From positions 8,651 through 72,650 of the forward strand of contig CAZVRT010000004.1 of assembly GCA_964630375.1 (NCBI GenBank): a stretch of 64,000 bases of DNA. Direction: 5' to 3'. The notes below the pieces were generated by a model that was given only the letters and a program-made list of their open reading frames with translations, did no database searches and had not been told where the DNA came from. The number at the start of each line of letters is the position of its first letter. Within the stretch, counting starts at the first letter, position 1. The translations under genes and the position numbers were made by a program. Below, one piece after another: positions 1 to 64,000 of the stretch. The DNA is from an uncultured Candidatus Saccharibacteria bacterium. GTDB lineage: Bacteria > Patescibacteriota > Minisyncoccia > Phycocordibacterales > JAACPR01.

Positions 1-295
1 AATAAATGACACAATCGCTGAAGCTTCAAAGTTGGTAAACATGGCAATTCCTCCTGTGGTTTCTCTTGGAATTCTTTTGTTTATTTGGGGAGTCTTGAAA
101 TACATCACGACAGAAAATTCAAAGAAAAAAGCCGAGGCTTCCGCTTTTATTATGTGGGGTATAATTGTTCTTTTAATTATGGGGGTGACTTGGGGTTTTG
201 TTAATATGATTGCTCAATCTGTTGGAGTTTCGGCAACTCAGCAGCCAAACATTGGAACGCAATCAGTAAGTCCTCAGGAGTTAATAAAATATTAA
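1..295 (+). CDS. Small two-TM pilin-like membrane protein, 5'-truncated by the window edge (reading frame open to position 1)
   Basis: Paralogous to the ORFs at 757..1122 and 1128..1370; shares the 'LFIWGVLKY' and 'WG..V' motifs and two hydrophobic helices. The frame stays open upstream of the TTG/ATG at 32/41, so the 5' end is probably outside the window. Confidence 0.6.
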   Translation, partial: INDTIAEASKLVNMAIPPVVSLGILLFIWGVLKYITTENSKKKAEASAFIMWGIIVLLIMGVTWGFVNMIAQSVGVSATQQPNIGTQSVSPQELIKY

Positions 296-296
296 A

Positions 297-676
297 ATGA
301 AAAATTTTTTCACAAAACTAAATATACTAATCGGATTGGTTTTTGCACCATTGGTTTCTTTTGCGCAGCCTTTCAGACCAGAATATGGGGGACTAGGCGG
401 AAGTGGAGGAAGCGAATCTTACGCAGGACTGTTTTAAAAATTATTGAAAACTTAACTGTACTTGGTTCCGGAGTCGCTTTGTTTTTGTTTTTGTGGGGAG
501 TTGTAAAATATTTTACAAACAGTGATAGTGCTGCAAAACGAAGTGAAAGTGTTCAGACTATCACTTATGGATTAATTGCTCTGTTTGTGTTGGTGGCAGT
601 ATGGGGCTTGGTCAAGTTGCTTCAAGAATCATTGTTACCAGGTTCTTCTGGTGGGTTAAATATTCCACAATTCTAG
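297..676 (+). pseudogene. Frameshifted copy of the pilin-like gene: a signal-peptide ORF (297..437, frame 0) and a mature two-TM part (479..676, frame 2)
   Basis: 297..437 encodes MKNFFTKLNILIGLVFAPLVSFAQP..., a signal peptide like that of the gene at 757. 479..676 encodes the paralogous mature domain (FLWGVVKY...WGLVKLL) with no start context of its own and in a different frame. Confidence 0.5.
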
Positions 677-756
677 ATTTGCTTTGTTTTTTAAGTGGTA
701 TAATTAGCTTATGCCGTTTTATCCGGTTTATTGTAATAAAAATTTAAATTGATTTT

Positions 757-1122
757 ATGAAAAAAATTAACAGCAAAAAAGTACTTGGAATTTCTTCAGC
801 ACTTTTTGTTTTGCCTTTCGTAACTTTTGCTCAAAGCAGTGATGGTATTGGGCAATTGATTGGTATGGCAGGAGGTATTATTAGAGCTCTTATTCCGATT
901 GTTATTGGACTTGGAGTTTTGATTTTCCTTTGGGGAGTTTTGCAATATGTTTTGCGTTCAGATGATGCTGGAAAAGCACAAGGACGAACATTCATGCTTT
1001 GGGGAATTATTGCATTGTTTGTGATGGTTTCAGTTTGGGGATTGGTAAACATTTTGAGATCTTCACTACAACTAGACAACGCAACACCAACAGCTCCTGA
1101 TATTCCTCAACACGGACGATAA
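757..1122 (+). CDS. Small secreted/two-TM pilin-like protein (signal peptide + two hydrophobic helices); possibly TrbC/VirB2-like type IV secretion pilin
   Basis: Signal peptide ending ...FAQS, then IPIVIGLGVLIFLWGVLQY and WGIIALFVMVSVWGLV. Tandem paralogs lie alongside. Confidence 0.55.
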   Translation: MKKINSKKVLGISSALFVLPFVTFAQSSDGIGQLIGMAGGIIRALIPIVIGLGVLIFLWGVLQYVLRSDDAGKAQGRTFMLWGIIALFVMVSVWGLVNILRSSLQLDNATPTAPDIPQHGR

Positions 1123-1127
1123 TTTCT

Positions 1128-1370
1128 ATGGATGCATCTGGTTTAGTTTTAAAAATTGCTCAGACGATTATTAACCCGACAATTACACTTTTGTTTGGTG
1201 CAGCTATTTTGTTCTTTGTTTGGGGAATTGTTCAGTACATTAGAGGTGCTGACCAACCTGCTCAAAGAGCAACTGGTGCTAAGCATATGATGTGGGGTCT
1301 TGTTGGAATATTTATAATGATTTCAGCTGTGGCAATTCTAAAAGCATTTACAACCTCAATATTTGGGTAA
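1128..1370 (+). CDS. Small two-TM pilin-like membrane protein (paralog of the gene at 757, no signal peptide)
   Basis: LLFGAAILFFVWGIVQY ... MMWGLVGIFIMISAV. Starts 5 nt after the upstream stop. Confidence 0.55.
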   Translation: MDASGLVLKIAQTIINPTITLLFGAAILFFVWGIVQYIRGADQPAQRATGAKHMMWGLVGIFIMISAVAILKAFTTSIFG

Positions 1371-1430
1371 ATTCCGGATTAAAATAATAGTGAAAAGGGA
1401 AGTTAAAAGAATATATATAATGTAGAAAAG

Positions 1431-1465
1431 AAAAAAGGCCGGTCACGAAGTGACCGGCCTTTTGC
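1431..1465. terminator. Bidirectional rho-independent terminator
   Basis: AAAAAA-GGCCGGTCAC-GAAG-GTGACCGGCC-TTTT. Perfect 10-bp stem flanked by an A-run and a T-run, lying between convergent genes. Confidence 0.8.
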
Positions 1466-1476
1466 GCGAAAATACA

Positions 1477-1983
1477 TCATTTCTCCAACTGTGGAACAGT
1501 TGTTGAGATGACTCGTCGACCCCATCTCTGAAAGACTCCAGAGACAGTATCGTTTTCAAGGTTTTCTAGCCGAAGATAATGATTCTTCGGGTAGACATGC
1601 CATTTTTCTCCGGATCCCGGAGGTTGGCTTACATTGATGTGAGGATGAATGGTCCCTTGGCTAATTCTGTCAGCCCCGTCAGCCCCGTAGACTCCGTGGA
1701 TGGAACCTTTGATGTAGGAGTTTTTGTTGAATTGTGTCCACTTAACTGTGTACACAAATCCGACTCCATTTCTCCGAGTGCTGAAGATTTTTGACTCGCC
1801 AGCTTTGAGTGTGAAAGGAGTTTCCTCCAACACCTCTACAGGTCCGTATTTCACGACAGGCTGGGTTTGTTTGATTCTTTCCTTTTCTTCGTTGAATGCT
1901 AAAGCGACGAAGATGGGGATCAAAACCACTGCAGCGATGCCAATGAAGCGCCCTCCTCTTTTTTTCTTCTTTTCTTCCTTCAT
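1477..1983 (-). CDS. Hypothetical secreted/membrane-anchored protein
   Basis: Lys-rich N-terminus followed by a TM helix (FIGIAAVVLIPIFVALAF). No recognisable domain. Confidence 0.5.
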   Translation of the reverse strand: MKEEKKKKRGGRFIGIAAVVLIPIFVALAFNEEKERIKQTQPVVKYGPVEVLEETPFTLKAGESKIFSTRRNGVGFVYTVKWTQFNKNSYIKGSIHGVYGADGADRISQGTIHPHINVSQPPGSGEKWHVYPKNHYLRLENLENDTVSGVFQRWGRRVISTTVPQLEK

Positions 1984-1999
1984 TAATTTTCAGGAGTGA

Positions 2000-3148
2000 T
2001 TATATGTTTCCGTCGGAGTCGACGACTGGTTTTGTGCCTTCAAGTCCGCGGTGAAGATTGACCTTCACATTTCCACCAGGGTTTGCTGTTCCGATGATCA
2101 ATTCCAAAGCCTTTTCGAAGGCTATGGTAGGCTCTTCGTTTTCTTTCGGTTTTGAGGCTTTAACAGCTTCTTGAGCCTGTTCAATCATCACATTGGTGAT
2201 GCCGCGAGCGTCAAGTGCGTTGTTGTAAGCTTGACTTGCGTTCAGGTTTGATACCTTGAACTCCTGAATGTGAATTCCATGACGAGTTTCCATATGATGG
2301 GCTTTGTTGTGGAATTCTTTGAATATATGACCGAAGGTTTTTGCAGGATCTGCAATTGCTTTCAAAAATGTAGTTTTTGAAGCAGCTGTTTCAACCATGT
2401 TCATCAAATAAGCACCCACGGTCTGTTCGACTTTTTTCTTGCGAAGTTCGTTGTTCGTGCCACCGGCTGCATAGGCATCAATGTCATTGATGTTGTAAGT
2501 CAAGATCATTTCTGCCGAACCTGTGACGTTTTGGAAGCTCAGTTGTTTGATTGGAATTTTCAAATTTTCCTGGCTTTCGGTATCGAACTCGCCTTGATTT
2601 TGGTCGAAGATGTTGATTATAGCCCAGATTGGACCGTGGTATTTAACAGTATTGTCCACCAGTCCTTGATCATCGGCAAGTTCGCGTTTCTTTGTGAAGA
2701 TTCGGTTGCTTGTACGGAAGACTGAGTTGGTGGTAGGGACGTAAAGTAGCTGTTGAGGCCACAAACGCCAAAACAGTATTGAACACAAAACCCAGATCGC
2801 ATCTATGTATTTGCTTTGAGGGAGTTTGCTTCCCATAAAAGTGATTAGGAATTCAAGACTGAACCCGATGAGCCACCCTAAAAAGGCAAAGAAGCTGATG
2901 TTGAACAATAAATTCCGAGAGTTTCGGATGTATTGTTCAGATGTGGTCATAGGTCTTGTGCTTGGTGTGTCCAAGACTTTGAAAACACTCATAAGGATTG
3001 CAATACCCAAAGGGGTAAGTACACCCATAATGAGATGAATGTCTCCGATATCTGCTTTCATTTCTTTCTTTATTTTTCGAGTTGAATTTTCGCGCATGGC
3101 CTTATGGCCTGTAAAAGAGCCACTTGGCTCAATACATTTTGAGCGCAA
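2000..3148 (-). CDS. Membrane protein, possibly SPFH/band-7-like (start codon uncertain; internal Met codons at residues 17 and 30)
   Basis: Two or three N-terminal TM helices, then a segment resembling SPFH (..GIHIQEFKVSNLNASQAYNNALDARGITNVMIEQAQEAVKA). The family assignment is weak. Confidence 0.4.
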   Translation of the reverse strand: MRSKCIEPSGSFTGHKAMRENSTRKIKKEMKADIGDIHLIMGVLTPLGIAILMSVFKVLDTPSTRPMTTSEQYIRNSRNLLFNISFFAFLGWLIGFSLEFLITFMGSKLPQSKYIDAIWVLCSILFWRLWPQQLLYVPTTNSVFRTSNRIFTKKRELADDQGLVDNTVKYHGPIWAIINIFDQNQGEFDTESQENLKIPIKQLSFQNVTGSAEMILTYNINDIDAYAAGGTNNELRKKKVEQTVGAYLMNMVETAASKTTFLKAIADPAKTFGHIFKEFHNKAHHMETRHGIHIQEFKVSNLNASQAYNNALDARGITNVMIEQAQEAVKASKPKENEEPTIAFEKALELIIGTANPGGNVKVNLHRGLEGTKPVVDSDGNI

Positions 3149-3257
3149 GTTTATCTAACTGCAATACTATCACATTTTTATGAAAAAGTCAAGTCAACAA
3201 TCAACAAAAAATGGCTTTGTTAAGCCATAAATTATCGTTTATTAAATACTTATTTTG

Positions 3258-3339
3258 TGCCGAGGAGAGGACTCGAACCTCCATGGGTCACCCCGCTTGC
3301 TCCTAAGGCAAGTGCGTCTACCAATTTCGCCACCTCGGC
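3258..3339 (-). tRNA. tRNA-Leu (anticodon TAG), long variable arm
   Basis: Reverse complement GCCGAGGTGGCGAAATTGGTAGACGCACTTGCCTTAGGAGCAAG...GGTTCGAGTCC...CCTCGGCA. Anticodon loop CTTAGGA. Confidence 0.85.
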
Positions 3340-3394
3340 ATACGGCAAATTCTATCAATAAAAAATAAAATTTACCAGCGAATTTCTCTCGCTT

Positions 3395-3467
3395 GTCCGC
3401 CTAGTAGGGCTCGAACCTACGACCGTTCGCTTAAGAGGCGACTGCTCTACCAGCTGAGCTATAGGCG
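3395..3467 (-). tRNA. tRNA-Lys (anticodon CTT)
   Basis: Reverse complement CCGCCTATAGCTCAGCTGGTAGAGCAGTCGCCTCTTAAGCGAACGGTCGTAGGTTCGAGCCCTACTAGGCGGA. Anticodon loop CTCTTAA. One G·A mismatch in the anticodon stem. Confidence 0.75.
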
Positions 3468-3522
3468 GAAGTTTTTAAATGCTAACAAAAAAATCTCTTA
3501 AAGGAAAGTAATTTTTTTGATG

Positions 3523-3604
3523 TGCCCGAAGCGGGACTCGAACCCACACATCTTGCGATACTCGATCTTAAGTCGAGGGCGTCTACCAATTCCGCCATTC
3601 GGGC
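3523..3604 (-). tRNA. tRNA-Leu (anticodon TAA), long variable arm
   Basis: Reverse complement GCCCGAATGGCGGAATTGGTAGACGCCCTCGACTTAAGATCGAG...GGTTCGAGTCCCGCTTCGGGCA. Confidence 0.85.
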
Positions 3605-3626
3605 AATTAGGTTTATGGAAACCTTG

Positions 3627-3698
3627 AGGCGTGGGCGGGAATCGAACCCGCGCATGGCGGTTTTGCAGACCGCAGCGTTACCACTTCGCCACCACGCC
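3627..3698 (-). tRNA. tRNA-Cys (anticodon GCA)
   Basis: Reverse complement GGCGTGGTGGCGAAGTGGTAACGCTGCGGTCTGCAAAACCGCCATGCGCGGGTTCGATTCCCGCCCACGCCT. Discriminator U. Confidence 0.85.
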
Positions 3699-3703
3699 TT
3701 ATT

Positions 3704-4039
3704 TTATAAATCCCGAGAGATCTCTTCAAGTCTTTGTCTGGCTTTTTCTCCTTTGTCGATTTCAAAATCCAGAAAAGGAATTCGTGCCAAACGAGAATGT
3801 TTTTTAAGATAATCCCGGGCTTCACTTCTTTGTCTTTTCAAAAAATCAAGCGCAGCTTTTTCGCTTTGCTCAGGAAATACTGTAACAAAAATAGTTGTTT
3901 TTTTAAAGTCTGATGTAAGGTGAACATTCGTGATTGTAATCATTGATTTTCGGTTTGAATTTTCCTCAATGAAATTACCAATAATTTCTTTTAGATTTTG
4001 ACTTATTTTTTCTGATCGGTGTTCCATATTATTTTTCAA
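3704..4039 (-). CDS. rbfA: Ribosome-binding factor A
   Basis: ~111 aa with the KH-like RbfA pattern (..ITITNVHLTSDFKKTTIFVTVF..). Lies immediately downstream of infB, the conserved arrangement. Confidence 0.8.
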   Translation of the reverse strand: MKNNMEHRSEKISQNLKEIIGNFIEENSNRKSMITITNVHLTSDFKKTTIFVTVFPEQSEKAALDFLKRQRSEARDYLKKHSRLARIPFLDFEIDKGEKARQRLEEISRDL

Positions 4040-5531
4040 CTTTAATTATTGCTTCGATTACATCACCAACTGCAATTTCAATATCAGCAGCAATAGAAGT
4101 TCCAAATTCATTTCCTTCATCGACTTGCTTTGCTACTACTCTTTGTTGTTGAAGTTCTTTTATCGTACCAGTTCCAATTTTTTCTCCTCTTCGCAAAATG
4201 TTTACAGTGTTTCCCAAACCTATAATTCCAGAAGTGACTTTTCCTCCAAGAACTTGATTCTTTTTAGTTTGATTAAACATTGCAAGAACTTTTGCACTTC
4301 CGGCAACTTCTTCAACCATTAATTTTGGGGTTCTTTCTTTTACAATTTCTTTTAGCCAATCAACCATTTCATAAATAATGTTGAAAGTCTTAACAATTGT
4401 TCCATTTCTTTCTCTCATTGCTTCAGCGCGCGGATCTATTCCGACTCCCATTCCTATAACAAGAGTTTGAGGATCTGAAAGGGCTTTTTTCATATCTGAT
4501 TCTCCAATTATTCCTGTCGAATTTTCAAGAATGTTAAAATTAACTCGTTCTGTTTTTATTTTTTCCAATTCAAATTTTACCGCTTCACCTGTACCTGAAA
4601 CATCGGTCTTTATAATAATTGGAATAACCGCCAAATCTGCACGACTTTGAATCTTTTCATTTTGCTTCTCGTCTTGAGTAACACAATTTTTGCAATATTC
4701 TTCCGCTTCTTTTTTAGTGTTAAAAGATTCAAGTAAAGTTCCAACAGGTGGGATTGAAGTCCAACCGTAAATCACAATCGGAGTTGATGCTGAAATTTCT
4801 TTATATTTTTTTCCTGAAGTGTCTTCAATACTTCGCACAGGAGAAAGGGAAGAACTTCCTGCTATAAAATCTCCAACTTTTAAAGTACCATCCTTAATAA
4901 TAATTGTGGCGCTAATACCTCTTTTTTCGTCTTTGTGAGCTTCAACTACAATTCCTTTAGCTTTGATTGATTTGTCAGTTTTCAAATCTTCAAGTTCACT
5001 AACAAGAAGAATCATAGAGAGAAGATCGTTTATGTTTTGTCCTGTTTTTGCAGAAATTGGAACAAAAGGCACATCACCTCCAAGTCCTTCCAAATAAACT
5101 TCATTTTCAATTAATGCATACTTTGTTTTTTCAATATCTGCTCGAGGAGAGTCAATTTTATTTATTGCAACAATAAAAGGAACTGCACTTTCTTTAATAC
5201 AGTTGATTGCTTCTAAAGTTTGAGGCATCACTCCGTCTTCTGCTGAAACAATCAAAATTGCAATATCAGCAATGTTTGCACCTCTTGATCGAACATCCCT
5301 AAAAGCTTCGTGTCCAGGTGTGTCGATAAAAGTGATTTTTTGTTCACCGTGTTCCTCATCTTTGTGAGTTATTTCATAAGTGCTGATGTGTTGTGTGATG
5401 CCTCCAACTTCTTTGGCAACGATGTTTGATTTCCTTATATAGTCAAGCAGGGTAGATTTACCGTGGTCGATATGACCAAGTATTGCTACAACAGGCGGCC
5501 TTTTGGCCATTTTTGAGGTTTCTGGCGACAT
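4029..5531 (-). CDS. infB: Translation initiation factor IF-2 (short form lacking the N-terminal domains)
   Basis: G1 motif AILGHIDHGKST, DTPGHEAF and NKID motifs; the C-terminal domains are conserved. 500 aa. Confidence 0.93.
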   Translation of the reverse strand: MSPETSKMAKRPPVVAILGHIDHGKSTLLDYIRKSNIVAKEVGGITQHISTYEITHKDEEHGEQKITFIDTPGHEAFRDVRSRGANIADIAILIVSAEDGVMPQTLEAINCIKESAVPFIVAINKIDSPRADIEKTKYALIENEVYLEGLGGDVPFVPISAKTGQNINDLLSMILLVSELEDLKTDKSIKAKGIVVEAHKDEKRGISATIIIKDGTLKVGDFIAGSSSLSPVRSIEDTSGKKYKEISASTPIVIYGWTSIPPVGTLLESFNTKKEAEEYCKNCVTQDEKQNEKIQSRADLAVIPIIIKTDVSGTGEAVKFELEKIKTERVNFNILENSTGIIGESDMKKALSDPQTLVIGMGVGIDPRAEAMRERNGTIVKTFNIIYEMVDWLKEIVKERTPKLMVEEVAGSAKVLAMFNQTKKNQVLGGKVTSGIIGLGNTVNILRRGEKIGTGTIKELQQQRVVAKQVDEGNEFGTSIAADIEIAVGDVIEAIIKVEK

Positions 5532-5547
5532 AAAAATAGTTTGTATA

Positions 5548-6030
5548 TTACAACTTGCACGATTCTTTGGCTTGTGTCAACGCTTGTTGTTCTTCTTCTG
5601 TTAAGGTAACGGTGGCAGAAAACTGCTTTATTTCTTTAGCAAATACATTAACGCGGTCTCGTGAGTGTAGTGTAGAGATGATTATTCCATCTCCGTTTTC
5701 ATTTAAAAAAGCCGTGGCAAAGCTTTGATGTCCACCTGAATCAAGACCTTGGAAAGCTTTGAAACCAACTAAAGATAAACCTCGAATACCTTTTTGTAGA
5801 CGAGCTTCAACTTTTTTCAGATATCTTTCAATGTTGTCTTTGAAAGTAAAAATATTATTTAAATCAGATTCAATTGAGTTAATTGATTTTTCAAAATCAA
5901 AACTGTTTTGTCCTCTTGTTAATTTTTTAATTCTTGATTCAATTCTGACAATCCATAACACTAATCCTGCAATCAAAATCAGAATTGCAGCGATTATGTA
6001 AATAACTGTATCTTGCGGTATAGTGAACAT
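5548..6030 (-). CDS. Membrane-anchored hypothetical protein (DUF4446-like)
   Basis: N-terminal TM; ..GFKAFQGLDSGGHQSFATAFLNENGDGIIISTLHSRDRVNVFAKEI.. matches my recollection of the DUF4446 signature. The family call is unverified. Confidence 0.4.
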   Translation of the reverse strand: MFTIPQDTVIYIIAAILILIAGLVLWIVRIESRIKKLTRGQNSFDFEKSINSIESDLNNIFTFKDNIERYLKKVEARLQKGIRGLSLVGFKAFQGLDSGGHQSFATAFLNENGDGIIISTLHSRDRVNVFAKEIKQFSATVTLTEEEQQALTQAKESCKL

Positions 6031-6044
6031 GCGATAATTTTAAC

Positions 6045-7247
6045 ATGAATGAAAAAATATATTTAGATTATGCTTCAACAACGCCGACTTCAAGAAGAGT
6101 GTTGAAAAAAATGAGACCTTTTTTAAAGGATGTATTTTTTAATCCATCATCAATTCATAAAGGGGGTGTAATTGCTAGAAAAGCAGTTGAAGAATCTCGT
6201 GAGAAAATTGCCAGAGGTCTTTCAGTTCGGACTCAAGATATTTATTTTGTTGGAAGTGGAACTGAGTCAATCAATCTTGCGCTGTGTGGTGTTGTTCGAA
6301 AATTTTTAAATGATGAAAATTTAAAAAAAGAATTGAAAGGAGAGAGACCGCATTTGATTATCACGGAAATAGAACATCCTGCAGTGATGGAGGCGGCGCG
6401 CAGATTGGAAAAAGAAGGTGCAGAGTTAACCATACTTTCGGTTTTGCAAAATGGCTTAATAAAACCACAGAGCGTGCGCGCCGCCTTAAAACCGAACACT
6501 GTCCTTATCTCTGTCATGTTTGCCAACAACGAAATCGGCACAATTCTGCCAATATCAAAAATCTCAAAAGAAATTCTAGAATTTAAGAAAGACGTTGGCA
6601 GAGAAAAAAATCAATTTCCGTTTTTTCATACTGATGCGTCTCAGGCGGTAAATTATTTTTCAGTTCAAGTTGAAAAACTTGGTGTCGATTTAATGACTAT
6701 TGATGCCGGAAAATTTTACGGGCCAAAAGGTGTAGGTGTTTTGTATAAAAAACATTTTGTGCCAATTGAACCAATAATTTTTGGCGGATCTCAGGAAGGG
6801 GGTTTACGAGCCGGTACAGAAAACGTCGCTGGAATTGTTGGTTGTGCTGAAGCTTTTATCGAAACGCAAGAAATGAGAGAAAAAGAGAGCTTGAGATTGC
6901 AAAAACTCCAACTGTTTTTTATAAAAGAAATTTTGAAGATTTTTCCAAACATAACTTTGAACGGAGATTTAAGAGAAAGACTTCCAAATAATGTAAATAT
7001 TTGCATACCAGAAAGCAATGCAGAATTTTTGGTTTTAGCTCTAGATGCAAAAAATATTCTTGTTAGTTCTACAACTGCTTGCAAAAGTCTAGGCGAAGAC
7101 TCTTTTTCTTATGTAGTTGATTCGCTTGGAAAGAAAGATTGTGCTGCTTCGTCTATCAGATTTTCATTTGGGCGCGACACAACCAAAAATAAATTGAAAA
7201 AAGTAATAAAAATTCTCCAAAAGATAAAACTTGATTTTAAGCTATAA
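6045..7247 (+). CDS. iscS: Cysteine desulfurase (class V aminotransferase, IscS/NifS family)
   Basis: IYLDYASTTP N-terminus; PLP-lysine context DAGKFYGPKGVGVLY; active-site Cys in SSTTACKS. Confidence 0.88.
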   Translation: MNEKIYLDYASTTPTSRRVLKKMRPFLKDVFFNPSSIHKGGVIARKAVEESREKIARGLSVRTQDIYFVGSGTESINLALCGVVRKFLNDENLKKELKGERPHLIITEIEHPAVMEAARRLEKEGAELTILSVLQNGLIKPQSVRAALKPNTVLISVMFANNEIGTILPISKISKEILEFKKDVGREKNQFPFFHTDASQAVNYFSVQVEKLGVDLMTIDAGKFYGPKGVGVLYKKHFVPIEPIIFGGSQEGGLRAGTENVAGIVGCAEAFIETQEMREKESLRLQKLQLFFIKEILKIFPNITLNGDLRERLPNNVNICIPESNAEFLVLALDAKNILVSSTTACKSLGEDSFSYVVDSLGKKDCAASSIRFSFGRDTTKNKLKKVIKILQKIKLDFKL

Positions 7248-7267
7248 AATCAGTATTATGTCTATGT

Positions 7268-8113
7268 ATGAATGATCTAAACACTCAACAAATAGTGCTT
7301 TTGTGTCTCTTGGTCAGTTTCGTCTCTTCTGTGGCGACAGGTATTACTACAGTTTCTTTGTTAGACCAAGCTCCTGAGCCAGTGTCTCAAACAATCAATA
7401 GGGTTGTTGAGAGAACCATTGAAAAAGTCGTTGACCCTGTTGTGGAAACAGTAACTAACGTTGGAGGAGGAACAAGAACTGAGAGAGTGGTTGAAACTGT
7501 AATTGTTAATCAAGAAGATTTGACGGTAGAAGCTGTAGAAAAAAATTCAAAAAGTTTGGTTCGCATTTACAATGCAGACAGAAATGGAGTAAAAACATTT
7601 GTCGGTCTGGGTGTGGTGATTTCAGACGATGGAAAAATTTTAACTTCATCTACTGTAATTGAAAGTCAAAATAATTTAGTTGCAGATTATCCAGATGGAT
7701 CAAACTATTCAGTTTCTTTATCGAAAGCGCCGCAAAGAGGATCAATTCTTTTAGAACCAAGTGGAGTTGAAGATGGAAAAACTTTTGTGCCTGCAGTGTT
7801 TGGGGATTCTCAAAATATAAAACTAGCACAATCAATAATTTCATTGGGAGGACAAAACAGAAATTCAGTTTCAACAGGGATTGTAACAAGTTTGGAATCT
7901 TCAACTGGAGTTATAAGTGAATCAGAAGTTACAGCAGGTTCGCAGCCATCAACAGATATTATTCAAATTGGAACTTCAATTTCAAATGATGCAATTACAA
8001 GAGGAGCTATTCTTATGACTCTAAAAGGAGAAATAATCGGAGTCAGAATAGCAGGTTCAAATCCAGGTTCATTTATTTCTTCAAAAATTATCAAGTCATC
8101 TATGGGAATTTAA
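7268..8113 (+). CDS. Membrane-anchored trypsin/HtrA-like fold protein with degenerate catalytic triad (pseudoprotease)
   Basis: N-terminal TM; VGLGVVISDDGKILTSSTVIE corresponds to GSGFII..G.ILTNAHVV (His lost); IQIGTSISNDAITRGAIL corresponds to IQTDAAINPGNSGGPL (Ser lost). Confidence 0.5.
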   Translation: MNDLNTQQIVLLCLLVSFVSSVATGITTVSLLDQAPEPVSQTINRVVERTIEKVVDPVVETVTNVGGGTRTERVVETVIVNQEDLTVEAVEKNSKSLVRIYNADRNGVKTFVGLGVVISDDGKILTSSTVIESQNNLVADYPDGSNYSVSLSKAPQRGSILLEPSGVEDGKTFVPAVFGDSQNIKLAQSIISLGGQNRNSVSTGIVTSLESSTGVISESEVTAGSQPSTDIIQIGTSISNDAITRGAILMTLKGEIIGVRIAGSNPGSFISSKIIKSSMGI

Positions 8114-8124
8114 TCTAAAAAATT

Positions 8125-10818
8125 ATGGAACAACAACCGCCTTTCAAAAATTTCACAACAAAAGCCAGAGAAGCGATTCGTCATGCGCACGAGTTGGCTG
8201 TTGAGCGTGGACAAAATCATGTGAATTCCGTTCACCTTCTGACTGCTCTTATTTTGCAAGAAGAGAGTGTGATTATTTCTGTTTTAGAAAAACTTCGAGT
8301 AGACATAATTTTGTTATCAGATTCTCTTTTAGATGAAATTGAATCTCCTGAAACAGCACAAACGCTTTCTCCTTCATACCAACTTTATTTATCACCTGAT
8401 TTAGCGCAAGTGATCGATTACTCAATTAAGGTTGCGACAGATTTGGGGGAAGAGTTTGTTTCAGTTGAACATTTGCTACTTTCTATTATAGATATAAAAA
8501 GTCCTGCGCGAGATATTTTACTGAAATTTAAAATCACTCGAGAAAATGTTGTAAATATTTTGGAAAGTTTGAAACATGAAAATAAAAATGGCGAAGTTCC
8601 GCAAGCTTCGACAAAGTCATTACAAAAATTTACAGTAAATCTAACTGATAAGGCTCGAGAAAAAGCTCTTGATCCTGTTATCGGAAGAGATCGAGAAATA
8701 AACAGAGTTATTCAGATTCTGTCACGAAGAACAAAAAATAATCCAATTTTGATTGGTGAAGCTGGAGTTGGAAAAACTGCAATTATCGAAGGTTTGGCGA
8801 ATAGAATTGCTTCAGGTGATGTGCCGGAATCTTTGAAAGATAAAGAATTGGTTTCTTTGGATTTAGGTTCTCTTATTGCCGGTACAAAATATCGAGGAGA
8901 ATTTGAGGATCGTTTGAAAAAGATTGTAAAGGAAATTAAGCAAGCGGAAGGAAGAATTATTCTTTTTATTGATGAAATTCATACGCTAGCTGGTGCTGGT
9001 GCCGCTGAAGGTTCTCTTGATGCTTCAAACATGTTGAAGCCGGCTCTTGCTCGTGGAGAATTGAAAGCTATTGGAGCAACGACAATTAAAGAATATCAAA
9101 GACATATTGAAAAAGACGCAGCTTTGACTCGAAGATTTCAACCTGTTCATGTTGCCGAGCCGACACTTGAAGATGCAACTGCAATCTTGAGAGGAATTAA
9201 GGAAAAATATGAGTTGTATCATGGTGTTAGAATTTCTGATGATGCGATTGTGGCTGCAGTTGAGCTTTCTTCTCGATATATTACCGACAGATTTCTGCCT
9301 GATAAGGCTGTAGATCTTATCGATGAAGCGGCATCAACTTTGAAAATTAGTTTGGAGAATATGCCAGAAGAACTTGAAGATTCACGAAGAAAAGTGATGC
9401 GTCTTGAGATTGAAAGAGAAGCTCTAAAAAAAGAAACAAAGCAAAATAAAAAAACTACTGACAGATTAAGTGAGATTGAAGAAAAGATTGCAGATTTGAA
9501 GTCTTCAACTGCCGAGCTTGAATTGAAATGGAAAAATGAAAAAGAAGCTATTGTTGCAATTAAAAATATAAAATCAAATCTAGAAAGTTTGAAAACAGAA
9601 GCTGATGTTGCTGAAACTCGTGCTGATTTATCTAGGGCAGCCGAAATTCGTTATGCCGAAATTCCTCAATTGGAAAAAGATTTGAAAGTTGAAGAAAAAC
9701 GTTTGCAACAACTTCAACGATCACGACAAATTTTGAAAGAAGTTATCACAGAAGAAGATATTGCGACTGTGGTTTCTCGTTGGACAGGTATTCCGGTTGA
9801 AAGAATGCTTGAAGAAGAAGCAGAAAAATTGGCGAGAATGGAAAGTGTTTTGAGAAAAAGACTTATAGGACAAGATGAAGCTGTGAGAAAAGTTGCTGAT
9901 ACGATTCGTCGCTCTCGTGCAGGAATTTCAGATCCAAATAAGCCAATTGGTTCATTTATTTTCCTTGGACCAACAGGAGTTGGAAAGACAGAGTTAACAA
10001 AAACTTTGGCGGAATTTTTGTTTGATGATGAAAAAGCATTGATTCGAGTTGATATGTCTGAGTTTATGGAAAGACATTCAGTTTCAAAATTGATCGGTTC
10101 GCCTCCTGGATATGTCGGACATGAAGAAGGTGGAAATCTAACAGAAATGATTCGACATCGACCGTATTCAGTAATTTTGTTTGATGAAATTGAAAAAGCT
10201 CACCCAGAAGTCTTCAATATTCTTCTTCAAGTTTTGGATAATGGACATCTAACAGATTCAAAAGGTAGAACAGTAAACTTTAAAAATACTGTAATTATCT
10301 TAACTTCAAATATTGGAGCGGAATATATCGATAGAATGGAGAAAATTGGTTTCGATGATGGTGCGACCGAAAGCGATCAATATAACGAAACAAAAACAAA
10401 TGTTGAAAAAGCTTTGAAGGAACATTTCCGACCAGAATTTTTGAACCGATTAGATGAAGTTGTGATATTCGATATTTTAAACAAAGAAGCAATTCAAAAA
10501 ATTGTTGAAATTCAAATTGATTTGGTGCGTCAAAGATTGGAACAAAAGGGAATTAAGCTGAAAACTTCTCCTGCTGTTTTGAAATATCTTGCAGATGAAG
10601 GATACGATCCTCATTATGGTGCGCGACCTTTGAAGCGAGTGATTCAAACAAAGATTTTGAATCCAGCTGCACAACTTATTATTGCTAGTGGTCTTGGTGA
10701 GGGAGATAATCTTTCAGTTGGAATTACCGGAAAAGAATTTACTTTTGGAATTTCAAAAGGCAAGCACCAAAGAATGTTTAAGGAGAGTGAGATTAATGAA
10801 GGAGCGCTTGTCGGATAA
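8125..10818 (+). CDS. clpB: ATP-dependent chaperone ClpB (Clp_N domain, two AAA+ modules, long coiled-coil M-domain)
   Basis: Walker A motifs GEAGVGKTA and GPTGVGKTE; ~130-aa coiled-coil middle domain; 897 aa. Confidence 0.92.
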
Positions 10819-10896
10819 ATAAAATATAAAATCCCCAAAATTTTGCCAGTCCTCGGCTTACGCCTGCGGAAGCAAAATTTTGGGGATTTTATATTT
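10819..10896. repeat. 78-bp palindromic element (26-bp perfect inverted arms with a 26-nt spacer); likely a bidirectional terminator between clpB and tRNA-Tyr
   Basis: AAAATATAAAATCCCCAAAATTTTGC ...spacer... GCAAAATTTTGGGGATTTTATATTTT. Confidence 0.7.
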
Positions 10897-10907
10897 TCTT
10901 TATTTTG

Positions 10908-10990
10908 TGCGCAGAGAGGGATTCGAACCCCCGTAGACCGAAGTCGGCGGATTTACAGTCCGCTGCAATTGACCGCTCTGCCATCTACGC
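10908..10990 (-). tRNA. tRNA-Tyr (anticodon GTA), long variable arm
   Basis: Reverse complement GCGTAGATGGCAGAGCGGTCAATTGCAGCGGACTGTAAATCCGCCGACTTCGGTCTACGGGGGTTCGAATCCCTCTCTGCGCA. Confidence 0.8.
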
Positions 10991-11079
10991 AGATACCCCA
11001 ACTCAATTTGAAAGAGGTTCATTTATCATAATTGTATTGATAATTTAAATCAAGTCCGACTTGTAGTATAATTTTTGTA

Positions 11080-11784
11080 ATGAAAAAAGAAGATAAAATC
11101 TTTTGGTTGCAGGCGGGCGGTATTTTTTTAGGTTCAGTTTTTATTTTTGCTGCTTTGGGATTATTGCCGACTAATTTGATTCCGGGGGAATTTATGATTG
11201 CTAAAAACAATCAGAAAGATCGAGTTGATTATTCAAAAGGTGCTTCAATTAGTGATCCTAATTTATTACAGGAAGTTACATATGTTAGAGATAGAAATGG
11301 CAACATTTTACGAAGTCCTGATAACTCAGAAACAGCTCAATCAACTGTTCAAACAACACTTTCAAAACCTTCTAGAATCGTAGTGCCATCAGTTGGAATT
11401 GATACCGTTGTTTTGCAGCCTCAAAGTCCGGCTGTTGATGTTTTGGACCAAGCTTTACAAAGTGGTGCTGTTTATTATCCGGGTTCTGGTTTTATAGAGC
11501 AGGGAAATATGTTTATTTTTGGACATAGTAGCCGTTTGCCTGTTGTTGTAAATCAAGCTTATAAAGCCTTCAATGACATTGAAAAGACTAAAATTGGTGA
11601 TGAAATCTATATCTATTCTGGTGGCCAAAAATATACGTATGTTGTGGAAAGAGTCTATCATGCAGACTCAGAATCAGCTTTTATTGACTTAAGTCGAAGT
11701 GGGCGAAGGCTGACTATTTCAACTTGTGATTCTTTTGGAAAAAAGACAGATCGATGGGTGGTGGATGCGGTGTTTAAGGGGTAA
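11080..11784 (+). CDS. Sortase family transpeptidase
   Basis: N-terminal TM anchor; catalytic His in IFGHSS; TLxTC-type motif RLTISTCDSF with the conserved Cys; Arg near the C-terminus. Confidence 0.75.
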   Translation: MKKEDKIFWLQAGGIFLGSVFIFAALGLLPTNLIPGEFMIAKNNQKDRVDYSKGASISDPNLLQEVTYVRDRNGNILRSPDNSETAQSTVQTTLSKPSRIVVPSVGIDTVVLQPQSPAVDVLDQALQSGAVYYPGSGFIEQGNMFIFGHSSRLPVVVNQAYKAFNDIEKTKIGDEIYIYSGGQKYTYVVERVYHADSESAFIDLSRSGRRLTISTCDSFGKKTDRWVVDAVFKG

Positions 11785-11899
11785 TTTCTGGATTTAAACT
11801 ATTTACAAGAGTGTATATATGTGAACTTGACTTTTTATAAAATTGTGCTAATATATACGCAGAAATAAGCTCACATTCGTTGAGTAAATTTCGTTCTTT

Positions 11900-11923
11900 C
11901 CAAACCAAACCAAACCCAAAAAC
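11900..11923. repeat. (CCAAA)3-CCCAAAAAC pentanucleotide microsatellite immediately upstream of the start codon of the GC-rich gene
   Basis: ccaaaccaaaccaaacccaaaaac at the left boundary of the compositional island. Confidence 0.8.
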
Positions 11924-11928
11924 AAAAA

Positions 11929-12789
11929 ATGAGTAACACCACCACTCCGGCCCCTGCGGCCACCACCGAAGAGCAAATCGCTCAACTCCGCGAATCCGTC
12001 AACCAGATCGCGGAAGCGGTCGCTACCCAGAACAAGTCGAAAGGCTTCTCTCTCAAGCTGAAATGGGGAGTCGCGGCGGGCCTCGTGCTCGCAGTGTTCC
12101 TCGCTCTGTGGGTCTTTCGCCCCACCAGCACTCCGACGGCAACCGCTCCTGTGGCTGCCACGCCTGAAAACGAAGAGCTCAAGGCTCTTCGGGTCGAGCT
12201 GGAAACAGCAAAGGTTGAACGTGAGGTGGCAGCGAAAGCTGCTGCTGAACAGGAAGAAGCCCAGAAGAAAGCCCAAGAGTCCGATGCTCTCCGAAAGGAG
12301 ATGTCGAGCATGAGGGAAGACTTCATGGCAGCCATCGCGGCTGCCTCGGCTTCTTCCAAGGCGACGGTATCCGCTGCTACTTCGAGTACTCCTGTCCAAT
12401 TGGAGGCTTCCACGAATAACGGCAGCAGCATTGCTGCCCAAATCAACGAAGGCCTCCGTCTTCAGTATGGGGTGGCCCATGCACACACCGGGGAAAGCAC
12501 CCCGCCTCCTGGCCTAACTTGGCTGGATCTTGGCGGGGTTCAGATTCCTATTTTCAGGAATCCTCGTATGAACAATCAGTGGGCCTTTGTTACCGGAGAT
12601 TTGCTCGATGGTGTCAAGACCCCTCCTCGTTCTAACGAAGTCCCTCTGCCCGAAGGGCGGACATGGATTCCTTTGACCGCGGCCAACATTCCGCCGACAG
12701 GGGCTATCAACCCTGATGGGCAAAATATGTCCATCGACCGGGCTTTGATGGACGGGGCACTCATTTACGGAACTGTTGCTGTAAGGTAG
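11929..12789 (+). CDS. Hypothetical membrane protein encoded on a high-GC (~58%) island; Thr/Pro/Ala-rich N-terminus, one TM, an Ala/Glu-rich coiled-coil and a C-terminal globular region
   Basis: Long ORF with an ATG start; an AT-rich promoter-like TTGACT-N16-TAATAT lies in the left flank; no Shine-Dalgarno sequence; composition is abruptly different from the flanks. Confidence 0.55.
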   Translation: MSNTTTPAPAATTEEQIAQLRESVNQIAEAVATQNKSKGFSLKLKWGVAAGLVLAVFLALWVFRPTSTPTATAPVAATPENEELKALRVELETAKVEREVAAKAAAEQEEAQKKAQESDALRKEMSSMREDFMAAIAAASASSKATVSAATSSTPVQLEASTNNGSSIAAQINEGLRLQYGVAHAHTGESTPPPGLTWLDLGGVQIPIFRNPRMNNQWAFVTGDLLDGVKTPPRSNEVPLPEGRTWIPLTAANIPPTGAINPDGQNMSIDRALMDGALIYGTVAVR

Positions 12790-12800
12790 CAGTTCTCACG

Positions 12801-12841
12801 AGCTTTTTGTTGGGTTCAATCCCCAGCAAAAAGCTTTTTTC
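12801..12841 (+). terminator. Hairpin terminator with a tRNA T-arm-like loop (minihelix-like) at the right edge of the GC island
   Basis: AGCTTTTTG-TTGGGTTCAATCCCCAG-CAAAAAGCT-TTTTT. The loop has a 'GGGTTCAATCCCC' core matching the tRNA T-stem/loop consensus. Confidence 0.6.
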
Positions 12842-12865
12842 TTTAAAAAGCAGTACCTATTGACT

Positions 12866-12894
12866 TAAATATAAAGATGTAGTATACTTGAAGG
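12866..12894 (+). promoter_or_regulatory. Sigma-70-like promoter for the repeat surface-protein gene
   Basis: TTGACT-17 nt-TATACT (approximate coordinates). Confidence 0.45.
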
Positions 12895-12919
12895 ATAGAT
12901 ATATAATTTAAGAAAAAAC

Positions 12920-14116
12920 ATGAAAAACATTTTATTAGAAACAAGAATAAAAAATATTTTGAAAAACATAACATTTGTTTTTGCCTTGATATTTTTCCCT
13001 GTAATGTCTGTACAAGCATATTCTTCATACACGCCTGATTATTCATCATCTCCAAGTTATTCATATTCTTCATATACCCCTAGCTACTCTTCTGGAAGTA
13101 ATTACAACTACTCTTCATATACTCCTAGTTATTCTAACTACGATTACAATTATTCTTCATACACACCAAGTTATAACTATGGATATAATGACTACAACTA
13201 CTCTTCATATACTCCTAGTTATTCTAACTACGATTACAATTGTTCAGATTGTTACAGCTACGGTGGATATTCTGACTACGGAAGTTACGGATACAACGAC
13301 TACTATGATTACACACCTTCATACGGAGGATGTTCAGGATCAAACTGTGGAGGTTCAACACCTTCATCAGGAGGAGCGTTGTCAGCACTGGGCTTTAACC
13401 TAAACTACAGCGACAATGACACAACTATTATCGACAACAGTAAAACAGATAATAGTGTAAGAATTAATATTCGAAACTCTTCAACTACAAATACAACTAA
13501 TAATCATTGTAGTAATAACACTGGTGACAATAACTGTAATAATACAACTACTATCATCACTTCAAATGACCAAGATAAAGACTATGATCTAGATGTTATC
13601 TGTCGAGTTTCAAAAACTAGAATTCGTGAAGGTGACACAGTAACATATGAAGTAGAAATCCGAGGTGGAAAACCTTCATATAGAATCGAATGGTCAGGTG
13701 ATATTTCAGGAGATGATGAAGAAGAGCGAGTACGTTATAACCGAAGAGGATCATACAGAGTTTCTGTAGAAGTTAGAGATTCAAAAGGTAATCGAGCTTC
13801 TGACGAATGTTCAATTGTTGTTGTTGATAGAGAAGACGAAGATGACGACGATGATGATAGACGAGTTACTGTAACAACAAATACAGGACTAGGAACACCA
13901 ACAGGAAATCTAGCATCTTTGGAATCAGTATTCTTGTCACAAGTCCCATATACAGGACCTGGAGATGTTGCGAAAGTTCTAGGAGTTGTTGCATTGATTG
14001 CAATTTGGAGTACGGCTATCGCTATGTATTTGAAAAAGCAACGAGCTGTAAAATCAGTATCAAATAAAATTGCAGACTTTAAAGAACAAAATAAAAACGC
14101 AAATAAAATTGCTTAA
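12920..14116 (+). CDS. Repeat-rich secreted surface protein: signal peptide, Tyr/Ser-rich (S)SYTPSY(S) repeats, Asn/Thr-rich region, poly-Asp/Glu tract, and a C-terminal 'VPYTG' motif followed by a TM helix and a basic tail (candidate sortase substrate)
   Basis: The repeats are visible in the translation. C-terminus ...SQVPYTGPGDVAKVLGVVALIAIWSTAIAMYLKKQR... A 47-bp perfect direct DNA repeat at 13105..13151 and 13195..13241. Confidence 0.6.
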   Translation: MKNILLETRIKNILKNITFVFALIFFPVMSVQAYSSYTPDYSSSPSYSYSSYTPSYSSGSNYNYSSYTPSYSNYDYNYSSYTPSYNYGYNDYNYSSYTPSYSNYDYNCSDCYSYGGYSDYGSYGYNDYYDYTPSYGGCSGSNCGGSTPSSGGALSALGFNLNYSDNDTTIIDNSKTDNSVRINIRNSSTTNTTNNHCSNNTGDNNCNNTTTIITSNDQDKDYDLDVICRVSKTRIREGDTVTYEVEIRGGKPSYRIEWSGDISGDDEEERVRYNRRGSYRVSVEVRDSKGNRASDECSIVVVDREDEDDDDDDRRVTVTTNTGLGTPTGNLASLESVFLSQVPYTGPGDVAKVLGVVALIAIWSTAIAMYLKKQRAVKSVSNKIADFKEQNKNANKIA

Positions 14117-14212
14117 CATTGGCGACCTTAGAGTTGACTTTTTGGGAAAGTTTATATAGGATATAGGTGTTTAGGGCATGCCCAGCGATCCGAGACTAGT
14201 CTCGGTGATTAT

Positions 14213-14620
14213 TTAGAAAAAACCAAGCACATGCTTGGTTTTTTCTTTTACGCTCGAAAATTCTTCTTGAGTAATTGTACCAATGTGCCTCTGCAGTCTT
14301 TTGGTGCTAAACATTCTAATTTGATGTAAAGATACGTATTGTATTTCACCGTTAATTTTAATTGGATGGAACCAACTTCCAACTCTTGGAGTTCTGGAGA
14401 TGGATAAACCAATAAAATGTTTATTAGATAATTTTTGTAAAATCAAAACTGGTCTACGAAAATAATCTCCTTTTCCACAAGATTCTTTTGCAATATTTAT
14501 GCCTATTGAACACCACCAAATCTCCGCAATTTTAAATAATAATTCTTTGTTCTTGTATATTTTTAATTCTAGTGTTTTCTTGATTAAATTCCAGTTGTCA
14601 AAATCTTTTTCCATCTCCAT
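14213..14620 (-). CDS. PemK/MazF-family toxin-like protein (Kid/CcdB fold) with an N-terminal extension; no cognate antitoxin gene recognised
   Basis: IWWCSIGINIAKESCGKGDYFRRPVLIL ... YVSLHQIRMFSTKRLQRHIGTITQEEF matches the MazF/PemK pattern Gxi..v.f.P..G.E..g.RPvlvl ... dqirtidk.Rl...iG.l..e. Confidence 0.55.
   Translation of the reverse strand: MEMEKDFDNWNLIKKTLELKIYKNKELLFKIAEIWWCSIGINIAKESCGKGDYFRRPVLILQKLSNKHFIGLSISRTPRVGSWFHPIKINGEIQYVSLHQIRMFSTKRLQRHIGTITQEEFSSVKEKTKHVLGFF
14217..14244. terminator. Bidirectional terminator hairpin (AAAAAA-CCAAGC-ACAT-GCTTGG-TTTTTT)
   Basis: Perfect 6-bp stem flanked by A and T runs. Nearby palindromes: CCGAGACTAGTCTCGG at 14190..14205 and GGGCATGCCC at 14174..14183. 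Confidence 0.6.
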
Positions 14621-14795
14621 AAAAACAAAGTATATGTGTTTTTGGAAAATCTTAAAGACAAGACTTTATGTAATCTTTAGTATTTTTTCATTTAATTTTC
14701 AGAATAAATATTAATTAATAAAACAAAAAAGCTTTACATAAGTCAATTAATAAATTAATGTTTGCTTGAAAGTAACTTTAAAAAGGAGGTATAAA

Positions 14796-15629
14796 ATGAT
14801 TTTGTTAGATGGAAAAAAGTGTGCAAAAGAAATTCGACGTGAAATCTCAACTCAAGTTTTGAGTATGTCCAGAAAGCCTTGTTTGGCAGTAGTTCTGGTA
14901 GGAGACAATCTTGCGAGCAGTCTATATGTTTCAAACAAAGAAAGGTTCGCTCAAGAAGTTGGTTTTAGAAGCATAACCAAAAAACTACCGAAAACCATAA
15001 CACAACGAGAGCTTGTTGATGTGGTGGTGAAGTTGAATCAAGATCAGGAAGTTGATGGATATATTATTCAACTACCTTTGCCAGAACACATTGATGTTGA
15101 GATGATTGTGAATCTTATAGATCCACGAAAAGATGTCGACGGATTCACACCGTTCAACCAAGGACTTCTTTTAAGAGGTTTTCCAAAGATTGTACCAGCA
15201 ACACCGAGAGGTGTTGTTGAATTGCTTAGGAGAAACGATATTCAATTTTCTGGAAAAGAAGTTGTTATTGTTGGTCGAAGCTCAATTGTTGGAAAGCCAT
15301 TGGCAAATCTGCTTTTACTTAAAGGATTGCTGGGAGATGCAACTGTTACGGTCGCGCACTCATCTACCAATAACTTAAGTGAAGTATGCAGGAGAGCTGA
15401 TATCTTGATTTCGGCAATTGGCAGGTCAAAATTTATTACAACAGAATTTGTTAAACCAAACTCTGTTGTGGTGGATGTTGGGATTAATGCTTTTGGTGAT
15501 GAGTTGTGTGGCGACGTAGATTTTAATTCTGTGAAAAATGTGGTTCACGCAATAACCCCAGTTCCCGGAGGTGTTGGTCCTATGACTATTGCTATGCTAC
15601 TGCAAAACACATTAGAAACCTTGGCGTGA
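14796..15629 (+). CDS. folD: Bifunctional methylenetetrahydrofolate dehydrogenase/cyclohydrolase FolD
   Basis: MILLDGKK...; NAD(P)-binding GRSSIVGKPLANLL; C-terminal PVPGGVGPMT. RBS AAAGGAGG 7 nt upstream of the ATG at 14796 (the track ORF starts at an upstream TTG at 14766). Confidence 0.9.
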   Translation: MILLDGKKCAKEIRREISTQVLSMSRKPCLAVVLVGDNLASSLYVSNKERFAQEVGFRSITKKLPKTITQRELVDVVVKLNQDQEVDGYIIQLPLPEHIDVEMIVNLIDPRKDVDGFTPFNQGLLLRGFPKIVPATPRGVVELLRRNDIQFSGKEVVIVGRSSIVGKPLANLLLLKGLLGDATVTVAHSSTNNLSEVCRRADILISAIGRSKFITTEFVKPNSVVVDVGINAFGDELCGDVDFNSVKNVVHAITPVPGGVGPMTIAMLLQNTLETLA

Positions 15630-15643
15630 AAGCGCCTTTTTAT

Positions 15644-17383
15644 TTAGCTTTCCGACTTTAATTTTTCTACAAGCTCAGCAATACTTAATTGTCCAATTTT
15701 GCCTTCGTCACGAGATTCAAGAGTTGATGTTTTTGACTCCATTTCTGAATCACCAATAATTACAAAATAAGGAGTCTTTTCTGTTTTTGCTTTTCTAACT
15801 TTTTTTCCAAAACCTTCATCGCTGTTATCAAAATCAACTCTGAATCCGTTTGATTTTAATTCCTCAACAACTTCACTTGCATATTGATTGTGTTTTTCGT
15901 TGATTGTAATAACAGAAATTTGCACGGGCGACATCCAGAATGGAAAGTCTCCAGCAAAGTGTTCAATCATCACAGACAAAAATCTTTCAATAGAACCTGC
16001 AATTGCTCGGTGAATCATCACAGGATGTTTTTTTGTTCCATCTTTATCTGTGTACTCTAAACCAAATCGAGTTGGCATATTAAAGTCCAATTGAACTGTA
16101 GCAAGTTGCCATTCTCGTCCGATTGCATCTTTAAACATAAAGTCTAATTTTGGACCGTAAAAAGCAGCTTCGCCTTCGCCGACTTTATAGTTCAAATTTT
16201 CTTTCTCAGAAATCTTTTTTAAGATGTCTTCAGAATGATTCCAAATTGAATCATCACCCAAATATTTTTCTGGAGTTTTTGGATCTCGCACTGAAAGACG
16301 AACCCAATATTTACTCTCATCAAACATTCCAAGTTTTGTATAGAAAGTTTTAATAATTTCAACCATTTGAGAAATTTCTTGCTCGATTTGTTCAGGAGTA
16401 CAAAAAATATGTCCGTCATCTTGCGTTAAAGACCGCACTCTTGAAAGCCCAAGCAATTCACCTGATTGTTCATCACGATAACAAGTTGTGGCTTCAACAA
16501 ATCGAACAGGCAAGTCACGATAGCTTTTTGGAGAGCTGGCATAAATCTGAGTGTGATGAGGACAATTCATTGGCTTCATTACAAATTCTGATTCCATTCC
16601 TTGAACTTTGAAAAGTTCATCACCAAATTTTTCCCAGTGACCAGATGTTTTATAAAGTTCTGGTTTTGTAATGTGCGGAATCCAAACTTGTTTGAAATTG
16701 TATTTTGATTGAATTTCGTAAATTTTATCTACGACAGCATTTCGCAAAGCTGTACCTTTTGGAGTGAAAAGAGGAAGTCCGGCACCAACCAAGTCAGAAA
16801 AAGCAAACAAATCTAATTCTTTTCCAAGTTTTCGATGGTCGCGTAAAGCAGCTTCTTCAATTTGTTTTTTATAATCCGCCAATTCTTGTTCTGTTTCAAA
16901 AGCTATCCCATAAATTCTAGTTAGCATCGGATTTTTTTCATCTCCACGCCAATATGCTCCAGCAACTTTGCTCAACTCAAAACTTTTTTTGTCGATTGAT
17001 GAAAGATTTTCAATGTGTCCACCTTTGCATAAATCGGTAAAACCTCCAGAAGTGTAGAAAGTAATTTTTTCGCCTTTGTCGGCAATTTCATTTATCAACT
17101 CAAGTTTAAATTCATTTCCAGAATAAAAATCTCGAGCTTCATCTGCTGAAACTTCTTTGCTTGTAAATTCTGTCCAATTTGGCAAAAGCTCCAACATTTT
17201 CTTTTGGATTTTTTGCAAATCGTCGTTTGAAACTGGATAAGAGAATTGAAAGTCATAATAAAATCCATTATCAATAGGAGGGCCCAACGTCGGCTTTGCA
17301 TCAGGATAGATTTCTAATACCGCTGCTGCTAAAAGATGAGAAAGAGAATGCCTCTGATTCATCAAATTCTGTTCATTTTTCAT
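15644..17383 (-). CDS. thrS: Threonyl-tRNA synthetase (short form without the N-terminal TGS domain)
   Basis: Class II aaRS core plus anticodon-binding domain; editing-domain zinc-binding HxxxH context (HSLSHLLAAA) at the N-terminus. 579 aa. Confidence 0.88.
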   Translation of the reverse strand: MKNEQNLMNQRHSLSHLLAAAVLEIYPDAKPTLGPPIDNGFYYDFQFSYPVSNDDLQKIQKKMLELLPNWTEFTSKEVSADEARDFYSGNEFKLELINEIADKGEKITFYTSGGFTDLCKGGHIENLSSIDKKSFELSKVAGAYWRGDEKNPMLTRIYGIAFETEQELADYKKQIEEAALRDHRKLGKELDLFAFSDLVGAGLPLFTPKGTALRNAVVDKIYEIQSKYNFKQVWIPHITKPELYKTSGHWEKFGDELFKVQGMESEFVMKPMNCPHHTQIYASSPKSYRDLPVRFVEATTCYRDEQSGELLGLSRVRSLTQDDGHIFCTPEQIEQEISQMVEIIKTFYTKLGMFDESKYWVRLSVRDPKTPEKYLGDDSIWNHSEDILKKISEKENLNYKVGEGEAAFYGPKLDFMFKDAIGREWQLATVQLDFNMPTRFGLEYTDKDGTKKHPVMIHRAIAGSIERFLSVMIEHFAGDFPFWMSPVQISVITINEKHNQYASEVVEELKSNGFRVDFDNSDEGFGKKVRKAKTEKTPYFVIIGDSEMESKTSTLESRDEGKIGQLSIAELVEKLKSES

Positions 17384-17393
17384 AGCTAGAATA

Positions 17394-20300
17394 CTAGCAT
17401 AATCGCTTAATTTTATCGATAATCAAGCTCGGAATATCATTTCTCATTGAAACTTTACCTTCGACCACTAAAACAGAGTCTGTTGTAATGGCATTTTTGT
17501 GTGTTGCAAAAAGTTTGGGAAAAACAACTCCTTCCAAAGTGTCATTTAAATCTGCCAATTTTAAGAAAGCCATATCGTCACCTTTTTTTGTTTTAATTAT
17601 TTTTACTTCTTCAACTGTTCCTACGACAGTTATTGTCACTGTTTCCTTCGGTGGATTTTCTTTTATTTTTGAAATTTTTACAGAATTCTTTTCTATTTTG
17701 TCTTTAAATTGCTCAAGCGGATTTCCAGAAACATAAAGTCCCAACAATTCTTTTTCCCAAGAAAGTTGTTGTGTTGAAGAAAAAATTTCACATTCTTCAA
17801 GTCTTAGTGGCGGCGCAGCAAGCATATCTCCAAAAAGAGAATCTTGATTTTTAGGACCTCGAGCAACTTCTTTGTTGTATGCGATTATTCCTTCTATATT
17901 TCCAAACATCTTGCTTCTATCACCAAGCTTATCCATGGCACCGGATTTTATAAGAGCTTCCAAAGATTTTTTATTTAAATTTCTGTCAGTAATTCGAGTC
18001 AAAAAATCTTCCAAAGAAGAGAATTTTCCATTTACTTTTCTTTCTTCAATAATTGCGTGTGCAATTCCTTCTCCAAAGTTTTTAATTGTTGAAAGTCCGA
18101 AACGAATTCTTTCAGCTCCGTTTTCATCTTTTGTTACGGTGAACCCTTCGAAACTTTCATTGATATCAGGAGGCAAAACTTCAATTCCCATTCTTTTACA
18201 CTCTGCAACCATTTCCGCAATCTTTTCTGTGTTTCCTGAGTCGGCATCCAACACGGCAGACATGTACAAGACAGGGAAGTTGGCTTTCAAGTATGATGTT
18301 AAATATGCAACACGACCATAGCTGGCGGCGTGGGCTTTGTTAAAACCGTAAGCGGCGAAAGTTTCAATCATTTCCCAAAGCTTCTTTGTGTTTTCAGGAG
18401 TGAATCCACCAATTTCAATACAACCTTTTGTAAATTTTTCCTTCTGTTTTGCCATTTCTTCAGGAATTTTCTTTCCAATCGCTTTTCGGAATTTGTCGGC
18501 TTCTCCCCAAGAATATCCCGCAAGATTAACAGCAATCAAAAGAACATCATCTTGATAAATCAAAATTCCATATGTTCTGTTTAGAAAAGGTTCAAGTTTA
18601 GGGTCAAAGTATTCAACTTTTGATGGGTCGTGTTTTCTTTCAATATAGTCAGGAATGAAAGCCATCGGGCCCGGTCGATAAAGAGCAACCATCGCGTTAA
18701 TATCATCGACAACTGTTGGTCGAAGTTCTTTCAAAAATCTTGTCATACCGTCTCCGTTTAGTTGAAAAGTTGCAGCAGTTTCTCCTCGCGCCAACATTTC
18801 GTAAGTTTTTTTATCATCTAAAGGAACGTTATCAATATCAACTTCAACATTGTAAAGTTTTTTTGCTAGCTTCACTGTGTCCGCCATGATTGTTAGGTTT
18901 TTCAAACCAAGAAAATCAAACTTCAAAAGCCCGGCATCTTCAACCGCATGCATATCAAATTGAGTAATAGTTTTATCAGGATTTTTAGGATCTAATTGAA
19001 GAGGTGTGAAGTCGGTTAGTTTAGTTGGTGCGATAACAACTCCTGCAGCGTGAACGGAAATATGTCTAGCACAACCTTCAATTTTTTTTGCCATGTCAAT
19101 TATCCTTTGAGTATCTTCATCTGTGTCGTACATTTCTTGTAGTTCAGGAGTTTCTTTCAAAGCTCTATCAATAGACATGGGGAAACCTTGTGATCCCATC
19201 GGAATTAATTTTGCGATTTCATCTCCTTTTGAATACTCATATCCTAGAGCACGGGCAACATCTCTCACAGACCCTCGAGCAAGCATCGTACCGAAAGTAC
19301 CGATTTGTGCGACAGCATCTTTTCCATATTTTCTTCTAGCGTACTCAATAACTTCATCTCTTCGTGAATCGGCAAAGTCCATATCGATATCGGGAGCTGA
19401 AGGTCTTTCTGGGTTTAGAAAACGCTCAAAGGGAAGTTCATAGTCAATCGGATTAACTGTTGTGATACCAACAAGATAAGAGACCATTGATCCCGCAGCT
19501 GAACCTCTTGTGTTCGAAAATATACCGTTATCTTTTGCAAATTTAAGCAAATCACTTACGGCCAAAAAGTACGGAGAGTATCCTTTTGTTTGAATAATAT
19601 CCAATTCATATTCAATTCTTTCTTTTATTTCCGGAGTTTCTTCAAGATTTCTTTTGCTGATTCCTTCATAAGTTCTTTTGCGAAGTTCTCCATCGTATGT
19701 TGTTCCTTCTGGAATATCGATGTCAGGGAATACCCACTTTCCAAGTTCGATTTCAACATTACATTCATCAACTATTTTTTGATTATTTTCTAGTGCCTCA
19801 GGATAATTTGCAAAATATTCATTTGCTGTCTTTGTATTAATGAAAGAAAAATCTTCATTTGGTGATTGAAGTCCACCTCCACCAAAAGTTCCTTGAACAG
19901 AAAGGAGGGTTTGTCTTGCCTCGCGATCTTCTATTTTTATATAGTAAACATCATGAGTTGCGACTAATTTTGCATTGTGTTTTTTCGCAAAATTAACAAG
20001 ATTTTCCATAAGTTGATGGTGACCATCAACTTCTGGGTGATGAGTTAATTCAAGATAAACATTTTCTTCACCATAAGTTTCGTTGTAAAAATCTAAAAAT
20101 TCTTTTGCTTTTTGTTCGTCGCCAAGTCGGAGTGCATTTATTAATTCACTATTGAAAGACGGAACAATACAAATTAAATCTTGATTCCAAGTTTGAAGAG
20201 ATTCTTTATCAACTCTGGGTTTGTAGTAGTAGCCAACCAGGTTTGCGTCTGTGATAAGTTCGATTAATGTTTTATATCCATTTTGATTTTTGGCTAAAAC

Positions 20301-20576
20301 CACTAATCTAGACCGCTTGCTGTCTATACGACCTTCTTTATCTTTTCTTGTTCTTGCAGCGACATATAAATCTATACCAATTATTGGCTTTATTTCTGCT
20401 TCCAGACATTTTTTGTAGAATTCAATAACTCCATAAAGATTACCGTTATCTGTAAGAGCTAAGGCTTTCATTCCGTCATCTTTGGCTGCTGCAACAAGCT
20501 CTTTTATCTTTGGAACAGCAGCAAGAAGACTGTAATGACTGTGGGTGTGAAGGTGTGTAAAGGGTTTTAGACTCAT
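17394..20576 (-). CDS. dnaE: DNA polymerase III alpha subunit
   Basis: PHP domain HLHTHSHYS at the N-terminus; 1060 aa; polymerase core motifs. Confidence 0.92.
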   Translation of the reverse strand: MSLKPFTHLHTHSHYSLLAAVPKIKELVAAAKDDGMKALALTDNGNLYGVIEFYKKCLEAEIKPIIGIDLYVAARTRKDKEGRIDSKRSRLVVLAKNQNGYKTLIELITDANLVGYYYKPRVDKESLQTWNQDLICIVPSFNSELINALRLGDEQKAKEFLDFYNETYGEENVYLELTHHPEVDGHHQLMENLVNFAKKHNAKLVATHDVYYIKIEDREARQTLLSVQGTFGGGGLQSPNEDFSFINTKTANEYFANYPEALENNQKIVDECNVEIELGKWVFPDIDIPEGTTYDGELRKRTYEGISKRNLEETPEIKERIEYELDIIQTKGYSPYFLAVSDLLKFAKDNGIFSNTRGSAAGSMVSYLVGITTVNPIDYELPFERFLNPERPSAPDIDMDFADSRRDEVIEYARRKYGKDAVAQIGTFGTMLARGSVRDVARALGYEYSKGDEIAKLIPMGSQGFPMSIDRALKETPELQEMYDTDEDTQRIIDMAKKIEGCARHISVHAAGVVIAPTKLTDFTPLQLDPKNPDKTITQFDMHAVEDAGLLKFDFLGLKNLTIMADTVKLAKKLYNVEVDIDNVPLDDKKTYEMLARGETAATFQLNGDGMTRFLKELRPTVVDDINAMVALYRPGPMAFIPDYIERKHDPSKVEYFDPKLEPFLNRTYGILIYQDDVLLIAVNLAGYSWGEADKFRKAIGKKIPEEMAKQKEKFTKGCIEIGGFTPENTKKLWEMIETFAAYGFNKAHAASYGRVAYLTSYLKANFPVLYMSAVLDADSGNTEKIAEMVAECKRMGIEVLPPDINESFEGFTVTKDENGAERIRFGLSTIKNFGEGIAHAIIEERKVNGKFSSLEDFLTRITDRNLNKKSLEALIKSGAMDKLGDRSKMFGNIEGIIAYNKEVARGPKNQDSLFGDMLAAPPLRLEECEIFSSTQQLSWEKELLGLYVSGNPLEQFKDKIEKNSVKISKIKENPPKETVTITVVGTVEEVKIIKTKKGDDMAFLKLADLNDTLEGVVFPKLFATHKNAITTDSVLVVEGKVSMRNDIPSLIIDKIKRLC

Positions 20577-20631
20577 TGTAGGGGAATTATAACAAAAAGT
20601 TTTTTAATTTGTTCTGGGGTAAAATGGTGCA

Positions 20632-21273
20632 ATGAAAAAACCTAAAACAGTCAAATATTTAATAGGAATTGACGAAGTTGGGCGAGGACCTTTGGCTGGA
20701 CCTGTTTGTGTGGGATTGGTAGCTATTGAAAAGAACAAAGCTCATAAAATTTTGAAAAAATTTCATAAATTAAATGATTCAAAGAAGATGAAGGTAAAAG
20801 ATAGAGAAAATATTTCGAAAGAATGTTTTGCAAAAAATTCAGAAATAAATTCAAAAATCAAAGAAGGAGAAATACTTTTTGAAATTAAAAAATGTTCGGC
20901 AAAAGAAATTGATAAAATCGGAATTTCAAAATGTATAAAGAAATGCATTGAAAGTGGTTTGAGGAGTTTTGAGAAAAAGGGAATTAATTGTGATAATTGT
21001 GAGGTTTGTTTAGACGGCGCGCTCCGCGCGCCGTCTAAATATCTCCACCAAACTACCATAATCCGTGGCGACTCCTCCGAGCCGATAATTTCTCTAGCTT
21101 CCGTTCTCGCCAAAGTCTATCGAGACAACCTAATGATAAAACTTCACAAAAAAATTCCAGACTACGGTTTTGATAAACACAAAGGGTATGGAACAAAAAC
21201 TCACATCCAAGCAATAAAAAAATGCGGTCTATCTTCAGAACACAGAAAATATTTCTGTACAAAAATTAAATAA
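20632..21273 (+). CDS. rnhB: Ribonuclease HII
   Basis: IGIDEVGRGPLAGPV at the N-terminus; DGALRAP...GDSSEPIISLASVLAKVYRD; C-terminal GYGT..H..AI. Confidence 0.85.
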   Translation: MKKPKTVKYLIGIDEVGRGPLAGPVCVGLVAIEKNKAHKILKKFHKLNDSKKMKVKDRENISKECFAKNSEINSKIKEGEILFEIKKCSAKEIDKIGISKCIKKCIESGLRSFEKKGINCDNCEVCLDGALRAPSKYLHQTTIIRGDSSEPIISLASVLAKVYRDNLMIKLHKKIPDYGFDKHKGYGTKTHIQAIKKCGLSSEHRKYFCTKIK

Positions 21274-21274
21274 G

Positions 21275-22102
21275 CTATTCTTTTCGCACCGCTTTATTCC
21301 AAAAATTAAACTTGTCATATTTTTCCGCAAATGGACCAAGTGTTTCTTTCCAATCAGAGACAGGAGTCATGATAGTGTTTTTGATTGTGTGCAAATCCGT
21401 AAAGCCGTGAAATAAGTCATCTTCCTTTGTCGTTTGCTCTATATTTTTAAAATCATGCTCAAAAGGTTCTTCTCCTAAAAATTTATAAATATCATCAATA
21501 ACTTTCTTAGGGTTTGTAGTTAATTCCTCAAAGAAAACAAAATGCATCTTTTTCCCGAAACCTCTTCTTAGAGCGTCTTTTATCGTGTTGTATGCGCTAC
21601 CAACAGGTTGATTGGCTTTCATAAACACCTCGCACCTACCTTCAACAGTTTGAAATTCAACCGGAAAAGCTTTTTCTTGACTGATTTGATGGCCTTTTTT
21701 AGTTTCTTTTCTGTATAGCTTTTCAAAACTAGCCAAAATATCTCTGATGTCTCTTACTGTTATCAATATTTTCACATCATTTTCCACCAAAGATTCTAAA
21801 AGTTCAAATTGTCCAGGCCAACCTCGACATTTATCAAAAATCACAGGCTTCTCTACGTCAGAATAAAAAGACTGAAGCATTGATTTTAATACTCTTAGTT
21901 TTGCAGGTTCATTTCTGACAGCTTTAAATTCTTGAATATTGTTCCAAGTGTTTCGTGTGTTTATTATCATTTGTAAAACACCTGAAGTAGCTGTCGCATG
22001 AAAGCGAGGATTTTGATTTAGAATATTGCAAAGCAAAGTAGAACCGCTTCGTGGTAATCCGGAGATAAAATAAAATTTTTTTGGATTTATATTATTTTTC
22101 AT
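21275..22102 (-). CDS. PAPS-dependent sulfotransferase family protein (Stf0/Sulfotransfer_3-like)
   Basis: 5'-PSB motif FISGLPRSGSTLL; 3'-PB-like ITVRDIRDILASFEKLY. The likely start is the internal Met (MKNNINP). Confidence 0.65.
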   Translation of the reverse strand: MKNNINPKKFYFISGLPRSGSTLLCNILNQNPRFHATATSGVLQMIINTRNTWNNIQEFKAVRNEPAKLRVLKSMLQSFYSDVEKPVIFDKCRGWPGQFELLESLVENDVKILITVRDIRDILASFEKLYRKETKKGHQISQEKAFPVEFQTVEGRCEVFMKANQPVGSAYNTIKDALRRGFGKKMHFVFFEELTTNPKKVIDDIYKFLGEEPFEHDFKNIEQTTKEDDLFHGFTDLHTIKNTIMTPVSDWKETLGPFAEKYDKFNFWNKAVRKE

Positions 22103-22185
22103 AAATAATTTTTTAATAATTTGTATTTGCAAACTGTGTATAAATACTGCGGGGGTGGGGGGTAACTCAATGTATAATACACTTC

Positions 22186-23904
22186 ATGAATAAATACATC
22201 AAACTAACAGGTGTTGGCCTTATGCTGTACCTTGCAATCATTATCAAAGAAACACCCGTAGCATATGCAGCTATAATCACAGATTGTTCTACCGCCTTGG
22301 ATCAAGAAAATGAAACTTATGAGCTATCCGCCAACACATCAAACAACTGTGTAATTGCCGCCAACAACATTACCTTGGATGGGAAGGGGTTTGAATTGAA
22401 TGGATACATTCAGACTATGAGCAATTCTTTTGAAGTTAAAAATATAACAATTAATTCATCTTACTATTCTGTGTATGCGACTGGCATAGGAGCTGATGCT
22501 ATATTTACAGATGTGAATATGTCCGGGTACACTTATGGGATATTTGGAGATATTTCTATTTCAGGTTCAACAATCAACGGAAATTTACATGAAAATAGAT
22601 CCTTAATCTCTCAGGGTGGCATTAATATTGTTGATTCGGTTGTTAAATTGTTTAAAGTATCAGGTGATGGTGTGAATATTACAAACTCTACAGTGGGTAA
22701 TGGGTATGAAGAAAGTCCATCATATGGTTATACTTACAATTCAAGTGTTTTGGCAAATGAAATATCAATTAATGATTCCACCATTAATGCATATATTCGA
22801 AATGATTACTATACTAATGGTACATGGCTTGCTGATACTATATTAATCACCAATTCTGCTGTAGTTGGAGGTTTAAGGGCTAAAATAACAGAGATTAACG
22901 ACTCTTCGGTCTCGGGATATATTAGTATTAGGAGTGGTGATTACTATAGTAGCGACGGTAGTTTAAAAATAATTGGTTCTACTATTACAGGATTAAAAGT
23001 TGGGGGATTGATAGAATCCGTAAATACTCCTTTAATAATAACAAACTCTACTGTTTCTTTTGTTGGAGGGTATGGTATATGGGCTACAAACAATAATAAT
23101 ATTTATTTAACTGATTCATTAGTTTCAGCTAAAATTAGTAATGACATAGATAATGTCCACATCCTCAACACCCCACCCTCCCTAACAGTAACCCCTCTAT
23201 CCCTAGAAATAGACGAAGATGAAGTATTCAATCCACAAACAGGTACAGTAACAGCCTTTGATCAAATAGGACCAGATCTTGTAGATGTATCAGACAATAT
23301 ACAAGTAACAGGTACTGTAGAGGTAACACCAGGGGAATATGAACTGATATACAGCATAGAAGATCAACCGCTAATATATACAGTTAAAGGAGAAGAGGTA
23401 ATTGTAGGTCCTAACACTTCAACAACCACCAGAACCATCACAAGACTATCTGGAGGTAGTAATAACAACGAAGAACCCCAACCTTCTGAAGAACCATCTC
23501 GTCGTTCTAGCTCAAGAAGACAAGTACCACAATCTCTATCTTCTAACACCCAACTAACACAAATAATCACACAATACGCACAATTCCTTAAAACCCTACT
23601 ATCCATAGGCATAGAACTACCAAAACAGGTAACAGATATACTAAACACAATACCTAACACCACAACACCTAATACAACCACTACAACATTCACTAGAGAC
23701 TTAACACTAGGATCTACAGGTGAAGATGTATCTACCTTACAACAACTACTAATCTCTAAAGGTTACTCTATACCACAAGGTGCTACAGGATACTTTGGTA
23801 CACAAACACAACAGGCAGTGGCACAGTATCAGAGGGATAATGGGATAGAGCCTGCGGAGGGGTGGTTTGGACCTGTTACAAGAGATGTGGTGAATAGTTT
23901 TTAG
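22186..23904 (+). CDS. Large secreted protein: signal peptide, Asn/Ser/Thr-rich parallel-beta-helix-like repeats, Ser/Arg linker, C-terminal peptidoglycan-binding (PG_binding_1-like) domain
   Basis: N-terminal signal peptide; repeated (I/V)TNSTV-type motifs; C-terminus TGEDVSTLQQLLISKGYSIPQGATGYFGTQTQQAVAQYQRDNGIEPAEGWFGPVT. Confidence 0.6.
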   Translation: MNKYIKLTGVGLMLYLAIIIKETPVAYAAIITDCSTALDQENETYELSANTSNNCVIAANNITLDGKGFELNGYIQTMSNSFEVKNITINSSYYSVYATGIGADAIFTDVNMSGYTYGIFGDISISGSTINGNLHENRSLISQGGINIVDSVVKLFKVSGDGVNITNSTVGNGYEESPSYGYTYNSSVLANEISINDSTINAYIRNDYYTNGTWLADTILITNSAVVGGLRAKITEINDSSVSGYISIRSGDYYSSDGSLKIIGSTITGLKVGGLIESVNTPLIITNSTVSFVGGYGIWATNNNNIYLTDSLVSAKISNDIDNVHILNTPPSLTVTPLSLEIDEDEVFNPQTGTVTAFDQIGPDLVDVSDNIQVTGTVEVTPGEYELIYSIEDQPLIYTVKGEEVIVGPNTSTTTRTITRLSGGSNNNEEPQPSEEPSRRSSSRRQVPQSLSSNTQLTQIITQYAQFLKTLLSIGIELPKQVTDILNTIPNTTTPNTTTTTFTRDLTLGSTGEDVSTLQQLLISKGYSIPQGATGYFGTQTQQAVAQYQRDNGIEPAEGWFGPVTRDVVNSF

Positions 23905-23918
23905 AAGACATTGACTTA

Positions 23919-23940
23919 AAGTTTATCTTAAGATAAACTT
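23919..23940. promoter_or_regulatory. 22-bp perfect palindrome (candidate operator) in the promoter region of the Phd/RelE operon
   Basis: AAGTTTATCTTAAGATAAACTT directly upstream of the antitoxin start; TTGACT just 5' of it. Confidence 0.5.
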
Positions 23941-23945
23941 TAAAT

Positions 23946-24188
23946 ATGTCTACAAAATCAACAATAATTGGTCTAAAAGAATTGAGAGAAAATACCGAAA
24001 CCTATATTAAGCGTGTTGAAAAAGGTGAGTCTATTACTATTATTCGTCGTTCTGTTCCTATTTTTAGACTAACACCAGTAGATAGCGAAGAATCAAATTG
24101 GGAACCCATAGCAGACTTCACCCTAATAAATAAAAATGGTATTTCAGCTAAAGATATTTTGTCTAAGTTAAACAAAATTGATGGATAA
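23946..24188 (+). CDS. Phd/YefM-family antitoxin
   Basis: IIGLKELRENTETYIKRVEKGESITIIRRSVPIFRLTPVD matches the Phd/YefM N-terminal pattern. Overlaps the downstream toxin gene by 11 nt. Confidence 0.6.
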   Translation: MSTKSTIIGLKELRENTETYIKRVEKGESITIIRRSVPIFRLTPVDSEESNWEPIADFTLINKNGISAKDILSKLNKIDG

Positions 24189-24438
24189 AATATCAAAATT
24201 TCTAAAAAAATTATCAAAGAAAGAACGCAAACAAATTCAAAAAATTTTGTTATTAATTTTGGAAAATAAAACAAAAGATTTAGATATAAATAAATTAAAA
24301 GGTTCAGATAATATATACAGGATCAGGGCTGGTAGTATAAGAATTATTTTTTCTAAATCTATAAATACAAATAATCAAGCAGAAATTATGATTTTGAGAA
24401 TAGATAGAAGAAATGAAAAAACTTACAAAGACTTTTAA
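24178..24438 (+). CDS. RelE/ParE-family toxin
   Basis: ..KFLKKLSKKERKQIQKIL...KLKGSDNIYRIRAGSIRIIFS... matches the RelE/ParE pattern (l..l....R.RvGdyRiiy). Confidence 0.6.
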   Translation: MMDKISKFLKKLSKKERKQIQKILLLILENKTKDLDINKLKGSDNIYRIRAGSIRIIFSKSINTNNQAEIMILRIDRRNEKTYKDF

Positions 24439-24447
24439 ATAGAAATA

Positions 24448-24475
24448 TTGCCAAAATCTGATAATCGTGTATAAT
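24448..24475 (+). promoter_or_regulatory. Sigma-70-like promoter upstream of rpmF
   Basis: TTGCCA-16 nt-TATAAT. Confidence 0.5.
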
Positions 24476-24485
24476 TTACACCACT

Positions 24486-24704
24486 ATGACAGTAAGAATG
24501 CGACATACAAGAGGGCACTCAAATAACCGCCGAGCACATCACGCTTTAGAAAAGCCGGCTGTTAGTCTTGAAGGAGAAGCAAAAGTTCCTCACTTGAGAC
24601 ACCGAGCCAACCCAGTTACAGGAACATATAAAGGACGACAAGTTATCAATGTAGCTAAAAAAATTCAAAAAGCAGCAGCGAAAAAGAATTCACAGGCAAA
24701 ATAA
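24486..24704 (+). CDS. rpmF: 50S ribosomal protein L32-like
   Basis: N-terminal ..RMRHTRGHSNNRRAHHAL.. bL32 signature; small basic protein. Confidence 0.65.
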   Translation: MTVRMRHTRGHSNNRRAHHALEKPAVSLEGEAKVPHLRHRANPVTGTYKGRQVINVAKKIQKAAAKKNSQAK

Positions 24705-24748
24705 AAAAACTGTTCACTCTTAAGTTCTTTATGATAAAATAAAAAAGT

Positions 24749-25657
24749 ATGGCAAATAGGCACCTTGCAAGATCGATTGTTCTTCAAACATTGTTTGAGT
24801 GGGACTTTAATGGAAACAATAATAACGAGGCAGAAAATATTCTGTTAAGAAACATTGAGGAATTCGCTCCAGGTGTGTCTGATATTCATTTTATGCAAAC
24901 TCTTTTGCGTGGTGTTATTGAAAAGAAACCAGAAATTGATTCTATTATTGAGAAGGCTGCGCCAGATTGGCCGCTAGAAAAAATAGCAACTGTTGATAGA
25001 AACATTTTAAGAATGGGTCTTTTTGAGCTTTTGTTTGTAGACCGATCAGAAGTTCCTTCAAAGGTGGCTATTAATGAAGCTATTGAATTGGGAAAAGCTT
25101 TTGGAGGTGATACTTCTGGAAAATTTATCAACGGAGTTTTGGGTGCTGTTTATAAAGAACTTGGTGAGCCTGGAAAAGAAGATGAATCTCCAAAAAAGAA
25201 AAAAGATATTCCTTTTGAAGAAATGCCTATTGAAGAAAAAGTTGGAGCTGTTGTTTTCGCAGAAGATAGTGGAGAAATTTATTTTGGTTTAGTTCACGAT
25301 GTTTTTGGTCACTGGACTCTTTCTAAAGGTGGTTTACAAGAGGGAGAAGATGATGAAGCTGGTTTGAAAAGAGTTATAAAAGAAGAAATGAATTTGGATT
25401 TGAAAGGTATAAATTCTTTGCTTGGAGAAACTGAATATGTTGCTAATCATCCGGAAAAAGGAAAACATCGAAAACAAGTTAGATATTATCTCGTAGAATC
25501 TGATTACGGAGATATTAAATTGCAAGAAGGAAAAAGCGGTTTAGATGCTGCACAGTGGTTTAAAGTAAAGGATGTTGCAGATTTAAATTTTTATAATGAT
25601 ATCGTGCCGTTAATAACGCAATCAATCACAACTTTGATTCAAAAAAACAACGCATAA
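24749..25657 (+). CDS. nusB: NusB (transcription antitermination factor) fused to a C-terminal NUDIX-hydrolase-like domain
   Basis: N-terminal ~140 aa ARSIVLQTLFEWDF...VAINEAIELGKAFGGDTSGKFINGVLGAV is NusB. The C-terminal GGLQEGEDDEAGLKRVIKEEMNL is a (degenerate) Nudix box. Confidence 0.7.
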   Translation: MANRHLARSIVLQTLFEWDFNGNNNNEAENILLRNIEEFAPGVSDIHFMQTLLRGVIEKKPEIDSIIEKAAPDWPLEKIATVDRNILRMGLFELLFVDRSEVPSKVAINEAIELGKAFGGDTSGKFINGVLGAVYKELGEPGKEDESPKKKKDIPFEEMPIEEKVGAVVFAEDSGEIYFGLVHDVFGHWTLSKGGLQEGEDDEAGLKRVIKEEMNLDLKGINSLLGETEYVANHPEKGKHRKQVRYYLVESDYGDIKLQEGKSGLDAAQWFKVKDVADLNFYNDIVPLITQSITTLIQKNNA

Positions 25658-25660
25658 TTC

Positions 25661-26350
25661 ATGGAACCAAAAAATAAAGAGAGACTTATAGGTGTAAAGT
25701 TTGATAACAAGAATTTATTGATTCAAGCTTTTACTCACCGTTCCTATATCAACGAAAATAGAGAAACAAAATTGAAGCACAATGAAAGATTGGAGTTTTT
25801 AGGAGATGCTGTTTTGGAACTTGTAACAACAGAATTTTTGTATGAAAAATTTCCTGAAAGAAATGAAGGTGAACTGACTGCTATTCGTGCAGCACTTGTA
25901 AATACAATTACAATTTCTGAAGTATCAAGTGAACTTGGTTTCAATAAAGAATTGCTTCTTTCAAAAGGTGAAGCAAAAGATACTGGTCGAGCTCGACAAG
26001 CAATTTTGGCAAATACATTTGAAGCTGTTATTGGTGCAATTTATTTGGATCAAGGTTATGAAGCAGCGAAAGTTTTTATTTCAAAAAATCTTTTGCCAAG
26101 AACAGAAAGAATAATTGACGAAGCTTTGTGGGTGGATGCAAAAAGTAAGTTCCAAGAAAAGGCTCAAGAACACATGAGTACAACTCCATCATACAGAACT
26201 TTAGAAGAAACGGGACCGGATCACGACAAGCAATTTAAAGTTGGAGTTTTTCTTGGAGAGAAACAAATTGCTACTGGAATAGGAAAATCAAAGCAAGATG
26301 CTGAGCAACAATCTGCTAGAAACGGCCTAAAAATCAAAAAGTGGTTGTAA
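25661..26350 (+). CDS. rnc: Ribonuclease III
   Basis: RNase III signature ERLEFLGDAVLELVTTEFLY; C-terminal dsRBD. Confidence 0.92.
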   Translation: MEPKNKERLIGVKFDNKNLLIQAFTHRSYINENRETKLKHNERLEFLGDAVLELVTTEFLYEKFPERNEGELTAIRAALVNTITISEVSSELGFNKELLLSKGEAKDTGRARQAILANTFEAVIGAIYLDQGYEAAKVFISKNLLPRTERIIDEALWVDAKSKFQEKAQEHMSTTPSYRTLEETGPDHDKQFKVGVFLGEKQIATGIGKSKQDAEQQSARNGLKIKKWL

Positions 26351-26372
26351 TATTTCTGCTATAATTACCTTT

Positions 26373-28604
26373 ATGAAATTAAAGTCTTTAGAAATTTCGG
26401 GATTTAAGTCTTTTGCGAAAAAAAGTAAATTAGATTTTGATGCTCCTATTACTTCAATTGTTGGGCCAAATGGTTCAGGGAAATCAAACGTTGCTGAATC
26501 TTTTCGTTTTGTTTTAGGAGAACAATCTATTAAATCAATGAGAGGAAAAAAGGGAGAGGATTTGATTTTTAATGGGACAACAGCTCTTGGAAGACAAAAC
26601 AAAGCAAGTGTAAAAATAATTTTAGATAACTTAGATAGAGCTTTGGATATTGATTTTGATGAAGTGGTGATTGAGCGTGTAGTACACAGAGACGGGGTGA
26701 ATGATTATTTTATCAATGGATCTTCTGTTCGTTTGAAAGATATTTCAGAACTTCTTGCGAAAGCAAATATTGGTTCTACTGGACATCATATTATTTCTCA
26801 AGGTGAAGCTGACCGAATTTTAAATTCAACTCCTAAAGAAAGGCGAGCAATGCTTGAGGACGCACTTGGTTTGCGAGTTTTTCAATATAAAAAAGTTGAA
26901 AGCGAAAGGAGATTGCAAAAGACAGAAGAAAACGTCGCACAAGTTCAATCTTTGAGAAAAGAAATTGCTCCGCATATAAAATATTTGAAAAAACAAGTTG
27001 AGAAAATTCAACAAACGGAAGAATTGAAAGAAAAATTGCGAATTGCTTATAAAGATTATTTGGCAATAGAAAAAAAATATATTGATACTGCACAAAAAAA
27101 TATTTTAAATGCAAAAGCAGAACCAAAAAATCAGTTAGGGGAAATTGAAACACAGTTGGTTTCTTTGAAAGAAGAATTGAGTAAATCAAAACAAGGTGAT
27201 ACTCGAACAAGTGAATTGTCTGATTTGAATAATCAAATTTCAAATATCAGAAATGAAAAAAATAATTCTGTAAGAGAAGTTGGTCAAATTGAAGGAGAGC
27301 TGCGTTCTTTGGAAAGAATTGCTGAGAGAGAAAAGAAAGAAGAGCAATCCGTGAGCATTCCTTTGAGTGATGTTGAAAATTTGAAAATGGAAATCGAAAA
27401 ATTTTCACAAGATATGGAAAGTGGAGATGTTTCTGTTTTGAGAAATATTTTAATAAAAATTCGTGAGTCTTTGACTTTGTTTATTTCAGAAAGAAAAAAA
27501 GCTCCGCAAGAGTCTGATTTTGATATTTTGAAAGACGTTGAATCTTTGAAAGAAAAAATTGAAGAAGCTCAATTGAAAGTGAAAAAAATGGAAGAAAAAG
27601 AGCGAGCTTTGGAAAATATGATTTTCAATTTAAGAAAAGAAATTGAAGCTTCTCAAACTACAATGTTGGATGCTGAAAGAAAAATTTTTGAACTAGAAAC
27701 AAAAAAAGGACATTTGCAAAGCGAATTGAATCGTTTGAACATCGAAGAATCATCTTTAATTAGAATTGACGAAGATTTTAAAAGAGAAGTTTCTGAAGCG
27801 CTTGTTTTGGCCGGAAGAGAGGCTGTTGATTATGAGTCAGTTGAAGTTTCTGATGAAAAAGTAAAAAACCGTGATGAACAAAACCAAAGACGAAGAGACT
27901 TGGAAAAAATGAAAATTCGAATTGAAGAACTTGGCGGTGGAAACTCAAATGATGTTTTGAAAGAATATGAAGAAGTTACAGAACGAGATGAATTTTTGAT
28001 AAAAGAAATTGCAGATTTGGAAACTTCAGCAGAGTCTTTGAAACAATTAATTGTTGAACTGGAAACTGAAATCACAAAAAAATTCAAAGAAGGAGTTGAT
28101 TTAATAAATTCAGAATTTAATAAATTTTTTGGCTTGATGTTTGGAGGAGGAGAAGCTGCTTTGAAATTGGTAAAGCCAGAAATTCGCAGAAAGAAAACCG
28201 ATACAGATATCGATTTTGATGGAAACGGAATTCCGGACGATATTGACCAAGAAGAGGGAATTGATATTGATATTGCTTTGCCTCGAAAGAAAGTTCGCGG
28301 ACTGATGATGCTTTCTGGAGGAGAACGAGCTTTGACTTCTATCGCACTTATTTTTGCAATGTCTGCTGTAAATCCGCCGCCTTTTATTATTCTTGATGAA
28401 ACAGATGCAGCGCTCGATGAAGCAAACTCAAAAAAATATGCAGACATGATTGAAAGACTTTCAGATCGTTCTCAATTGATTTTGATTACTCATAATCGAG
28501 AAACAATGTCTCGAGCAAGTGTGCTTTATGGAGTAACAATGATGCAAGGGGTTTCAGAATTGCTTTCAATTAAATTTGAAGAAGGTGTGCAATATGCTAA
28601 ATAG
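26373..28604 (+). CDS. smc: SMC-family ABC ATPase (compact, 743 aa; no recognisable hinge)
   Basis: Walker A GPNGSGKSN; long coiled-coil; C-terminal LSGGERALTSIALIFAM and Walker B ILDETDAALD. Confidence 0.7.
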   Translation: MKLKSLEISGFKSFAKKSKLDFDAPITSIVGPNGSGKSNVAESFRFVLGEQSIKSMRGKKGEDLIFNGTTALGRQNKASVKIILDNLDRALDIDFDEVVIERVVHRDGVNDYFINGSSVRLKDISELLAKANIGSTGHHIISQGEADRILNSTPKERRAMLEDALGLRVFQYKKVESERRLQKTEENVAQVQSLRKEIAPHIKYLKKQVEKIQQTEELKEKLRIAYKDYLAIEKKYIDTAQKNILNAKAEPKNQLGEIETQLVSLKEELSKSKQGDTRTSELSDLNNQISNIRNEKNNSVREVGQIEGELRSLERIAEREKKEEQSVSIPLSDVENLKMEIEKFSQDMESGDVSVLRNILIKIRESLTLFISERKKAPQESDFDILKDVESLKEKIEEAQLKVKKMEEKERALENMIFNLRKEIEASQTTMLDAERKIFELETKKGHLQSELNRLNIEESSLIRIDEDFKREVSEALVLAGREAVDYESVEVSDEKVKNRDEQNQRRRDLEKMKIRIEELGGGNSNDVLKEYEEVTERDEFLIKEIADLETSAESLKQLIVELETEITKKFKEGVDLINSEFNKFFGLMFGGGEAALKLVKPEIRRKKTDTDIDFDGNGIPDDIDQEEGIDIDIALPRKKVRGLMMLSGGERALTSIALIFAMSAVNPPPFIILDETDAALDEANSKKYADMIERLSDRSQLILITHNRETMSRASVLYGVTMMQGVSELLSIKFEEGVQYAK

Positions 28605-28609
28605 TTTGT

Positions 28610-29293
28610 ATGACTCGTATTAATAAATATTTAGCTGATAATCAATATGCGTCGCGTCGTGAAGCGGATAAGCTGATTAAAAAAGGAAAAGTTTTAATAA
28701 ATGGGAAAGTTGCAAAACTTGGTGATTCGGTTTCTGAAAAAGATAAAGTTGAAGTTGTCGGTGTTGAGAAAAGTAAAAAAGTTTATTACGCATATTACAA
28801 ACCAAGAGGAGTTGTGACTGTGAATGCACAATATAAAAATGAAAAGGAAATAAAAGATGTAACAAAATTTCCTGAAAAAGTTTACCCGATTGGAAGACTT
28901 GATAAAGATTCTGAAGGTTTAATTATTATGACAAATGATGGCAGATTGACTGACTTGCTTTTGAATCCAAAACATTATCATGAAAAAGAATATTCTGTTG
29001 AACTCGATAAATCAATTTCTCACCAACAAATTGGTCTTTTGCAAAAAGGTGTAAACATAGGAAATGTTGGAAGTACAAAAAATTATATTACAAAACCAAC
29101 TTTAGTTCGCCGAACTGGCTCAAAATCTTTTGATATCGTGCTTACAGAAGGTAAAAATCGCCAAATTAGACGTATGTGCGGAGCGCTCGGGTTGTCAGTT
29201 GTAAAACTAAAAAGATTTAGAATTTTAGATATAAATATCGGAAATTTAAAACCTGGGCAGTTTAAAGAAATAAAAAATATTTTGAAAAAATAA
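28610..29293 (+). CDS. Pseudouridine synthase, RsuA/RluB family (S4 domain + catalytic domain)
   Basis: S4 domain MTRINKYLADNQYASRREADKLIKKGKVLINGKV; catalytic Asp in PIGRLDKDSEGLIIMTNDG. Confidence 0.85.
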   Translation: MTRINKYLADNQYASRREADKLIKKGKVLINGKVAKLGDSVSEKDKVEVVGVEKSKKVYYAYYKPRGVVTVNAQYKNEKEIKDVTKFPEKVYPIGRLDKDSEGLIIMTNDGRLTDLLLNPKHYHEKEYSVELDKSISHQQIGLLQKGVNIGNVGSTKNYITKPTLVRRTGSKSFDIVLTEGKNRQIRRMCGALGLSVVKLKRFRILDINIGNLKPGQFKEIKNILKK

Positions 29294-29319
29294 AAATGGC
29301 AATTACGTGCCATAAACCT

Positions 29320-29625
29320 CTAAATCCGTCTAAACATACTTGAAAATATGTCATATGGTAATGTAAGGGGTGCCAATAGAATGTTGGGAATCCAGCAAAA
29401 CCAAAAAGACAGATAATTTGAATAAGTTACTTCAGAAATAAATAGTGTTGATATCATTTGTGCTATCCAAAGTACAAATGCAGTGCTAACAACATCTACG
29501 CCATCTTTTGCCACAAGAAAACCAATGATAAAAGGGAGAATAAAAGACATTAATCCCATCGAAGAAGGCTCTGAATCAAAAACAAAATCTCTGACAGCTT
29601 TCGTGGTGCGGAATTCAATTTTCAT
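29320..29625 (-). CDS. Hypothetical small membrane protein
   Basis: Hydrophobic helices only. Confidence 0.35.
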   Translation of the reverse strand: MKIEFRTTKAVRDFVFDSEPSSMGLMSFILPFIIGFLVAKDGVDVVSTAFVLWIAQMISTLFISEVTYSNYLSFWFCWIPNILLAPLTLPYDIFSSMFRRI

Positions 29626-29706
29626 TTTAAGTAATGTGCGTTGTTTATTGCAAATTACTATTAAAATCAGCCACTGTCAATTTGTGCAAATTTTAAAAAC
29701 AGACTG

Positions 29707-31638
29707 TTAAACAAGCCTCATTTCTAATTTTCGATTGTCTAAATCAACAGATTCGATTTTTACTTTAACTTTATCTCCAAGTGTAAAAGCTTTTTTTGTT
29801 CGCTCACCAACAATACAATATTTTTTTTCATTTAAATTCCAATAGTCTTCACCAAGTTTTGAAATATGAACCATTCCTTCTGCGCCCGTATCATCTAAAA
29901 CAACAAACAATCCAAAAGGAGCGACACCTGAGATAATTCCTTCGAATTTTTCTCCAATATGATTCAACATAAATTCTGTTTGCTTGTATTTAATTGAAGA
30001 TCGTTCTGCTTCTTGAGCTGCAACTTCTTGCATTGATGCGTGCTTTGCAACTTGTTCAAAAAATATTTGATCTGTTTCGTTGATCTGTTCGTTTGCTAAA
30101 AGTTTTGCCAAAATTCTGTGTACAACTAAGTCGGGATAACGTCGAATCGGTGAAGTGAAGTGTGTGTAATGTTCAAATGCCAAACCAAAATGCCCGTTAT
30201 TTTCAGTTGAATAAATAGCTTTTGCCATAGTTTTAATTGCGGCAGATGTAATTAAAGATTCCTCAGCTTTTCCAGCAACTTGTGCAAAAAGTGCGTTCAA
30301 ATCTTTTGCAGTCACAGAACCGTCTTTTGCTACATTCAAAATATAACCAAGTGCTTTTGTGAACACTGATAATTCTGAAATTTTATCCTTATCAGGAAGG
30401 TTGTGAACTCTGTACATAAGTCCACACCCACCGGAAAGACTTTTACATTTATCAAAAATAAATTTAGCAACTCGTCGGTTTGCAAGAAGCATAAAATCTT
30501 CAACTAAAGAGTGAGTTTCTAAATGAGGTTTTTTGTGAATTGCAATCGGCACGCCTTTTTCATCTAATTCAAATTTAAATTCTTCAGAAGTAAATCTAAT
30601 TGCGCCAGCTGCAAATTTTTCATCAGCAAGTTTTTTTGAAATTGTATTTAAAACATTCAGCTCTTCAAAATATTCTCCAGATTTTTTGTCCAAAGTTTCT
30701 TGAGCGTTTTCGTAAGTAAATCTTTTGTTGGATTTTATTATTGTTCTTCCAAACCAGTCATTTACTATTTCCGCATTTTTTGTAATTTCAAAAACAGCAC
30801 TAAAAGCTAATTTTTCTTCATTTGGATTCAAGCTACACAAATCGTTAGATAAAACTTCAGGAAGCATAGGAATTGTTCTATCAACAAGATAAACAGAGAA
30901 TTGTCTTTCAAAGGCCTCTTTATCTATAATTGTTCCTGGAGTTACATAATGAGCAACGTCGGCAATGTGAATTCCAATTTCATAATTTCCATTTTCTAAA
31001 TATTTAAGAGAAATTGCATCGTCGAAATCTTTTGCATCAACAGGGTCTATTGTAAAAGTTAGCGTGTCTCGAAAATCTTTTCTTTTTTCAAATTCTGATT
31101 TTGGAATAGGTGACCATTCTTTTTTTAATTCATCAGCAGCACGCAAAACTTGTTCTGGGAATTCTGCATCAAATCCTTTTTCTAAAATAATAGAACGAAT
31201 CTCAACTTCATGAACACCTTTTTTTCCAATCACTTGTAAAACTTTTACATCAGGTCTTTCTTTTGTATCTTCCCATTTATCCAACTGAACATAAACTTTG
31301 TCATTGTGTTCAACTTTCGCAGCTTCCGAACTATCTAAATTGAAATAAACATAAATTTTTTGACTATCTGGAATTACAAAACAATCTTTTGACTTTTGAA
31401 CTGTTCCGACAAATTTTGTTTTTGCTCTTTTAATAAGTTCGACAACCACACCTTGTTGCATTTCATCAATCTTTCTGTCCATCAATTGCACAGCAACTGT
31501 ATCTCCCGGAAGGGCGTGTCTGATGTCATCAAATCTAATAGCGATGTCTTCTTCTGTAGCTGGATTCTTTACAAAACCCAGTTTTCTGGCCTTGCTTACA
31601 GCAATAGTCCCTTCAATCCTTTTGTTGGTATTTTCCAT
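29707..31638 (-). CDS. rnr: Ribonuclease R / RNase II-family 3'-5' exoribonuclease (cold-shock/OB, RNB and S1 domains)
   Basis: RNB motif region VDAKDFDDAISL; C-terminal S1 domain. Confidence 0.88.
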   Translation of the reverse strand: MENTNKRIEGTIAVSKARKLGFVKNPATEEDIAIRFDDIRHALPGDTVAVQLMDRKIDEMQQGVVVELIKRAKTKFVGTVQKSKDCFVIPDSQKIYVYFNLDSSEAAKVEHNDKVYVQLDKWEDTKERPDVKVLQVIGKKGVHEVEIRSIILEKGFDAEFPEQVLRAADELKKEWSPIPKSEFEKRKDFRDTLTFTIDPVDAKDFDDAISLKYLENGNYEIGIHIADVAHYVTPGTIIDKEAFERQFSVYLVDRTIPMLPEVLSNDLCSLNPNEEKLAFSAVFEITKNAEIVNDWFGRTIIKSNKRFTYENAQETLDKKSGEYFEELNVLNTISKKLADEKFAAGAIRFTSEEFKFELDEKGVPIAIHKKPHLETHSLVEDFMLLANRRVAKFIFDKCKSLSGGCGLMYRVHNLPDKDKISELSVFTKALGYILNVAKDGSVTAKDLNALFAQVAGKAEESLITSAAIKTMAKAIYSTENNGHFGLAFEHYTHFTSPIRRYPDLVVHRILAKLLANEQINETDQIFFEQVAKHASMQEVAAQEAERSSIKYKQTEFMLNHIGEKFEGIISGVAPFGLFVVLDDTGAEGMVHISKLGEDYWNLNEKKYCIVGERTKKAFTLGDKVKVKIESVDLDNRKLEMRLV

Positions 31639-31708
31639 ATATATTTATGGACTTTATACTACCTTGACCATTGACTTTAATCAAATATTTGATATTCTCA
31701 TTTCCACT

Positions 31709-32116
31709 ATGTTAAAGATTAGATTACAAAGAACAGGGCGAAAACACGAACCAACTTTCCGTGTTGTTTTAACAGATTCAAAAAATGGTCCAAAGAGCGG
31801 TAAATTTATTGAAATTCTAGGTTCTTACGACGCTAGAAGAAACCAAGATACACGTTTGAAGAAAGACAGAATTCAATACTGGATTGGACAAGGTGCACAA
31901 GTTTCTGACACTGTTCACAATCTTTTGATTACTCACGAAGTTATTGCTGGAGAAAAGAAAAATGTTCTTCCACAAAAAACTCCTATTCGAAAAGAGCAAC
32001 CTGCTGAAGAAGTTGCAGCACCTGCGACTGAAACACCAACAGAAGCACCAGCTGAAACTCCTGCAGAAGAAGTTAATTTAGAAGCAACACCTGCTGAAGA
32101 ACCAACTTCAGAATAG
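31709..32116 (+). CDS. rpsP: 30S ribosomal protein S16 with a ~55-aa Pro/Ala/Glu/Thr-rich C-terminal extension
   Basis: MLKIRLQRTGRKHEPTFRVVLTDS... The track ORF starts further upstream, overlapping rnr; the ATG at 31709 is the homology-supported start. Confidence 0.85.
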   Translation: MLKIRLQRTGRKHEPTFRVVLTDSKNGPKSGKFIEILGSYDARRNQDTRLKKDRIQYWIGQGAQVSDTVHNLLITHEVIAGEKKNVLPQKTPIRKEQPAEEVAAPATETPTEAPAETPAEEVNLEATPAEEPTSE

Positions 32117-32224
32117 TTTTCTCTAATAACTTTATTGACATAAACCTTTTATTTTGGCACGATTTTTATATAGCAGTTTTTAATCCACTGCTTTTTTAAT
32201 ACTATTTAATATAAAGCTATTATT

Positions 32225-32536
32225 ATGGCAGATTCAGATCAACAATTTTTAGAGTATGTAGTTAAGTCACTGGTTGATAAACCAGAAAAAGTTTCAGTAA
32301 AAAGAAGCGTAGACGACATGGGTGTCCTTCTTACTCTTTCAGTGGACCCAGAAGATATGGGAAAGGTAATTGGACGACAGGGGAATACTGCTAAGGCTAT
32401 CAGAGTTTTGTTAAGAATTGTCGGAATGAAAAACAATGCACGAGTGAATCTAAGAATTCCTGAACCGGAAGGAAGCACAAGATATCAAGATATGAATCAA
32501 AGCATTGACGATGCTATTGATGAATTGAAAATCTAG
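32225..32536 (+). CDS. KH-domain RNA-binding protein (UPF0109/YlqC-like)
   Basis: GKVIGRQGNTAKAIRVLL KH signature. Conserved position in the rpsP-KH-trmD cluster. Confidence 0.75.
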   Translation: MADSDQQFLEYVVKSLVDKPEKVSVKRSVDDMGVLLTLSVDPEDMGKVIGRQGNTAKAIRVLLRIVGMKNNARVNLRIPEPEGSTRYQDMNQSIDDAIDELKI

Positions 32537-32541
32537 AAGTT

Positions 32542-33192
32542 ATGAATTTTCATATAGTTACTATTTTTCCAGAAAGCTTCGAATCTTATTTTTCTACATC
32601 AATTATTGGTAGGGCAATTAAAGATAAAAAAATAAAAGTTAAATTTTATAATCCAAGAGATTTTGCAAAAGATAAACATAATCGCATTGATCAAAAACCG
32701 TATGGCGGTGGTCCTGGAATGGTTATGGAAGCCTTACCGGTTATAAGAGCAATTGAAAAAGCGAAAGGAAAAAAGAGAGCTGTGAAAATTTATTTCTTAT
32801 CTCCAGGCGGAAAGCAGTTTGATACAGAAACAGCTTCGAAAGTTACAAAGCGAAATAAAGATATAATAATTGTTTGTGGAAGATACGAGGGTATTGATGC
32901 AAGAATTAAAAAAGTTTTTCGAATGGAGGAGATTTCAATCGGACCATACGTTGTGACGGGTGGTGAACTTGGCGCAATGATTTTGGTTGATGTGATTTCT
33001 AGACAAATAAAAGGAGTGTTGGGAGATTTTGATTCTCGAGAAGAAGCGAGAATTTCTTCGCACGATGTTTATACGCGACCGGAAGTTTTTGAGTATAAAG
33101 GAAAGAAATACAAGGTCCCACCAATCCTTTTATCCGGAAATCACAAGCAAATAGACGAATTTAGGGCTAAAAATAATAAGATTTTAGAATAA
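32542..33192 (+). CDS. trmD: tRNA (guanine37-N1)-methyltransferase
   Basis: MNFHIVTIFPESF...; SPOUT-fold motifs; GGELGAMILVD. Confidence 0.9.
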   Translation: MNFHIVTIFPESFESYFSTSIIGRAIKDKKIKVKFYNPRDFAKDKHNRIDQKPYGGGPGMVMEALPVIRAIEKAKGKKRAVKIYFLSPGGKQFDTETASKVTKRNKDIIIVCGRYEGIDARIKKVFRMEEISIGPYVVTGGELGAMILVDVISRQIKGVLGDFDSREEARISSHDVYTRPEVFEYKGKKYKVPPILLSGNHKQIDEFRAKNNKILE

Positions 33193-33204
33193 TTTTAGGT
33201 TTTC

Positions 33205-33233
33205 TTGACCGAAATTTTATCTTGGGTTATTAT
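33205..33233 (+). promoter_or_regulatory. Sigma-70-like promoter for rpoBC
   Basis: TTGACC-17 nt-TATTAT. The leader contains the hairpin CCCTTTTTGAAGGGG at ~33350. Confidence 0.55.
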
Positions 33234-33431
33234 ATAGATTGCGGATTGAGTTAGGGAGGAAACGCGCGTTTTTAAATTTTTATTACAAGCTCAGATAATT
33301 TTCTAAAATTTTGGGTACTATAAATTAAGTAGAGAGTAATTTTCGTGTACTCCCTTTTTGAAGGGGTCATTTTTGCTTACTCTGAAATTTTAGCGAGTTT
33401 ATATTTGAAAAAATAAATACAGATACAGTTT

Positions 33432-36400
33432 ATGGCACAAAAAGATAAGTATCAACCAGATACAGTGGGTTCAATGCCCAAAAAATATTTTTCAAAATAC
33501 AAAAAACCCATGATTGAGATGCCTGATTTGTTTGCTGGTCAAACAGAATCTTTCAATTGGCTGATCAAAGAAGGGGTTCAAGAAGTATTTAAAGAATTTT
33601 CACCAATAAGAGATTATTCTGAAAAGAAATTTGATTTGGAATTTGTTGGTTTTGAGTTTGAATCTCCAAAGTATACAGAAGCGTATGCAAAGGAGAACAG
33701 ACTTACTTACGAAGCTCCATTCAAAGTTAGAGCTAAGTTAACAAACAAGACAGTTGCTTCTGAAAAAGAACAAGAAATTTTCATGGCTGATTTCCCAATC
33801 ATGACAAAACATGGAACTTTCATTATCAATGGTATTGAAAGAGTAATTGTTCCGCAGCTAGCAAGATCATTTGGAGTTATTTTTACAACAAATCTTTTGA
33901 GAGGAAGAAAATATTTTGGTGCAAAAATTATTCCAGCAAGAGGAGCTTGGATTGAATTGGAAACAGATGCCGACGATATCGTTTACATCAAAATTGATAA
34001 AAACCGAAAGTTTCCAGTTACAGCTTTCTTGCGTGTAATGGGTGCAACAACAGATGAAGAAATTGTTAAGTTGTTTGACAAATACCCAAGAACAAAAGAA
34101 GCGATTCAAAAAACTTTAAAGAAAGATGATATTAAAGATATCAATACTGCTTATCTAGATATTTATAAAAGATTGCGAGATGGTGATCTTGTAAATCTTG
34201 ATAATGCAAAAGAATTTGTTAATTCTATTCTTGCTGAAGATCGTTACGATTTCTCAAAGGTTGGACGATTTAAGTTCAATAATAGATTTGGACTTCCAAC
34301 TGGAAAGAAAGATTTGGAAAACAAAACAATTTCTCTTGGTGATATGACACTTATCATCAATCACGTGATTGATTTGAACCATACACCTGGCGCAGTTGAA
34401 GATGATATTGATCATCTAGGTTCTAGACGAGTTCGTTTTGTTGGAGAGCTTTTGCAACAAAAAATTCGAACTGGTATGGCGCAAATGAAAAGAAACATTC
34501 AAAACAGAATGTCTACAATCGACGCTGACTCAACACTCCCTGTAAACTTCATTTCTCCAAGACCTCTACAAGCTAGAATTAAAGAATTCTTTTCAACAAA
34601 CCAATTGTCTCAATTCATGCAACAAGACAACTTGCTACAAGAAATTGAACACTTAAGAACAATTTCTGCTCTTGGTCCCGGAGGACTTACAAAAGAAAGA
34701 GCTGGTCTTGATGTTCGAGACGTACACTCATCACACTACGGAAGAGTTTGTCCTATTCAAACTCCTGAAGGTCCAAACATTGGATTGATTTTGCGCTTCA
34801 CAAATTATGCAAGAACAAATGACTTTGGAATGATTGAAACTCCTTACATAAAAGTTGAAAAAGGAAAGATCACAAAAGAAGTTGTTTACTTGAATGCACT
34901 TGAAGAAGAACAATACAAAATTACACACGCCGCGACTCCTTTCGATGAAAATGGAAACATTACAGAAGATCAAGTTGATGTTCGAATAGGAGGACACCCA
35001 AGCGTTGTAAGTAAAAACGAAGTTGATTTTATCGATGTTGCAACAAACCAAGCATTTTCAATCGCTACTTCTATGATTCCTTTCTTGAATCACAACGAAG
35101 CAGGACGTGCACTTATGGCATCAAACATGCAGAAGCAAGCCGTACCTTGTGTACGAGCTGAAGCTCCACTTGTTGGAACAGGTGCAGAAGAAATGGCACT
35201 AAGAAATTCAAGTCGACTTATTCGAGCTGAAGAAGACGGTGTTATCAAATCTGCTGATGCGCGAAAAATTGTTCTTGAAACTTCAAAGGGAAAAGATATT
35301 GAATACACACTTATCAATTTTCAAAGAACAAACAGCTTTACATGTTTCGGACATCGACCGGTTGTTGTGCCTGGACAAAAAGTAAAGAAAGGTGAATTGC
35401 TTGCTGATGTTTCTTCATCAGATAATGGACAAATCGCTCTAGGTCAAAACCTGCGAGTAGCTTTCTTGTCTTGGGCTGGAGCAAACTACGAAGATGCGAT
35501 TATTATTTCTGAAAGATTGGTTAAAGATAACACTTTGACATCTATTCACATGGAAGAAGTTGTAATCAATGTTCGAGACACAAAACTTGGTCCAGAAGTT
35601 ACAACTCCTGATATTCCAAATGTATCTGAAGCAAAACTAAAAAATCTAGACGAAGAAGGAATTATTCGAATCGGTGCTGAAATCAGACCGGGCGATATTC
35701 TAGTTGGAAAAATTACACCAAGAGGAGAAACTCAACTAACTCCTGAAGAAAGATTGCTAAGATCTATTTTTGGTGACAAAGCACGAGATGTGAAAGACAC
35801 TTCAAAAAGAGTTGAGGCGGGCCAAAGAGGAAGAATTATCGGAATCAAAATTTTCTCAAGAGAAAATGGTGACAGACTAGAATCTGGAATCATTAAAAGA
35901 ATTCACATTGAAATCGCTCAACTAAGAAACATCTCAGTTGGAGATAAAATGGCGGGACGACACGGAAACAAGGGTGTTATCTCAAGAGTTCTTCCGGTAG
36001 AAGATATGCCATACGACAAAGATGGTGTTCCAGTGGATATTATTCTTACACCACTTGGAGTTCCGAGCCGTATGAACCTTGGACAGATTTTGGAATTGCA
36101 CTTAGGAATGGCAGCAAATACACTTGGCTACCAAGCTATTGTTCCTTCTTTCGCGAGTGCGACTGACAAAGAAATTCAAGAAGAACTTGAAAAAGCTGGA
36201 TTTTCTAAATCAGGAAAAATGCCACTATTCGATGGACGAACAGGAGAAAAGTTTGAACAAGATGTTGCTGTTGGATACATGTACATGTTGAAGCTTCACC
36301 ACATGGTTGAAGATAAAATCCACATGCGATCAATTGGTCCATACTCACTTATTACACAACAACCACTTGGAGGACGTTCACAAAACGGAGGACAAAGATT

Positions 36401-36650
36401 TGGAGAAATGGAAGTCTGGGCTCTTCTTGGACACGGAGCAGCTCATACTTTGAGAGAAATTTTGACTTACAAATCTGACGATATCCAAGGACGTTCAGCT
36501 GCTTTCGACTCAATTGTTAAAGGTCAGCCGATCAGACAAGTTGGAACACCTGCATCATTCAATGTACTTATGGCAAACATGAGAGGTCTTGCATTGGACG
36601 CAGAGCTTCATTCTGAAATTGAAGAAGACGATAATAAAAATAACGAATAG
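33432..36650 (+). CDS. rpoB: DNA-directed RNA polymerase subunit beta
   Basis: 1072 aa with conserved RpoB motifs throughout. Confidence 0.97.
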   Translation: MAQKDKYQPDTVGSMPKKYFSKYKKPMIEMPDLFAGQTESFNWLIKEGVQEVFKEFSPIRDYSEKKFDLEFVGFEFESPKYTEAYAKENRLTYEAPFKVRAKLTNKTVASEKEQEIFMADFPIMTKHGTFIINGIERVIVPQLARSFGVIFTTNLLRGRKYFGAKIIPARGAWIELETDADDIVYIKIDKNRKFPVTAFLRVMGATTDEEIVKLFDKYPRTKEAIQKTLKKDDIKDINTAYLDIYKRLRDGDLVNLDNAKEFVNSILAEDRYDFSKVGRFKFNNRFGLPTGKKDLENKTISLGDMTLIINHVIDLNHTPGAVEDDIDHLGSRRVRFVGELLQQKIRTGMAQMKRNIQNRMSTIDADSTLPVNFISPRPLQARIKEFFSTNQLSQFMQQDNLLQEIEHLRTISALGPGGLTKERAGLDVRDVHSSHYGRVCPIQTPEGPNIGLILRFTNYARTNDFGMIETPYIKVEKGKITKEVVYLNALEEEQYKITHAATPFDENGNITEDQVDVRIGGHPSVVSKNEVDFIDVATNQAFSIATSMIPFLNHNEAGRALMASNMQKQAVPCVRAEAPLVGTGAEEMALRNSSRLIRAEEDGVIKSADARKIVLETSKGKDIEYTLINFQRTNSFTCFGHRPVVVPGQKVKKGELLADVSSSDNGQIALGQNLRVAFLSWAGANYEDAIIISERLVKDNTLTSIHMEEVVINVRDTKLGPEVTTPDIPNVSEAKLKNLDEEGIIRIGAEIRPGDILVGKITPRGETQLTPEERLLRSIFGDKARDVKDTSKRVEAGQRGRIIGIKIFSRENGDRLESGIIKRIHIEIAQLRNISVGDKMAGRHGNKGVISRVLPVEDMPYDKDGVPVDIILTPLGVPSRMNLGQILELHLGMAANTLGYQAIVPSFASATDKEIQEELEKAGFSKSGKMPLFDGRTGEKFEQDVAVGYMYMLKLHHMVEDKIHMRSIGPYSLITQQPLGGRSQNGGQRFGEMEVWALLGHGAAHTLREILTYKSDDIQGRSAAFDSIVKGQPIRQVGTPASFNVLMANMRGLALDAELHSEIEEDDNKNNE

Positions 36651-36654
36651 GCTT

Positions 36655-39600
36655 ATGTATAAGAAACGAAATCAAAAAACATTTAATAAAATGACACTGA
36701 AAGTTGCTTCGCCAGAGCGAATCAAAGAGTGGTCATATGGAGAGGTTTTGAAACCTGAAACAATGAACTATCGTACTCAAAGATCTGAGAAGCATGGTCT
36801 ATTTGACGAGAAAATTTTTGGTCCGGACAAAGATTACGAATGTTACTGTGGAAAATACAAAGGTATTCGATACAAGGGAATTATTTGTGAAAAATGTGGA
36901 GTTGAACTAACAAGAAGTATTGTTCGACGAGAAAGAATGGGACATATCGAACTTGCGACACCTGTGTCACATATTTGGTTTTTAAGATCAATGCCATCAC
37001 GAATCGGTTTGGTTCTTGGAATGTCTATGGCAGAACTTGAGAAGGTTATTTACTTCGCAGGTTATCTTGTAACTGAAGTTCATGAAGATGAAAGAAGAAG
37101 ATTTTTGAAAGAACTTGAATCAGAATTTAAATCAAAAACAGCTTCTTCACAAGACAAAAAAACTAAAGATGCAATTAAAAATCTTTATACAGAAACAAAG
37201 AAAGACATTGATAGTTTGCGACCTGGAATGGTTTTGGACGAAGTTGCTTTCCATAAGTACTCAATGAAATATTCAACATTGTTTGAAGCAAAAATTGGTG
37301 CTGAAGCTGTATATGATATTTGTCGATCAATCGACATGGAAAAATTGTTGGCAAAGTTAAAAGAAGAAAGAACTACTGCTACAAGTCTTGCAAAGGATAA
37401 ATTGAACAGACGAATTAGTGTTGTGAATAATATGATCAACGCAAAAATTAGACCTGAATGGATGTTCCTAACAAGAATCCCAGTTATCCCTCCAGGACTT
37501 CGACCAATGGTTGCTCTTGAAGGAGGACGACAAGCTACATCAGATGTAAACGATTTGTATCGAAGAGTAATCAATAGAAATAATCGATTGAAAAAACTTT
37601 TGGATATTCACGCACCTGACGTTATTTTGAGAAATGAAAAAAGAATTTTGCAAGAAGCTGTTGATGCTTTAATTGATAACTCAATTAGACATGGAAACCA
37701 ACTTTTTGCAGGTGCTGCTCAAGCTCAAAAGCGACCTCTAAAATCAATTGCTGATAACCTAAAAAGTAAGAGAGGAATTTTCCGAAACAACTTGCTTGGT
37801 AAGCGAGTGGACTACTCAGGTCGTTCTGTAATTGTTGTTGGTCCGGAATTGAAACTAAATCAATGTGGTCTTCCAAAACACATGGCTCTTGAATTGTTCA
37901 AACCTTTCGTTATTTCTGGTTTGATTCAAAGAGAACTTGCTTTCAACATTCGAGGGGCAGGAAGATTGATTGATGAAGGTGTTCCAGAAGTTTGGGAAGT
38001 TCTTGAAGAAGTTATTAAAGGAAAATACATTCTTCTAAACCGAGCGCCAACTCTTCACCGACTTGGTATTCAAGCTTTCCAACCAATTCTAATTGAAGGT
38101 AATGCTATTCAAGTTCATCCGCTTGTATGTACAGCTTTCAACGCTGACTTCGACGGAGACCAAATGGCGGTTCACGTTCCGCTTTCAGAAGTTGCACAAT
38201 ACGAAGCTAGAGAAATTATGGCTTCTGACAAAAACATTCTAAAGCCTGGAAACGGAGATCCTATTATTGCTGCAAGACAAGATATTACTCTTGGAGTTTA
38301 CTGGATGACAAAAATCGTAGAAGGAGAAAAAGGTGAAGGAATGGTTTTTGCCGGACCTAACACAGCAATCCTTTCTCATGATTACGGTGCAGTAGATTTG
38401 CGAGCAAAAGTGAAAGTAAAAGGTAAGAAAGATACAAAACTTGCTGCTTATGAAGATTCAACAATTGAAACTTCTGTAGGACGATTGTTGTTCAACTCAA
38501 TTTTGCCGGAAGATTATCCATTTGTTAATGAGCACGTTGATAAAAACGTGATGTCACGAATCTTGGACGAAGTCGTTATCAAGTACGGTCCACAACGAGC
38601 TGTTGAATTGTTGGATGAAATCAAAAAGTTTGGTTTCACTTACACAACAAAAGCCGGAATTACTTTCGGTATCGATGACATTATTGTTCCAGAAGGAAAA
38701 TGGGATGTGATTGCAAAAGGACAAGAAGAAGTAAACAAAATTGTTGATCTATACAATGAAGGACTTCTTTCTGAAGAAGAAAAACTTCGAAAAGTTGTAG
38801 AAGTTTGGCACGGTGTAAAAAACAGTGTTGAAAAAATGATTCCTGAAGTTATGGATACACTTGGTTCTGTTTATGACATGTTCAAATCTGGAGCCAGAGG
38901 ATCTCTTTCACAAATTACACAAATGGCAGGTATGAAAGGTCTTATCCAAAACTCAAAAGGAGAAACTATTGAGTATCCTGTGCTTTCATCTTCTAAGGAA
39001 GGTTTGTCACCGATTGAATATTTCACCACAACTCACGGTTCTCGAAAAGGTCTTGCCGATACGGCTTTGAACACAGCGAAAGCTGGTTATCTAACTCGAA
39101 AATTGTTCTCAGTTGCTCAAGATGTGATTATTTCTGAAAAAGATTGTGGAACAAACAAGTTTATCGAAATAAAACAAAACAGCGATTCGGGAATTGATAT
39201 TCCACTTTCAAAGAAAATTCGAGGAAGAATTTTGGCGAAAGATATCGATGGATACAAAAAAGGTCATTTGATTACAAAAGCTGATGCTTTGGAGATCGAA
39301 AAAAAAGCACCGGAAATTGTTTCAGTTTACTCACCTTTGACTTGTGAATCTAGAAGAGGTGTTTGTGCAAAATGTTACGGACTTGATTTAGGAAAAGATA
39401 AATTGGTAGATATCGGAGAATCAGTTGGAACAGTTGCTGCTCAAGCGATTGGAGAACCAGGAACACAGTTGACTATGCGTACATTCCACGCCGGAGGTAC
39501 AGCGTCAGTTGGAGGAGACATCGTTGCAGGTTTGCCGCGAGTTGAAGAAGTGTTTGAAAGACGAAAGCCAAAGACACCCGCTGTTATTGCAAGAGTTTCT

Positions 39601-40293
39601 GGTACAATCAGCGATATTTTGGATCAAGGAAAAGAAAAAACAATTATCTTGATGCCAGACAACGGAACTGCGAAGAAAAGTAAAAAAGATACAGAGTATG
39701 TATTTTCATCAATCAGAACTCCGCTTGTAAAAGTTGGTGATCACGTTGAAAAAGGTGAAATGATTACAGATGGTTCTGCTGATTTGCAAGAATTATTTGA
39801 GTACGCAGGAAAAGAAAAAGCTCAAGACTACATCATTAGCCAAGTAAACAAGATTTACGAACTTCAAGGAGAAGCAGTTTCTCGAAAGCATATCGAAATT
39901 ATTATTCGACAAATGTTCTCTCGAATGAAAGTTGTTTCACCTGGTGATACAAAATTCTCAGAAGGAGAAATTGTTGAAACAGTTGCTTTTGAAGAAGAAA
40001 ATGAAAACTTTGAAAATAAAGCGGTTGCAAATCAATTGATTATGGGAATCACAGAAGTTTCTCTAACAAGAGACAGCTTCTTGTCAGCTGCTTCATTCCA
40101 ACACACACCAAGAATTTTGATTGCTGGTGCTGTGAGAGGTGCTGAAGACCGACTGGAAGGATTGAAAGAAAACGTTATTATCGGACGATTGATTCCAGCT
40201 GGAACAGGATTTGAAGGAAGTGAAAAGAATCTTGAAGCGAAAGCTATTGAAGAAGAAATCGAAGAGAAATTCGCAGATTCAAGAGAAGGGTAG
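36655..40293 (+). CDS. rpoC: DNA-directed RNA polymerase subunit beta' (start ambiguous: ATG at 36655 or 36691)
   Basis: Zn-finger CYCGKYKGIRYKGIICEKCGVE; catalytic NADFDGDQMAVH. The track ORF begins at 36589, overlapping rpoB; the ATG at 36655 lies 4 nt after the rpoB stop. Confidence 0.93.
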   Translation: MYKKRNQKTFNKMTLKVASPERIKEWSYGEVLKPETMNYRTQRSEKHGLFDEKIFGPDKDYECYCGKYKGIRYKGIICEKCGVELTRSIVRRERMGHIELATPVSHIWFLRSMPSRIGLVLGMSMAELEKVIYFAGYLVTEVHEDERRRFLKELESEFKSKTASSQDKKTKDAIKNLYTETKKDIDSLRPGMVLDEVAFHKYSMKYSTLFEAKIGAEAVYDICRSIDMEKLLAKLKEERTTATSLAKDKLNRRISVVNNMINAKIRPEWMFLTRIPVIPPGLRPMVALEGGRQATSDVNDLYRRVINRNNRLKKLLDIHAPDVILRNEKRILQEAVDALIDNSIRHGNQLFAGAAQAQKRPLKSIADNLKSKRGIFRNNLLGKRVDYSGRSVIVVGPELKLNQCGLPKHMALELFKPFVISGLIQRELAFNIRGAGRLIDEGVPEVWEVLEEVIKGKYILLNRAPTLHRLGIQAFQPILIEGNAIQVHPLVCTAFNADFDGDQMAVHVPLSEVAQYEAREIMASDKNILKPGNGDPIIAARQDITLGVYWMTKIVEGEKGEGMVFAGPNTAILSHDYGAVDLRAKVKVKGKKDTKLAAYEDSTIETSVGRLLFNSILPEDYPFVNEHVDKNVMSRILDEVVIKYGPQRAVELLDEIKKFGFTYTTKAGITFGIDDIIVPEGKWDVIAKGQEEVNKIVDLYNEGLLSEEEKLRKVVEVWHGVKNSVEKMIPEVMDTLGSVYDMFKSGARGSLSQITQMAGMKGLIQNSKGETIEYPVLSSSKEGLSPIEYFTTTHGSRKGLADTALNTAKAGYLTRKLFSVAQDVIISEKDCGTNKFIEIKQNSDSGIDIPLSKKIRGRILAKDIDGYKKGHLITKADALEIEKKAPEIVSVYSPLTCESRRGVCAKCYGLDLGKDKLVDIGESVGTVAAQAIGEPGTQLTMRTFHAGGTASVGGDIVAGLPRVEEVFERRKPKTPAVIARVSGTISDILDQGKEKTIILMPDNGTAKKSKKDTEYVFSSIRTPLVKVGDHVEKGEMITDGSADLQELFEYAGKEKAQDYIISQVNKIYELQGEAVSRKHIEIIIRQMFSRMKVVSPGDTKFSEGEIVETVAFEEENENFENKAVANQLIMGITEVSLTRDSFLSAASFQHTPRILIAGAVRGAEDRLEGLKENVIIGRLIPAGTGFEGSEKNLEAKAIEEEIEEKFADSREG

Positions 40294-40314
40294 TATAGTA
40301 CGGGAACAAACCGT

Positions 40315-42009
40315 ATGAATTCTGATGTTGAAAAAATAAAATCAAAGATAGATATTGTTGAATTGATATCTTCTTACATAAAGGTTGATAAGTCTGGAAA
40401 AAACTTCAAGGCTTGTTGCCCTTTTCACAACGAAAAAACACCGTCATTTTATATCTCACCGGACAGAGGAACATTCTATTGTTTCGGTTGTGGTAAAAAA
40501 GGCGATGTTTTTTCGTTTGTGGAGGAATTTGAAGGATTGGATTTTGTGGAAGCTTTAAAAATGTTAGCCGATAAAGCAGGGATAATTCTTTCAAATACTA
40601 GATCATCAACTAATCGAGATGAAAAAGAAAAAGGATTTCAAATTCTGGATGCGGCAACAGATTTTTTTGAATTAAATATTCAGAAAAACGAAGAAGTAAA
40701 AAATTATTTGAAAGAAAGAAGTGTTGCGGATGAGACTTTGAAAAAATGGAGATTAGGAAGTATTGGAAATAATTGGTCTGATCTGCATAATCATTTAAAA
40801 AAAGTTGGATTTGAAGACAGAGAAATCGAACAAGTTGGTTTGATAAAAAAAGGAGATAAAGGAAATTATTACGATCGTTTTCGAGAAAGATTAATGTTTC
40901 CGATATTTAACGCTTCCGGAAAGGTTATTGGATTTACAGGAAGGATTTTAGTTTCTGACAATAAGCAAGCGAAATATATAAATAGTCCGGAAACTCCTTT
41001 GTTTAACAAATCAAATGTTTTGTATGGTTTGAATTTTGCAAAAACTTCTATCAGAAAAAATAATTTCAGTATTTTGGTGGAAGGGCAATTTGATGTGATT
41101 ATGTCTCAGCAAATTGGGTATACAAACACTGTTGCAACTTCCGGAACTGCTTTGACCGATGACCAACTGACTCAACTTTCAAGACTTTCATCTCGACTTG
41201 TTATTGCGCTTGATGCAGATGGAGCAGGTTTCCGAGCTTCTGAAAAAGCTTGGCAATTGGCTCTGAATAAAGGTATGGATGTGAAAATTGCAAAGTTGCC
41301 ACCAGGAAAAGATCCAGCTGATTTAGTCAAAGAAAACCCTGACCTTTGGAAAAGAGCGATTCGTGAAGCAACTCATATAATTGATTGTTTGATAGAACAA
41401 GTTGATTTAAAAAAATTGGACGCGCGATCTTTGGCAATTGAAATTCACCATGTTTTGATTCCATATGTAAATAAATTGGAAAGTGCGATTGAGCAATCAC
41501 ATTTCATCGAAAAAATTTCTCGTAAATTTAACATTCATCAAGATGTTTTGTGGAGAGAAGTTTCTGAAGTAAAAAGCTCAGCAAATGAAATTGTTGTGAA
41601 TTCTAAAGAAAAAAAAGAAGAAATTAAATCAGTCAAAGAACAATTGTTTGGAATATTCTTTTGGCAGAAATCAAAACAGGAAAAAGATTTTTCAATAGAA
41701 AAATTGGAGGAAAAAATTATTGAAATTTTAGGAAAAGATGAATTGGAGTTGGCGGAAAGAAACCCAAATCTAGAATCAGTAATTTTTACAACAGAGTCAA
41801 TTTATTCTGATGAGAAAATTCTAAAACAAACTGTAAAAGAATTGTTGGCCAGAATCAAAAAGAATTCTTTGGAAGACAGAAGAGCTGAGATAAAGAAAGA
41901 ATTGGAATTTTCATCTGATAATTCAATTCATGAAGAATTGTTAAAAGAGTTGCAATATATTTCAAAAAATATAGAATCTTTACACACTGAAGATATGGAC
42001 ATATTTTAA
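40315..42009 (+). CDS. dnaG: DNA primase
   Basis: Zn-ribbon CPFHNEKTPSFYISPDRGTFYCFGCGKKGD; TOPRIM region. Confidence 0.9.
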   Translation: MNSDVEKIKSKIDIVELISSYIKVDKSGKNFKACCPFHNEKTPSFYISPDRGTFYCFGCGKKGDVFSFVEEFEGLDFVEALKMLADKAGIILSNTRSSTNRDEKEKGFQILDAATDFFELNIQKNEEVKNYLKERSVADETLKKWRLGSIGNNWSDLHNHLKKVGFEDREIEQVGLIKKGDKGNYYDRFRERLMFPIFNASGKVIGFTGRILVSDNKQAKYINSPETPLFNKSNVLYGLNFAKTSIRKNNFSILVEGQFDVIMSQQIGYTNTVATSGTALTDDQLTQLSRLSSRLVIALDADGAGFRASEKAWQLALNKGMDVKIAKLPPGKDPADLVKENPDLWKRAIREATHIIDCLIEQVDLKKLDARSLAIEIHHVLIPYVNKLESAIEQSHFIEKISRKFNIHQDVLWREVSEVKSSANEIVVNSKEKKEEIKSVKEQLFGIFFWQKSKQEKDFSIEKLEEKIIEILGKDELELAERNPNLESVIFTTESIYSDEKILKQTVKELLARIKKNSLEDRRAEIKKELEFSSDNSIHEELLKELQYISKNIESLHTEDMDIF

Positions 42010-42038
42010 GAGTATTGTAATATTAACGCTACCATTTT

Positions 42039-43316
42039 ATGGCAAAAAGTACTGCAAAAAAAGTACAAAAATCAATAAAGAAAAAAACAGTAAAATCTGT
42101 TAAAACAAATAAAACGAAAGTCGCTAAAAAAGAAACAAAGCGAAAGGTTGGTGTTGCCAAAAAGAACATAGCCACGAAGAAAACAAAAGTAGTTGCAAAG
42201 AAAACTACTAAACCTACAAAAAAAGTTTCTGAGAAAGTTGCAAAGCAATCTCAAGAAATGGAAAAAAAATTATCAAAACTTCTTACAAAAGGAAAAGAAA
42301 GAGGTTATGTTACTTATGATGAAATTTTGCGAGAGTTTCCAAACATTGAAACAGATGTTTTATTTTTGGATGAAATGTATGCAAGGTTCAATCAAATGGG
42401 AATTGACGTTCTTGAAGGAGGAGGGCTTTTGAGCATTGAACCAGATCCGGAATTAAATAAATATGCCGGAAAACAATCTTCTTCACAATACGATTCTATT
42501 CAAATTTATTTGAAAGAAATCGGACAATATCCTTTGATTCATGCTGCCGAAGAAAAAGAATTGGCAAAAAGAATTGAAAACGGAGATGATGAAGCGAGAA
42601 AACTTTTAGCTCGAGCAAACTTGAGATTGGTTGTTTCTATTGCCAAAAAATATGTGGGAAGAAGCCCTGATCTAACACTTTTGGATTTAATTCAAGAAGG
42701 AAACTTGGGATTATTTAAAGCTGTTGATAAATTCGATCAATCAAAAGGATTTAAATTTTCTACATACGCAACTTGGTGGATTCGTCAGGCTATCACAAGA
42801 GCGCTTGCTGATCAGTCTCGAACAATTCGTGTGCCTGTTCACATGGTTGAAACAATTGCAAAATACAAACAAATTCACAGAAGATTGAGCCAAGATTTGG
42901 GCCGAGATCCTATGCCGGAAGAGATTGCGGTAGAAATGGGAGTTGAAGTAGATAAAATTTATACTATCGAAAAAATTGACCAAAGTACTGTTAGTTTGGA
43001 AAATCCAATTGGTGATGATGGAGATGAAAAATCTACGTTAGGAGACTTTTTGGCTGATGATAAAATTTTATCTCCAGATCAAGAAGCTTCACGAAGAATT
43101 TTATCTGATCAAGTTCAAGAAATTTTGAATGATCTTTCTGAAAAAGAAAGAAGAATTTTGGAAATGCGACATGGTCTAAATGATGGTATTCAACATACTC
43201 TTGAAGAAGTAGGAAAGAAATTTGGTGTAACTCGAGAAAGAATTCGACAAATTGAAGCTAAAGCTCACGAAAAAATTCGACAACACGATAAGGCAAACCG
43301 TTTGAAGAATTATTAA
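42039..43316 (+). CDS. rpoD: RNA polymerase sigma factor RpoD (sigma-70) with a Lys-rich N-terminal region
   Basis: Conserved regions 2 to 4 (..[13 protein letters not shown].. ; ..[23 protein letters not shown]..). Confidence 0.92.
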
Positions 43317-43389
43317 TACACAGCTAAATATTTAATGTTTTTGTTGAAAACCCTCTTGCGGGGGGTACTCTTATACAATTAAGTACGAT

Positions 43390-45207
43390 ATGAAAAACAA
43401 AATCAAAAATAAAATCACCGCACTTATACTTTTACTTACCTTAACAATCCTTTCTTACTCACCTTTAATAATCAAACCTCAAACTGCAGAAGCAGCTGGG
43501 ACTTGGGTGTGGGAGGAGTTGACTGGGGCTGGACAAAGAAACTGGATGGGCATTACCTCATCAGATGATGGAATGAATCTGGCCGCTATTACTCAAAACG
43601 GATATATCTACACTTCGACAGATGGTGGTGATAATTGGGTTGAAAGGACTGGTGCTGGTTCAAGAGAGTGGATGGATATTGCTTCATCGGCTGATGGTTC
43701 TAAATTATTTGCTGTTCCACAATATGAACTGGTTATATGGATTTCAACTAACTTTGGTTTAACGTGGGACTCTGTGCTGCTTGATAATAATCCAGAGATA
43801 GAGTCTTTGGATCTTCAGTCTATCGCAGTTTCTGCTAATGGAGAAAAAATTGTAGTTATAAGTTCTGAGACTTATGGCGGAGGTTCGTATATTTCAAATA
43901 ACGCAGGTGAATCTTGGTCGGAAATAGAGGATTTTGATTACGATTATTTAGAACTTACTCCTTCAGTTTCTATGTCGTCAGACGGAATGAAAATAATAGC
44001 TGCTGCGCATCCTGATGGAGACTCTTCTAGTCATAGAGGGTATTTTATAACAACTAATGGTGGGGAGAGTTGGAATTATTCTGTGTCAAATGATCCGTAT
44101 CCGCACTATATACGAGCAAAATATTCAAAAGATGGTAATACGATATTGATGGCGGGACCAGAGGTTGGTTATGTTAGGGTGTCCGACAATAACGGAATCT
44201 CATGGAGAGATGTTGAAGGAGAAGTGTTTTGTGTGGAGGATGAGTGGGAGAATGAGACTTGTTATAATGATATAATTGGAGCTGATATTGCTTTATCATC
44301 AAATGCTCAAATACAAGTATTACTTTTGAACGAAGTCGGTCTTAGAGATGTACTAAATCCAGAACTGGATTTTTTAATTTCAACAGATGGAGGTCTGACT
44401 TTTTCAGCACATGAGACTGGATATCATTATCCTTATAATTCCAACATGTCTCAAAACATGATAACAATCTCTGCCCCCGGCACCACCATATACGCTGCAG
44501 AACCCTCAGGTCACATCTGGAAAGGAACATACATCCCCGAAACCTTCACCCTCTCCTTCAACACCCAAGGAGCATCTCCCATACCAGACATAACAGAAGA
44601 TGAAGGAACCTCTGTAACACTCCCACCCTCACCAACATACGAAGGATACACCTTCTTAAACTGGAACACACAAGCAGATGGTGAAGGAGACTCATACCAA
44701 CCAGGTGACTCATTCACACTAAACTCTGATACAACACTGTATGCTATATGGGAGGAAAACCCTATTGAAGAACAACCAGAAGAACAAACCCCCTCAGAAG
44801 AACCCTCACGTCGTTCTTCTTCACGTCGCTCAGTCCCTTCTAGCCTCCAAGCTAAAAACAACACCCTAAACTCTATTGTACTCCAATACAAAGACTCCCT
44901 AACAACACTACACACTCTAGGTATCATATCTCTCCCACAAAACATACTAGATATACTAAACATACAACCAACCAATACAACAAATACAACCTTCCTAAGA
45001 GACCTAACCCTAGGTGACACAGGTACAGATGTATCTACCTTGCAATCTATCCTAATATCTAAAGGATACTCTATACCAGCAGGACCAACAGGATACTTTG
45101 GTGAACAGACAAGACAAGCGGTGGCACAGTTCCAGAGAGACAACAACATTACACCTGCAGAGGGGTGGTTTGGGGTGGTGACTAGGGGGAAGATGAGGGG
45201 GTTTTAA
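43390..45207 (+). CDS. Secreted BNR-repeat (sialidase/Ycf48-like beta-propeller) protein with a Listeria-Bacteroides 'Flg_new' repeat domain and a C-terminal peptidoglycan-binding domain
   Basis: Signal peptide; BNR motifs STDGGDNW, TNGGESW, SDNNGISW, STDGGLTF; EGYTFLNWNTQADGEGDSYQPGDSFTLNSDTTLYAIWE; C-terminus TGTDVSTLQSILISKGYSIPAGPTGYFGEQTRQAVAQFQRDN. Confidence 0.6.
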   Translation: MKNKIKNKITALILLLTLTILSYSPLIIKPQTAEAAGTWVWEELTGAGQRNWMGITSSDDGMNLAAITQNGYIYTSTDGGDNWVERTGAGSREWMDIASSADGSKLFAVPQYELVIWISTNFGLTWDSVLLDNNPEIESLDLQSIAVSANGEKIVVISSETYGGGSYISNNAGESWSEIEDFDYDYLELTPSVSMSSDGMKIIAAAHPDGDSSSHRGYFITTNGGESWNYSVSNDPYPHYIRAKYSKDGNTILMAGPEVGYVRVSDNNGISWRDVEGEVFCVEDEWENETCYNDIIGADIALSSNAQIQVLLLNEVGLRDVLNPELDFLISTDGGLTFSAHETGYHYPYNSNMSQNMITISAPGTTIYAAEPSGHIWKGTYIPETFTLSFNTQGASPIPDITEDEGTSVTLPPSPTYEGYTFLNWNTQADGEGDSYQPGDSFTLNSDTTLYAIWEENPIEEQPEEQTPSEEPSRRSSSRRSVPSSLQAKNNTLNSIVLQYKDSLTTLHTLGIISLPQNILDILNIQPTNTTNTTFLRDLTLGDTGTDVSTLQSILISKGYSIPAGPTGYFGEQTRQAVAQFQRDNNITPAEGWFGVVTRGKMRGF

Positions 45208-45239
45208 ACTAGAAAATATGCTAAAATTAACCATAATTT

Positions 45240-46916
45240 ATGGTTAAAAGATTAATCTCATTATTTTCCAAAGAAATTTCAAACATTCACCAGGCAGCAT
45301 ATCTTATTGCTGCTTTTGCATTAATTTCCCAATTTTTAGGACTAATTCGAGATCGTCTATTAGCAGGAAAATTTGGTACAGGTATTGAACTTGATATTTA
45401 CTATTCTGCTTTTCGAATTCCAGATTTTATTTTCACAATGATAATTTCTCTGGTTTCTGCCGCTGTTCTTGTACCGTTTATTATCAAAGCGCTTGAGAAA
45501 GACGAAAATTATTTAAAGAAATTTTCAGATAGCATTTTCACAGGATTATTTTTTGTTTCTTTTATAATCGGAATAATAACTTTTTCTTTTGCGCCAAAAA
45601 TTTTAATAACAATTTTTCCAGAATATTTTAACTTGGGTTATGGAGAAACTTTAATTTTACTTACAAGAATTCTTTTATTCCAAACAATACTACTTTCTTT
45701 TTCTGGATTTTACATGAGTTACGTTCAAGTTTTTCAAAAGTTTTTGATTTATGCTTTGAGTCCGGTTTTGTACAACTTTGGAATTATTGTCGGAATTGTT
45801 TTCTTCTATGACAAAATTGGTGTTGCAGGGTTGGCTTGGGGAGTTGTTTTGGGAGCATTGCTTCATCTTATTGTTACGTTGCCGACAGTTTTTGCAAAAG
45901 GAATTATTCCAAAATTTGTTTGGAAACCAGATTGGAAAATTATCAAAGAAGTACTTTTACTTTCTTTACCAAGAACTGTTGCTTTGGCAGGAAATCAAAT
46001 CTCAATGTTGATTATGGTTACTTTAGCTGCTTTGATGAGCGCTGGTTCAGTTGCAATTTTCACATTTGCTTTTAACTTACAATCAATACCTCTTGCAATT
46101 ATTGGAGCGAGTTATTCGATGGCTGCTTTTCCAACATTGGCGAAACTTTTTGCAAAAGGAGAAACAAAAATTTTTACAGAATATGTTGTGAAAGCCGCGA
46201 GACACATTATTTTTTGGTCGATTCCGATTACGGTCTTGTTTATCGTTTTGCGGGCACAAGTTGTCAGAACTATTTTGGGAACAGGAAAATTTAGTTGGGA
46301 TGATACGAGACTTGTTGCAGCTTCTTTAGCATTGTTTGTTATCTCTGCGGTTGCTCAAAGTTTGATTCTGCTTTTCGTTCGAGGTTATTACTCAACAGGA
46401 GAAACTGTTAAGCCGTTGTTTTTCTCTTTAATTTCAATTGCGTTTACTGTCGCTTCAGTTTTTGGTTTGTTTTTCCTTTATGAAATTTCGCCGCAGTTTG
46501 TTATTTTTCTAGAAAATATGATGCGCGTTTCTAGTGGTCCAGGAAGTATGGTTTTGATTTTGCCAATTGCGTTTTCTTTGGGGCAAATATTAAATTTGAT
46601 TATGCTCTGGTCTTCTTTTGATAGAAAATTCTGTTGCTTCTCTGATATTTTGTGGCGATCAATTTTTCATACAACAGCCAGTTCGATTGTAATGGGATTT
46701 GTTACATATTATATGCTGAGAGTTTTCGATGATATTTTCAACATGTCGACAACTGCTGGAGTTTTTGCTCAAGGATTTTTCTCTGGAATTTTCGGAATCC
46801 TAGTTGGAATCTTGGTGCTGATAATTTTGGATAACCAAGAAATTAAAACAGTAGGAAAAACTCTTCATTCTCGATTCTGGAAAGCAAAAGTTGTGGTAGT
46901 GGAAGAAGAGGTTTAA
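45240..46916 (+). CDS. murJ: Lipid II flippase MurJ (MviN)
   Basis: ~14 TM segments; LIRDRLLAGKFGTGIELDIYYSAFRIPDF MurJ N-terminal signature. Confidence 0.85.
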   Translation: MVKRLISLFSKEISNIHQAAYLIAAFALISQFLGLIRDRLLAGKFGTGIELDIYYSAFRIPDFIFTMIISLVSAAVLVPFIIKALEKDENYLKKFSDSIFTGLFFVSFIIGIITFSFAPKILITIFPEYFNLGYGETLILLTRILLFQTILLSFSGFYMSYVQVFQKFLIYALSPVLYNFGIIVGIVFFYDKIGVAGLAWGVVLGALLHLIVTLPTVFAKGIIPKFVWKPDWKIIKEVLLLSLPRTVALAGNQISMLIMVTLAALMSAGSVAIFTFAFNLQSIPLAIIGASYSMAAFPTLAKLFAKGETKIFTEYVVKAARHIIFWSIPITVLFIVLRAQVVRTILGTGKFSWDDTRLVAASLALFVISAVAQSLILLFVRGYYSTGETVKPLFFSLISIAFTVASVFGLFFLYEISPQFVIFLENMMRVSSGPGSMVLILPIAFSLGQILNLIMLWSSFDRKFCCFSDILWRSIFHTTASSIVMGFVTYYMLRVFDDIFNMSTTAGVFAQGFFSGIFGILVGILVLIILDNQEIKTVGKTLHSRFWKAKVVVVEEEV

Positions 46917-46939
46917 TTCTGATACTATGCACTGCACTT

Positions 46940-48739
46940 ATGGATTTAAAACATATTAGAAACTTTTCAATAATCGCTCACATTGACCACGGGAAGTCTA
47001 CGCTTGCTGATAGAATGCTTGAGGTTACAAAAACAGTTGATAAGCGAAAAATGCAAGATCGTGTTTTGGATAATATGGAGCTTGAAAAAGAACGAGGTAT
47101 TACTATCAAAATGCGACCAGTTCGGATGGAGTATGCATTTGAAAATCAAGACTATATTTTAAATCTTATCGATACACCTGGGCACATCGATTTTTCATAC
47201 GAAGTTTCTCGTGCGTTGAAGGCTGTTGAAGGTTCAATTCTTTTAGTTGATGCAACTCAAGGCGTGCAAGCACAAACTTTAACTACTTTAGAAACAGCAA
47301 AGCAAATGGGAGTAAAAATTATTCCTGTACTTTCAAAAGTTGATTCTCCTTTGGCAAGAATTGATGACGTTGTTAGTGAAGTTTGTGATTTGTTGGAATG
47401 TGAGCCAGATGAAGTTGTTTTGACTTCTGGAAAAACAGGTGAAGGTGTGCCGGGTTTGTTGGATGAAATTATTAAAAGAGTTCCTGCGCCGGAATCAAAT
47501 AGTTCAGATGAAAAAGATTTGCGAGCTTTGATTTTTGATTTTCAATATTCAAATCACAAAGGTGTTGTTGTTTTTGTGAGAGTGGTTGATGGTTGCGCAA
47601 AAAAGGGAATGACAATGGATTTCAAAATTGCCGGAAAGGATTTTTCAGCACTGGAAGTTGGTTTTTTCAAGCCTACAGAAGTGGCTTCAGATTCGATTCA
47701 AGCAGGGGAAATTGGCTATATAGTGACCGGTATTAAAGAGCCAGGTATTGCTTCTGTCGGAGATACAATTGTGCGTTCAGGGAGCAATTCTGAGGCAATT
47801 TCGGGGTATTCTGCGCCAAAACCGGTAGTTTGGGCTAGTATTTTCCCAGAAAGTCAGGATGATTTTGATGCTCTGAGACAAGCACTTTTAAGACTGAAAC
47901 TTTCTGACGCTTCATACACTTTTGAAGAAGAATCTTCTGGAACTTTAGGACGAGGTTTTAGATGTGGATTTTTGGGAATGCTTCACTTGGAAATTATTAC
48001 CGAAAGGCTACGAAGAGAATTTCGGTTGGAATTAATTGTGACTTTGCCTTCAATTACTTATCGAGTTTTAACAAAAAGAGGAGATTTGAAAACAATTTAT
48101 TCACCGGCACTTTTTCCGGATCATGGAGATGTTGCGGAAGTTGAAGAGCCTTGGATTTTTATGCGAATAATTACTCCGCCGGATTATGTTGGAGATATTA
48201 TGCAAATTCTTTTCAAACACGAAGCGGTGATTGGTGCGACAGAAAATTTAGGAAACAGTCGAAATGCGTTGAATGTTGAAATGCCACTTCGAGAGTTGAT
48301 GAGAAACTTTTTTGATGAAATTAAAAGTGCATCTTCTGGATACGCTTCTATTTCTTATGAGCTTGGAGAATTTAAATCCGCAAATGTGACAAAAATGGAA
48401 TTGCTTGTTGCCGAAGAACCAGTAACTGCTTTTACAAGGGTTGTGTCTGTGATGAGAATGCAAGAAGAAGCTGAGGCTATGGTTGAGCGGCTTTCAAAAA
48501 TTTTACCGAGACAAATGTTTGTGACAAAAATTCAAGCAAAAGCGATGGGAAGAATTATTTCATCAAAAACACTTTCTGCTTTAAAGAAAAACGTAACAGC
48601 TCATATGTACGGAGGAGATATTACTCGAAAAATGAAATTGCGAGAAAAGCAAAAGAAAGGAAAGAAGAAAATGCAAGAACGAGGAAAAGTGCATATCGGG
48701 CAAGATATTTTTCTAAAAATGATGAGAAACAGCGACTAG
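46940..48739 (+). CDS. lepA: Elongation factor 4 (LepA)
   Basis: IRNFSIIAHIDHGKSTLADRMLE; DTPGHIDF; unique C-terminal domain. Confidence 0.95.
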   Translation: MDLKHIRNFSIIAHIDHGKSTLADRMLEVTKTVDKRKMQDRVLDNMELEKERGITIKMRPVRMEYAFENQDYILNLIDTPGHIDFSYEVSRALKAVEGSILLVDATQGVQAQTLTTLETAKQMGVKIIPVLSKVDSPLARIDDVVSEVCDLLECEPDEVVLTSGKTGEGVPGLLDEIIKRVPAPESNSSDEKDLRALIFDFQYSNHKGVVVFVRVVDGCAKKGMTMDFKIAGKDFSALEVGFFKPTEVASDSIQAGEIGYIVTGIKEPGIASVGDTIVRSGSNSEAISGYSAPKPVVWASIFPESQDDFDALRQALLRLKLSDASYTFEEESSGTLGRGFRCGFLGMLHLEIITERLRREFRLELIVTLPSITYRVLTKRGDLKTIYSPALFPDHGDVAEVEEPWIFMRIITPPDYVGDIMQILFKHEAVIGATENLGNSRNALNVEMPLRELMRNFFDEIKSASSGYASISYELGEFKSANVTKMELLVAEEPVTAFTRVVSVMRMQEEAEAMVERLSKILPRQMFVTKIQAKAMGRIISSKTLSALKKNVTAHMYGGDITRKMKLREKQKKGKKKMQERGKVHIGQDIFLKMMRNSD

Positions 48740-48889
48740 ATTACGCTGTGTTTGTTACATGAAGAATCCAGGAGCGTAAGCAACTACCATAGAAATAATA
48801 ATCAGAATTGAAATAATTCCAAAGATTATTTTGATAGCTTTCTTGCTTTTTGGGTGAAATAAAACTGACATAGATGATATAATGCACCA

Positions 48890-49273
48890 GTGAGAGAATT
48901 TAGTCAAAAGCGGAAAATAAAGAGAATTCTTTACTCTCCTTTGGTTTTAATCATATTGTTTATTATTTTATTTTTTATCGCCAAGGGCTCTTTGGGTGTT
49001 TATAAAAAGTATTCTTTGAGTAAGGATCGATTGGAAACTTCACAAGGTGAATTAGGTGTTTTGGAAGATAAAAAAGACAACATTGTAAATAAAATTGATC
49101 GTTTGCAAACAGAAACGGGAATTGAAAAAGAAATTAGATCAAAATTTAGCGTGGCGAGAGAAGGGGAAAAGGTTATTGTAATTGTTGACGACAAGGAAAA
49201 AGAGGAGGTTGTTGTAGAAGAAGAGACAATGATGGGGAATTTTTTGACCACGATAAAAGGTTGGTTTCAATAG
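48890..49273 (+). CDS. Cell-division protein FtsB/DivIC-like (septum formation initiator family)
   Basis: N-terminal TM, coiled-coil, ...ARE.GEKVIVIVDD. C-terminal pattern. Confidence 0.5.
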   Translation: MREFSQKRKIKRILYSPLVLIILFIILFFIAKGSLGVYKKYSLSKDRLETSQGELGVLEDKKDNIVNKIDRLQTETGIEKEIRSKFSVAREGEKVIVIVDDKEKEEVVVEEETMMGNFLTTIKGWFQ

Positions 49274-49333
49274 TTGAGGTATTTTTATTATGATAAAATT
49301 ATTTCTAGTTTATTAGATAAATTTTTATAGAAA

Positions 49334-49573
49334 ATGAAAACAGTTTTAGTTTATACAACTCCAACTTGTCAGTACTGTAAAATGGCAAAAGAGTTTTTTC
49401 AAGAAAAAGGTGTAGAGTACACAGAACTTGATGTGTCAGCCGATGAAGAAAAAAGAAGTGAAATGATTGAAAAAAGTGGGCAAATGGGAGTTCCTGTTAT
49501 CGATATTGAAAATCAAATCGTTATTGGGTTTGATGAACCGAAGCTTCGAGAGCTTCTTGAAATTCAAGACTAA
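49334..49573 (+). CDS. Glutaredoxin/NrdH-like thiol-disulfide redox protein
   Basis: CxxC motif TCQYC near the N-terminus; ~79 aa thioredoxin fold; GVPVI. Confidence 0.75.
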   Translation: MKTVLVYTTPTCQYCKMAKEFFQEKGVEYTELDVSADEEKRSEMIEKSGQMGVPVIDIENQIVIGFDEPKLRELLEIQD

Positions 49574-49614
49574 TTTTAAAAACGAAAATGTGTGTTTTTA
49601 ATACACGCTGTAAA

Positions 49615-49652
49615 GCAAAAATCAGAACTTTTAAGTTCTGATTTTTGCTTTC
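49615..49652 (+). terminator. Rho-independent terminator after the glutaredoxin gene
   Basis: GCAAAAATCAGAAC-TTTTAA-GTTCTGATTTTTGC then TTTC. Confidence 0.7.
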
Positions 49653-49746
49653 AGCTAACGCTCGCCGTTTGGGACGGCTCCGCGATGTATGTAAAATACA
49701 CATTTTTATTTTTAACATTAAGTGTTAAATTACTTAAATAAAATAA

Positions 49747-49818
49747 GCCCCCGTAGTTAAATGGATATAACAATCCCGTCCTAAGGGATTATTCTGGGTT
49801 CGATTCCTGGCGAGGGCA
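49747..49818 (+). tRNA. tRNA-Arg (anticodon CCT), probable
   Basis: GCCCCCGTAGTTAAATGGATATAACAATCCCGTCCTAAGGGATTATTCTGGGTTCGATTCCTGGCGAGGGCA. T-loop GTTCGATTC. One acceptor-stem mismatch, so the identity call is tentative. Confidence 0.6.
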
Positions 49819-49863
49819 CAATTACAGATTATAGAAAGCTTAAATTTGTGTTATAATTTTGAA

Positions 49864-50187
49864 ATGTCACCAGAAGAAAAACGACTATTGGAAGAAGCAT
49901 TACTTCTTTCTCGAGAGAATAACAAAATCTTGAAAAAGATGCGGAGAGGTCAATTGATAGGAAATATTTTGGGTTCTTTAAAGTGGATTATTCTGATTAT
50001 AGTTACAATTTGGTCTTGGTTTTTGGTGCAACCATATTTCGAAAAGATGCTTCAAATGTATACACAAGTGCAAGAAGCTTCAAATTCAGTCAATAATTTA
50101 AAGCTAAATGTAGATTCTGCAATGGATGTCTCAGGGTTGCAGAAACTGATAGAAACGTTTAGAATTGGGAATCAGTCGACAGAATAG
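49864..50187 (+). CDS. Hypothetical membrane protein between two tRNA genes
   Basis: MSPEEKRLLEEALLLSRENN...; one TM (WIILIIVTIWSWFLV). Confidence 0.4.
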   Translation: MSPEEKRLLEEALLLSRENNKILKKMRRGQLIGNILGSLKWIILIIVTIWSWFLVQPYFEKMLQMYTQVQEASNSVNNLKLNVDSAMDVSGLQKLIETFRIGNQSTE

Positions 50188-50195
50188 GCTGAAAT

Positions 50196-50268
50196 GTCAG
50201 GATAGCTCAGTTGGTAGAGCATTCGCCTGAAGAGCGAAGGGTCGGCGGTTCGAGCCCGCCTCCTGACA
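50196..50268 (+). tRNA. tRNA-Phe (anticodon GAA)
   Basis: GTCAGGATAGCTCAGTTGGTAGAGCATTCGCCTGAAGAGCGAAGGGTCGGCGGTTCGAGCCCGCCTCCTGACA. Confidence 0.9.
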
Positions 50269-50335
50269 CATTTTTTAGAAAGCATGACAATTTGCAAATT
50301 GCGGAGCCGTTCCAAACGGCGAGCATTAGCGAAAA

Positions 50336-50372
50336 AGAAAAAGCGAGACGCTTGCGTCTCGCTTTTTCTTTT
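50336..50372. terminator. Bidirectional terminator (AAAAAGCGAGACGC-TTG-CGTCTCGCTTTTT)
   Basis: Lies between tRNA-Phe (+) and hsp20 (-). Confidence 0.75.
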
Positions 50373-50405
50373 ATCGCGTGTACTTACAAAATGTATTTAT
50401 TTGCA

Positions 50406-50933
50406 TTACGCTTTTTTAACAACAACCTTCGCCTTTCGATTTTTATCTAACTTAGGCAATTTCAAAGTAAGCAATCCATTTTTTTCTACTGCTTCTGCTT
50501 GATCAACATCAATTTCTTCAGGTAACAAAATATTTCTTGAAAAAGCACCCCAGAAAAGTTCTTTGTGGTAATAATTATCTTCTGTTACTTCGTATTCTTC
50601 TTCACGAGTTCCGCGGATTGTTACCATATCCCTTGAGATATCAATATCGATATCATTTGGTTTAACACCTGCAAGCATTGCTTTTACAATAATAGAATCA
50701 TCGGCATTCAAAACATCGACAGCAAGTTGTCCATCTTGTGGTGCAACTGGTCTTTCTTCAACTTCCTCAATTTCATCTTCTTCAAACTCGTCTTCGTAGA
50801 ATTTTCTCACAGGCTGTCTGTAAGATTGTCTATTGTCTCTTTCTTCAAATTCAAAATCATCAAATTCATCCGCCGGAATAACTCCAGTTAATTTTTCAAA
50901 AAATGATCTTTTTTTGTTGTTTTTTCTAAGCAT
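50406..50933 (-). CDS. Small heat-shock protein (Hsp20/alpha-crystallin domain) with an acidic N-terminal region
   Basis: Alpha-crystallin domain ..AVDVLNADDSIIVKAMLAGVKPNDIDIDISRDMVTIRG...GAFSRNILLPEEIDVDQAEAVEKNGLLTLKLPK. Confidence 0.8.
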   Translation of the reverse strand: MLRKNNKKRSFFEKLTGVIPADEFDDFEFEERDNRQSYRQPVRKFYEDEFEEDEIEEVEERPVAPQDGQLAVDVLNADDSIIVKAMLAGVKPNDIDIDISRDMVTIRGTREEEYEVTEDNYYHKELFWGAFSRNILLPEEIDVDQAEAVEKNGLLTLKLPKLDKNRKAKVVVKKA

Positions 50934-50948
50934 ATTTTAAAGAAGAAC

Positions 50949-51692
50949 TTATTGGATTTTTTCTACGAATATTTTTTTCACTCGTTCAAAAATCAAAATT
51001 ATAATTATGATAATAATCCAAACTATAGAGAAAGCTAAGAATGCGCTTTCAGCACTTTTAATTATAATTAAATTAAAGGCGGTATGCAATGCAACAGCTA
51101 GGATAAAGCTTGAGAAAACGTATATTTTTTTGACTTTGTCGCTTTTGAAATGAGAAAAAGCACGTGCTGCTCCAATAATTGAGACTGATGCGACATGAAG
51201 AAGTGTTGCGCCGATAAATCTCAGGTTTCCGGTTGTGATTGCGAGCTCTGTATCTCCAGTTAGAAGCGGACCAAAAATAAACAAAGCATTTTCAACTGCA
51301 GAAAATCCTAAAGCGGCAGTGATTAAATAAATCATGTCATCAATAGCTTCATCATTTTCGTCTCTGTTTAGTCCGCCATTTCGTGCTGCTAAATATTTGC
51401 TTAACTCTTCAATGAAAGCCCACAATAAAATCATTGTAATTCCTGCAACGGGCACTCCAATTGAATTTTCAAATAAATGATCAATATCAGCATTACCAAA
51501 AAAGAAATGATTTATAAATAATTGAATTGTTAGAGCTACTGGTGCAGCCAGCATTCCAAAAAAGAAAGTCAAAAATATCAACCTGCTAGGTTCAGGGTTT
51601 CTGCTGTCTTGTTTTAACCAAAAGAAAAGCCAAATTAAAGCGGGAATTACTCCACCTGAGATTGCAAATAATATAGTTGTTGCGTCAATCAT
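50949..51692 (-). CDS. PrsW-family intramembrane metalloprotease
   Basis: Multi-TM protein with EELSKY (EExxK), FSAVEN and HxxxN-type motifs characteristic of PrsW/CPBP proteases. Confidence 0.6.
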   Translation of the reverse strand: MIDATTILFAISGGVIPALIWLFFWLKQDSRNPEPSRLIFLTFFFGMLAAPVALTIQLFINHFFFGNADIDHLFENSIGVPVAGITMILLWAFIEELSKYLAARNGGLNRDENDEAIDDMIYLITAALGFSAVENALFIFGPLLTGDTELAITTGNLRFIGATLLHVASVSIIGAARAFSHFKSDKVKKIYVFSSFILAVALHTAFNLIIIKSAESAFLAFSIVWIIIIIIILIFERVKKIFVEKIQ

Positions 51693-53890
51693 TAGTTATC
51701 AGACAGCGGCCATTTTTTAACCATCAGCGGTGTCTTGTCTCTATTGTACGACAAAGATTGATTTATTTCTTCAGTTATAAACGGAATAAAAGGATGCAAA
51801 GCTTTCAAAAGATAATCAAACATTCGCATTAAAAGTTGCTTTCGAGATTCAATTTCAGCTTCAATATCTGTTTTGAAAATTTCTTTACTTTCCTCAAGAA
51901 TTTGATCGGCGAAAGTGTGCCATGTGAAATGATAAAGTTTTTCGCTCGCCATATATAGACGGTAGTTTTCAATATCTGTTTTTATGTCGGCAAGCGTGGC
52001 TGTAAGTTCATCAAACGGAATTTTATCTGTATCTGTCAAAGTGTAATTTTCATCATAAAGAGAATCGCCAACATTTTCTTGAACAAATCGTGCGATGTTC
52101 CAGATTTTGTTTGAGAATTTTTTATAAGCTTTGATTTTACTTTCGCTCATGTTTGAGTCAGCACCAGGACCAACGCCAACAATTAGTGCCATTCGCACCG
52201 CATCAGCTCCGTATTCCTTTGTAACATCAACTGGGTCGATAATATTTCCCAGAGACTTGCTCATTTTTCGTCCTTTTTCATCACGAATCAAACCGTGAAG
52301 ATAAACTGTTTCAAAAGGAATTTGTCCCAGATGATATGTTGTCATCAAAATCATTCGAGCAACCCAGAAGAAAATAATATCGTAACCAGTCTCAAGAACA
52401 TTTGTCGGATGATAAATTTTTAAATCTTCAGTTTCGTCTGGCCAGCCGAGTGTTGAAAAAGTCCACAATCCAGAAGAAAACCAAGTGTCTAAAGTGTCTT
52501 CGTCTTGAATCCAGTCATCGGCAGGCGCTTCAAAACCAACGAAAATTTCTTCGCCTTTATACCAAACAGGGATTCGATGTCCGTACCAAATTTGTCGTGA
52601 GATACACCAGTCATGAAGATTATCAATCCAGTTTCGGTAAATTTTTTCAAATCGGTTCGGTAAAATTTCAATTTGCTGATTTTCAACAACTTGATGCATT
52701 AGTTTTTTCAGAGTTACAGTTCCGCCGGTTGGAATTCCTTTGATTTCTGAATGTTTGATTTTGAATTCTTTATTAACATCAATCCACCATTGAAGTTTTG
52801 GAAGTGGTTCGATAATTGCGCCGGTTCTTTCAGCTGTTGAAACATTTTGTTTTACAACTTCTTCTTTTTCGATAAGACCTGCTTCGCGTAATTTTTCAAC
52901 AACAAGATTTCGAGCGTCTAAAACTTTCAGTCCTGCAAACGGAGCTGGAATTTTGTCGGTGATTTTTGCAAATTCATTTATGACTTGGATGAGTGGCAGA
53001 GAATTTTTCTTTGCAATATCAAAGTCGACGTGACTGTGAGCTGGAGTTACGCCAAGTGCACCAGTTCCAAATTCTGGATCAACATTTTCATCAGCAACAA
53101 TTTTAATTTTTAAATCAACACCAACAAAATTTACATCAAAAGTTTGATCGATGTATTGTTGATATCTCGCGTCGTCTGGATGAACTGCAACAGCTGTATC
53201 GCCAAGTTTTGTTTCAGGACGAGTTGTTGAGATTGAAATAGGGAAGTCTTGCGAATATTTAAAAGTATAAAGAGTTGCATCTCTTTCTTCGTAAATTATT
53301 TCATCATCAGAAATTGTTGTTTGACCTTTTGGATCCCAATTTACAATTCTTTCGCCGCGATAAATCAAACCGTCTTCGTACATATTTTTGAAAGCGGTAT
53401 AAACTGCACGTTCGCGAGGTTTGTCTAAAGTATATGCTTCGCGCGACCAGTCCAAAGAAGCTCCCATAGCTTTGAGTTGAGTGATGATTGTATCGTGACT
53501 TTCTTGTGCAAATTGTTCAACTCTTTTCAAAAATTCTTCACGACCCAAATCTTGTTTTCGGATTTTTTCTTTTTCCAAAATTTTTTCAACTTTTGATTGA
53601 GTGGCGATAGCGGCATGGTCTGTTCCAGGAATCCAAAGGGTTCGATAGCCATTCATTCTTTTGTATCGAATTAAAATATCTTCGATTGCAAGCATTGCCG
53701 CGTGTCCAAGGTGGAGTGTTCCGGTTACATTCGGTGGAGGAAGAACAATTGTGAAAGGCTCAGCTTCTGGGTCAGTGTATCCTTCAGCAATACATTTTTC
53801 AGGATTAAAAAGCCCTGATTCTTCCCATAATTTGTAAATTTTTTCCTCCGTTGACCCAGGTTCATATGGGCTAAGAAATTTCTCATGCAT
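51692..53890 (-). CDS. valS: Valyl-tRNA synthetase (compact, 732 aa)
   Basis: PPPNVTGTLHLGHA (HIGH), KMSKSLGN; editing CP1 region (GTDHAAIATQ). Confidence 0.9.
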   Translation of the reverse strand: MHEKFLSPYEPGSTEEKIYKLWEESGLFNPEKCIAEGYTDPEAEPFTIVLPPPNVTGTLHLGHAAMLAIEDILIRYKRMNGYRTLWIPGTDHAAIATQSKVEKILEKEKIRKQDLGREEFLKRVEQFAQESHDTIITQLKAMGASLDWSREAYTLDKPRERAVYTAFKNMYEDGLIYRGERIVNWDPKGQTTISDDEIIYEERDATLYTFKYSQDFPISISTTRPETKLGDTAVAVHPDDARYQQYIDQTFDVNFVGVDLKIKIVADENVDPEFGTGALGVTPAHSHVDFDIAKKNSLPLIQVINEFAKITDKIPAPFAGLKVLDARNLVVEKLREAGLIEKEEVVKQNVSTAERTGAIIEPLPKLQWWIDVNKEFKIKHSEIKGIPTGGTVTLKKLMHQVVENQQIEILPNRFEKIYRNWIDNLHDWCISRQIWYGHRIPVWYKGEEIFVGFEAPADDWIQDEDTLDTWFSSGLWTFSTLGWPDETEDLKIYHPTNVLETGYDIIFFWVARMILMTTYHLGQIPFETVYLHGLIRDEKGRKMSKSLGNIIDPVDVTKEYGADAVRMALIVGVGPGADSNMSESKIKAYKKFSNKIWNIARFVQENVGDSLYDENYTLTDTDKIPFDELTATLADIKTDIENYRLYMASEKLYHFTWHTFADQILEESKEIFKTDIEAEIESRKQLLMRMFDYLLKALHPFIPFITEEINQSLSYNRDKTPLMVKKWPLSDN

Positions 53891-53914
53891 TGGCTGATTT
53901 TAGCAGAAAAACCC

Positions 53915-55108
53915 TTAATTTAGAAGCATGTTTCCTTCAGCTTTTATTTCAGGACAAATTTGCGGAGTTTGGCGGAAAGATTTTATGTATCCGGCGATTG
54001 AAATCATTACTGCGTTATCGGTTGAAAGTTCGGTGGTTGGGAAGTGAGCAGATATATTTTTTTCGGTAGCGATTTGCGAAAGATTTTCTCTGATGTATTT
54101 GTTTGCAATAACTCCACCACCGACAATCAAAGAATTTGCACCAGTTTGTTCAAGAGCTTTTTTTGTTTTTGCGTTTATCACATCTACCACAGCTTGTTCG
54201 AATTCCTTTGCGATTATTTGTTTCTGTCTCTCAGTGATTTTGGCAGAAATTTTGCCGGAAGTTGCATCAGAATTTTCTTCAAGTTCTTTTATTTTATAAA
54301 GCACGGCAGTTTTCAATCCGGAAAGAGAAAAATTTAAATCAGGAGAGTGAAGCATTGGTCGAGGAAATGTGATTTGTTCGTCGGAAAGGTTTTGGTCGCG
54401 CGCAGTAAGTGCCAAACGTGAGATTTGTGGTCCTCCAGGATATTCCAAACCAATCATGCGCGCGACCTTATCATACGCTTCACCTATCGCATCATCTAAA
54501 GTCTCGCCAATCTTTTTATATTTTCCCCAAGATTCAATTTCGATTATTTCTGTGTGTCCACCAGAAATCAAAAGTGCAAGAGAAGGGAATCCCGGTTTTT
54601 CTTTTTCTGTTAATACAGAAACAATGTGTCCTTCCATGTGATTCACTGGCATAACTGGAATTTGAAAAATTTCTGAAATCGCTCGCGCAAAATTTATTCC
54701 AACCCAAAGTGCTGGCTCAAGTCCTGGTCCGCTTGTAACTGCAATCATTTCAAAATCTGGTCGTAGATTTTTTGAAACAAAGTTTTCTTCAATATAATTT
54801 TTTAAATTTTCAAAAAGTTCATATTCTCGATTTAAAATTTCTTCAATTTTTTGCCAGTTTATTTGCGGATTTTGCCACTCGATTTGCACCTGATTCTCAA
54901 AAATTTTTGCAAAAAGCGGAACTAAATTTTTTGCATGTTCTCTTTTTGCTAAAGCAGGGAAGACACCTCCATATTCTTTATGAATATCAATTTGCGAAAT
55001 TAAAGCAGTTTCTAAAACTTCAAATTTTGGTGCATCAATACCGCCATTTGCATCTAGCAAACACAAAGCCGTTTCATCGCAAGAAGTTTCAATACCTAAT
55101 ATTTTCAT
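53915..55108 (-). CDS. tsaD: tRNA N6-threonylcarbamoyladenosine synthase TsaD (Kae1/Gcp family) with an internal insertion
   Basis: MKILGIETSCDETALCLLD; HxxxH metal-binding (HMEGH). 397 aa. Confidence 0.85.
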   Translation of the reverse strand: MKILGIETSCDETALCLLDANGGIDAPKFEVLETALISQIDIHKEYGGVFPALAKREHAKNLVPLFAKIFENQVQIEWQNPQINWQKIEEILNREYELFENLKNYIEENFVSKNLRPDFEMIAVTSGPGLEPALWVGINFARAISEIFQIPVMPVNHMEGHIVSVLTEKEKPGFPSLALLISGGHTEIIEIESWGKYKKIGETLDDAIGEAYDKVARMIGLEYPGGPQISRLALTARDQNLSDEQITFPRPMLHSPDLNFSLSGLKTAVLYKIKELEENSDATSGKISAKITERQKQIIAKEFEQAVVDVINAKTKKALEQTGANSLIVGGGVIANKYIRENLSQIATEKNISAHFPTTELSTDNAVMISIAGYIKSFRQTPQICPEIKAEGNMLLN

Positions 55109-55148
55109 AGAAATGACTTTACAATTTTTTTAAATAAAAAACCACACA

Positions 55149-55613
55149 TCAGTGCGGTGGAGTCCCGAGCCTTTTCAGTCCGAGTGAATTGAGCCAGTTG
55201 TCGATGTGTTGCAGGATTTTGTTTCCGGTATTTCGAGTTCTTCGCCAACTTGAATCAACGTCGTTTGCATCTCCGTAGTACACCACATCTCTGACTTTTG
55301 GTCTCGTGTTGTAAGCTCCAAGGCAATGCTTCACAGAGTTTAATACACGGGTGATTGTTCCTTTTTCTGAGCCCATCTCTTCCAGATATCCTTGAAGCAT
55401 GCGATATGCATCACCATCCATAATTTTGGATTCCAAAACTTCTGGATCAGCCTCGCCAAATTTGTACGGTTCTTGAGAGACGAAAACTTCTCTCTTGGGT
55501 CTGAATGAAATTGAAACGCAGATTTCTTGCTTACGGGGAATCAAGTCGTGTTTCGAGCAGTAATGTTCTACCATTTCTTCAATGGCTCGCAGATGTTTTT
55601 GGTCTATATTCAT
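55149..55613 (-). CDS. Hypothetical protein in a locally GC-elevated patch
   Basis: Long ORF with a likely start at the internal Met (MNIDQKHLRAI). No recognisable domain. Confidence 0.4.
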   Translation of the reverse strand: MNIDQKHLRAIEEMVEHYCSKHDLIPRKQEICVSISFRPKREVFVSQEPYKFGEADPEVLESKIMDGDAYRMLQGYLEEMGSEKGTITRVLNSVKHCLGAYNTRPKVRDVVYYGDANDVDSSWRRTRNTGNKILQHIDNWLNSLGLKRLGTPPH

Positions 55614-55732
55614 AGTAAAGATTTCTTCAATACAATAAAACAAAAAATAAAAATGTCAAATAAAATTTGCTAGAATATTTTCTAAATCATGATAAGGTTC
55701 ATTTGAAAACAAGAACCCAAAAACATTAAATA

Positions 55733-56542
55733 ATGAAACCAAGACCCTATATCGGAATTACAGATTTCCCTACGTGGGAAACAACTCAAAGAATGATTGA
55801 TTGTTTCAAGAAAAATCAATCTGGAATACCTCACGCTTTGCACATCGGAATAATGTGCAGCTACAAAAGCTTGAATGGGCATGCAACTAAATACGACGAT
55901 GTTTGGCCTGAGTCAAAATATCTTTCAAACATTTTTCCAGTAACTGGTAGCGAGCCCGTGTTCAATTGTCTGCATTATGCCGACTATGGAACCACGCCGT
56001 ACAAAGAAACTGTAAAAACGATTGTAAAAGGATTGAATGCCTGCGGCGCTCAGTTGCACGGTCTTCAGCTGGACATGATCTGGCCCGACTTTGCAGCTAT
56101 TTGGTCAGCCTTGAGGTTGAGTTTTAACAATTCTCCGTTAAAAGTGATTCTGCAAATCAATTCTCGGGCTTTCGAAATGATGGACAACGATCCTAAAAAA
56201 GTCGTTGAAAAACTTCGCGAGTATCGAGATCTGGGACTTCTCAACTATGTTTTGCTGGATAAAAGCATGGGTAAAGGACAGCCTTTGGACGCACGGTTCA
56301 TGTTGCCATTTCTTCGGGAAATTCAGGAGCAGTTTCCGGATGTTGGGTTGGTTGTTGCTGGAGGACTTGGTCCTGATACTCTGGATTTGCTTTGTCCAAT
56401 TTTGGAGGAGTTTCCGGGTATAAGTATTGATGCGCAGGGAAGACTTCGCCCGAGCTTTGATTCCACGAAACCGATTGATTGGAATATGGCGGAAAGGTAT
56501 GTGAAAAATGCAACTGATCTTTTCCGAAAATATATTCGCTGA
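55733..56542 (+). CDS. TIM-barrel protein resembling phosphoribosylanthranilate isomerase (TrpF-like), divergent
   Basis: ..NACGAQLHGLQLD.. (compare LDAVQLHGDE) and ..LVVAGGLGPDTL...GISIDAQG.. (compare ILAGGLNPENV...GVDVSSGVE). Confidence 0.4.
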   Translation: MKPRPYIGITDFPTWETTQRMIDCFKKNQSGIPHALHIGIMCSYKSLNGHATKYDDVWPESKYLSNIFPVTGSEPVFNCLHYADYGTTPYKETVKTIVKGLNACGAQLHGLQLDMIWPDFAAIWSALRLSFNNSPLKVILQINSRAFEMMDNDPKKVVEKLREYRDLGLLNYVLLDKSMGKGQPLDARFMLPFLREIQEQFPDVGLVVAGGLGPDTLDLLCPILEEFPGISIDAQGRLRPSFDSTKPIDWNMAERYVKNATDLFRKYIR

Positions 56543-56579
56543 TTTTTGCGCTCTCTGAAATATGGGAGTTTTTATTTTA

Positions 56580-57332
56580 TTAAAATATCTGTCGTATTTT
56601 CAAAAGGACTCTTTTAGTAATGAAAAAAGCTGGTACTTTTCCGTAGTTATTTTTCCATGATTGTCGCAATTCTTGCCAACCTTTGATTCTTTGAGAAAAA
56701 CTTTTTGAGCTATGTCCCTTGTGTCTCATAATAGTAAAAACTTTTGGAATGTATTTCATTTTTGTATCGTCTGATTTTATTAAGCGAATCATAAAGTCGT
56801 AATCGCTGGCAATAGAAAAATTAGTCGAATAATATCCGTATTTATTGTGCAAATCTCTTTTATAAAAAAACGCTGGATGTGGAGGACACCAACCTCTAAA
56901 AATATTCTTTTTTGAAAATTGACCTGATTTCCATTTTCTTTTTATTTTGTTTGTGTCGTTACGATCAACAATAACTATGTCTCCATAACACACATCACAA
57001 TTTGTTTTTTCAAAAGTATCTACTACTTCTTGTATAAGATTTGGTGAGATATAAAAATCGTCGGAGTTAAGAACTGCCACTATATCTCCGGTTGCTATTT
57101 TGACACCATTATTTGTGGCGTCATAAATACCGAGGTCGGATTGAGAATGCAACTTAACCAGATTTGTGGTGGAATCTTGATATTTTTTAATCATTTGAAC
57201 CGTTTCGTCTGTCGACAGATTATCAATGAAAACATGTTCGATATTTCCGTATGTTTGTTTTTGGACACTTGCCAAAGTGTCGCCAAGAGTTTGAGAGCTA
57301 TTATATGTTGGTGTGATAATTGAAACTCTCAT
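56580..57332 (-). CDS. Family 2 glycosyltransferase (GT-A fold)
   Basis: MRVSIITPTYNSSQTLGDTLASVQKQTY; DxD-type motif LNSDDFY. Confidence 0.8.
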   Translation of the reverse strand: MRVSIITPTYNSSQTLGDTLASVQKQTYGNIEHVFIDNLSTDETVQMIKKYQDSTTNLVKLHSQSDLGIYDATNNGVKIATGDIVAVLNSDDFYISPNLIQEVVDTFEKTNCDVCYGDIVIVDRNDTNKIKRKWKSGQFSKKNIFRGWCPPHPAFFYKRDLHNKYGYYSTNFSIASDYDFMIRLIKSDDTKMKYIPKVFTIMRHKGHSSKSFSQRIKGWQELRQSWKNNYGKVPAFFITKRVLLKIRQIF

Positions 57333-58351
57333 GATTTTTTGGAATTCAGTAATTTATGAATTTTAAAATAAATCTTTTTCAGCGCAGACGACAGCATTTT
57401 ATTTTTCTTGATAATCTTCTTTATTTGAAATAGTAACTTGGATTTTTGATGATAAACTCCGAAGACTTTTTTGTCTATGTTTGGGTTGTATGAAATGGAA
57501 AGGCTATTATCGAGGATTCTATTTTCAGTCAAACTTCGCTTAATATTACCTAATTTATTCGACAAAACTGTGTGAGTTGCATCATGATGTCCAATTCCAA
57601 TATTTTCTATCAAATTATATTTGGGTTTAATTACTATACTTTCATGAAAAAAATGTGAAAAAACAAATTGAAAGTCCCAAGTATCAACCACACCAATTTC
57701 GCCGTTATTATAATACACATTATCAAAATCTCGTTCAAATTGATTGGACATACGAAACTCGCTTAGGTGTTCATAAAGTTTTTGTGATTCTTTATATTTT
57801 GGCCATTCTGTCATTTTAAAATCATAATGCTGCCAAGCTCTTTTCCAGGTTGCCCATCCCCACATCCAAAATAATTTTGAGAAATAATAATCTTCGGATA
57901 AATTCCGCAAATCTTTTATAGGTGGAGAGAAACCAGAAACACTCATAATTTGAGAATCATTTTTATATAGGTCGAGCATTGCTTCACAAAATTTAAAAAA
58001 ATTAGCGGAAGGCAAACAATCATCTTCTAAAATTATAGCTTGTTCGCACTGTGAAAAAACCCAATCTAGTCCGCTCGAAACTCTTTTGCCACATCCAAGA
58101 TTTATTTCTGAATAATTACGGTGCACTTCACACGGCCAATCAATTTTTTCCACAATTGCGCGAGTTTGTTTGCACAATTCGGCATCTTGAATTTTGTGTG
58201 GACGTGGGCCGTCGGCAATAATAAAAAGTATTTCCGGTCGTGCTCTTCTAATTTCCTCAAAAACTCGTTGAGTTAATTCCGGACGGTTGAATATTATAAA
58301 TACTATGGGAGTTTTCATTTGCAGTGTATATTTTACCAGAATTTCTGTCAC
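57329..58351 (-). CDS. GT-A-fold glycosyltransferase with GnT-I/GT13-like motifs
   Basis: PIVFIIFNRPELTQRVFEEI (compare GnT-I CNRP..YL..TL) and ILEDDCL (EDD). Overlaps the downstream GT2 gene by 4 nt. Confidence 0.5.
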   Translation of the reverse strand: MTEILVKYTLQMKTPIVFIIFNRPELTQRVFEEIRRARPEILFIIADGPRPHKIQDAELCKQTRAIVEKIDWPCEVHRNYSEINLGCGKRVSSGLDWVFSQCEQAIILEDDCLPSANFFKFCEAMLDLYKNDSQIMSVSGFSPPIKDLRNLSEDYYFSKLFWMWGWATWKRAWQHYDFKMTEWPKYKESQKLYEHLSEFRMSNQFERDFDNVYYNNGEIGVVDTWDFQFVFSHFFHESIVIKPKYNLIENIGIGHHDATHTVLSNKLGNIKRSLTENRILDNSLSISYNPNIDKKVFGVYHQKSKLLFQIKKIIKKNKMLSSALKKIYFKIHKLLNSKKS

Positions 58352-58401
58352 TTAGAGGTTTAGATTTAAATTAGCATTTTCATGGGTTATTAGAGAATGT
58401 G

Positions 58402-59085
58402 TTAGTAAGATCTCTCTCTCTCTCTCTCTCTCGTGCTTTGGCTCAATAGTTGAGTTTGTACAAACCTCAACAACTGATTTTTGTCTTCTACGGTTTTTGT
58501 CCAGTTGGCATGAAATATTTTCATACCTCGAGGTAGTCTAAAAGGTTTTTGATTCCAGACGCCGTTGCTAATTTTATTGAAAAAATGTCGGACACACGCA
58601 TATTTTTTACGCTTCAAAATTTTTACTTTGATTGGAAAATCTCGTAATACTGCATTAAGTGCGGCTTGATCTTCTGGTTCATGTTCCATATATTTCAGGG
58701 TCAAAGAAAGTAAATTTTCCAACTCTTCAGATCCTCTCATAATCATAAAACCACAACAGGCTTGAACCACGTCATTTTGCAGAGCTATAAAATTCTGACC
58801 CAAATCTTTCTTTGCTATCTCTGGTGAAAAATTATCCGGGTTAAACAAAACATCACAATCGCTATATAAATAAATTTCTCCTCTATGAGTTTTTGATATT
58901 TCTAGGAGAATCTCGATTTTTTGTTGCATAGTTTCTTTCCAGCCTGGTTGATAGTAAGAGCCGTCTTTGCAGAGTTGTGGTACATCTTTTTTTACAACAC
59001 AAAATCCGCTTTCTTTCGCCGAAGGTTCGAGATATTTTTCAAATAAGCCCTTATGACTTAATGTGCAGACGGTAAATACATTCAT
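58402..59085 (-). CDS. Hypothetical nucleotide-diphospho-sugar transferase-like protein (DxD: SDCDVLF)
   Basis: Weak GT-A/'Nucleotid_trans'-like pattern; C-terminus encoded by the GA repeat. Confidence 0.35.
   Translation of the reverse strand: MNVFTVCTLSHKGLFEKYLEPSAKESGFCVVKKDVPQLCKDGSYYQPGWKETMQQKIEILLEISKTHRGEIYLYSDCDVLFNPDNFSPEIAKKDLGQNFIALQNDVVQACCGFMIMRGSEELENLLSLTLKYMEHEPEDQAALNAVLRDFPIKVKILKRKKYACVRHFFNKISNGVWNQKPFRLPRGMKIFHANWTKTVEDKNQLLRFVQTQLLSQSTRERERERSY
58409..58432. repeat. (TC)11 dinucleotide microsatellite, in frame at the 3' end of the gene at 58402..59085 (encodes a C-terminal RERERER tail) and ~50 bp upstream of the start of the next minus-strand gene
   Basis: ga-tctctctctctctctctctctc, 22 nt of uninterrupted TC. 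Confidence 0.95.
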
Positions 59086-59110
59086 TGAGAATTATTATAT
59101 ACTAATTGCC

Positions 59111-59842
59111 ATGAAAGTTTGTGTTGTAACACTCCATAAATCTGCTTCCATGTTCTTGCATCGATATTTCCAAGCTTATGCCAATTCCAAAAATTTGCCT
59201 TATTTTTCAGCAAATTCTGAGCCAGCAAATGAAGATGGCTGGAAACATCTCATCAATGGAGATTATGTAGTTTGCCCAGTTCGTATAAAAGACAGCCTTG
59301 ATTTATTACCGTCAGATGCTCAGTACATAATTCACTTCCGTAACCCAATTGATATTTTGATATCGGAGTATTTTTCTTTTGGTTGGACTCATCCTGTTAT
59401 ATCAGAAAAGCAAAAAGTTCGTAGAGAAAGTATTCAAAGTCAGACTATTGACGAGTATTGTATTGCGCATGCTCAGTCTTTACATAAAAGATATGGTCTT
59501 CTGATTTCCTTATATCAATCATCTTCTCAAGTGATCCTTTCTGATTATTCTTTGATGAGGCAAAGTTTTAAAAAATGGAATAAATCTATACTTGAAAGTA
59601 TTGAGCAAGAAGATAGTCAGAAAATATCTGAATTTTTATATAGTCAATTTAAAGGAGATTTTAGGTTTTTTAGGAATTTGTTTAGAAATGTAAACTCACA
59701 TCGTCGAGACGGACGAGACAATCAAGCTCGTGTTTATCTTAAGCCAGAAACTGTTGGGGTTTTGGAAAGTGAGCTTCAGGATATTATTGGATTTTATAAT
59801 GACATGCATCAGAGATTGCAAAAAAAATATGCCAAAACCTGA
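59111..59842 (+). CDS. Sulfotransferase-like protein (Stf0/Sulfotransfer_3-like), tentative
   Basis: N-terminal VVTLHKSASMFL (P-loop-like 5'-PSB position) and FRNPIDILISEY (3'-PB-like). The start is taken at the internal Met (MKVCVV) to avoid overlapping the divergent gene. Confidence 0.4.
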   Translation: MKVCVVTLHKSASMFLHRYFQAYANSKNLPYFSANSEPANEDGWKHLINGDYVVCPVRIKDSLDLLPSDAQYIIHFRNPIDILISEYFSFGWTHPVISEKQKVRRESIQSQTIDEYCIAHAQSLHKRYGLLISLYQSSSQVILSDYSLMRQSFKKWNKSILESIEQEDSQKISEFLYSQFKGDFRFFRNLFRNVNSHRRDGRDNQARVYLKPETVGVLESELQDIIGFYNDMHQRLQKKYAKT

Positions 59843-60713
59843 TTTCTTTATAATCGGTGCGCCAAAGTGCGGAACAACTTCGCTCAGTAAATATTTAAGG
59901 TCGCACCCAAATGTTTGTATGTCTGCATTAAAAGAGCCAAATTATTTTGCATTCGATTTGCAGTTACCTGGACCAAATTCTCTTGAAGAGTATTTGGGTC
60001 TGTTTTCAAATTGTTCTGGCGATTCATTGTGGGGAGAAGCATCAACTCATTATTTGTGTTCTCAGGTAGCTGTGCCGGAAATTTTAAAACTTAATCCCAA
60101 TGCCAAGTTTATTGTTATGCTTCGTAATCCAGTTGAGATGGCGGAATCTTTATTTTTTGAGGCACGACACCACTTGGCTGAAAAAGAACGCAAATTTGAA
60201 AGAGCATGGAAAGAACGTGAAAGCAGGTCTCTTACTATAAGATACGATTATGTGTGTGATGTTGGAAATCAGTTGGAGAGGTTATACAACACTGTTTCTT
60301 CTAGGGACTTAGTACATGTTATTCATTTTGATAATTTTATAAAAAATACTGCTGTTGAATATCGCAAGGTTCTTAATTTTTTAAATTTGCCTGATGATGG
60401 TAAAATAGACTTCACTCAGTTCAATAAAAGAAAAGATATGAAAAGTCGTTTGGTCGGAGACATTTTAAGAGCTTTAGAGTCAAAGAGATTAAGGTATTAT
60501 TCTAAGAAGGTAAAAGATATTTTTGGCTTATCCCAGTGGCCGCTTCTGGGTTCTGTATGTAAGCGCATAAAAGTTTACAACCTGAAACGCACAGATGGTG
60601 TTACAACAATTCCAGATTATTTACAAATCGAATTATATGAACACTTTTTGCCGACAGTTAACAAAGTAAAGAATCTGACAAGCATAGATTTATATGGCAG
60701 AAAAAGAAATTAA
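59829..60713 (+). CDS. PAPS-dependent sulfotransferase (Sulfotransfer_1-like)
   Basis: 5'-PSB motif DFFIIGAPKCGTTSL; 3'-PB region VMLRNPVEMAESLF. 14-nt overlap with the upstream gene. Confidence 0.75.
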   Translation: MPKPDFFIIGAPKCGTTSLSKYLRSHPNVCMSALKEPNYFAFDLQLPGPNSLEEYLGLFSNCSGDSLWGEASTHYLCSQVAVPEILKLNPNAKFIVMLRNPVEMAESLFFEARHHLAEKERKFERAWKERESRSLTIRYDYVCDVGNQLERLYNTVSSRDLVHVIHFDNFIKNTAVEYRKVLNFLNLPDDGKIDFTQFNKRKDMKSRLVGDILRALESKRLRYYSKKVKDIFGLSQWPLLGSVCKRIKVYNLKRTDGVTTIPDYLQIELYEHFLPTVNKVKNLTSIDLYGRKRN

Positions 60714-61617
60714 AAAACCAAACTTTTTTATAATCGGCGCACCAAAATGTGGCACCACTTCTTTGAGTGAATATTTGCGTTTACATCCTGATATTTATTT
60801 TTCACAACCCAAAGAACCGATGTACTTTTCGTCGGATATACCAAATACCCGAGTTTATAGATATACATCATTGGATGACTATTTACAAAAATGTTTTGAC
60901 GGATCGTCAGGATATAAGTTTGTTGGTGAAGGATCAACCAGATATCTTACTTCAGAAGTTGCTGTTCCTGAGATTTTAAAGATGGACCCAAGCGCAAAGT
61001 TTATAGTTATGCTTCGCAATCCGGTCTATTTATGCCACTCACTTTATTATCAGTATCTGAAAGACGATAATGAGGATGCCGAAAGTTTTGAAAAAGCTTG
61101 GCGTCTTCAAGATGAAAGAAACAAAGGAAATGATTTACCAAAGAGAGTTGAATGTCCTGCTTTATTGCAATATAGACAAAGATGTATGCTCGGGGAGCAG
61201 TTAGAGAGATTGTTTACACAAGTGTCAAATCCTAAACAGGTACTTATTATATCATTTAATGATTTTATCTCTGATACGGAAGTCGTCTATAAAAAGGTGC
61301 TGAATTTTTTGGGTGCCGATTATGATGGACAGCAAGAATTTCCAATTCATAATGAATACGGCAAAATTAGGAGTAAATTCTTTGAAAGAGTTTTGTCTAT
61401 TCCTAAGCATTCTTTTTTACGACCAATTTCTAAAAAGCTAAAGAAGTTTTTGAATATTCAACACTGGGCGTTTTTTGTTTGGATGAATAAAATGAATTAC
61501 AGAAAAATAAAGAAGGAGCCGATGAGTAAAGAATTGCGTGAAGAACTAACCGAATATTTTCGTTCAGACGTAGAGAAAGTAAAACGTCTAACGGGAATAG
61601 ATTTATATGAAAATTAG
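60694..61617 (+). CDS. PAPS-dependent sulfotransferase (Sulfotransfer_1-like), paralog of the upstream gene
   Basis: NFFIIGAPKCGTTSLSEYL; VMLRNPVYLCHSLYY. 20-nt overlap with the upstream gene. Confidence 0.75.
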   Translation: MAEKEIKKPNFFIIGAPKCGTTSLSEYLRLHPDIYFSQPKEPMYFSSDIPNTRVYRYTSLDDYLQKCFDGSSGYKFVGEGSTRYLTSEVAVPEILKMDPSAKFIVMLRNPVYLCHSLYYQYLKDDNEDAESFEKAWRLQDERNKGNDLPKRVECPALLQYRQRCMLGEQLERLFTQVSNPKQVLIISFNDFISDTEVVYKKVLNFLGADYDGQQEFPIHNEYGKIRSKFFERVLSIPKHSFLRPISKKLKKFLNIQHWAFFVWMNKMNYRKIKKEPMSKELREELTEYFRSDVEKVKRLTGIDLYEN

Positions 61618-62515
61618 CGTCATAACAACATCTTTTAATCATGGTCAATTTTTGGAAGCGACATTACGTTCTGTGGGGGCGCAGACTTATCGGAATGTGG
61701 AACATGTTGTGATTGATGGAGGTTCTTCGGATAATACGATTGAGATTTTAGAAAAATATCAGTCGCAATATAATTTGAAATGGATTTCAGAGCTGGACAA
61801 TGGTCAGACTCATGCTTTGAACAAAGGGTTGGCGATGATTAGCGGAGACATTGTTGTGTGGCTAAATTCTGATGACGTTTTTCTTTATAAAGACACTCTT
61901 GAACAAGTTGCTCGAGTTTTTGAATCAGGAGAAACTGATGTTTTGATGGGTGATATGGCTTTTTTGGATAAAGAGGGAAGTATTATTCAGTTTTTCGGAT
62001 ATTCAAAGTTTTCATATCAAAAATTTTTGAGTGGTTTGCGAAGTGTTGGTCAGCCTTCTGTTTTTATTAAAAGCGATATTCTCAAGAAGAATAAATTTAG
62101 AGAAGATTTACATTACGCTTTTGATTTTGAATTTTGGTTGAGAATTTTGAGAGGTGATATAAAAATTAAATGCACACGTTTTGTTTTATCAGGATCAAGA
62201 ATGTATCCGGGAACTAAAAGTTCTGACGAAAGTAAATTGTCCGAAGAAAAGAATCAAATATTTCAAGAGTGTAATTTAAATCCACGACCTTTCTCAAGGC
62301 TCGACAGAAAAATTGACAATTTTATTTCACTGAAAGTTAGGGGATTGTGGCTGCTTATTAAGCACAGATATTTTTTACGCTCACCAATGACTTCGGATTT
62401 GGTTAAATATAAAAAATTTCCAATGGATATTATTTATCAGATTTTCCGAAAAATGCGCTCAAACTACGAGCAGTATTGGAGTAAATATTTTCCAACCAGT
62501 TTTTGGAGTGATTAG
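61607..62515 (+). CDS. Family 2 glycosyltransferase
   Basis: MKISVITTSFNHGQFLEATLRSVGAQTY; DxD LNSDDVF. 11-nt overlap with the upstream gene. Confidence 0.8.
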   Translation: MKISVITTSFNHGQFLEATLRSVGAQTYRNVEHVVIDGGSSDNTIEILEKYQSQYNLKWISELDNGQTHALNKGLAMISGDIVVWLNSDDVFLYKDTLEQVARVFESGETDVLMGDMAFLDKEGSIIQFFGYSKFSYQKFLSGLRSVGQPSVFIKSDILKKNKFREDLHYAFDFEFWLRILRGDIKIKCTRFVLSGSRMYPGTKSSDESKLSEEKNQIFQECNLNPRPFSRLDRKIDNFISLKVRGLWLLIKHRYFLRSPMTSDLVKYKKFPMDIIYQIFRKMRSNYEQYWSKYFPTSFWSD

Positions 62516-63163
62516 ATGATTTGTCTTCAAACTTATATCCAAACATTTTAATAGTATTTTTTGTAATTTAGCTATATGCATTTTAGATTCATAATCGTAG
62601 TAATATGAATAATGTTTATGCTTGCTTGTGTTTAAGTGTGGCAGACTTATTCTTTCTAAACCAATCACATCACAAATTGTGTCAAAATCTGGTTGTATGG
62701 TTTCAATTTTTCCAACAAAATCCAGAATTAGTTTCCCATTTTCGTCAAATAAGTAACAATCATATTTGTTATCAAATAAGTTTGGGTGAAATATACATTT
62801 TTTAAAATTTCCTAATTGGTCTACCTTTTGAGCTTTGTATGGGTCGTAAATTCGGACTTGAGGATTTTGCTTATAATAACTGTATTTAGATACAGCAATA
62901 TCCCAAGGATTTCGGACAAAGGTAAATTTGAAATAAGTATTCCATATTTCCGAGGAAACCATTTTCTTTTGTTCGATAATCGGTAGGTGGTGAGTCCATG
63001 ATCCGATATAATGTTTTGGGATGGAAAATAGTTCTGCCTCTTCGCAGGTAAGCTTCTGAGCGTGTTCAATTAATCCCTTTTTTAAAAACACATCCCGAAT
63101 GGATGTTCCCCCTGTTTTGGGGATGTGAATAAAGATAAATTTATGTTTATGTGATATCATCAT
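62459..63163 (-). CDS. Carbohydrate sulfotransferase-like protein (Sulfotransfer_2-like)
   Basis: FIFIHIPKTGGTS P-loop typical of the carbohydrate sulfotransferase family. Start taken at the internal MMISHKHKF. Confidence 0.5.
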   Translation of the reverse strand: MMISHKHKFIFIHIPKTGGTSIRDVFLKKGLIEHAQKLTCEEAELFSIPKHYIGSWTHHLPIIEQKKMVSSEIWNTYFKFTFVRNPWDIAVSKYSYYKQNPQVRIYDPYKAQKVDQLGNFKKCIFHPNLFDNKYDCYLFDENGKLILDFVGKIETIQPDFDTICDVIGLERISLPHLNTSKHKHYSYYYDYESKMHIAKLQKILLKCLDISLKTNHLITPKTGWKIFTPILLVV

Positions 63164-63164
63164 G

Positions 63165-63929
63165 TTAGTTTTCCAAAAAGCTCCATAAAACTTTTCCAAT
63201 TTCATTACCATTTTTTCTTTCTTTTTGTATGAAAGAAGAATAATTTTTGATAAGATTTAAATTATATTCAGATCGGGTATCGTTGAGGTGCAAATGGCAA
63301 GCTTGTATTTCCAAGCAAGGATTTAGGACTTTGATCCCAGCTTTCATAGCATGATGACTCAAAAAACTGTCACAGTGCCAAGTGCCAATTTTAAAATCAC
63401 AAGAGAAGTGGGTGTCAATGGGTGTTTGATATGCCCAAACATCTTGAGATGTACCCATGTTTATTCCTTGATGAAAAATTTGCAATGTCCCGTTTGGTAA
63501 TACATTCCAACGAGTTAAGGCTAAGAGTTTATCTTTCAAATCATATTTTACCAATACTTCAAGAGTTTGGTTAAAGTATATATCTCCATTGGCGATTATA
63601 ATTCTTTGTTTTGGAAATTTATTATTTGAAAATTCAAATAACTCTCTAAAAGTTGGTCGGTCTTTTATATATACAATCTCAATTCTAGGCTCACTTTCAA
63701 TAAATTCTTTTATTTGATTTTTAACCGAATCTTTACTGGTGTCATAAAATACCACAATCTTTTTTATCATTCGATGTTCAAGATTATTTTTTAGGCATTG
63801 TTTATATTCTTCAATCCGATCTGTTTGTGTTTCGTTGAATAAGCTGGTAATTAAAACAAACTTGTCTGATTCGGAAATATCAGTCGGCGAGTTTGTTTTT
63901 AGAATTTTGCGATATCTGTCGTGTACCAA
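63165..63929 (-). CDS. Hypothetical protein in the glycan-modification cluster
   Basis: Long ORF with no confident domain. Confidence 0.35.
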   Translation of the reverse strand: MVHDRYRKILKTNSPTDISESDKFVLITSLFNETQTDRIEEYKQCLKNNLEHRMIKKIVVFYDTSKDSVKNQIKEFIESEPRIEIVYIKDRPTFRELFEFSNNKFPKQRIIIANGDIYFNQTLEVLVKYDLKDKLLALTRWNVLPNGTLQIFHQGINMGTSQDVWAYQTPIDTHFSCDFKIGTWHCDSFLSHHAMKAGIKVLNPCLEIQACHLHLNDTRSEYNLNLIKNYSSFIQKERKNGNEIGKVLWSFLEN

Positions 63930-64000
63930 AAGCTGTGTTTCAAGTAAATTTTTATCAAGGATGGTAAATCGGTCCTCGATTATTTTGCATAGCTTCCGTA

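What the first reader, a model, noticed from the sequence alone, without database searches (positions are those of the whole stretch)
1..1370. Tandem array of four paralogous small pilin-like two-TM proteins at the contig edge
Four consecutive genes (one 5'-truncated by the window) encode ~80 to 120-aa proteins. They share a signal peptide ending FAQ(S/P), two hydrophobic helices and conserved 'L(F/I)(L/I/V)WG(V/I)(L/V)(K/Q)Y' and 'WG(I/L)(I/V)' motifs. This architecture matches TrbC/VirB2-type conjugative/T4SS pilins and the 'T4SS pilin' family described in CPR bacteria (inference from motif memory, not a search result). Tandem paralog arrays of pilins suggest antigenic or functional diversification of a surface filament used for cell-cell contact.
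Basis: partly seen in the sequence, partly recalled or inferred. Interest (0 to 1): 0.55.

Follow-up and report, generated by a model that had tools for sequence, protein, structure and literature searches.

The report
VirB2-like pilin gene array, Paceibacteria
The start of this window holds the last four genes of a conserved six-gene row of small VirB2/TrbC-like "T4SS pilin" membrane proteins from an ultrasmall Patescibacteria (CPR) bacterium, a kind of array already described in the literature, here with local twists (one gene is a three-in-one fusion, one is frameshifted, and no secretion motor lies nearby).

Summary
The four homologous ORFs are real. Three pass Pfam's own threshold for PF18895 T4SS_pilin. 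Their orthologues in other species are 47-78% identical, with dN/dS 0.08-0.47.

Several details of the observation are wrong:
- The window-cut gene is the third module of a 342-aa protein made of three fused pilin modules (P0138, same 92-kb contig), so the window edge is not the contig edge.
- Gene 2 is split by a frameshift at a T4A5 run.
- Gene 4 has no signal peptide.

In about 100 related Paceibacteria loci the array has 5-6 genes in a fixed order. The best cross-genome hit falls at the same array position in 187 of 204 cases. These are therefore old, specialised paralogues, not an antigenic-variation array.

A sugar-type solute-binding-protein gene sits directly upstream in 69 of 73 loci. 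No VirB4, VirB6 or VirD4 lies within 62 kb downstream or 16.7 kb upstream.

Such VirB2-like arrays in Patescibacteria are published (Wang 2023; Quiñonero-Coronel 2025).

Verdict: a new member of a known kind, of modest interest. The tri-module fusion and the solute-binding-protein coupling are the new details.

The parts
1..295 (+). 3' end (97 codons plus TAA) of the array's position-3 gene. It encodes the third of three fused pilin-like two-helix modules of a 342-aa protein.
   Evidence: The translation is identical to the C-terminus of P0138, which is on the same 92,007-bp contig. It is orthologous to module 3 of the 351-364-aa proteins in L003, L006, L008 and L088. The fragment alone scores 17-18 bits for PF18895, below the cutoff. 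The full-length orthologue scores 51.7 bits.
297..437 (+). Gene 2 (array position 4), N-terminal part: signal peptide (..VSFAQ) plus Gly-rich linker. It ends at TAA 435-437, out of frame with the rest of the gene.
   Evidence: ORF list and sequence. The position-4 proteins of L089 and L091 (127 aa) carry a homologous signal peptide in one continuous frame.
432..440 (+). T4A5 homopolymer run where the reading frame of gene 2 breaks. One added base would restore a 126-aa protein.
   Evidence: Read directly from the sequence. The repaired protein scores 33.0 bits for PF18895. No independent assembly covers the site.
438..676 (+). Gene 2 (array position 4), two-helix pilin-like module in the shifted frame. 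The first canonical start codon is at 479, inside helix 1.
   Evidence: 64-70% identical to the position-4 proteins of L003, L006 and L088. dN/dS is 0.08-0.11. Family HMM E = 5e-19.
757..1122 (+). Gene 3 (array position 5), 121 aa: signal peptide plus helical hairpin. Helix 2 (LFVMVSVWGLV) is invariant in 31 orthologues.
   Evidence: PF18895 at 28.7 bits. 472 homologues, nearly all PF18895. Alignment A1. AlphaFold2 model with helices 6-24, 30-66 and 70-103 and core pLDDT 86-92.
1128..1370 (+). Gene 4 (array position 6), 80 aa: pilin-like hairpin without a signal peptide.
   Evidence: PF18895 at 34.1 bits. 76-78% identical to the 81-aa orthologues. Sub-threshold match to NCBIfam NF045849, the Mycoplasma ICE pilin-like conjugal transfer protein (26.1 vs 40 bits).
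1433..1463 (.). 14-bp-stem G+C-rich hairpin between the array and the convergent 168-aa ORF. It is the likely end of the array's transcript.
   Evidence: Terminator-like site in the scan and the sequence.

Best explanation
These genes are the distal four of a conserved six-gene set of VirB2/TrbC-superfamily 'T4SS pilin' proteins of a Paceibacteria (Patescibacteria/CPR) bacterium.

Each module is a membrane hairpin of two long hydrophobic helices joined by a short basic loop. That loop is inferred to face the cytoplasm, with both ends outside.

How the proteins are probably made (all inferred):
- Positions 3, 4 and 5 are made with a Sec signal peptide, probably cut after ..F-A, which leaves an N-terminal Gln.
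- Position 6 inserts without a signal peptide.
- Position 3 is a covalent chain of three such modules joined by disordered external linkers.

The most likely function is inferred from the experimentally essential six-pilin array of Southlakia epibionticum. The membrane pool of these proteins would be extracted and assembled, by a monoderm-type VirB4 machine encoded elsewhere in the genome, into a heteromeric pilus-like filament or wall-spanning conduit used for contact or exchange with a host cell.

The fixed order and old divergence of the six genes imply non-redundant structural roles, for example major, minor, base or tip subunits, rather than interchangeable variants.

Shown here: family membership, hairpin architecture, the conserved six-gene order, purifying selection, and the lack of linkage to a motor.

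Inferred: signal-peptide cleavage, topology, polymerisation, dependence on VirB4, and the host-contact role.
For: - PF18895 is above the gathering score for g2 (repaired), g3 and g4.
- The position-2 gene of the same array in L006 passes PF04956 TrbC/VirB2 (31.5 vs 27.9 bits).
- hhalign between all six array positions gives 95.6-100% probability.
- The only PDB hit of the g3 family profile is TraM, the VirB2-type pilin of pKM101 (8cw4). It is weak, at E = 0.22.
- The AlphaFold2 model of g3 is a helical hairpin. The model of P0138 shows three hairpins.
- 5-6-gene arrays occur in essentially all of about 100 related loci.
- Positional orthology holds for 187 of 204 best hits.
- dN/dS is 0.08-0.47.
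- Wang 2023 (PMC10633639) reports six PF18895 genes, SEML1_0014-0019, that are essential and sit in the T4SS cluster.
- Quiñonero-Coronel 2025 (PMC12102498) reports 441 VirB2-like arrays of 2-11 genes in 383 assemblies.
- That paper's Table S1 lists VirB4 as present in two genomes that carry this same array (L035 and L068).
Against: - No VirB4, VirB6, VirD4, PrgI or type IV pilus gene lies in the 62 kb downstream.
- None lies in the 16.7 kb upstream in the syntenic contig L087.
- None is found among all ORFs of at least 480 aa in 166 related loci.
- VirB4 in this particular genome was not looked for and could not be.
- The window's own proteins do not hit PF04956 at all.
- Foldseek against the PDB gave no significant match and no pilin match.
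- No pilus made of these proteins has ever been seen in any Patescibacteria.
- The tight coupling to a solute-binding-protein gene is not explained by the pilus model.
Confidence: 0.6

Rival explanations
1. The proteins are T4SS-associated but do not build an extended pilus. They would form a short, static membrane or cell-wall-spanning channel or stalk of the monoderm T4SS. The tri-module protein would act as a pre-assembled piece of that ring or tube.
For: - Monoderm MPF-FATA systems generally lack pili (PMC12102498; PMC10633639).
- g4 and other array members resemble the 80-aa Mycoplasma ICE 'pilin-like conjugal transfer protein' NF045849.
- Helix 2 of g3 is invariant in 31 orthologues, which fits tight fixed packing.
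- Covalent 2x and 3x fusions exist.
Against: There is no structural or localisation evidence either way. The tri-module model has low confidence (pLDDT 53.5, pTM 0.27), so its packing says nothing. The same absence of linked machinery applies here as for the best explanation.
Confidence: 0.2
2. The array is not part of a T4SS. Together with the co-transcribed membrane-anchored sugar-type solute-binding protein, the small two-helix proteins would form a membrane complex for uptake or sensing of a carbohydrate.
For: - The solute-binding-protein gene is directly upstream on the same strand in 69 of 73 loci, with a typical gap of -4 to +9 nt.
- It matches SBP_bac_1 and SBP_bac_8 and sugar-binding proteins in the PDB (4r9f, E = 1e-8).
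- No T4SS motor is nearby.
- Position-2 proteins give faint matches to the TRAP small subunit DctQ (E about 0.002-0.003, below threshold).
Against: - Family membership in PF18895, and in PF04956 for position 2.
- In Saccharibacteria the homologous array lies inside the T4SS cluster without any solute-binding protein.
- No ABC ATPase or permease is nearby.
- No known transporter is built from such hairpins.
Confidence: 0.1
3. This is the first reader's reading: recently duplicated pilin paralogues that diversify for antigenic or phase variation of a surface filament.
For: - Gene 2 is broken at a homopolymer run.
- Module 1 of the position-3 protein is 65% identical to g3, which hints at some exchange between paralogues.
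- Positions 3-5 occasionally cross-match between genomes.
- Antigenic variation is the analogy offered in PMC12102498.
Against: - Each position is an orthologue conserved across 34+ species-level genomes.
- dN/dS is well below 1.
- Only 14-34-nt imperfect DNA repeats link the genes.
- T4 and A5 runs are too short for efficient slipped-strand switching (general knowledge).
- The array has the same size and order throughout the lineage.
Confidence: 0.07

Closest known systems
VirB2-like pilin arrays of Patescibacteria: SEML1_0014-0019 of Southlakia epibionticum (Wang et al. 2023, Cell) and the 441 arrays catalogued by Quiñonero-Coronel et al. 2025 (Microb Genom)
   Same: - Tandem row of PF18895 genes of about 80-190 aa, six in S. 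epibionticum and six here in relatives.
- Low identity between paralogues.
- Some members also match TrbC/VirB2 PF04956.
- Monoderm CPR host.
- Chromosomal location, with no relaxase context.
   Different: - Here the array is not in or near the T4SS cluster.
- It is fused into an operon-like unit with a sugar-type solute-binding-protein gene, downstream of gyrA and a methyltransferase gene.
- One member is a covalent fusion of two or three pilin modules.
- The published survey found arrays mainly in Microgenomatia and Saccharimonadia. This one is in Paceibacteria.
TrbC/VirB2 conjugative pilins of diderm T4SS (Pfam PF04956; e.g. VirB2 of Agrobacterium, TraM of pKM101, TrbC of RP4)
   Same: - Small protein with a signal peptide and a hairpin of two hydrophobic helices joined by a short basic loop.
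- One array member in a relative passes the PF04956 threshold.
- A weak profile hit to TraM (8cw4).
   Different: - The window's own genes do not reach PF04956.
- The host is monoderm.
- There are six distinct paralogues instead of one major pilin.
- There is no adjacent virB operon.
- Polymerisation, lipid binding and cyclisation are unknown.
Mbov_0395 family pilin-like conjugal transfer protein of Mycoplasma ICEs (NCBIfam NF045849)
   Same: An 80-aa two-helix protein without a signal peptide, from a monoderm MPF-FATA-type system. g4 aligns over positions 8-79 of the 80-position model (E = 5e-6).
   Different: - All scores (23-39 bits) are below the 40-bit cutoff.
- It is a single gene in a mobile element, not a chromosomal six-gene array.
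Multiple VirB2 paralogues in Bartonella and Anaplasma T4SS loci
   Same: Several divergent pilin genes in tandem.
   Different: Those are thought to serve antigenic variation and lie in the T4SS locus. Here the paralogues are ancient and fixed in position.

Membership tests
Pfam PF18895 T4SS_pilin | Score at or above the gathering cutoff (26.6 bits) | tested here: met
   g2 (repaired) 33.0, g3 28.7 and g4 34.1 bits. The g1 fragment alone scores 17-18 bits, below the cutoff. Its full-length protein P0138 carries a precomputed PF18895 hit, and the L006 orthologue scores 51.7 bits.
Pfam PF18895 T4SS_pilin | Two-helix hydrophobic hairpin of about 70 residues | tested here: met
   Hydropathy analysis. 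AlphaFold2 helices 30-66 and 70-103 in g3 with pLDDT 86-92. Three such hairpins in P0138 (low overall confidence).
TrbC/VirB2 pilin (PF04956) | Score at or above the gathering cutoff (27.9 bits) | tested here: not met
   None of the four window proteins hits PF04956 at E <= 1. The threshold is met only by the position-2 gene of the same array in relative L006 (31.5 bits). L003 and L089 are sub-threshold at 24-26 bits.
TrbC/VirB2 pilin (PF04956) | Encoded with the mating-pair-formation genes (VirB4, VirB6 and others) | tested here: not met
   None in the 64-kb window. None in the 16.7 kb upstream in L087. None among the large ORFs of 166 related loci.
TrbC/VirB2 pilin (PF04956) | Fold matches solved VirB2-type pilins | tested here: inconclusive
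TrbC/VirB2 pilin (PF04956) | Signal peptide cleaved, and the mature pilin polymerises with phospholipid into a pilus | not testable with these tools
   Signal-peptide-like N-termini are seen in g2, g3 and P0138, and none in g4. Cleavage and assembly need experiments.
Patescibacteria VirB2-like pilin array (Wang 2023; Quiñonero-Coronel 2025) | Two or more PF18895/PF04956 genes in tandem in a Patescibacteria genome | tested here: met
   Four in the window and six in syntenic relatives. Relatives are named Paceibacterota, Parcubacteria, Nomurabacteria, Yonathbacteria and similar. Three of them are classed as Paceibacteria in Table S1 of PMC12102498.
Patescibacteria VirB2-like pilin array (Wang 2023; Quiñonero-Coronel 2025) | Located within about 20 genes of virB4 (true for 1135 of 1948 assemblies in the survey) | tested here: not met
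   Searches found no virB4 nearby. The survey itself reports many unlinked cases, so this feature is not obligatory.
Patescibacteria VirB2-like pilin array (Wang 2023; Quiñonero-Coronel 2025) | A VirB4-type T4SS is present in the same genome | not tested
Table S1 of PMC12102498 lists VirB4 'Yes' for two genomes with the same array (L035, L068) and 'No' for one draft genome (L075).
Mbov_0395 pilin-like conjugal transfer protein (NCBIfam NF045849) | Score at or above the 40-bit cutoff | tested here: not met
   g4 scores 26.1 bits. The L006 array members score 22.6-38.9 bits.
Type IV pilus (T4P) pilins | Class III signal peptide (G|F/M-T-L-x-E) and a single N-terminal hydrophobic helix | tested here: not met
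   No such motif is present in the sequences, and there are two helices per module. No T4P pilin family appears among the Pfam hits. No PilB, PilC or PilM genes are in the window. The only PilM_2 match is FtsA in L087.

The most novel reading that the evidence does not exclude
In this Paceibacteria lineage the pilin set has left the T4SS locus. It has become a seven-gene unit with a membrane-anchored sugar-binding protein and includes a covalent 'tri-pilin'. The unit would build a heteromeric filament or conduit whose receptor or tip is the sugar-binding protein. That would be a host-glycan-targeted contact or uptake organelle, possibly assembled independently of VirB4.
Probability: 0.1. Interest if true: 0.7.

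Novelty: new member of a known kind. Interest (0 to 1): 0.3.

Why it matters
How ultrasmall CPR bacteria attach to and feed from host cells is an open problem. The only genetic evidence so far is that a six-gene VirB2-like pilin array is essential in one Saccharibacterium.

This locus shows that a comparable six-gene set, with fixed gene order and strong conservation, exists across a different and very large class, Paceibacteria. Here it is detached from the secretion motor. That argues the six proteins have distinct structural jobs rather than being variable copies.

The fused two- and three-module pilins and the near-obligatory sugar-binding-protein partner give concrete handles for structural modelling and for experiments on what these "pilins" actually build. 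For example, they point to which subunits are neighbours and what the structure might bind.

Full report
**What is in the sequence**

Positions 1-1370 carry four consecutive coding regions on the + strand.
- g1 runs from the window edge to 295.
- g2 occupies 297-676.
- g3 is 757-1122 (121 aa).
- g4 is 1128-1370 (80 aa).
- A 14-bp-stem hairpin at 1433-1463 separates g4 from a convergent 168-aa ORF.

A family HMM built from relatives matches all four regions (E 5e-19 to 4e-40) and nothing else in the 64-kb window. Pfam PF18895 'T4SS_pilin' is above its curated cutoff of 26.6 bits for g2 after frameshift repair (33.0), g3 (28.7) and g4 (34.1). The g1 fragment is below it at 17-18 bits. The modules are 28-39% identical to each other. 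All four share [FI][LIV]WG[VI][LV][KQ]Y in helix 1, and all but g2 share a WG at the start of helix 2.

**Corrections to the observation**

- *g1 is not a small protein.* Its 97 residues are identical to the C-terminus of P0138. It consists of a signal peptide (..ISFAQ) followed by three pilin-like modules joined by polar linkers of about 30-40 residues. AlphaFold2 gives three helical hairpins (29-64/68-102, 135-171/175-210, 246-281/285-318) with disordered linkers. Overall confidence is low (pLDDT 53.5), so only the secondary structure is used. The window start is therefore not the contig edge.
- *g2 is interrupted.* The signal-peptide part (297-437) stops at TAA 435-437. The two-helix module is in another frame, which is open from 296 to 676 but has no ATG/GTG/TTG before 479, inside helix 1. 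One extra base in the T4A5 run at 432-440 restores a 126-aa protein.
- *The g2 break is recent, tolerated or an error.* Relatives L089 and L091 have a 127-aa position-4 protein with a signal peptide in one frame. The closest relatives (L003, L006, L088) have a 94-107-aa version with no signal peptide. The module itself shows dN/dS of 0.08-0.11 against its orthologues. No second assembly covers the site.
- *g4 has no signal peptide.* The same holds for all its 80-81-aa orthologues.

**Organism and context**

The rest of the window is housekeeping: RbfA, IF-2, ClpB, sortase, ThrRS, DnaE, RNase HII, NusB, RNase III, SMC, RNase R, RpoB/C, DnaG, RpoD, MurJ, LepA, LeuRS, TsaD, and glycosyl- and sulfotransferases. 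It also holds seven tRNAs. G+C is 36%.

g3 has 472 homologues, almost all flagged PF18895. They come from MAGs named Paceibacterota, Parcubacteria, Pacebacteria, Taylorbacteria and similar. The nearest is 76% identical. The source genome is not among the GTDB species representatives.

**The array is a conserved six-gene set**

In syntenic contigs, which share the downstream RbfA, IF-2, DUF4446, aminotransferase, protease and ClpB genes, there are six PF18895 genes in a row. Their sizes are about 140, 120, 350, 95, 125 and 81 aa.

Across 80 species-representative loci and 24 metagenome loci the array has mostly 5-6 genes on one strand. In 34 genomes with six genes, the best hit of each protein in another genome lies at the same array position in 187 of 204 cases. 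Positions 1, 2 and 6 do so in 34 of 34 cases each.

The window genes map as follows:
- g1 is module 3 of position 3 (47-50% identical to its orthologues).
- g2 is position 4 (64-71%).
- g3 is position 5 (68-77%).
- g4 is position 6 (76-78%).

dN/dS against orthologues is 0.08-0.47, with dS near saturation, so these are rough values. Only short imperfect DNA repeats around the WG codons link the genes. Profile-profile comparison shows all six positions are homologous (95.6-100%), with subgroups {1,2} and {3,4,5,6}.

These are ancient, individually conserved paralogues. This argues against recent diversification or antigenic variation and for distinct roles. One closer pair exists: module 1 of the position-3 protein is 65% identical to g3. 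Position 3 is single-module in most genomes and 2x or 3x in the clade nearest the window.

**Link to VirB2/TrbC**

- The position-2 protein of L006 passes Pfam's TrbC/VirB2 (PF04956) threshold (31.5 vs 27.9 bits). Those of L003 and L089 are just below it.
- The g3 family profile finds a single PDB sequence, TraM of pKM101, a VirB2-type pilin (8cw4). The E-value is a non-significant 0.22.
- g4 and other members give sub-threshold matches to NCBIfam NF045849, the 80-aa 'pilin-like conjugal transfer protein' of Mycoplasma ICEs. This is notable because the Patescibacteria T4SS is related to the monoderm MPF-FATA class (PMC12102498).
- AlphaFold2 of g3 gives a signal-peptide helix plus a hairpin of two helices of about 35 residues with core pLDDT of 86-92.
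- Foldseek against the PDB was uninformative, and other libraries were unavailable.

**Machinery**

No VirB4, VirB6, VirD4, PrgI or type IV pilus genes occur in the 62 kb downstream.

The 16.7 kb upstream of the array in the closest long syntenic contig (L087, Ga0172380_10000007) encodes the solute-binding protein, a methyltransferase, GyrA, a metallo-beta-lactamase-fold protein, S1, Pth, signal peptidase I, a HisRS-like protein, FtsA, FtsZ and TrxB. None of the ORFs of at least 480 aa in 166 related loci is a T4SS ATPase.

Table S1 of PMC12102498 lists VirB4 as present in two genomes carrying this same array (Athens0714_16 = L035; Yonathbacteria CG_4_8_14_3_um_filter_46_25 = L068) and absent from one draft (GW2011_GWA1_40_21 = L075). 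A motor elsewhere in the genome is therefore plausible, but it is untested for this organism.

**An unexpected constant partner**

A 435-aa protein is encoded directly upstream on the same strand in 69 of 73 loci that have an upstream gene. It has an N-terminal membrane anchor and an SBP_bac_1/SBP_bac_8 domain. Its best PDB relatives are sugar-binding proteins (4r9f, E = 1e-8). The gap to the array is usually -4 to +9 nt. No ABC permease or ATPase accompanies it. The pilus model does not explain this, and it is the basis of the main non-T4SS rival.

**Comparison with the literature**

Wang et al. 2023 (PMC10633639) found six PF18895 genes (SEML1_0014-0019) inside the T4SS cluster of Southlakia epibionticum. 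All were essential in Tn-seq, and two of them also match PF04956.

Quiñonero-Coronel et al. 2025 (PMC12102498) catalogued VirB2-like proteins in 1,948 assemblies, near virB4 in 1,135 of them. They also found 441 arrays of 2-11 genes in 383 assemblies, with a mean of 25% and a maximum of 54% identity. They offered antigenic variation as an analogy. A 2025 T4SS review speculates that the array builds a pilus-like conduit for exchange with the host.

The finding is therefore a further example of a described kind. I did not find the following three features in those papers:
- the strict positional orthology;
- the multi-module fusions (the survey paper uses 'fused/fusion' only for VirB3-VirB4);
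- the solute-binding-protein coupling ('solute-binding' does not occur in that paper's text).

**Mechanism and confidence**

The most likely account (confidence about 0.6) is as follows. The proteins are Sec- or YidC-inserted membrane hairpins of the VirB2 superfamily. A VirB4-type machine encoded elsewhere assembles them into a heteromeric pilus-like or wall-spanning structure for host contact or exchange.

- *Shown:* family membership and architecture.
- *Inferred:* cleavage (by the -3/-1 rule it more probably falls after ..F-A than after Q), topology (positive-inside rule), assembly and function.

The rivals are a static channel component (0.2), a solute-binding-protein-associated membrane complex unrelated to T4SS (0.1), and antigenic or phase variation (0.07).

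**Verdict**

This is a new member of a known kind, with interest about 0.3.

Noticed in passing
window 297-676 (break at 432-440): Gene 2 of the array is split by a one-base frameshift at a T4A5 run. Its two-helix part is still under strong purifying selection against its orthologues (dN/dS about 0.1). The closest relatives have lost the signal-peptide part altogether, while more distant ones keep it in frame.
   Followed up: partly
upstream of the window; L006 6429-7736, L003 6465-7772: A membrane-anchored, sugar-type solute-binding protein gene (435 aa) directly precedes the pilin array in 69 of 73 related loci, often overlapping it by 4 nt. No ABC permease or ATPase is nearby.
   Followed up: partly
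P0138 (source contig, upstream of window 1); L003 8587-9642; L006 8525-9589; L089 1435-2151: The position-3 gene of the array encodes two or three covalently fused pilin modules in the clade around this genome. I found no mention of fused VirB2-like pilins in the papers read.
   Followed up: partly
window 11080-14116: A sortase gene is followed by two Pfam-less ORFs. The 398-aa one has a signal peptide, Ser/Tyr-rich repeats (SSYTP...) and a C-terminal VPYTG motif followed by a hydrophobic stretch and KKQR. This looks like a sortase substrate with a non-canonical sorting motif.
   Followed up: partly
window 21275-22132, 56580-57332, 59730-63211: An unusual concentration of sulfotransferase-family genes (four) sits with GT2 glycosyltransferases. 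This suggests synthesis of a sulfated surface glycan in a CPR bacterium.
   Followed up: no
window 22186-23904 and 43390-45207: Two secreted proteins have different N-terminal parts (one with BNR/Sortilin and Listeria-Bacteroides repeats) but nearly identical C-terminal PG_binding_1 domains.
   Followed up: no
window 14213-14620 (-): A MazF/PemK-type toxin ORF (135 aa). No antitoxin was looked for.
   Followed up: no
L001/L002 (Logan SRR16797977 contig, 2171 bp): An independent assembly of the same organism (g4 and its neighbour are 100% identical) breaks 110 bp upstream of g4, inside g3. This may be because g3 and module 1 of the position-3 gene share long near-identical stretches.
   Followed up: no
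L087 12850-13398: Signal peptidase I (LepB), the enzyme expected to process the array's signal peptides, lies about 7 kb upstream of the array in the syntenic relative, next to FtsA and FtsZ.
   Followed up: no
L053 6278-7924 (-): In one relative a 548-aa protein with a weak lysozyme-like SLT_3 (PF18896) match lies just downstream of the array. It is the only T4SS-flavoured (VirB1-like) neighbour seen in about 100 loci.
   Followed up: no

Follow-up and report, generated by a model that had tools for sequence, protein, structure and literature searches.

Beside a tRNA-Tyr gene in the genome of a Paceibacteria (CPR) bacterium lie three genes that we envision as a surface cassette: one for a sortase, one for a predicted sortase target and, between the two, a GC-rich gene. 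The window, as the term is used here, is the whole 64-kb stretch of DNA that was analysed. All three open reading frames (ORFs) are found where a preliminary description of this DNA had placed them, with the following features in and around them.

10907..10990, minus strand: tRNA-Tyr (GTA), found by ARAGORN; 57 bits in Rfam
11044..11072, plus strand: putative promoter-like site of the sortase gene, TTTAAA-17-TATAAT, from a consensus scan (10/12 matches)
11080..11784, plus strand: sortase, 234 aa (Pfam PF04203), with an N-terminal membrane anchor (~aa 7-29) and an extracytoplasmic catalytic domain (aa 100-231)
11827..11854, plus strand: predicted promoter of the middle gene, TTGACT-16-TAATAT with an extended TG, from a consensus scan
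11929..12789, plus strand: GC-rich hypervariable middle gene, 286 aa, characterised by GC, hydropathy, AF2 and pN/pS against locus L041
12800..12836, plus strand: predicted intrinsic terminator of the middle gene, a 15-bp stem then a T run (inverted repeat I4), from a terminator scan
12860..12888, plus strand: promoter-like site of the target gene, TTGACT-17-TATACT, from a consensus scan
12920..14116, plus strand: predicted sortase target, 398 aa, whose translation contains a signal peptide, a Tyr/Ser-rich region, a PKD-like Ig domain, an acidic linker and a sorting module
13925..14113, plus strand: C-terminal sorting module, from a profile search and motif-anchored column frequencies

The tRNA-Tyr gene lies directly 5' of the sortase gene in 9/9 of the middle-gene-containing loci tested, and it is not next to the sortase in the basal loci L023 and L031. 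The sortase ATG is only 8 nt past the -10 element, so that the sortase mRNA may be leaderless. Upstream of the middle gene, a TTGACT...TGCTAnnAT promoter block is kept in the window and in L041, L006, L005 and L001, even where the middle coding sequence that follows is unrelated, and equivalent hairpins are found 3' of the middle gene in these same four loci. The TATTGACTT block at the promoter-like site of the target gene is kept in four of five loci. Because each gene has its own promoter-like site and a strong terminator follows the middle gene, the three genes appear to be transcribed separately, as far as such sites can be read, and not as the single sortase-substrate operon that the preliminary description had proposed.

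The sortase and the sorting module of its predicted target

The product of 11080..11784 matches PF04203 (C60 in MEROPS) over profile positions 1-123 of 125, with E=2.1e-19 and 70 bits for a cutoff of 26.6. His149 lies in IFGHSS (nt 11524-11526), Cys216 in the TLxTC-type segment TISTCDS (nt 11725-11727) and Arg225 in DRWVV (nt 11752-11754). These residues align with the GH, TLITC and KRYVV catalytic segments of Bacillus anthracis SrtA (2kw8) and are invariant in four orthologues; the original call of a sortase is thus borne out. PDB sortases match the protein with E-values from 1.9e-6 (best) to 8e-3, and a single-sequence AF2 model has a mean pLDDT of 43.8, too low for judging whether the protein adopts the eight-stranded beta-barrel of sortases. 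Assignment to a class, envisaged in the preliminary description, yielded none among the NCBIfam models tested: the scores stay below the cutoffs of class_E (25.5/160), class_C (24.5/160), class_D (23.3/165) and SrtD (25/140), the generic sortase_fam model gives 26.5 bits for a cutoff of 39.35, and class A and B models are absent from the matches at E<=1. The enzyme therefore has no class among these models.

The predicted target starts with a signal peptide, read by inspection as aa 1-32 (...VQA|YS, that is MKNILLETRIKNILKNITFVFALIFFPVMSVQA|YS). Then come a low-complexity Tyr/Ser-rich region (aa 34-140, 32% Tyr) and a PKD-like Ig domain (~aa 225-300), with an acidic linker behind it; the PKD match is weak in the window (E=0.008) and clear in homologues. 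The protein ends in the tripartite layout that had been pointed out from the start: SVFLSQ (aa 336-341) and VPYTG (aa 342-346, nt 13943-13957), a membrane helix (aa 353-371, nt 13976-14032) and a basic, conserved tail (aa 372-398, KKQR...SNKIADFKEQN), so that the C-terminus reads ...SVFLSQVPYTG-PGDVAK-VLGVVALIAIWSTAIAMYL-KKQRAVKSVSNKIADFKEQNKNANKIA. Among the ORFs of the window, 12920-14116 alone encodes VPYTG, a helix and a basic tail.

Across databases, a profile search for the sorting module finds about 205-207 protein clusters at E<=1e-3, with nearly all matches at the extreme C-terminus. The window target shares its layout of pentapeptide, helix and basic end with 111 class-1 cluster representatives. 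The motif is VPYTG in 111 matches, IPYTG in 24 and LPYTG in 6, followed by the helix and K/R; in fact, all 147 matches anchored on [LIVMFAT]PxTG (147/147) continue with a helix and K/R. Since P, T and G are fixed by that anchoring pattern, only the independent columns are informative, and these are strongly conserved (V at -5, 0.95; [YF] at -4, 0.93; L at -3, 1.00; Q at -1, 0.80; Y at +2, 0.95). On the cytoplasmic side, F-[KR]-x-x-N is present in 106/111 cases, and 36/147 related proteins carry 60-370 extra residues past the helix. PKD domains are the passengers of the module in 72/100 cases. No NCBIfam family matches the target at E<=1, the LPXTG-anchor model TIGR01167 included. Compared with a classical stop-transfer tail, that of the target has more residues and is better conserved.

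A sortase and a probable target that travel together

An unbiased genome scan with the sortase as query returned 36 Paceibacterota/Parcubacteria loci. A protein with the same tail is encoded no more than 5 kb downstream of the sortase in about 20 Paceibacterota genomes, and in the main sortase clade every locus with enough downstream sequence has its target within that distance (<=5 kb). The sortase occurs together with a VPYTG protein in the window and in L001, L003, L004 and L041. The two genes are directly adjacent in five loci, only 9-185 bp apart; such direct adjacency is found in the basal sortase clades, which are without the middle gene. This adjacency persists down to ~35-40% sortase identity. 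An NDK-linked clade of related sortases has no target nearby. The neighbourhood in about 20 genomes and the presence of the module in about 205 clusters support the idea, put forward in the preliminary description, that the VPYTG protein is the cognate substrate. Since almost only PKD-domain proteins carry the module, sortase and PKD target look like a dedicated pair rather than the users of a general sorting signal.

We envision that the membrane-anchored sortase is paired one-to-one with the secreted PKD-domain protein. The signal peptide would export the target, and the C-terminal helix and basic tail would hold it in the membrane. By analogy with the sortase family, the enzyme would cut SVFLSQ-VPYT|G between Thr and Gly through a Cys216 thioester, with the SVFLSQVPYTGPGD peptide as its predicted cleavage substrate, and the target would then be passed to an amine acceptor, for which lipid II/peptidoglycan is the likeliest candidate. 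The window also encodes MurJ and two PG_binding_1 proteins, so peptidoglycan is likely present in this bacterium.

Being almost limited to one protein superfamily, the module could also be a family-specific juxtamembrane motif, followed by a permanent anchor and a functional tail, of a family of PKD type I membrane proteins; the neighbouring sortase would then act on other proteins or have another role. The near restriction to PKD proteins fits this alternative, as do the failure of the target to match the LPXTG-anchor HMM, the F-[KR]-x-x-N conservation and the long cytoplasmic extensions of the 36 relatives. In fact, a conserved ~27-aa tail with such extensions is atypical for a discarded leaving group. 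However, a conserved tail is also compatible with recognition or retention before cleavage, Tyr at +2 and Leu at -3 are kept among the 147 motif-anchored matches, and the sortase stays next to the target at great evolutionary distance, in five loci almost without a gap. On balance we consider the juxtamembrane explanation quite unlikely.

A GC-rich, hypervariable gene between the two

Between 11900 and 12800 the GC content climbs to 0.55-0.60, the highest of any stretch in the window (mean 0.358, sd 0.043). This GC-rich island between sortase and target, correctly noticed in the preliminary description, is one ORF, 11929-12789 (GC 0.573). Its GC3 is 0.60, compared with 0.22-0.24 for the genes on either side (z=4.8 vs 41 other ORFs). 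The coding frame is confirmed by comparison with L041 (pN 0.19, pS 0.89) and by stops in the other frames. The product matches no Pfam, NCBIfam or PHROG family. It has a cytoplasmic N-terminus, one membrane helix by hydropathy (aa 44-62, nt 12058-12114), a long helical stalk (aa 80-149) and a beta-rich head (aa 190-286, nt 12496-12786) with pLDDT 76-87 in an AF2 model; the head fold has no PDB match. All middle proteins compared have one membrane helix near the N-terminus, and the product of the slot is in every case built of this anchor, a stalk of coiled-coil, Pro/Ala-rich or collagen-like type (the last in L009) and a ~100-aa head. This architecture makes recognition or adhesion at the cell surface the most plausible role of the middle protein.

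The content of the slot varies enormously. BLAST among 20 middle proteins gives 4 matching pairs only, and the hhalign probability between head groups is <=12.5%. Between L003 and L027, the flanks are ~88% identical in DNA and the 3' parts of the middle gene are at random-level identity. Between the window and L041, dS is saturated in all genes; for the middle gene, pS is 0.77-0.89 and pN/pS is ~0.2 in the head, and GC3 is 0.60 in the window and 0.58 in L041. The window allele resembles that of L001, whose sortase is 50% identical, and not those of L005/L006, whose sortases are 71-72% identical; this incongruence between alleles and sortases points to exchange rather than pure vertical descent.

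The GC excess endures through all this variation. In one large clade, 15/16 genomes carry a GC-rich gene in the same slot with a mean GC3 excess of +0.28; in 15/16 loci the middle gene exceeds every other ORF >=150 aa in GC3, and in nearly every locus the highest-GC 600-bp window falls within it. The GC step coincides with the start codon and ends ~50 nt past the stop. Codon usage (RSCU) correlates at r=-0.27 with the gene's own flanks, at r=+0.63 with non-homologous middle genes elsewhere and at r=0.47-0.65 with GC-rich Paceibacteria genes. The GC content of the middle gene tracks that of the host, with an offset of +0.15 (r=0.56). GC-rich codon usage would thus be a property of the coding sequence, kept long-term against the AT pressure of the genome. 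We propose that the slot is long-lived, hypervariable and transcribed on its own, and that the middle gene is its local allele. The product would cross the membrane once, with its N-terminus inside, and carry a fibrous stalk and a variable ~100-aa head that is repeatedly replaced or diverges very fast. Taken jointly, a dedicated sortase-PKD target pair and a middle gene that is such a slot allele form the reading that we favour and hold to be reasonably probable.

The preliminary description had seen a foreign-looking insertion. This can stand only in a deep-evolutionary sense, because sortase and target are directly adjacent in the basal clades; as a recent or genome-specific event it fails, with 15/16 slots filled, saturated dS, a GC step that matches the coding sequence and a conserved promoter. 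A single recent insertion is excluded because the slot is filled in 15/16 loci and dS is saturated between homologous alleles. A recently acquired genomic island was rejected on the same grounds despite the atypical composition, and because the flanks of the middle gene contain no direct repeats and the cassette no integrase. The gene might still have been imported recurrently from a GC-rich donor pool, with GC-rich relatives, phages or a host bacterium among the conceivable sources. Codon usage unlike that of the host genome and similar to that of GC-rich Paceibacteria genes would agree with this, as would the gene's own promoter and terminator, its absence from basal clades, the incongruent allele phylogeny and a cassette adjoining a tRNA gene; saturated dS and high GC3 would also be expected if the gene had come in repeatedly from some GC-rich reservoir not yet sampled. 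However, no homologue of the middle gene was found outside the syntenic slot among 5.8 billion proteins, and no relative in JGI metagenome contigs, viral contigs or GenBank phages. Furthermore, the GC step stops at the boundaries of the coding sequence, the promoter is native and conserved, the flanks lack repeats, the GC-rich relatives that were sampled (L029, L030, L035) do not have the gene, and its GC follows that of each host. Horizontal acquisition in either form therefore appears unlikely to us.

The GC-richness could instead result from, or be needed for, very frequent recombination or gene conversion (gBGC or vls-like), with the conserved sortase and target genes serving as recombination arms. 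The hypervariability confined between conserved flanks and the incongruent allele phylogeny would agree with this. Borrelia vls (PMC11499132) is a precedent for a variable surface gene of high GC in a genome rich in AT, and an elevation of GC3 linked to recombination has been proposed for bacteria (PMC4450053). Yet the GC excess ends at the boundaries of the coding sequence and does not fade into the flanks. There is no vls-like GC skew, third-position G and C being about equal and the skew ranging from -0.19 to +0.06, and neither a silent copy nor a repeat of the middle gene is present in the 64-kb window. To our knowledge, a GC3 excess of +0.28 is also far above the gBGC effects reported in bacteria. 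We regard recombination as a doubtful source of the GC-richness. Vls-like gene conversion in particular is unlikely, since the high G+C is there but the skew is absent and no cassettes lie within 64 kb. A diversity-generating retroelement finds no support in the window either: no second copy of any part of the middle gene that could form a template/variable repeat pair occurs in the window, and no reverse transcriptase is found among its listed ORFs, a minority of which were scanned against a family library.

Two further roles concern the function of the middle protein. It might be a partner in the sortase reaction, serving as the membrane-anchored acceptor onto which the PKD protein is ligated, in the manner of pilus-type sortases, or helping to present the substrate. 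Its strictly conserved slot between enzyme and target and its extracytoplasmic, membrane-anchored position, like that of the sortase, speak for this, but five loci do without the middle gene, its heads are unrelated between genomes in which sortase and target are conserved, and no conserved Lys-containing pilin-like motif is evident. A partner role is thus very improbable. It is also conceivable, though unlikely, that this is an undescribed kind of variable surface locus of CPR bacteria, with swapping of stalks and heads, functional GC-rich codons of non-foreign origin and a recognition head. Between sortase and target, a promoter-fixed slot would have its proteins swapped or rewritten at a high rate. 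The GC-rich codons, discordant with the host genome, would be actively maintained because function requires them, for instance by driving or resulting from recombination, as proposed for Borrelia vls, or by tuning expression as rare codons. Host-cell or phage recognition would depend on the head in these episymbionts.

Relation to known systems and significance

The cassette resembles the Gram-positive sortase/LPXTG system (class A-F) in its Pfam sortase domain, His-Cys-Arg triad and N-terminal membrane anchor, and in a target with a signal peptide and a tripartite C-terminus ([VIL]-P-Y-T-G, helix, basic residues). However, the present sortase reaches no class model, its best PDB match being at E=1.9e-6. 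The module departs from the classical signal in the six conserved residues that precede the pentapeptide (S-V-[YF]-L-[SN]-Q), in a Tyr fixed at X and in its conserved ~27-aa cytoplasmic tail with F-K-x-x-N, and the target fails the LPXTG-anchor HMM. In the classical system one enzyme serves many otherwise unrelated proteins of a genome that share the suffix, whereas here a single module protein is found in the window and PKD carriers make up 72/100 across databases.

The concept of a dedicated sortase-target pair is that of Haft and Varghese 2011 (PMC3237569). As in the case of TIGR03784, the 'marine' sortase of Gram-negative bacteria whose single LPXTG target is encoded next to it, one enzyme stands beside one target family, and the adjacency is kept across many genomes. 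The differences are that the present lineage is Paceibacteria, that the target is a PKD-domain protein with another motif and not a vWA/vault-like one, that the present proteins do not match those NCBIfam models, and that a third, variable gene is interposed. Meheust et al. 2019 (PMC6744442) report a sortase family, fam000526, from over half of CPR genomes, and the present sortase is plausibly a member. In the literature on CPR sortases we found no description of a VPYTG signal, a dedicated PKD target or a GC-rich interposed gene, and on LPXTG in Parcubacteria only a sortase predictor paper. As for the middle gene, the Borrelia vls cassettes likewise belong to a variable surface-protein gene with a G+C content far above that of an AT-rich genome (49.1% vs 28.6%, held by an unknown selective pressure; PMC11499132). 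The vls locus differs by a strong GC skew of its coding strand and by the silent cassettes arrayed beside it; no such skew is seen in the middle gene, which also has no cassettes in the 64-kb window and no homology to vls.

Sortases are known to be common in CPR/Patescibacteria, and we found no definition of their targets or signals in the literature. The locus offers a testable enzyme-signal pair, SVYLSQ-[VI]PYTG...FKxxN, together with a family of surface proteins with PKD domains and a Tyr-rich N-terminus, in organisms whose host attachment and cell-surface biology are largely unknown. The middle gene is a clean natural case in which a GC3 of ~0.6 is held in genomes with a GC3 of ~0.2, across many lineages and beyond synonymous saturation, while the head domain turns over. 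Explaining it bears on how bacteria keep up their base composition, by selection, biased conversion or gene flow, and the pattern is likewise relevant to surface variation in ultra-small episymbionts.

A sortase with a conserved neighbourhood

The three ORFs of the locus, placed by the preliminary description at coordinates that our analysis confirmed, lie in a window of 35.8% GC whose genes include ClpB, FolD, ThrRS, DnaE, RpoC, sigma-70 and MurJ. The nearest relatives of this window are metagenome-assembled Paceibacterota/Parcubacteria, i.e. CPR/Patescibacteria. Our view of the source genome spans 64 kb and that of each related sortase-carrying locus (L001 and so on) about 14 kb, the ORFs of the related loci being called mechanically. 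The locus contains:

10907-10990, minus strand: tRNA-Tyr(GTA), directly upstream of the sortase gene
11080-11784, plus strand: sortase
11929-12789, plus strand: GC-rich middle gene
12920-14116, plus strand: target, with a signal-peptide-like N-terminus, a Tyr/Ser-rich low-complexity region, a PKD-like Ig domain, an acidic linker and the sorting module
14190-14205: hairpin just downstream of the 3' end of the PemK/MazF-like gene (stop codon at 14213)
14213-14620, minus strand: gene for a PemK/MazF-like toxin (Pfam E=1.2e-8), flanked by the target gene and folD

That the first of the three genes encodes a sortase is borne out by a Pfam Sortase match of 70 bits (cutoff 26.6). His149, Cys216 and Arg225 stand in the expected FGHS, TISTC and DRWVV contexts, do not vary among four orthologues and can be aligned with sortases of solved structure, of which B. 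anthracis SrtA (2kw8, E=1.9e-6) is the best match. The structure predicted from the single sequence, with a mean pLDDT of 43.8, was too low in confidence for use. The NCBIfam models for classes C, D and E and for generic sortases all scored far under their cutoffs and the class A and B models were not among the matches; thus, judged by sequence, the protein is a sortase that matches no class model among those tested. The sortase ATG lies 8 nt after a predicted -10 hexamer (11072-11080), so that its transcript may lack a leader.

CPR bacteria are already known for frequent sortases: the family fam000526 is present in over half of their genomes (PMC6744442). When the sortase alone was scanned against one genome per GTDB species, it returned 36 loci, all from Paceibacterota/Parcubacteria. 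Family members also come from GC-rich Paceibacteria (L029, L030, L035 and L039, 63-67% GC). In a separate clade (L028, L032, L033, L034, L036, L037 and L038) the sortase invariably precedes a 194-aa gene that looks, by eye, like NDK (nucleoside-diphosphate kinase), and no VPYTG target was found within the sequence at hand for this clade.

Each long enough contig with a target homologue has the gene order ClpB, (tRNA-Tyr), sortase, Pfam-less gene, target. NCBI, JGI and Logan assemblies, made independently of one another, agree in this arrangement, which rules out an assembly chimera. Related loci run from the target directly to ThrRS or DnaE, with neither a toxin gene nor folD between; the PemK/MazF-like gene and folD therefore appear to be additions specific to the window. 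The tRNA-Tyr(GTA) gene is found directly upstream of the sortase in nine of nine middle-gene loci tested (L001 5013-5098, L041 4974-5057, L005 6796-6881, L007, L008, L010, L012, L017 and L027), and is missing beside the sortase in the basal loci L023 and L031. Its position next to a Tyr-rich target may be due to chance, to integration at this site long ago or to a supply link.

The target and its sorting module

The tail announced for the target, VPYTG followed by a hydrophobic helix and basic residues, is indeed present in the translation, and the target is the sole ORF of the 64-kb window to carry one. Its C-terminus reads SVFLSQVPYTG-PGDVAK-(19-residue helix)-KKQRAVKSVSNKIADFKEQNKNANKIA, and the stretch of the sorting signal around P343, Y344 and T345 is SVFLSQVPYTGPGD. 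Tyrosine makes up 42 of its 398 residues and 32% of residues 34-140.

A profile built on the C-terminal 78 residues, when run against 1.84 billion cluster representatives, gave 207 clusters at E<=1e-3, 85 of them at E<=1e-10, with matches nearly all at the extreme C-terminus. Since P0073 and P0142, two of the 150 matches listed of the 207, lack the motif, we quote about 205 module clusters. The motif is mostly VPYTG (111), IPYTG (24) or LPYTG (6), and is embedded in a longer conserved signal: V(-5) 0.95, [YF](-4) 0.93, L(-3) 1.00, Q(-1) 0.80 and Y(+2) 0.95, P, T and G being fixed by the anchoring pattern, so that their 100% is not independent evidence. Among 100 representatives, PKD_4 was found in 72 and PKD in 63; by this measure the module belongs, in essence, to the C-terminus of a single surface-protein superfamily.

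The pairing with the sortase is conserved as well. Homologues of the C-terminal half of the target have the sortase upstream in conserved order wherever the contig is long enough. Conversely, every locus of the main sortase clade with enough downstream sequence has, at most 5 kb away, a target-like protein that ends in S-[VI]-[FY]-L-[SN]-Q-[VI]-P-Y-T-G, a helix and basic residues. At L023, L025, L026, L031 and L035 the target directly follows the sortase, with gaps of 9-185 bp. The suggestion that enzyme and substrate are cognate is thus supported by conserved neighbourhood and a recurrent C-terminal module, and we consider the pairing likely on these genomic grounds. It fits a "dedicated sorting system" as described by Haft and Varghese (PMC3237569), because the module sits on a single superfamily and the genes are adjacent, whereas a many-to-one LPXTG system does not fit.

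The usual sortase acceptor is lipid II/peptidoglycan. Its existence in this organism is indicated by three genes of the window:

43390-45207, 22186-23904 and 45240-46916, plus strand: two secreted PG_binding_1 proteins and the MurJ lipid II flippase

In both secreted proteins the PG_binding_1 domain is C-terminal, and BNR/sortilin and Listeria-Bacteroides repeats are found in one of them as well. Their presence suggests that wall attachment also occurs by non-covalent peptidoglycan binding. The target itself would be exported by Sec, cut by Cys216 at Thr345|Gly346 and transferred onto peptidoglycan.

In a rival reading that we keep alive, the C-terminal helix is a permanent membrane anchor. 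The target tail fails the LPXTG-anchor HMM. Moreover, the cytoplasmic part of the module, about 27 residues long, is conserved (F-[KR]-x-x-N in 106 of 111), which is odd for a segment discarded after cleavage, as are the 60-370 residues by which 36 of 147 relatives extend past the helix.

The 36 extended proteins form a second class (P0085, P0087, P0091, P0103-P0107, P0110, P0113, P0115, P0118, P0124, P0125 and others), with an identical VYLS[DQ]VPYTG motif and helix and with PKD domains on the outside. Many of the extensions share a segment of the "..IEDYAR.." type, and none matched a Pfam family. If a sortase cleaves these proteins, a membrane-anchored cytoplasmic domain would remain.

A GC-rich and hypervariable slot

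The high-GC island reported between sortase and target coincides exactly with the ORF at 11929-12789 (GC 0.573, GC3 0.60; GC3 of the neighbours 0.22-0.24), which departs further in composition than anything else in the 64 kb (z=4.8). Milder anomalies occur elsewhere in the window:

1477-1983, minus strand: 168-aa protein with an N-terminal membrane helix, GC3 0.49 (vs about 0.25)
2000-3148, minus strand: SPFH/Band 7 protein, GC3 0.46 (vs about 0.25)
55149-55643, minus strand, and 55733-56542, plus strand: divergent gene pair without a Pfam match, GC3 0.42, mildly atypical in composition

The pair at 1477-3148, which adjoins a four-tRNA cluster at 3257-3698, may be a second, milder compositional island.

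The same anomaly recurs in the related loci. The middle genes of L001, L003 and L004 have a GC of 0.545-0.625 and a GC3 of 0.59-0.62, against 0.19-0.35 for their neighbours. In 15 of 16 three-gene loci the middle gene has a higher GC3 than any other ORF of 150 aa or more (mean excess +0.28), and the highest-GC 600-bp window falls inside it in nearly every locus of about 14 kb. GC changes abruptly, in step with the gene, from a mean of 0.35-0.40 upstream to 0.46-0.56 within; over the first 50 nt past the stop, where a terminator stem lies, it is 0.48, and then 0.27 and 0.17. Codon usage follows suit, with an RSCU correlation of -0.27 with the gene's own flanks, whose 128 Leu codons include no CTC, 52 Pro codons no CCC and 87 Arg codons no CGG, and of +0.63 with pooled non-homologous middle genes of other genomes. 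CTC, GTC, ACC, GGC and CGG are nearly unused elsewhere. There is a weak increase of middle-gene GC with that of the background (r=0.56, n=14, a figure without phylogenetic correction), at a mean offset of +0.15. No Rfam match to a structured RNA was found in the island. L020 is the only locus without the anomaly; its slot holds tandem paralogues (43% identity over 74 aa) that are not GC-rich. Two genes occupy the slot at several loci (L005 7800-8837, L008 7773-8516, L011 7518-8240 and L020 745-1875).

All middle proteins have a single hydrophobic helix near the N-terminus, and a stalk and roughly 100 C-terminal residues come after it. Stalks differ in kind: that of the window protein is a coiled coil (AF2 helix 80-149), L001 has one rich in Pro and Ala, and L009 one made of a collagen G-X-Y repeat. 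The window head is predicted to be a beta-rich domain (AF2, pLDDT 76-87) and its model had no fold match in the PDB. The window protein, searched against Pfam, NCBIfam and PHROGs, and seven to eight middle proteins of other loci, searched against Pfam and PHROGs, gave only low-complexity, coiled-coil or, in the latter set, collagen matches. We infer that the protein is exposed outside the cell, with a role in recognition or adhesion.

Sequence kinship within the slot is scarce. Only four BLAST pairs were found among 20 middle proteins, and hhalign between head groups gave at most 12.5% probability. A search with the head alone added one member, P0009, and a metagenome scan gave two loci, one already known. 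The family of the window allele thus counts about five to six members among 5.8 billion proteins plus JGI metagenomes, as seen by word-index and pattern scans that could miss distant relatives; its members occupy the identical slot wherever context is at hand.

L003 and L027 make this variability most apparent: at the DNA level they share about 88% identity in the sortase gene, in the 3' portion of the target gene and in the genes downstream. Beyond the sortase stop codon the identity drops at once, to about 70% across the initial ~120 nt of the middle gene and to random level for the rest of it and for the Tyr-rich 5' portion of the target gene; in the PKD domain and signal part it is back at about 90%. 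The hypervariable stretch (L003 1008-2340, L027 7457-8845) comprises the middle gene and the Tyr/Ser-rich 5' part of the target. The middle gene is therefore a conserved but hypervariable slot. The window allele is akin to that of L001, whose sortase is 50% identical, and not to those of L005 and L006 (71-72%); as allele kinship does not follow sortase similarity, exchange or replacement of alleles within the slot is suggested.

Age and upkeep of the middle gene

The preliminary description saw in the island a foreign-looking stretch, as though inserted into a sortase-substrate operon. Part of this holds: in our rough, quick neighbour-joining distance tree of sortases, all middle-gene loci fall in one large clade and the basal clades have sortase and target adjacent, so that an ancestral pair did gain an interposed gene, though long ago. 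The GC-rich L029, L030 and L035 also lack the middle gene, and in L030 and L035 the target directly follows the sortase. The insertion, however, is not recent. Between the window and L041, which carries a homologous allele in the same synteny, ClpB, sortase and target have saturated dS values of 1.1-1.8, and the middle gene has a pS of 0.77 (0.89 in the head), all being Nei-Gojobori proportions at saturation. In both, the middle gene keeps a GC3 of 0.60 (window) and 0.58 (L041) in genomes with a GC3 of about 0.2. A TTGACT...TGCTAnnAT promoter block upstream of the gene is kept in the window, L041, L006, L005 and L001 over unrelated coding sequences. The flanks yielded no direct repeats beyond trivial ones in a search for insertion scars, and four viral-contig scans and tblastn against GenBank phages, all negative, speak against a phage origin. 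Together with the gene-bound GC step and the codon usage, this makes the middle gene an old resident.

The gene has its own strong terminator; in the window it has no evident Shine-Dalgarno sequence and an A-rich run precedes the ATG. In the annotated frame, purifying selection acts on the head (pN 0.19); frame-wise pN/pS and stops in the other five frames rule out antisense or alternative-frame coding. Blastn of the middle gene against the window gave no repeat or second copy, which speaks against a DGR or silent cassettes within the 64 kb.

What keeps the gene GC-rich may be explained in three ways. It may be imported recurrently from an unsampled GC-rich pool. Alternatively, recombination may enrich it in GC, or GC may be required: Borrelia vls offers a precedent with 49% GC against 29%, for which the authors infer strong selective pressure (PMC11499132), and GC-biased gene conversion (gBGC) has been proposed for bacteria (PMC4450053). 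The middle-gene locus differs from vls, however, in having neither GC skew nor silent copies in the 64-kb window. Finally, selection may act on the coding sequence or the mRNA, for example through rare-codon control of expression. Translational selection that favours C-ending codons where expression is high fails, because the other window genes, IF-2, LepA and RNA polymerase among them, have a GC3 of 0.20-0.26, which would leave a single outlier unexplained.

We found no description in the literature of the VPYTG signal, a dedicated PKD target or a GC-rich slot. The enzyme-target part is of a known kind, novel in its extended signal, its conserved tail and a sortase of no class among the models tested. 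The unusual element of the locus is the persistent, GC-rich and hypervariable gene between them.

Follow-up and report, generated by a model that had tools for sequence, protein, structure and literature searches.

The question raised by this locus is why two genes that lie some distance apart, and whose products look different over most of their length, should end alike both in protein sequence and in an unusual DNA composition. Gene A (22186..23904, 572 aa) and gene B (43390..45207, 605 aa) are ORFs for predicted secreted surface proteins within the 64 kb stretch of DNA analysed here (the window); a protein identical to B is on record (P0003). All features described below lie on the forward strand unless marked otherwise. 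The original prediction explained both similarities at once, by a shared cell-wall-targeting cassette that had been acquired or shuffled as a module and that carries its own A/C-rich composition. We find that the two similarities are real but do not cover the same stretch of DNA.

The relationship between the two proteins is restricted to their C-termini. BLASTP of A against B yielded a single significant HSP (A 452-572 / B 488-605, 61% identity, E=4e-40). As the second-best HSP had E=0.2, the N-terminal parts are unrelated, just as had been proposed, and they belong to different folds, a beta-solenoid in A and a BNR/Sortilin propeller in B. When aligned with MAFFT, A 426-572 and B 461-605 are 66% identical over the module, with PSEEPSRRSSSRR invariant, so that similarity extends beyond the peptidoglycan-binding domain into the linker and a three-helix unit. 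The common module of ~145 aa consists of a disordered acidic stretch with SRRSSSRR, the three-helix unit, a Thr/Asn spacer and a PG_binding_1 bundle. The PG_binding_1 domains are 75% identical to each other and both exceed the Pfam cut-off of 23 for PF01471 (53.5 bits in A, 47.6 bits in B), while the last 250 bp of the genes are 74% identical as DNA. The predicted C-terminal module with a Ser/Arg linker and a PG-binding domain is thus confirmed. Its proposed start at 23150 is correct for the composition boundary but not for the protein module, which begins later, at about 23461-23482 in A (44770-44791 in B). No further copies besides those in A and B were detected by tblastn and blastn searches of the window. 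At the protein level, the sharing of such a PG-binding tail is ordinary domain sharing.

The N-terminus of A is signal-like, with a basic and a hydrophobic segment before an A-x-A-type motif (MNKYIK, then LTGVGLMLYLAIII, then AYA|A), with a Kyte-Doolittle maximum of 2.0 in residues 1-60 and values of at most 1.4 beyond. In a full-length AF2 model built with orthologs (pLDDT 62), a helix (4-21) is followed by a beta-solenoid of short strands (25-330), a beta-sandwich (332-420), a disordered segment (421-453), helices (454-486) and the PG bundle (513-570). The beta-sandwich is an Ig-like stalk (aa 332-420; 23179..23445), assigned from AF2 strands and a weak PF16403 match, and is not homologous to the corresponding part of B (19% identity). 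It is followed by the disordered acidic/Arg-Ser linker (NNNEEPQPSEEPSRRSSSRRQVPQSL; 23461..23541; pLDDT <50) and by the small three-helix subdomain (aa 453-488; 23542..23649), whose AF2 helices cover module residues 27-38, 40-49 and 55-63 with a pLDDT of about 75. This subdomain is conserved across an 8-sequence alignment, and a PDB fold search returned no match of its own. A disordered Thr/Asn-rich spacer (23650..23694; module residues 66-73; pLDDT <50) leads to the PG_binding_1 three-helix bundle (aa 511-567; 23695..23901), the sole significant match of A in a Pfam scan. The bundle is modelled with a pLDDT of 85-93 (module residues 78-147); Foldseek matched it to 5tv7, 6tci, 4c2e, 3bkh and 5nm7 (prob 1.00, rmsd 1.0–2.0 Å, about 70 columns), and a PDB profile search matched it to 3bkh (E=3.9e-7).

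Gene B is built on a similar plan. Its signal-like N-terminus reads MKNKIKNK, ITALILLLTLTIL and AEA|A, with a Kyte-Doolittle maximum of 2.3 in residues 1-60 and at most 1.4 beyond. The propeller scores 49.8 bits with PF15902 (Sortilin-Vps10, cut-off 33) and 34.6 bits with PF02012 (BNR, cut-off 27). The next domain is a Flg_new (Listeria-Bacteroides repeat) domain (aa 386-452; 44545..44745; PF09479, 59.5 bits against a gathering score of 27). The acidic/Arg-Ser linker (44746..44850) was placed by alignment with A, and the helical subdomain with the Thr/Asn spacer (44851..44991) by alignments with A and relatives; PG_binding_1 occupies aa 544-602 (44992..45204). Neither protein has the LPXTG-like motif, C-terminal hydrophobic segment and basic tail that characterise sortase anchoring, and both terminate in PG_binding_1.

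In metagenomes, the module is seen behind at least three more passenger architectures. It is complete (linker, helix and PG_binding_1) behind an SBBP-type propeller in P0279, behind another beta-rich head in P0249, and in an ortholog of A (P0212/P0284), with the linker motif varying to SRRRSGSR or PRRRSGSK in P0212 and P0279. The full module is also present in a fragment (P0136) whose linker and helix are identical to those of B within different flanks. A protein with a BNR propeller and an Ig domain (P0007) ends in a reduced form, in which an acidic linker without the Arg/Ser motif precedes the helix, spacer and PG_binding_1. Linker and helix are covered by only about 6 of the best 150 of 19,948 PG_binding_1-type matches, and a scan of the genome contigs for the module found generic PG domains only.

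Aligned with P0004, B is a mosaic: protein identity is 88% for the signal region but falls to 35% over the propeller, rises to 99% for Flg_new and 100% for the linker, and is down to 47% at the PG domain; the helical subdomain and spacer are 98% identical to P0136 and 90% identical to P0004. These identities point to block-wise recombination in which sub-modules are shuffled, and, judged from the sequences, the 99-100% identical B/P0004 block may reflect either intragenomic gene conversion or transfer between genomes. A and P0212 can be aligned at their two ends only. Conserved ends around a hypervariable middle are the identity pattern among the relatives; heads are swapped or evolve fast, and ends are conserved. 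For gene A, an ortholog (L040) possesses the same module, and the neighbouring sulfotransferase is likewise common to both loci (66% identical). The tail of A is no more diverged from this ortholog than is the head, so there is no sign of tail import.

The producer is a small-genome bacterium of low GC and probably belongs to the Patescibacteria/CPR, an indirect assignment drawn from gene content, the low GC and the names given to a few homologs. We consider it probable that A and B are Sec-exported proteins in which a variable head and a beta-sandwich stalk are combined with a common peptidoglycan-binding anchor, the parts recombining block by block. The head would be the beta-solenoid in A and the BNR propeller in B, the stalk the Ig-like and the Flg_new domain, respectively, and the anchor would comprise the disordered linker (acidic, then Arg/Ser-rich), the three-helix unit, the Thr/Asn spacer and the PG_binding_1 bundle. 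We infer export, peptidoglycan binding and orientation: the exported protein would be held at the wall by non-covalent binding of the bundle to peptidoglycan, linker and stalk would project the head outward, and the anchor would belong to a small tail family that recombines blockwise among surface-protein genes. A peptidoglycan wall is to be expected, as genes for MurJ, for a sortase (11080..11784) and for a candidate substrate of a sortase (12920..14116) are present in the window. In Ca. Paceibacteria, genes for secreted proteins with PG-binding and Ig-like domains rank among those with the highest expression, according to a preprint (bioRxiv 10.1101/2023.08.25.554742).

A less probable alternative, to which we give perhaps one chance in several, is that the PG_binding_1 tail binds the wall of a host or partner cell instead of the producer's own, and so serves epibiont adhesion. 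Orthologs have hypervariable heads (35% identity), which is what interaction surfaces would show; once the signal peptide is cleaved there is no other anchor (no LPXTG, no C-terminal TM); and the same preprint reads secreted PGBD proteins as host-adhesion factors (bioRxiv 10.1101/2023.08.25.554742). The protein would then be untied to its producer, however, and the producer does make peptidoglycan, with MurJ encoded directly downstream of B and FtsW adjoining P0007. In Gram-positive surface proteins, C-terminal wall-binding modules normally bind the producer's own wall. Anchoring to the producer's own wall is the reading that we favour.

The composition of the tails is a separate matter. Across the 64 kb, the A+C content of 300-bp windows peaks in the two tails (0.69-0.71; z about 4), and when third-position A+C (AC3) is calculated for all genes, every one of the 26 highest windows comes from the A or B tail. 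Change-point analysis delimits tracts at 23155..23823 in A and 44452..45159 in B, with AC3 values of 0.74 and 0.77-0.78, compared to 0.43 and 0.38 in the respective heads. The claim that the last ~700 bp are A/C-rich, unlike the upstream parts, is therefore borne out, and windowed composition sets the tails apart from the heads. Amino-acid composition can be excluded as the cause: given the amino acids and the codon table of the window, an AC3 of 0.50 is expected, and the excess corresponds to z 7.5 in A and 9.4 in B, whereas the highest z reached by any of 181 background windows is 3.96. Codon usage unlike that of the host, one mark of foreign DNA, is thus found in both tails.

The tracts do not coincide with the module, as they begin about 100 codons before it (within the Ig-like domain in A; within the last propeller blade and Flg_new in B) and flip to G/T 13-25 codons ahead of the stop. 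The Ig-like stalk has an AC3 of 0.73 where 0.48 is expected (z 5.5), and the Flg_new domain has the highest AC3 of the 64-kb window (0.83-0.88). The short 3' end of A (23824..23904) prefers G/T-ending codons (AC3 0.15-0.16 vs 0.50 expected, z -3.8) and is rich in G-runs (GGG, GGG, GGGG); that of B (45160..45207; GAGGGGTGGTTTGGGGTGGTGACTAGGGGGAAGATGAGGGGG) has an AC3 of 0.0 (z -4.6), and 4 of the window's 65 runs of four or more G lie at 45162-45197. The cassette as predicted survives in part: the tail is indeed joined to different passengers, but the A/C composition is not its signature, since the tracts start upstream in non-homologous domains and the module of L040 is without bias. What the A/C-rich DNA represents is a genuine synonymous-codon dialect, which extends over the whole stalk and anchor of both genes and does not belong to the module as such.

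This dialect is common to the non-homologous tract parts of A and B (rho 0.73). It favours CTA, ATA, GTA, ACA/ACC, CCA/CCC and NAC, G-ending codons being almost absent. Among relatives, the AC3 excess is present in L028, L031, L032 and L034, while it is absent in L040 and L038 and in most of L039, so it is not general to the 3' ends of secreted PG-anchored proteins either. Antisense ORFs at 23364..23693(-) and 44511..45149(-) are not considered real genes; they share the same relative frame, are kept open by T3 depletion, and were treated as by-products.

Of the explanations for the dialect, the one that survives best, though we hold it tentatively, is that the tracts are DNA of separate history, that is, recombining or transferred stalk and anchor blocks that carry the dialect of a pool or donor, next to heads that are host-typical. 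Measured against the host codon table, the heads are typical (z -0.1 and -2.6) and the tails deviate, and the ATA, CTA and NCC codons favoured in the tails are avoided in S16, RpoB and RpoC. The tetranucleotide CTAG, which is avoided genome-wide (81 observed vs 210 expected), is clustered in the tails. The dialect also correlates with that of other compositionally atypical genes of the window (rho 0.36-0.57), is patchy among homologs, and occurs with a block that is 99-100% identical to P0004/P0136 within proteins otherwise 35-47% identical. What speaks against a separate history is the equal similarity of A head and A tail to the L040 ortholog. In addition, the Ig blocks of L028 and L039 have an AC3 of 0.65-0.78 in both, although 32-65% of synonymous codons have changed at 93-95% protein identity, which indicates that the bias there has been maintained and is not a fresh relic. 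Finally, a donor that uses such a dialect was not detected, and a phage or plasmid origin was rejected, as relatives are limited to generic PG domains and no phage or plasmid DNA matched; no integrase or transposase adjoins A or B.

Another explanation, which we regard as unlikely overall, is selection at the RNA or DNA level against synonymous G and T. It would produce a C-rich, G-poor (rut-like) mRNA segment that is unable to self-pair, poor in start and stop codons and in palindromes, and closed by a G-rich 3' end. It agrees with the persistence of the bias over saturated synonymous divergence (L028/L039 and A/L034) and with the mismatch spectrum, A<->C being the commonest class between the A and B modules (18/51) and enriched in the L028/L039 block (12/45 vs 9/86). 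Leucine codons shift from TTA/CTT to CTA, so that T is avoided at a synonymous first position as well; the 3' flip to G/T-ending, G-run-rich codons, including the rare AGG and GGG, is sharp in A and B, and the L028 gene likewise ends in G-runs; palindromic 6-mers are 3-fold rarer in the tails than window-wide. Yet the palindrome deficit is accounted for by composition alone, with no avoidance seen beyond it, and a selected RNA structure, or long-range pairing between the C-rich start and the G-rich end, found no support in the folding energies, which are like those of shuffled sequences (z -0.76 and -0.23). No Rfam family matched the tails, T is not uniformly avoided (TCT, GGT, GAT and CGT stay common), and the orthologous tail in L040 manages without the bias. 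An extension of the selection argument, which we put forward as quite doubtful, is that the A/C-only dialect with its G-run 3' end is an actively maintained nucleic-acid feature of a recombining pool of stalk/anchor cassettes. With such a dialect, the DNA or mRNA could stay clear of internal start/stop signals, of self-complementarity and of palindromic restriction sites; blocks would thereby be exchangeable between genes and genomes, and the compositional boundaries would mark recombination units.

Local strand-asymmetric mutation, for example deamination of the template strand under antisense transcription, would change G to A and T to C on the coding strand, a process that gives such composition in vertebrate mitochondrial genes. 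The direction of the shift is as expected, with T3 (down about 0.18) and G3 (down about 0.08) lower and C3 (up about 0.15) and A3 (up about 0.12) higher than background. We nevertheless consider this very unlikely, as gene A has A (17) and C (12) equally often at sites where the L040 ortholog has T3, so that transversions are as frequent as transitions and a simple deamination bias is not supported. Also, the bias depends on the codon, with TCT and CGT becoming more frequent, antisense promoter-like sites are not above shuffle expectation, and the downstream genes are co-oriented.

Marginally more improbable still is translational selection, under which A and B would be very highly expressed surface proteins and A/C-ending codons translationally best. 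The preference of NAC over NAT, the retention of CGT, TCT and GGT, and the near absence of G-ending codons resemble classical optimal-codon sets, and PGBD/Ig-like secreted proteins are top-expressed in Ca. Paceibacteria according to the preprint (bioRxiv 10.1101/2023.08.25.554742). But the bias is confined to the 3' 40% of each gene, and the tail preferences do not correlate with those of RpoB/C, IF-2, ClpB and similar genes (rho -0.04). In the S16 gene, AC3 (0.54) is close to the expected 0.55, and ATT (7/7) and GTT (8/8) are used where the tails prefer ATA and GTA, which together with the missing correlation led us to reject host translational optimisation, and no AC3 excess was found in the tandem T4SS-pilin-like genes.

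It is extremely unlikely that the shift is a by-product of Thr/Pro/Gln/Asn-rich content or an assembly chimera: T, P, Q and N are abundant, have A/C-rich codons and go with shifted codon positions 1 and 2, and the window stems from a metagenome-type assembly, but the bias persists after amino-acid conditioning (z 7.5 and 9.4), is strongest in the globular Flg_new domain, and occurs in intact reading frames between host-like flanks on both sides of each tail, in an architecture that recurs in independent samples (P0212/P0284, P0004). Other candidates were also rejected. Tandem repeats or slippage are represented by three short, weak 9-bp arrays (scores 31-39) in the B tail and none in the A tail, and no single over-represented k-mer was found that could cause the bias. 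A diversity-generating retroelement (DGR) was rejected, as there is no RT among window ORFs in Pfam searches and no template copy, and A/B mismatches are not adenine-specific.

The combination of linker, three-helix unit and PG_binding_1 provides a compact wall-anchor module by which surface-displayed proteins may be spotted in poorly annotated Patescibacteria. The codon anomaly is less ordinary, being sharply bounded within genes, common to non-homologous domains, patchy among orthologs, and the reverse of the dialect used by ribosomal-protein genes in this genome. Should selection maintain it, the anomaly would clearly exemplify a nucleic-acid-level constraint within coding sequence; were it instead the signature of a donor, it would trace the movement of modules among uncultivated bacteria.

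Conserved ends and a hypervariable middle, as seen in B/P0004 and A/P0212, are reminiscent of cassette-type surface proteins such as pilE/pilS and vlsE, but this is a resemblance only, as neither silent cassettes nor head-flanking repeats were found in the window. The secreted PGBD/Ig-like proteins of Ca. Paceibacteria are, by description, alike in their PG-binding domain and Ig folds, while the available text of the preprint describes neither a linker-helix module nor a codon anomaly (bioRxiv 10.1101/2023.08.25.554742). The closest PG-domain subfamily (LISKGYSIPAGATGYFG...; up to 74% identity) is found in metagenomic proteins of about 660 aa (L005-L025; P0126-P0128) with a signal peptide, a coiled coil (ELQAQIAALLAQI...) and an N-terminal PG_binding_1. 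There, too, a helix precedes the domain, but the module is N-terminal and without the Arg/Ser linker, and the genes are without an A/C codon excess.

The same three-helix bundle occurs as PG_binding_1 in the phiKZ gp144 endolysin (3bkh), the N-terminal domain of SleB (6tci), CtpB (4c2e), a C. difficile PG-binding protein (5tv7) and the Streptomyces Zn DD-peptidase (1lbu). In these proteins, the domain is the targeting part of a peptidoglycan hydrolase or protease, whereas in A and B it forms the C-terminus of large, non-enzymatic-looking beta-solenoid or propeller proteins and follows a conserved, disordered acidic/Arg-Ser linker and an additional three-helix unit. Non-covalent C-terminal wall anchoring is well known from the LysM, GW, CWB2, SLH and choline-binding modules of Gram-positive bacteria. 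The A/B anchor has another fold, is present as a single copy instead of tandem repeats, and its binding is predicted, but it follows the same logic, in which a signal peptide and a variable passenger are joined through a linker to a C-terminal wall module reused in unrelated proteins.

Genes A (22186..23904, forward strand) and B (43390..45207, forward strand) encode proteins of 572 and 605 aa that share a C-terminal module. BLASTP aligned them significantly only once, over A 452-572 and B 488-605 (61% identity, E=4e-40), and as the second-best segment reached only E=0.2, the N-terminal 430-460 residues of the two proteins are unrelated. When A 426-572 was aligned with B 461-605 by MAFFT, identity was 66% with PSEEPSRRSSSRR invariant, which bears out the original prediction that two unrelated proteins have their C-terminus in common. 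The PG_binding_1 domain that it named is recognised by Pfam at the extreme C-terminus of A (53.5 bits) and B (47.6 bits), above the cut-off of 23 bits, and B additionally matches a BNR/Sortilin-Vps10 propeller and a Flg_new domain. Further copies, which had also been envisaged, did not appear in tblastn and blastn searches limited to the 64-kb window. The final 250 bp of the two copies are 74% identical at the DNA level, so that they represent old paralogous modules rather than a recent duplication.

An AlphaFold2 model of the A module, computed from an alignment of eight homologous tails, begins with a disordered acidic stretch including SRRSSSRR (module residues 1-27), followed by three short helices (27-38, 40-49 and 55-63; pLDDT about 75), a disordered Thr/Asn spacer (64-77) and a confident three-helix bundle (78-147; pLDDT 85-93). 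Foldseek superimposes the bundle on solved peptidoglycan-binding domains (5tv7, SleB 6tci, CtpB 4c2e, phiKZ gp144 3bkh, AP3 endolysin 5nm7) with an rmsd of 1-2 Å over about 70 residues, and a PDB profile search agrees (3bkh, E=3.9e-7); for the small helical unit Foldseek found no structural match. Full-length A was modelled with less confidence (pLDDT 62); there, a beta-solenoid (25-330) and a beta-sandwich (332-420) precede the linker. Both N-termini are signal-like (basic, hydrophobic, A-x-A order), and neither protein has another hydrophobic segment or an LPXTG-type signal. A sortase and its likely substrate are encoded in the window, away from A and B: the sortase gene (11080-11784) adjoins that of a secreted protein of low complexity (12920-14116), which carries SSYTPSY-type repeats and terminates in VPYTGPG followed by a hydrophobic segment and KKQR, resembling a sortase signal.

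A profile of both tails, run against 1.84 billion representative proteins, produced 19,948 PG_binding_1-type matches, but among the best 150 of these only about 6 also covered the linker and helix. They include an ortholog of A (P0212), a protein with an SBBP-like propeller head (P0279), one with another beta-rich head (P0249) and a fragment (P0136); the Arg/Ser motif varies among relatives (SRRRSGSR, PRRRSGSK). Using B as query, we also found P0007, which combines a BNR propeller with an Ig part; in its tail the acidic linker lacks the Arg/Ser motif and leads into the helix, the spacer and finally the PG domain. As the module follows such differing heads, the tail is a cassette, with at least five head architectures. 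The otherwise nearest PG-domain subfamily is N-terminal in metagenomic surface proteins of about 660 aa, with a helix ahead of the domain. Sulfotransferases beside gene A (21275-22132, reverse strand) and beside P0212/P0284 (3023-3877 of that locus) are 66% identical, and this conserved synteny identifies A and P0212/P0284 as true orthologs. Three more sulfotransferase genes occur in the 64 kb (59730-60713, 60694-61617, 62459-63211; four in all), a hint that either a surface glycan or the protein itself is sulfated. Immediately 3' of gene A (23946-24438) are a Phd/YefM-like antitoxin and a ParE-like toxin, both Pfam matches being below the gathering score.

Comparison of B with P0004, an NCBI protein encoded on a 133-kb contig, yields a mosaic: identity is 88% in the signal region, 35% in the propeller, 99% in Flg_new, 100% in the linker, 90% in helix plus spacer and 47% in the PG domain, while the PG domain of B is 75% identical to that of A. 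In P0136, a B-type linker and helix (98%) lie between a different upstream domain and a P0004-type PG domain. Between A and P0212, only the first ~70 residues and the part from residue ~285 onwards can be aligned. These identity patterns show recombination in blocks, in which the ends are conserved and the head is hypervariable; it may be gene conversion inside one genome or transfer between genomes. The exchanged unit in B and P0004 is Flg_new plus linker plus helix, instead of the linker plus PG domain originally proposed.

The 3' parts of both genes had been described as A/C-rich and unlike the upstream parts, and this holds: no 300-bp windows in the 64 kb are richer in A+C than theirs, and the 26 windows of highest third-position A+C (AC3) among all genes also fall within them. 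Change-points lie at 23155/23823 in A (AC3 0.43, 0.74 and 0.15 along the gene) and at 44452/45159 in B (0.38, 0.77 and 0.00). With expected AC3 conditioned on the amino-acid sequence by means of the window's own codon table, the tails have 0.74 (A) and 0.78 (B) against 0.50 expected (z 7.5 and 9.4; background maximum 3.96 in 181 windows), while the heads agree with the host table (z -0.1 and -2.6). Leucine is encoded by CTA in 25 of 39 cases in the tails versus 3 of 49 in the heads; ATA, GTA, ACA/ACC, CCA/CCC and NAC are likewise preferred, G-ending codons are nearly missing, and TCT, GGT, GAT and CGT are kept. This dialect of synonymous codons is real, sharply bounded and statistically strong.

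The tracts start about 100 codons 5' of the shared module, at the solenoid/Ig-like boundary in A and ~30 codons ahead of Flg_new in B, and the dialect is common to these non-homologous stalk domains (rho 0.73). They end 13-25 codons ahead of the stop codon, where both genes flip to G/T-ending, G-run-rich codons including the genome-rare AGG and GGG. The last 45-80 nt of both genes (23843-23866 in A, 45160-45207 in B; compare 7050-7100 of the P0007 locus) are rich in G-runs and rare AGG/GGG/GAG codons, and A and B have GAGGGGTGGTTTGG in common; 45162-45197 holds 4 of the window's 65 runs of at least four G, and on paper these ends pair with C-runs at the tract start. They could be a G-quadruplex, Chi-like or stability element, with no sign of function found. 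Opposite the tails are antisense ORFs of 109 aa (23364-23693) and 212 aa (44511-45149), both on the reverse strand and sharing one frame with respect to the sense codons; they look like by-products, since depletion of third-position T removes antisense stop codons in that frame.

Several other genes are compositionally unusual. Gene 12920..14116 is mildly enriched in A/C (z about 3.5), in a dialect unlike that of the tails (rho about 0.1); CTAG, depleted window-wide (81 observed, about 210 expected), clusters in this gene (9 of the 81 sites) and in both tails. Genes at 11929-12789 (with two long antisense ORFs), 1477-3148 and 55149-56542 have atypical C3/G3-rich codons, essentially no Pfam matches and a dialect moderately correlated with the tails (rho 0.36-0.57), and may be foreign islands. 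Four tandem small membrane-protein genes (32-1370), one a T4SS_pilin match (757..1122; PF18895, 28.7 bits), occupy the most G/T-rich stretch without A/C codon excess. A single ORF (24749-25657) fuses NusB (PF01029, 123.7 bits) and NUDIX hydrolase (PF00293, 40.8 bits) domains.

Among homologs, the amino-acid-controlled excess recurs in the 3' parts of P0007, P0279 and P0249 (z 3-6 per 100 codons). The Ig-like domain of P0124, a distant A ortholog from a 50% GC locus, has AC3 of 0.80 and 0.64 (C3 0.52), as raw, uncontrolled values. No excess occurs in P0039 or in the closer A ortholog P0212/P0284, which has the same module, so the bias is dispensable for the module. The original prediction of a shuffled cell-wall cassette marked by A/C-rich DNA thus stands as to the cassette and its shuffling; A/C-richness does not mark the cassette, as the tract exceeds the module and the closer ortholog lacks the bias. 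In P0014 the excess is limited to one Ig block (4990-5300 of its locus), 93-95% identical in protein to that of P0007 (5980-6280), both copies being rich in A/C-ending codons; outside this block the two propeller proteins are 30-60% identical. Codons for identical residues differ in 32-65% of cases within the block, with A-C differences enriched (12/45 vs 9/86). Such protein identity despite synonymous change implies very strong purifying selection on this stalk domain, and synonymous turnover with the bias kept implies that, at least in this pair, the bias is maintained and is no remnant of recent transfer.

Of the possible causes of the dialect, we favour, tentatively, a separate history of the stalk and anchor blocks; no phage or plasmid relatives of the tails beyond generic PG domains were found, and the window showed no DGR link. 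Selection at the nucleic-acid level ranks second and is rather doubtful; a selected RNA fold was unsupported by folding analysis, and no known RNA family matched the tails. A local mutation bias is quite improbable; a transition-only deamination is not supported, as at sites with third-position T in the closer ortholog gene A carries A (17) no less frequently than C (12), and a repeat search ruled out a tandem repeat. Translational selection is the least likely: the dialect is uncorrelated (rho -0.04) with RpoB/C, IF-2, ClpB, HSP20, RpoD and LepA and so does not follow the host's translational preference, and the ribosomal protein S16 gene has no A/C excess (ATT 7/7, GTT 8/8). S16 (31742-32116; the listed upstream start, 31523, is probably spurious) has a Pro/Ala/Glu/Thr-rich C-terminal extension, PAEEVAAPATETPTEAPAETPAEE....

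Most likely, A and B are peptidoglycan-held surface proteins: they would be Sec-exported and held non-covalently by the C-terminal PG_binding_1 bundle, with a fast-evolving head carried outward on the linker and stalk. The context supports this: MurJ is encoded directly downstream of B, the window includes the sortase gene, and a preprint places secreted PG-binding/Ig-like proteins among the highest-expressed genes of Ca. Paceibacteria, reading them as host-adhesion factors (10.1101/2023.08.25.554742). That the PG domain instead binds the wall of a host is less likely. We can only guess that the Arg/Ser motif is a processing site or contacts anionic wall polymers, and any role for the helical unit is equally a guess. 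The codon dialect merits genome-wide follow-up; at the protein level, shuffling of PG_binding_1 wall-anchor domains is an already known phenomenon.
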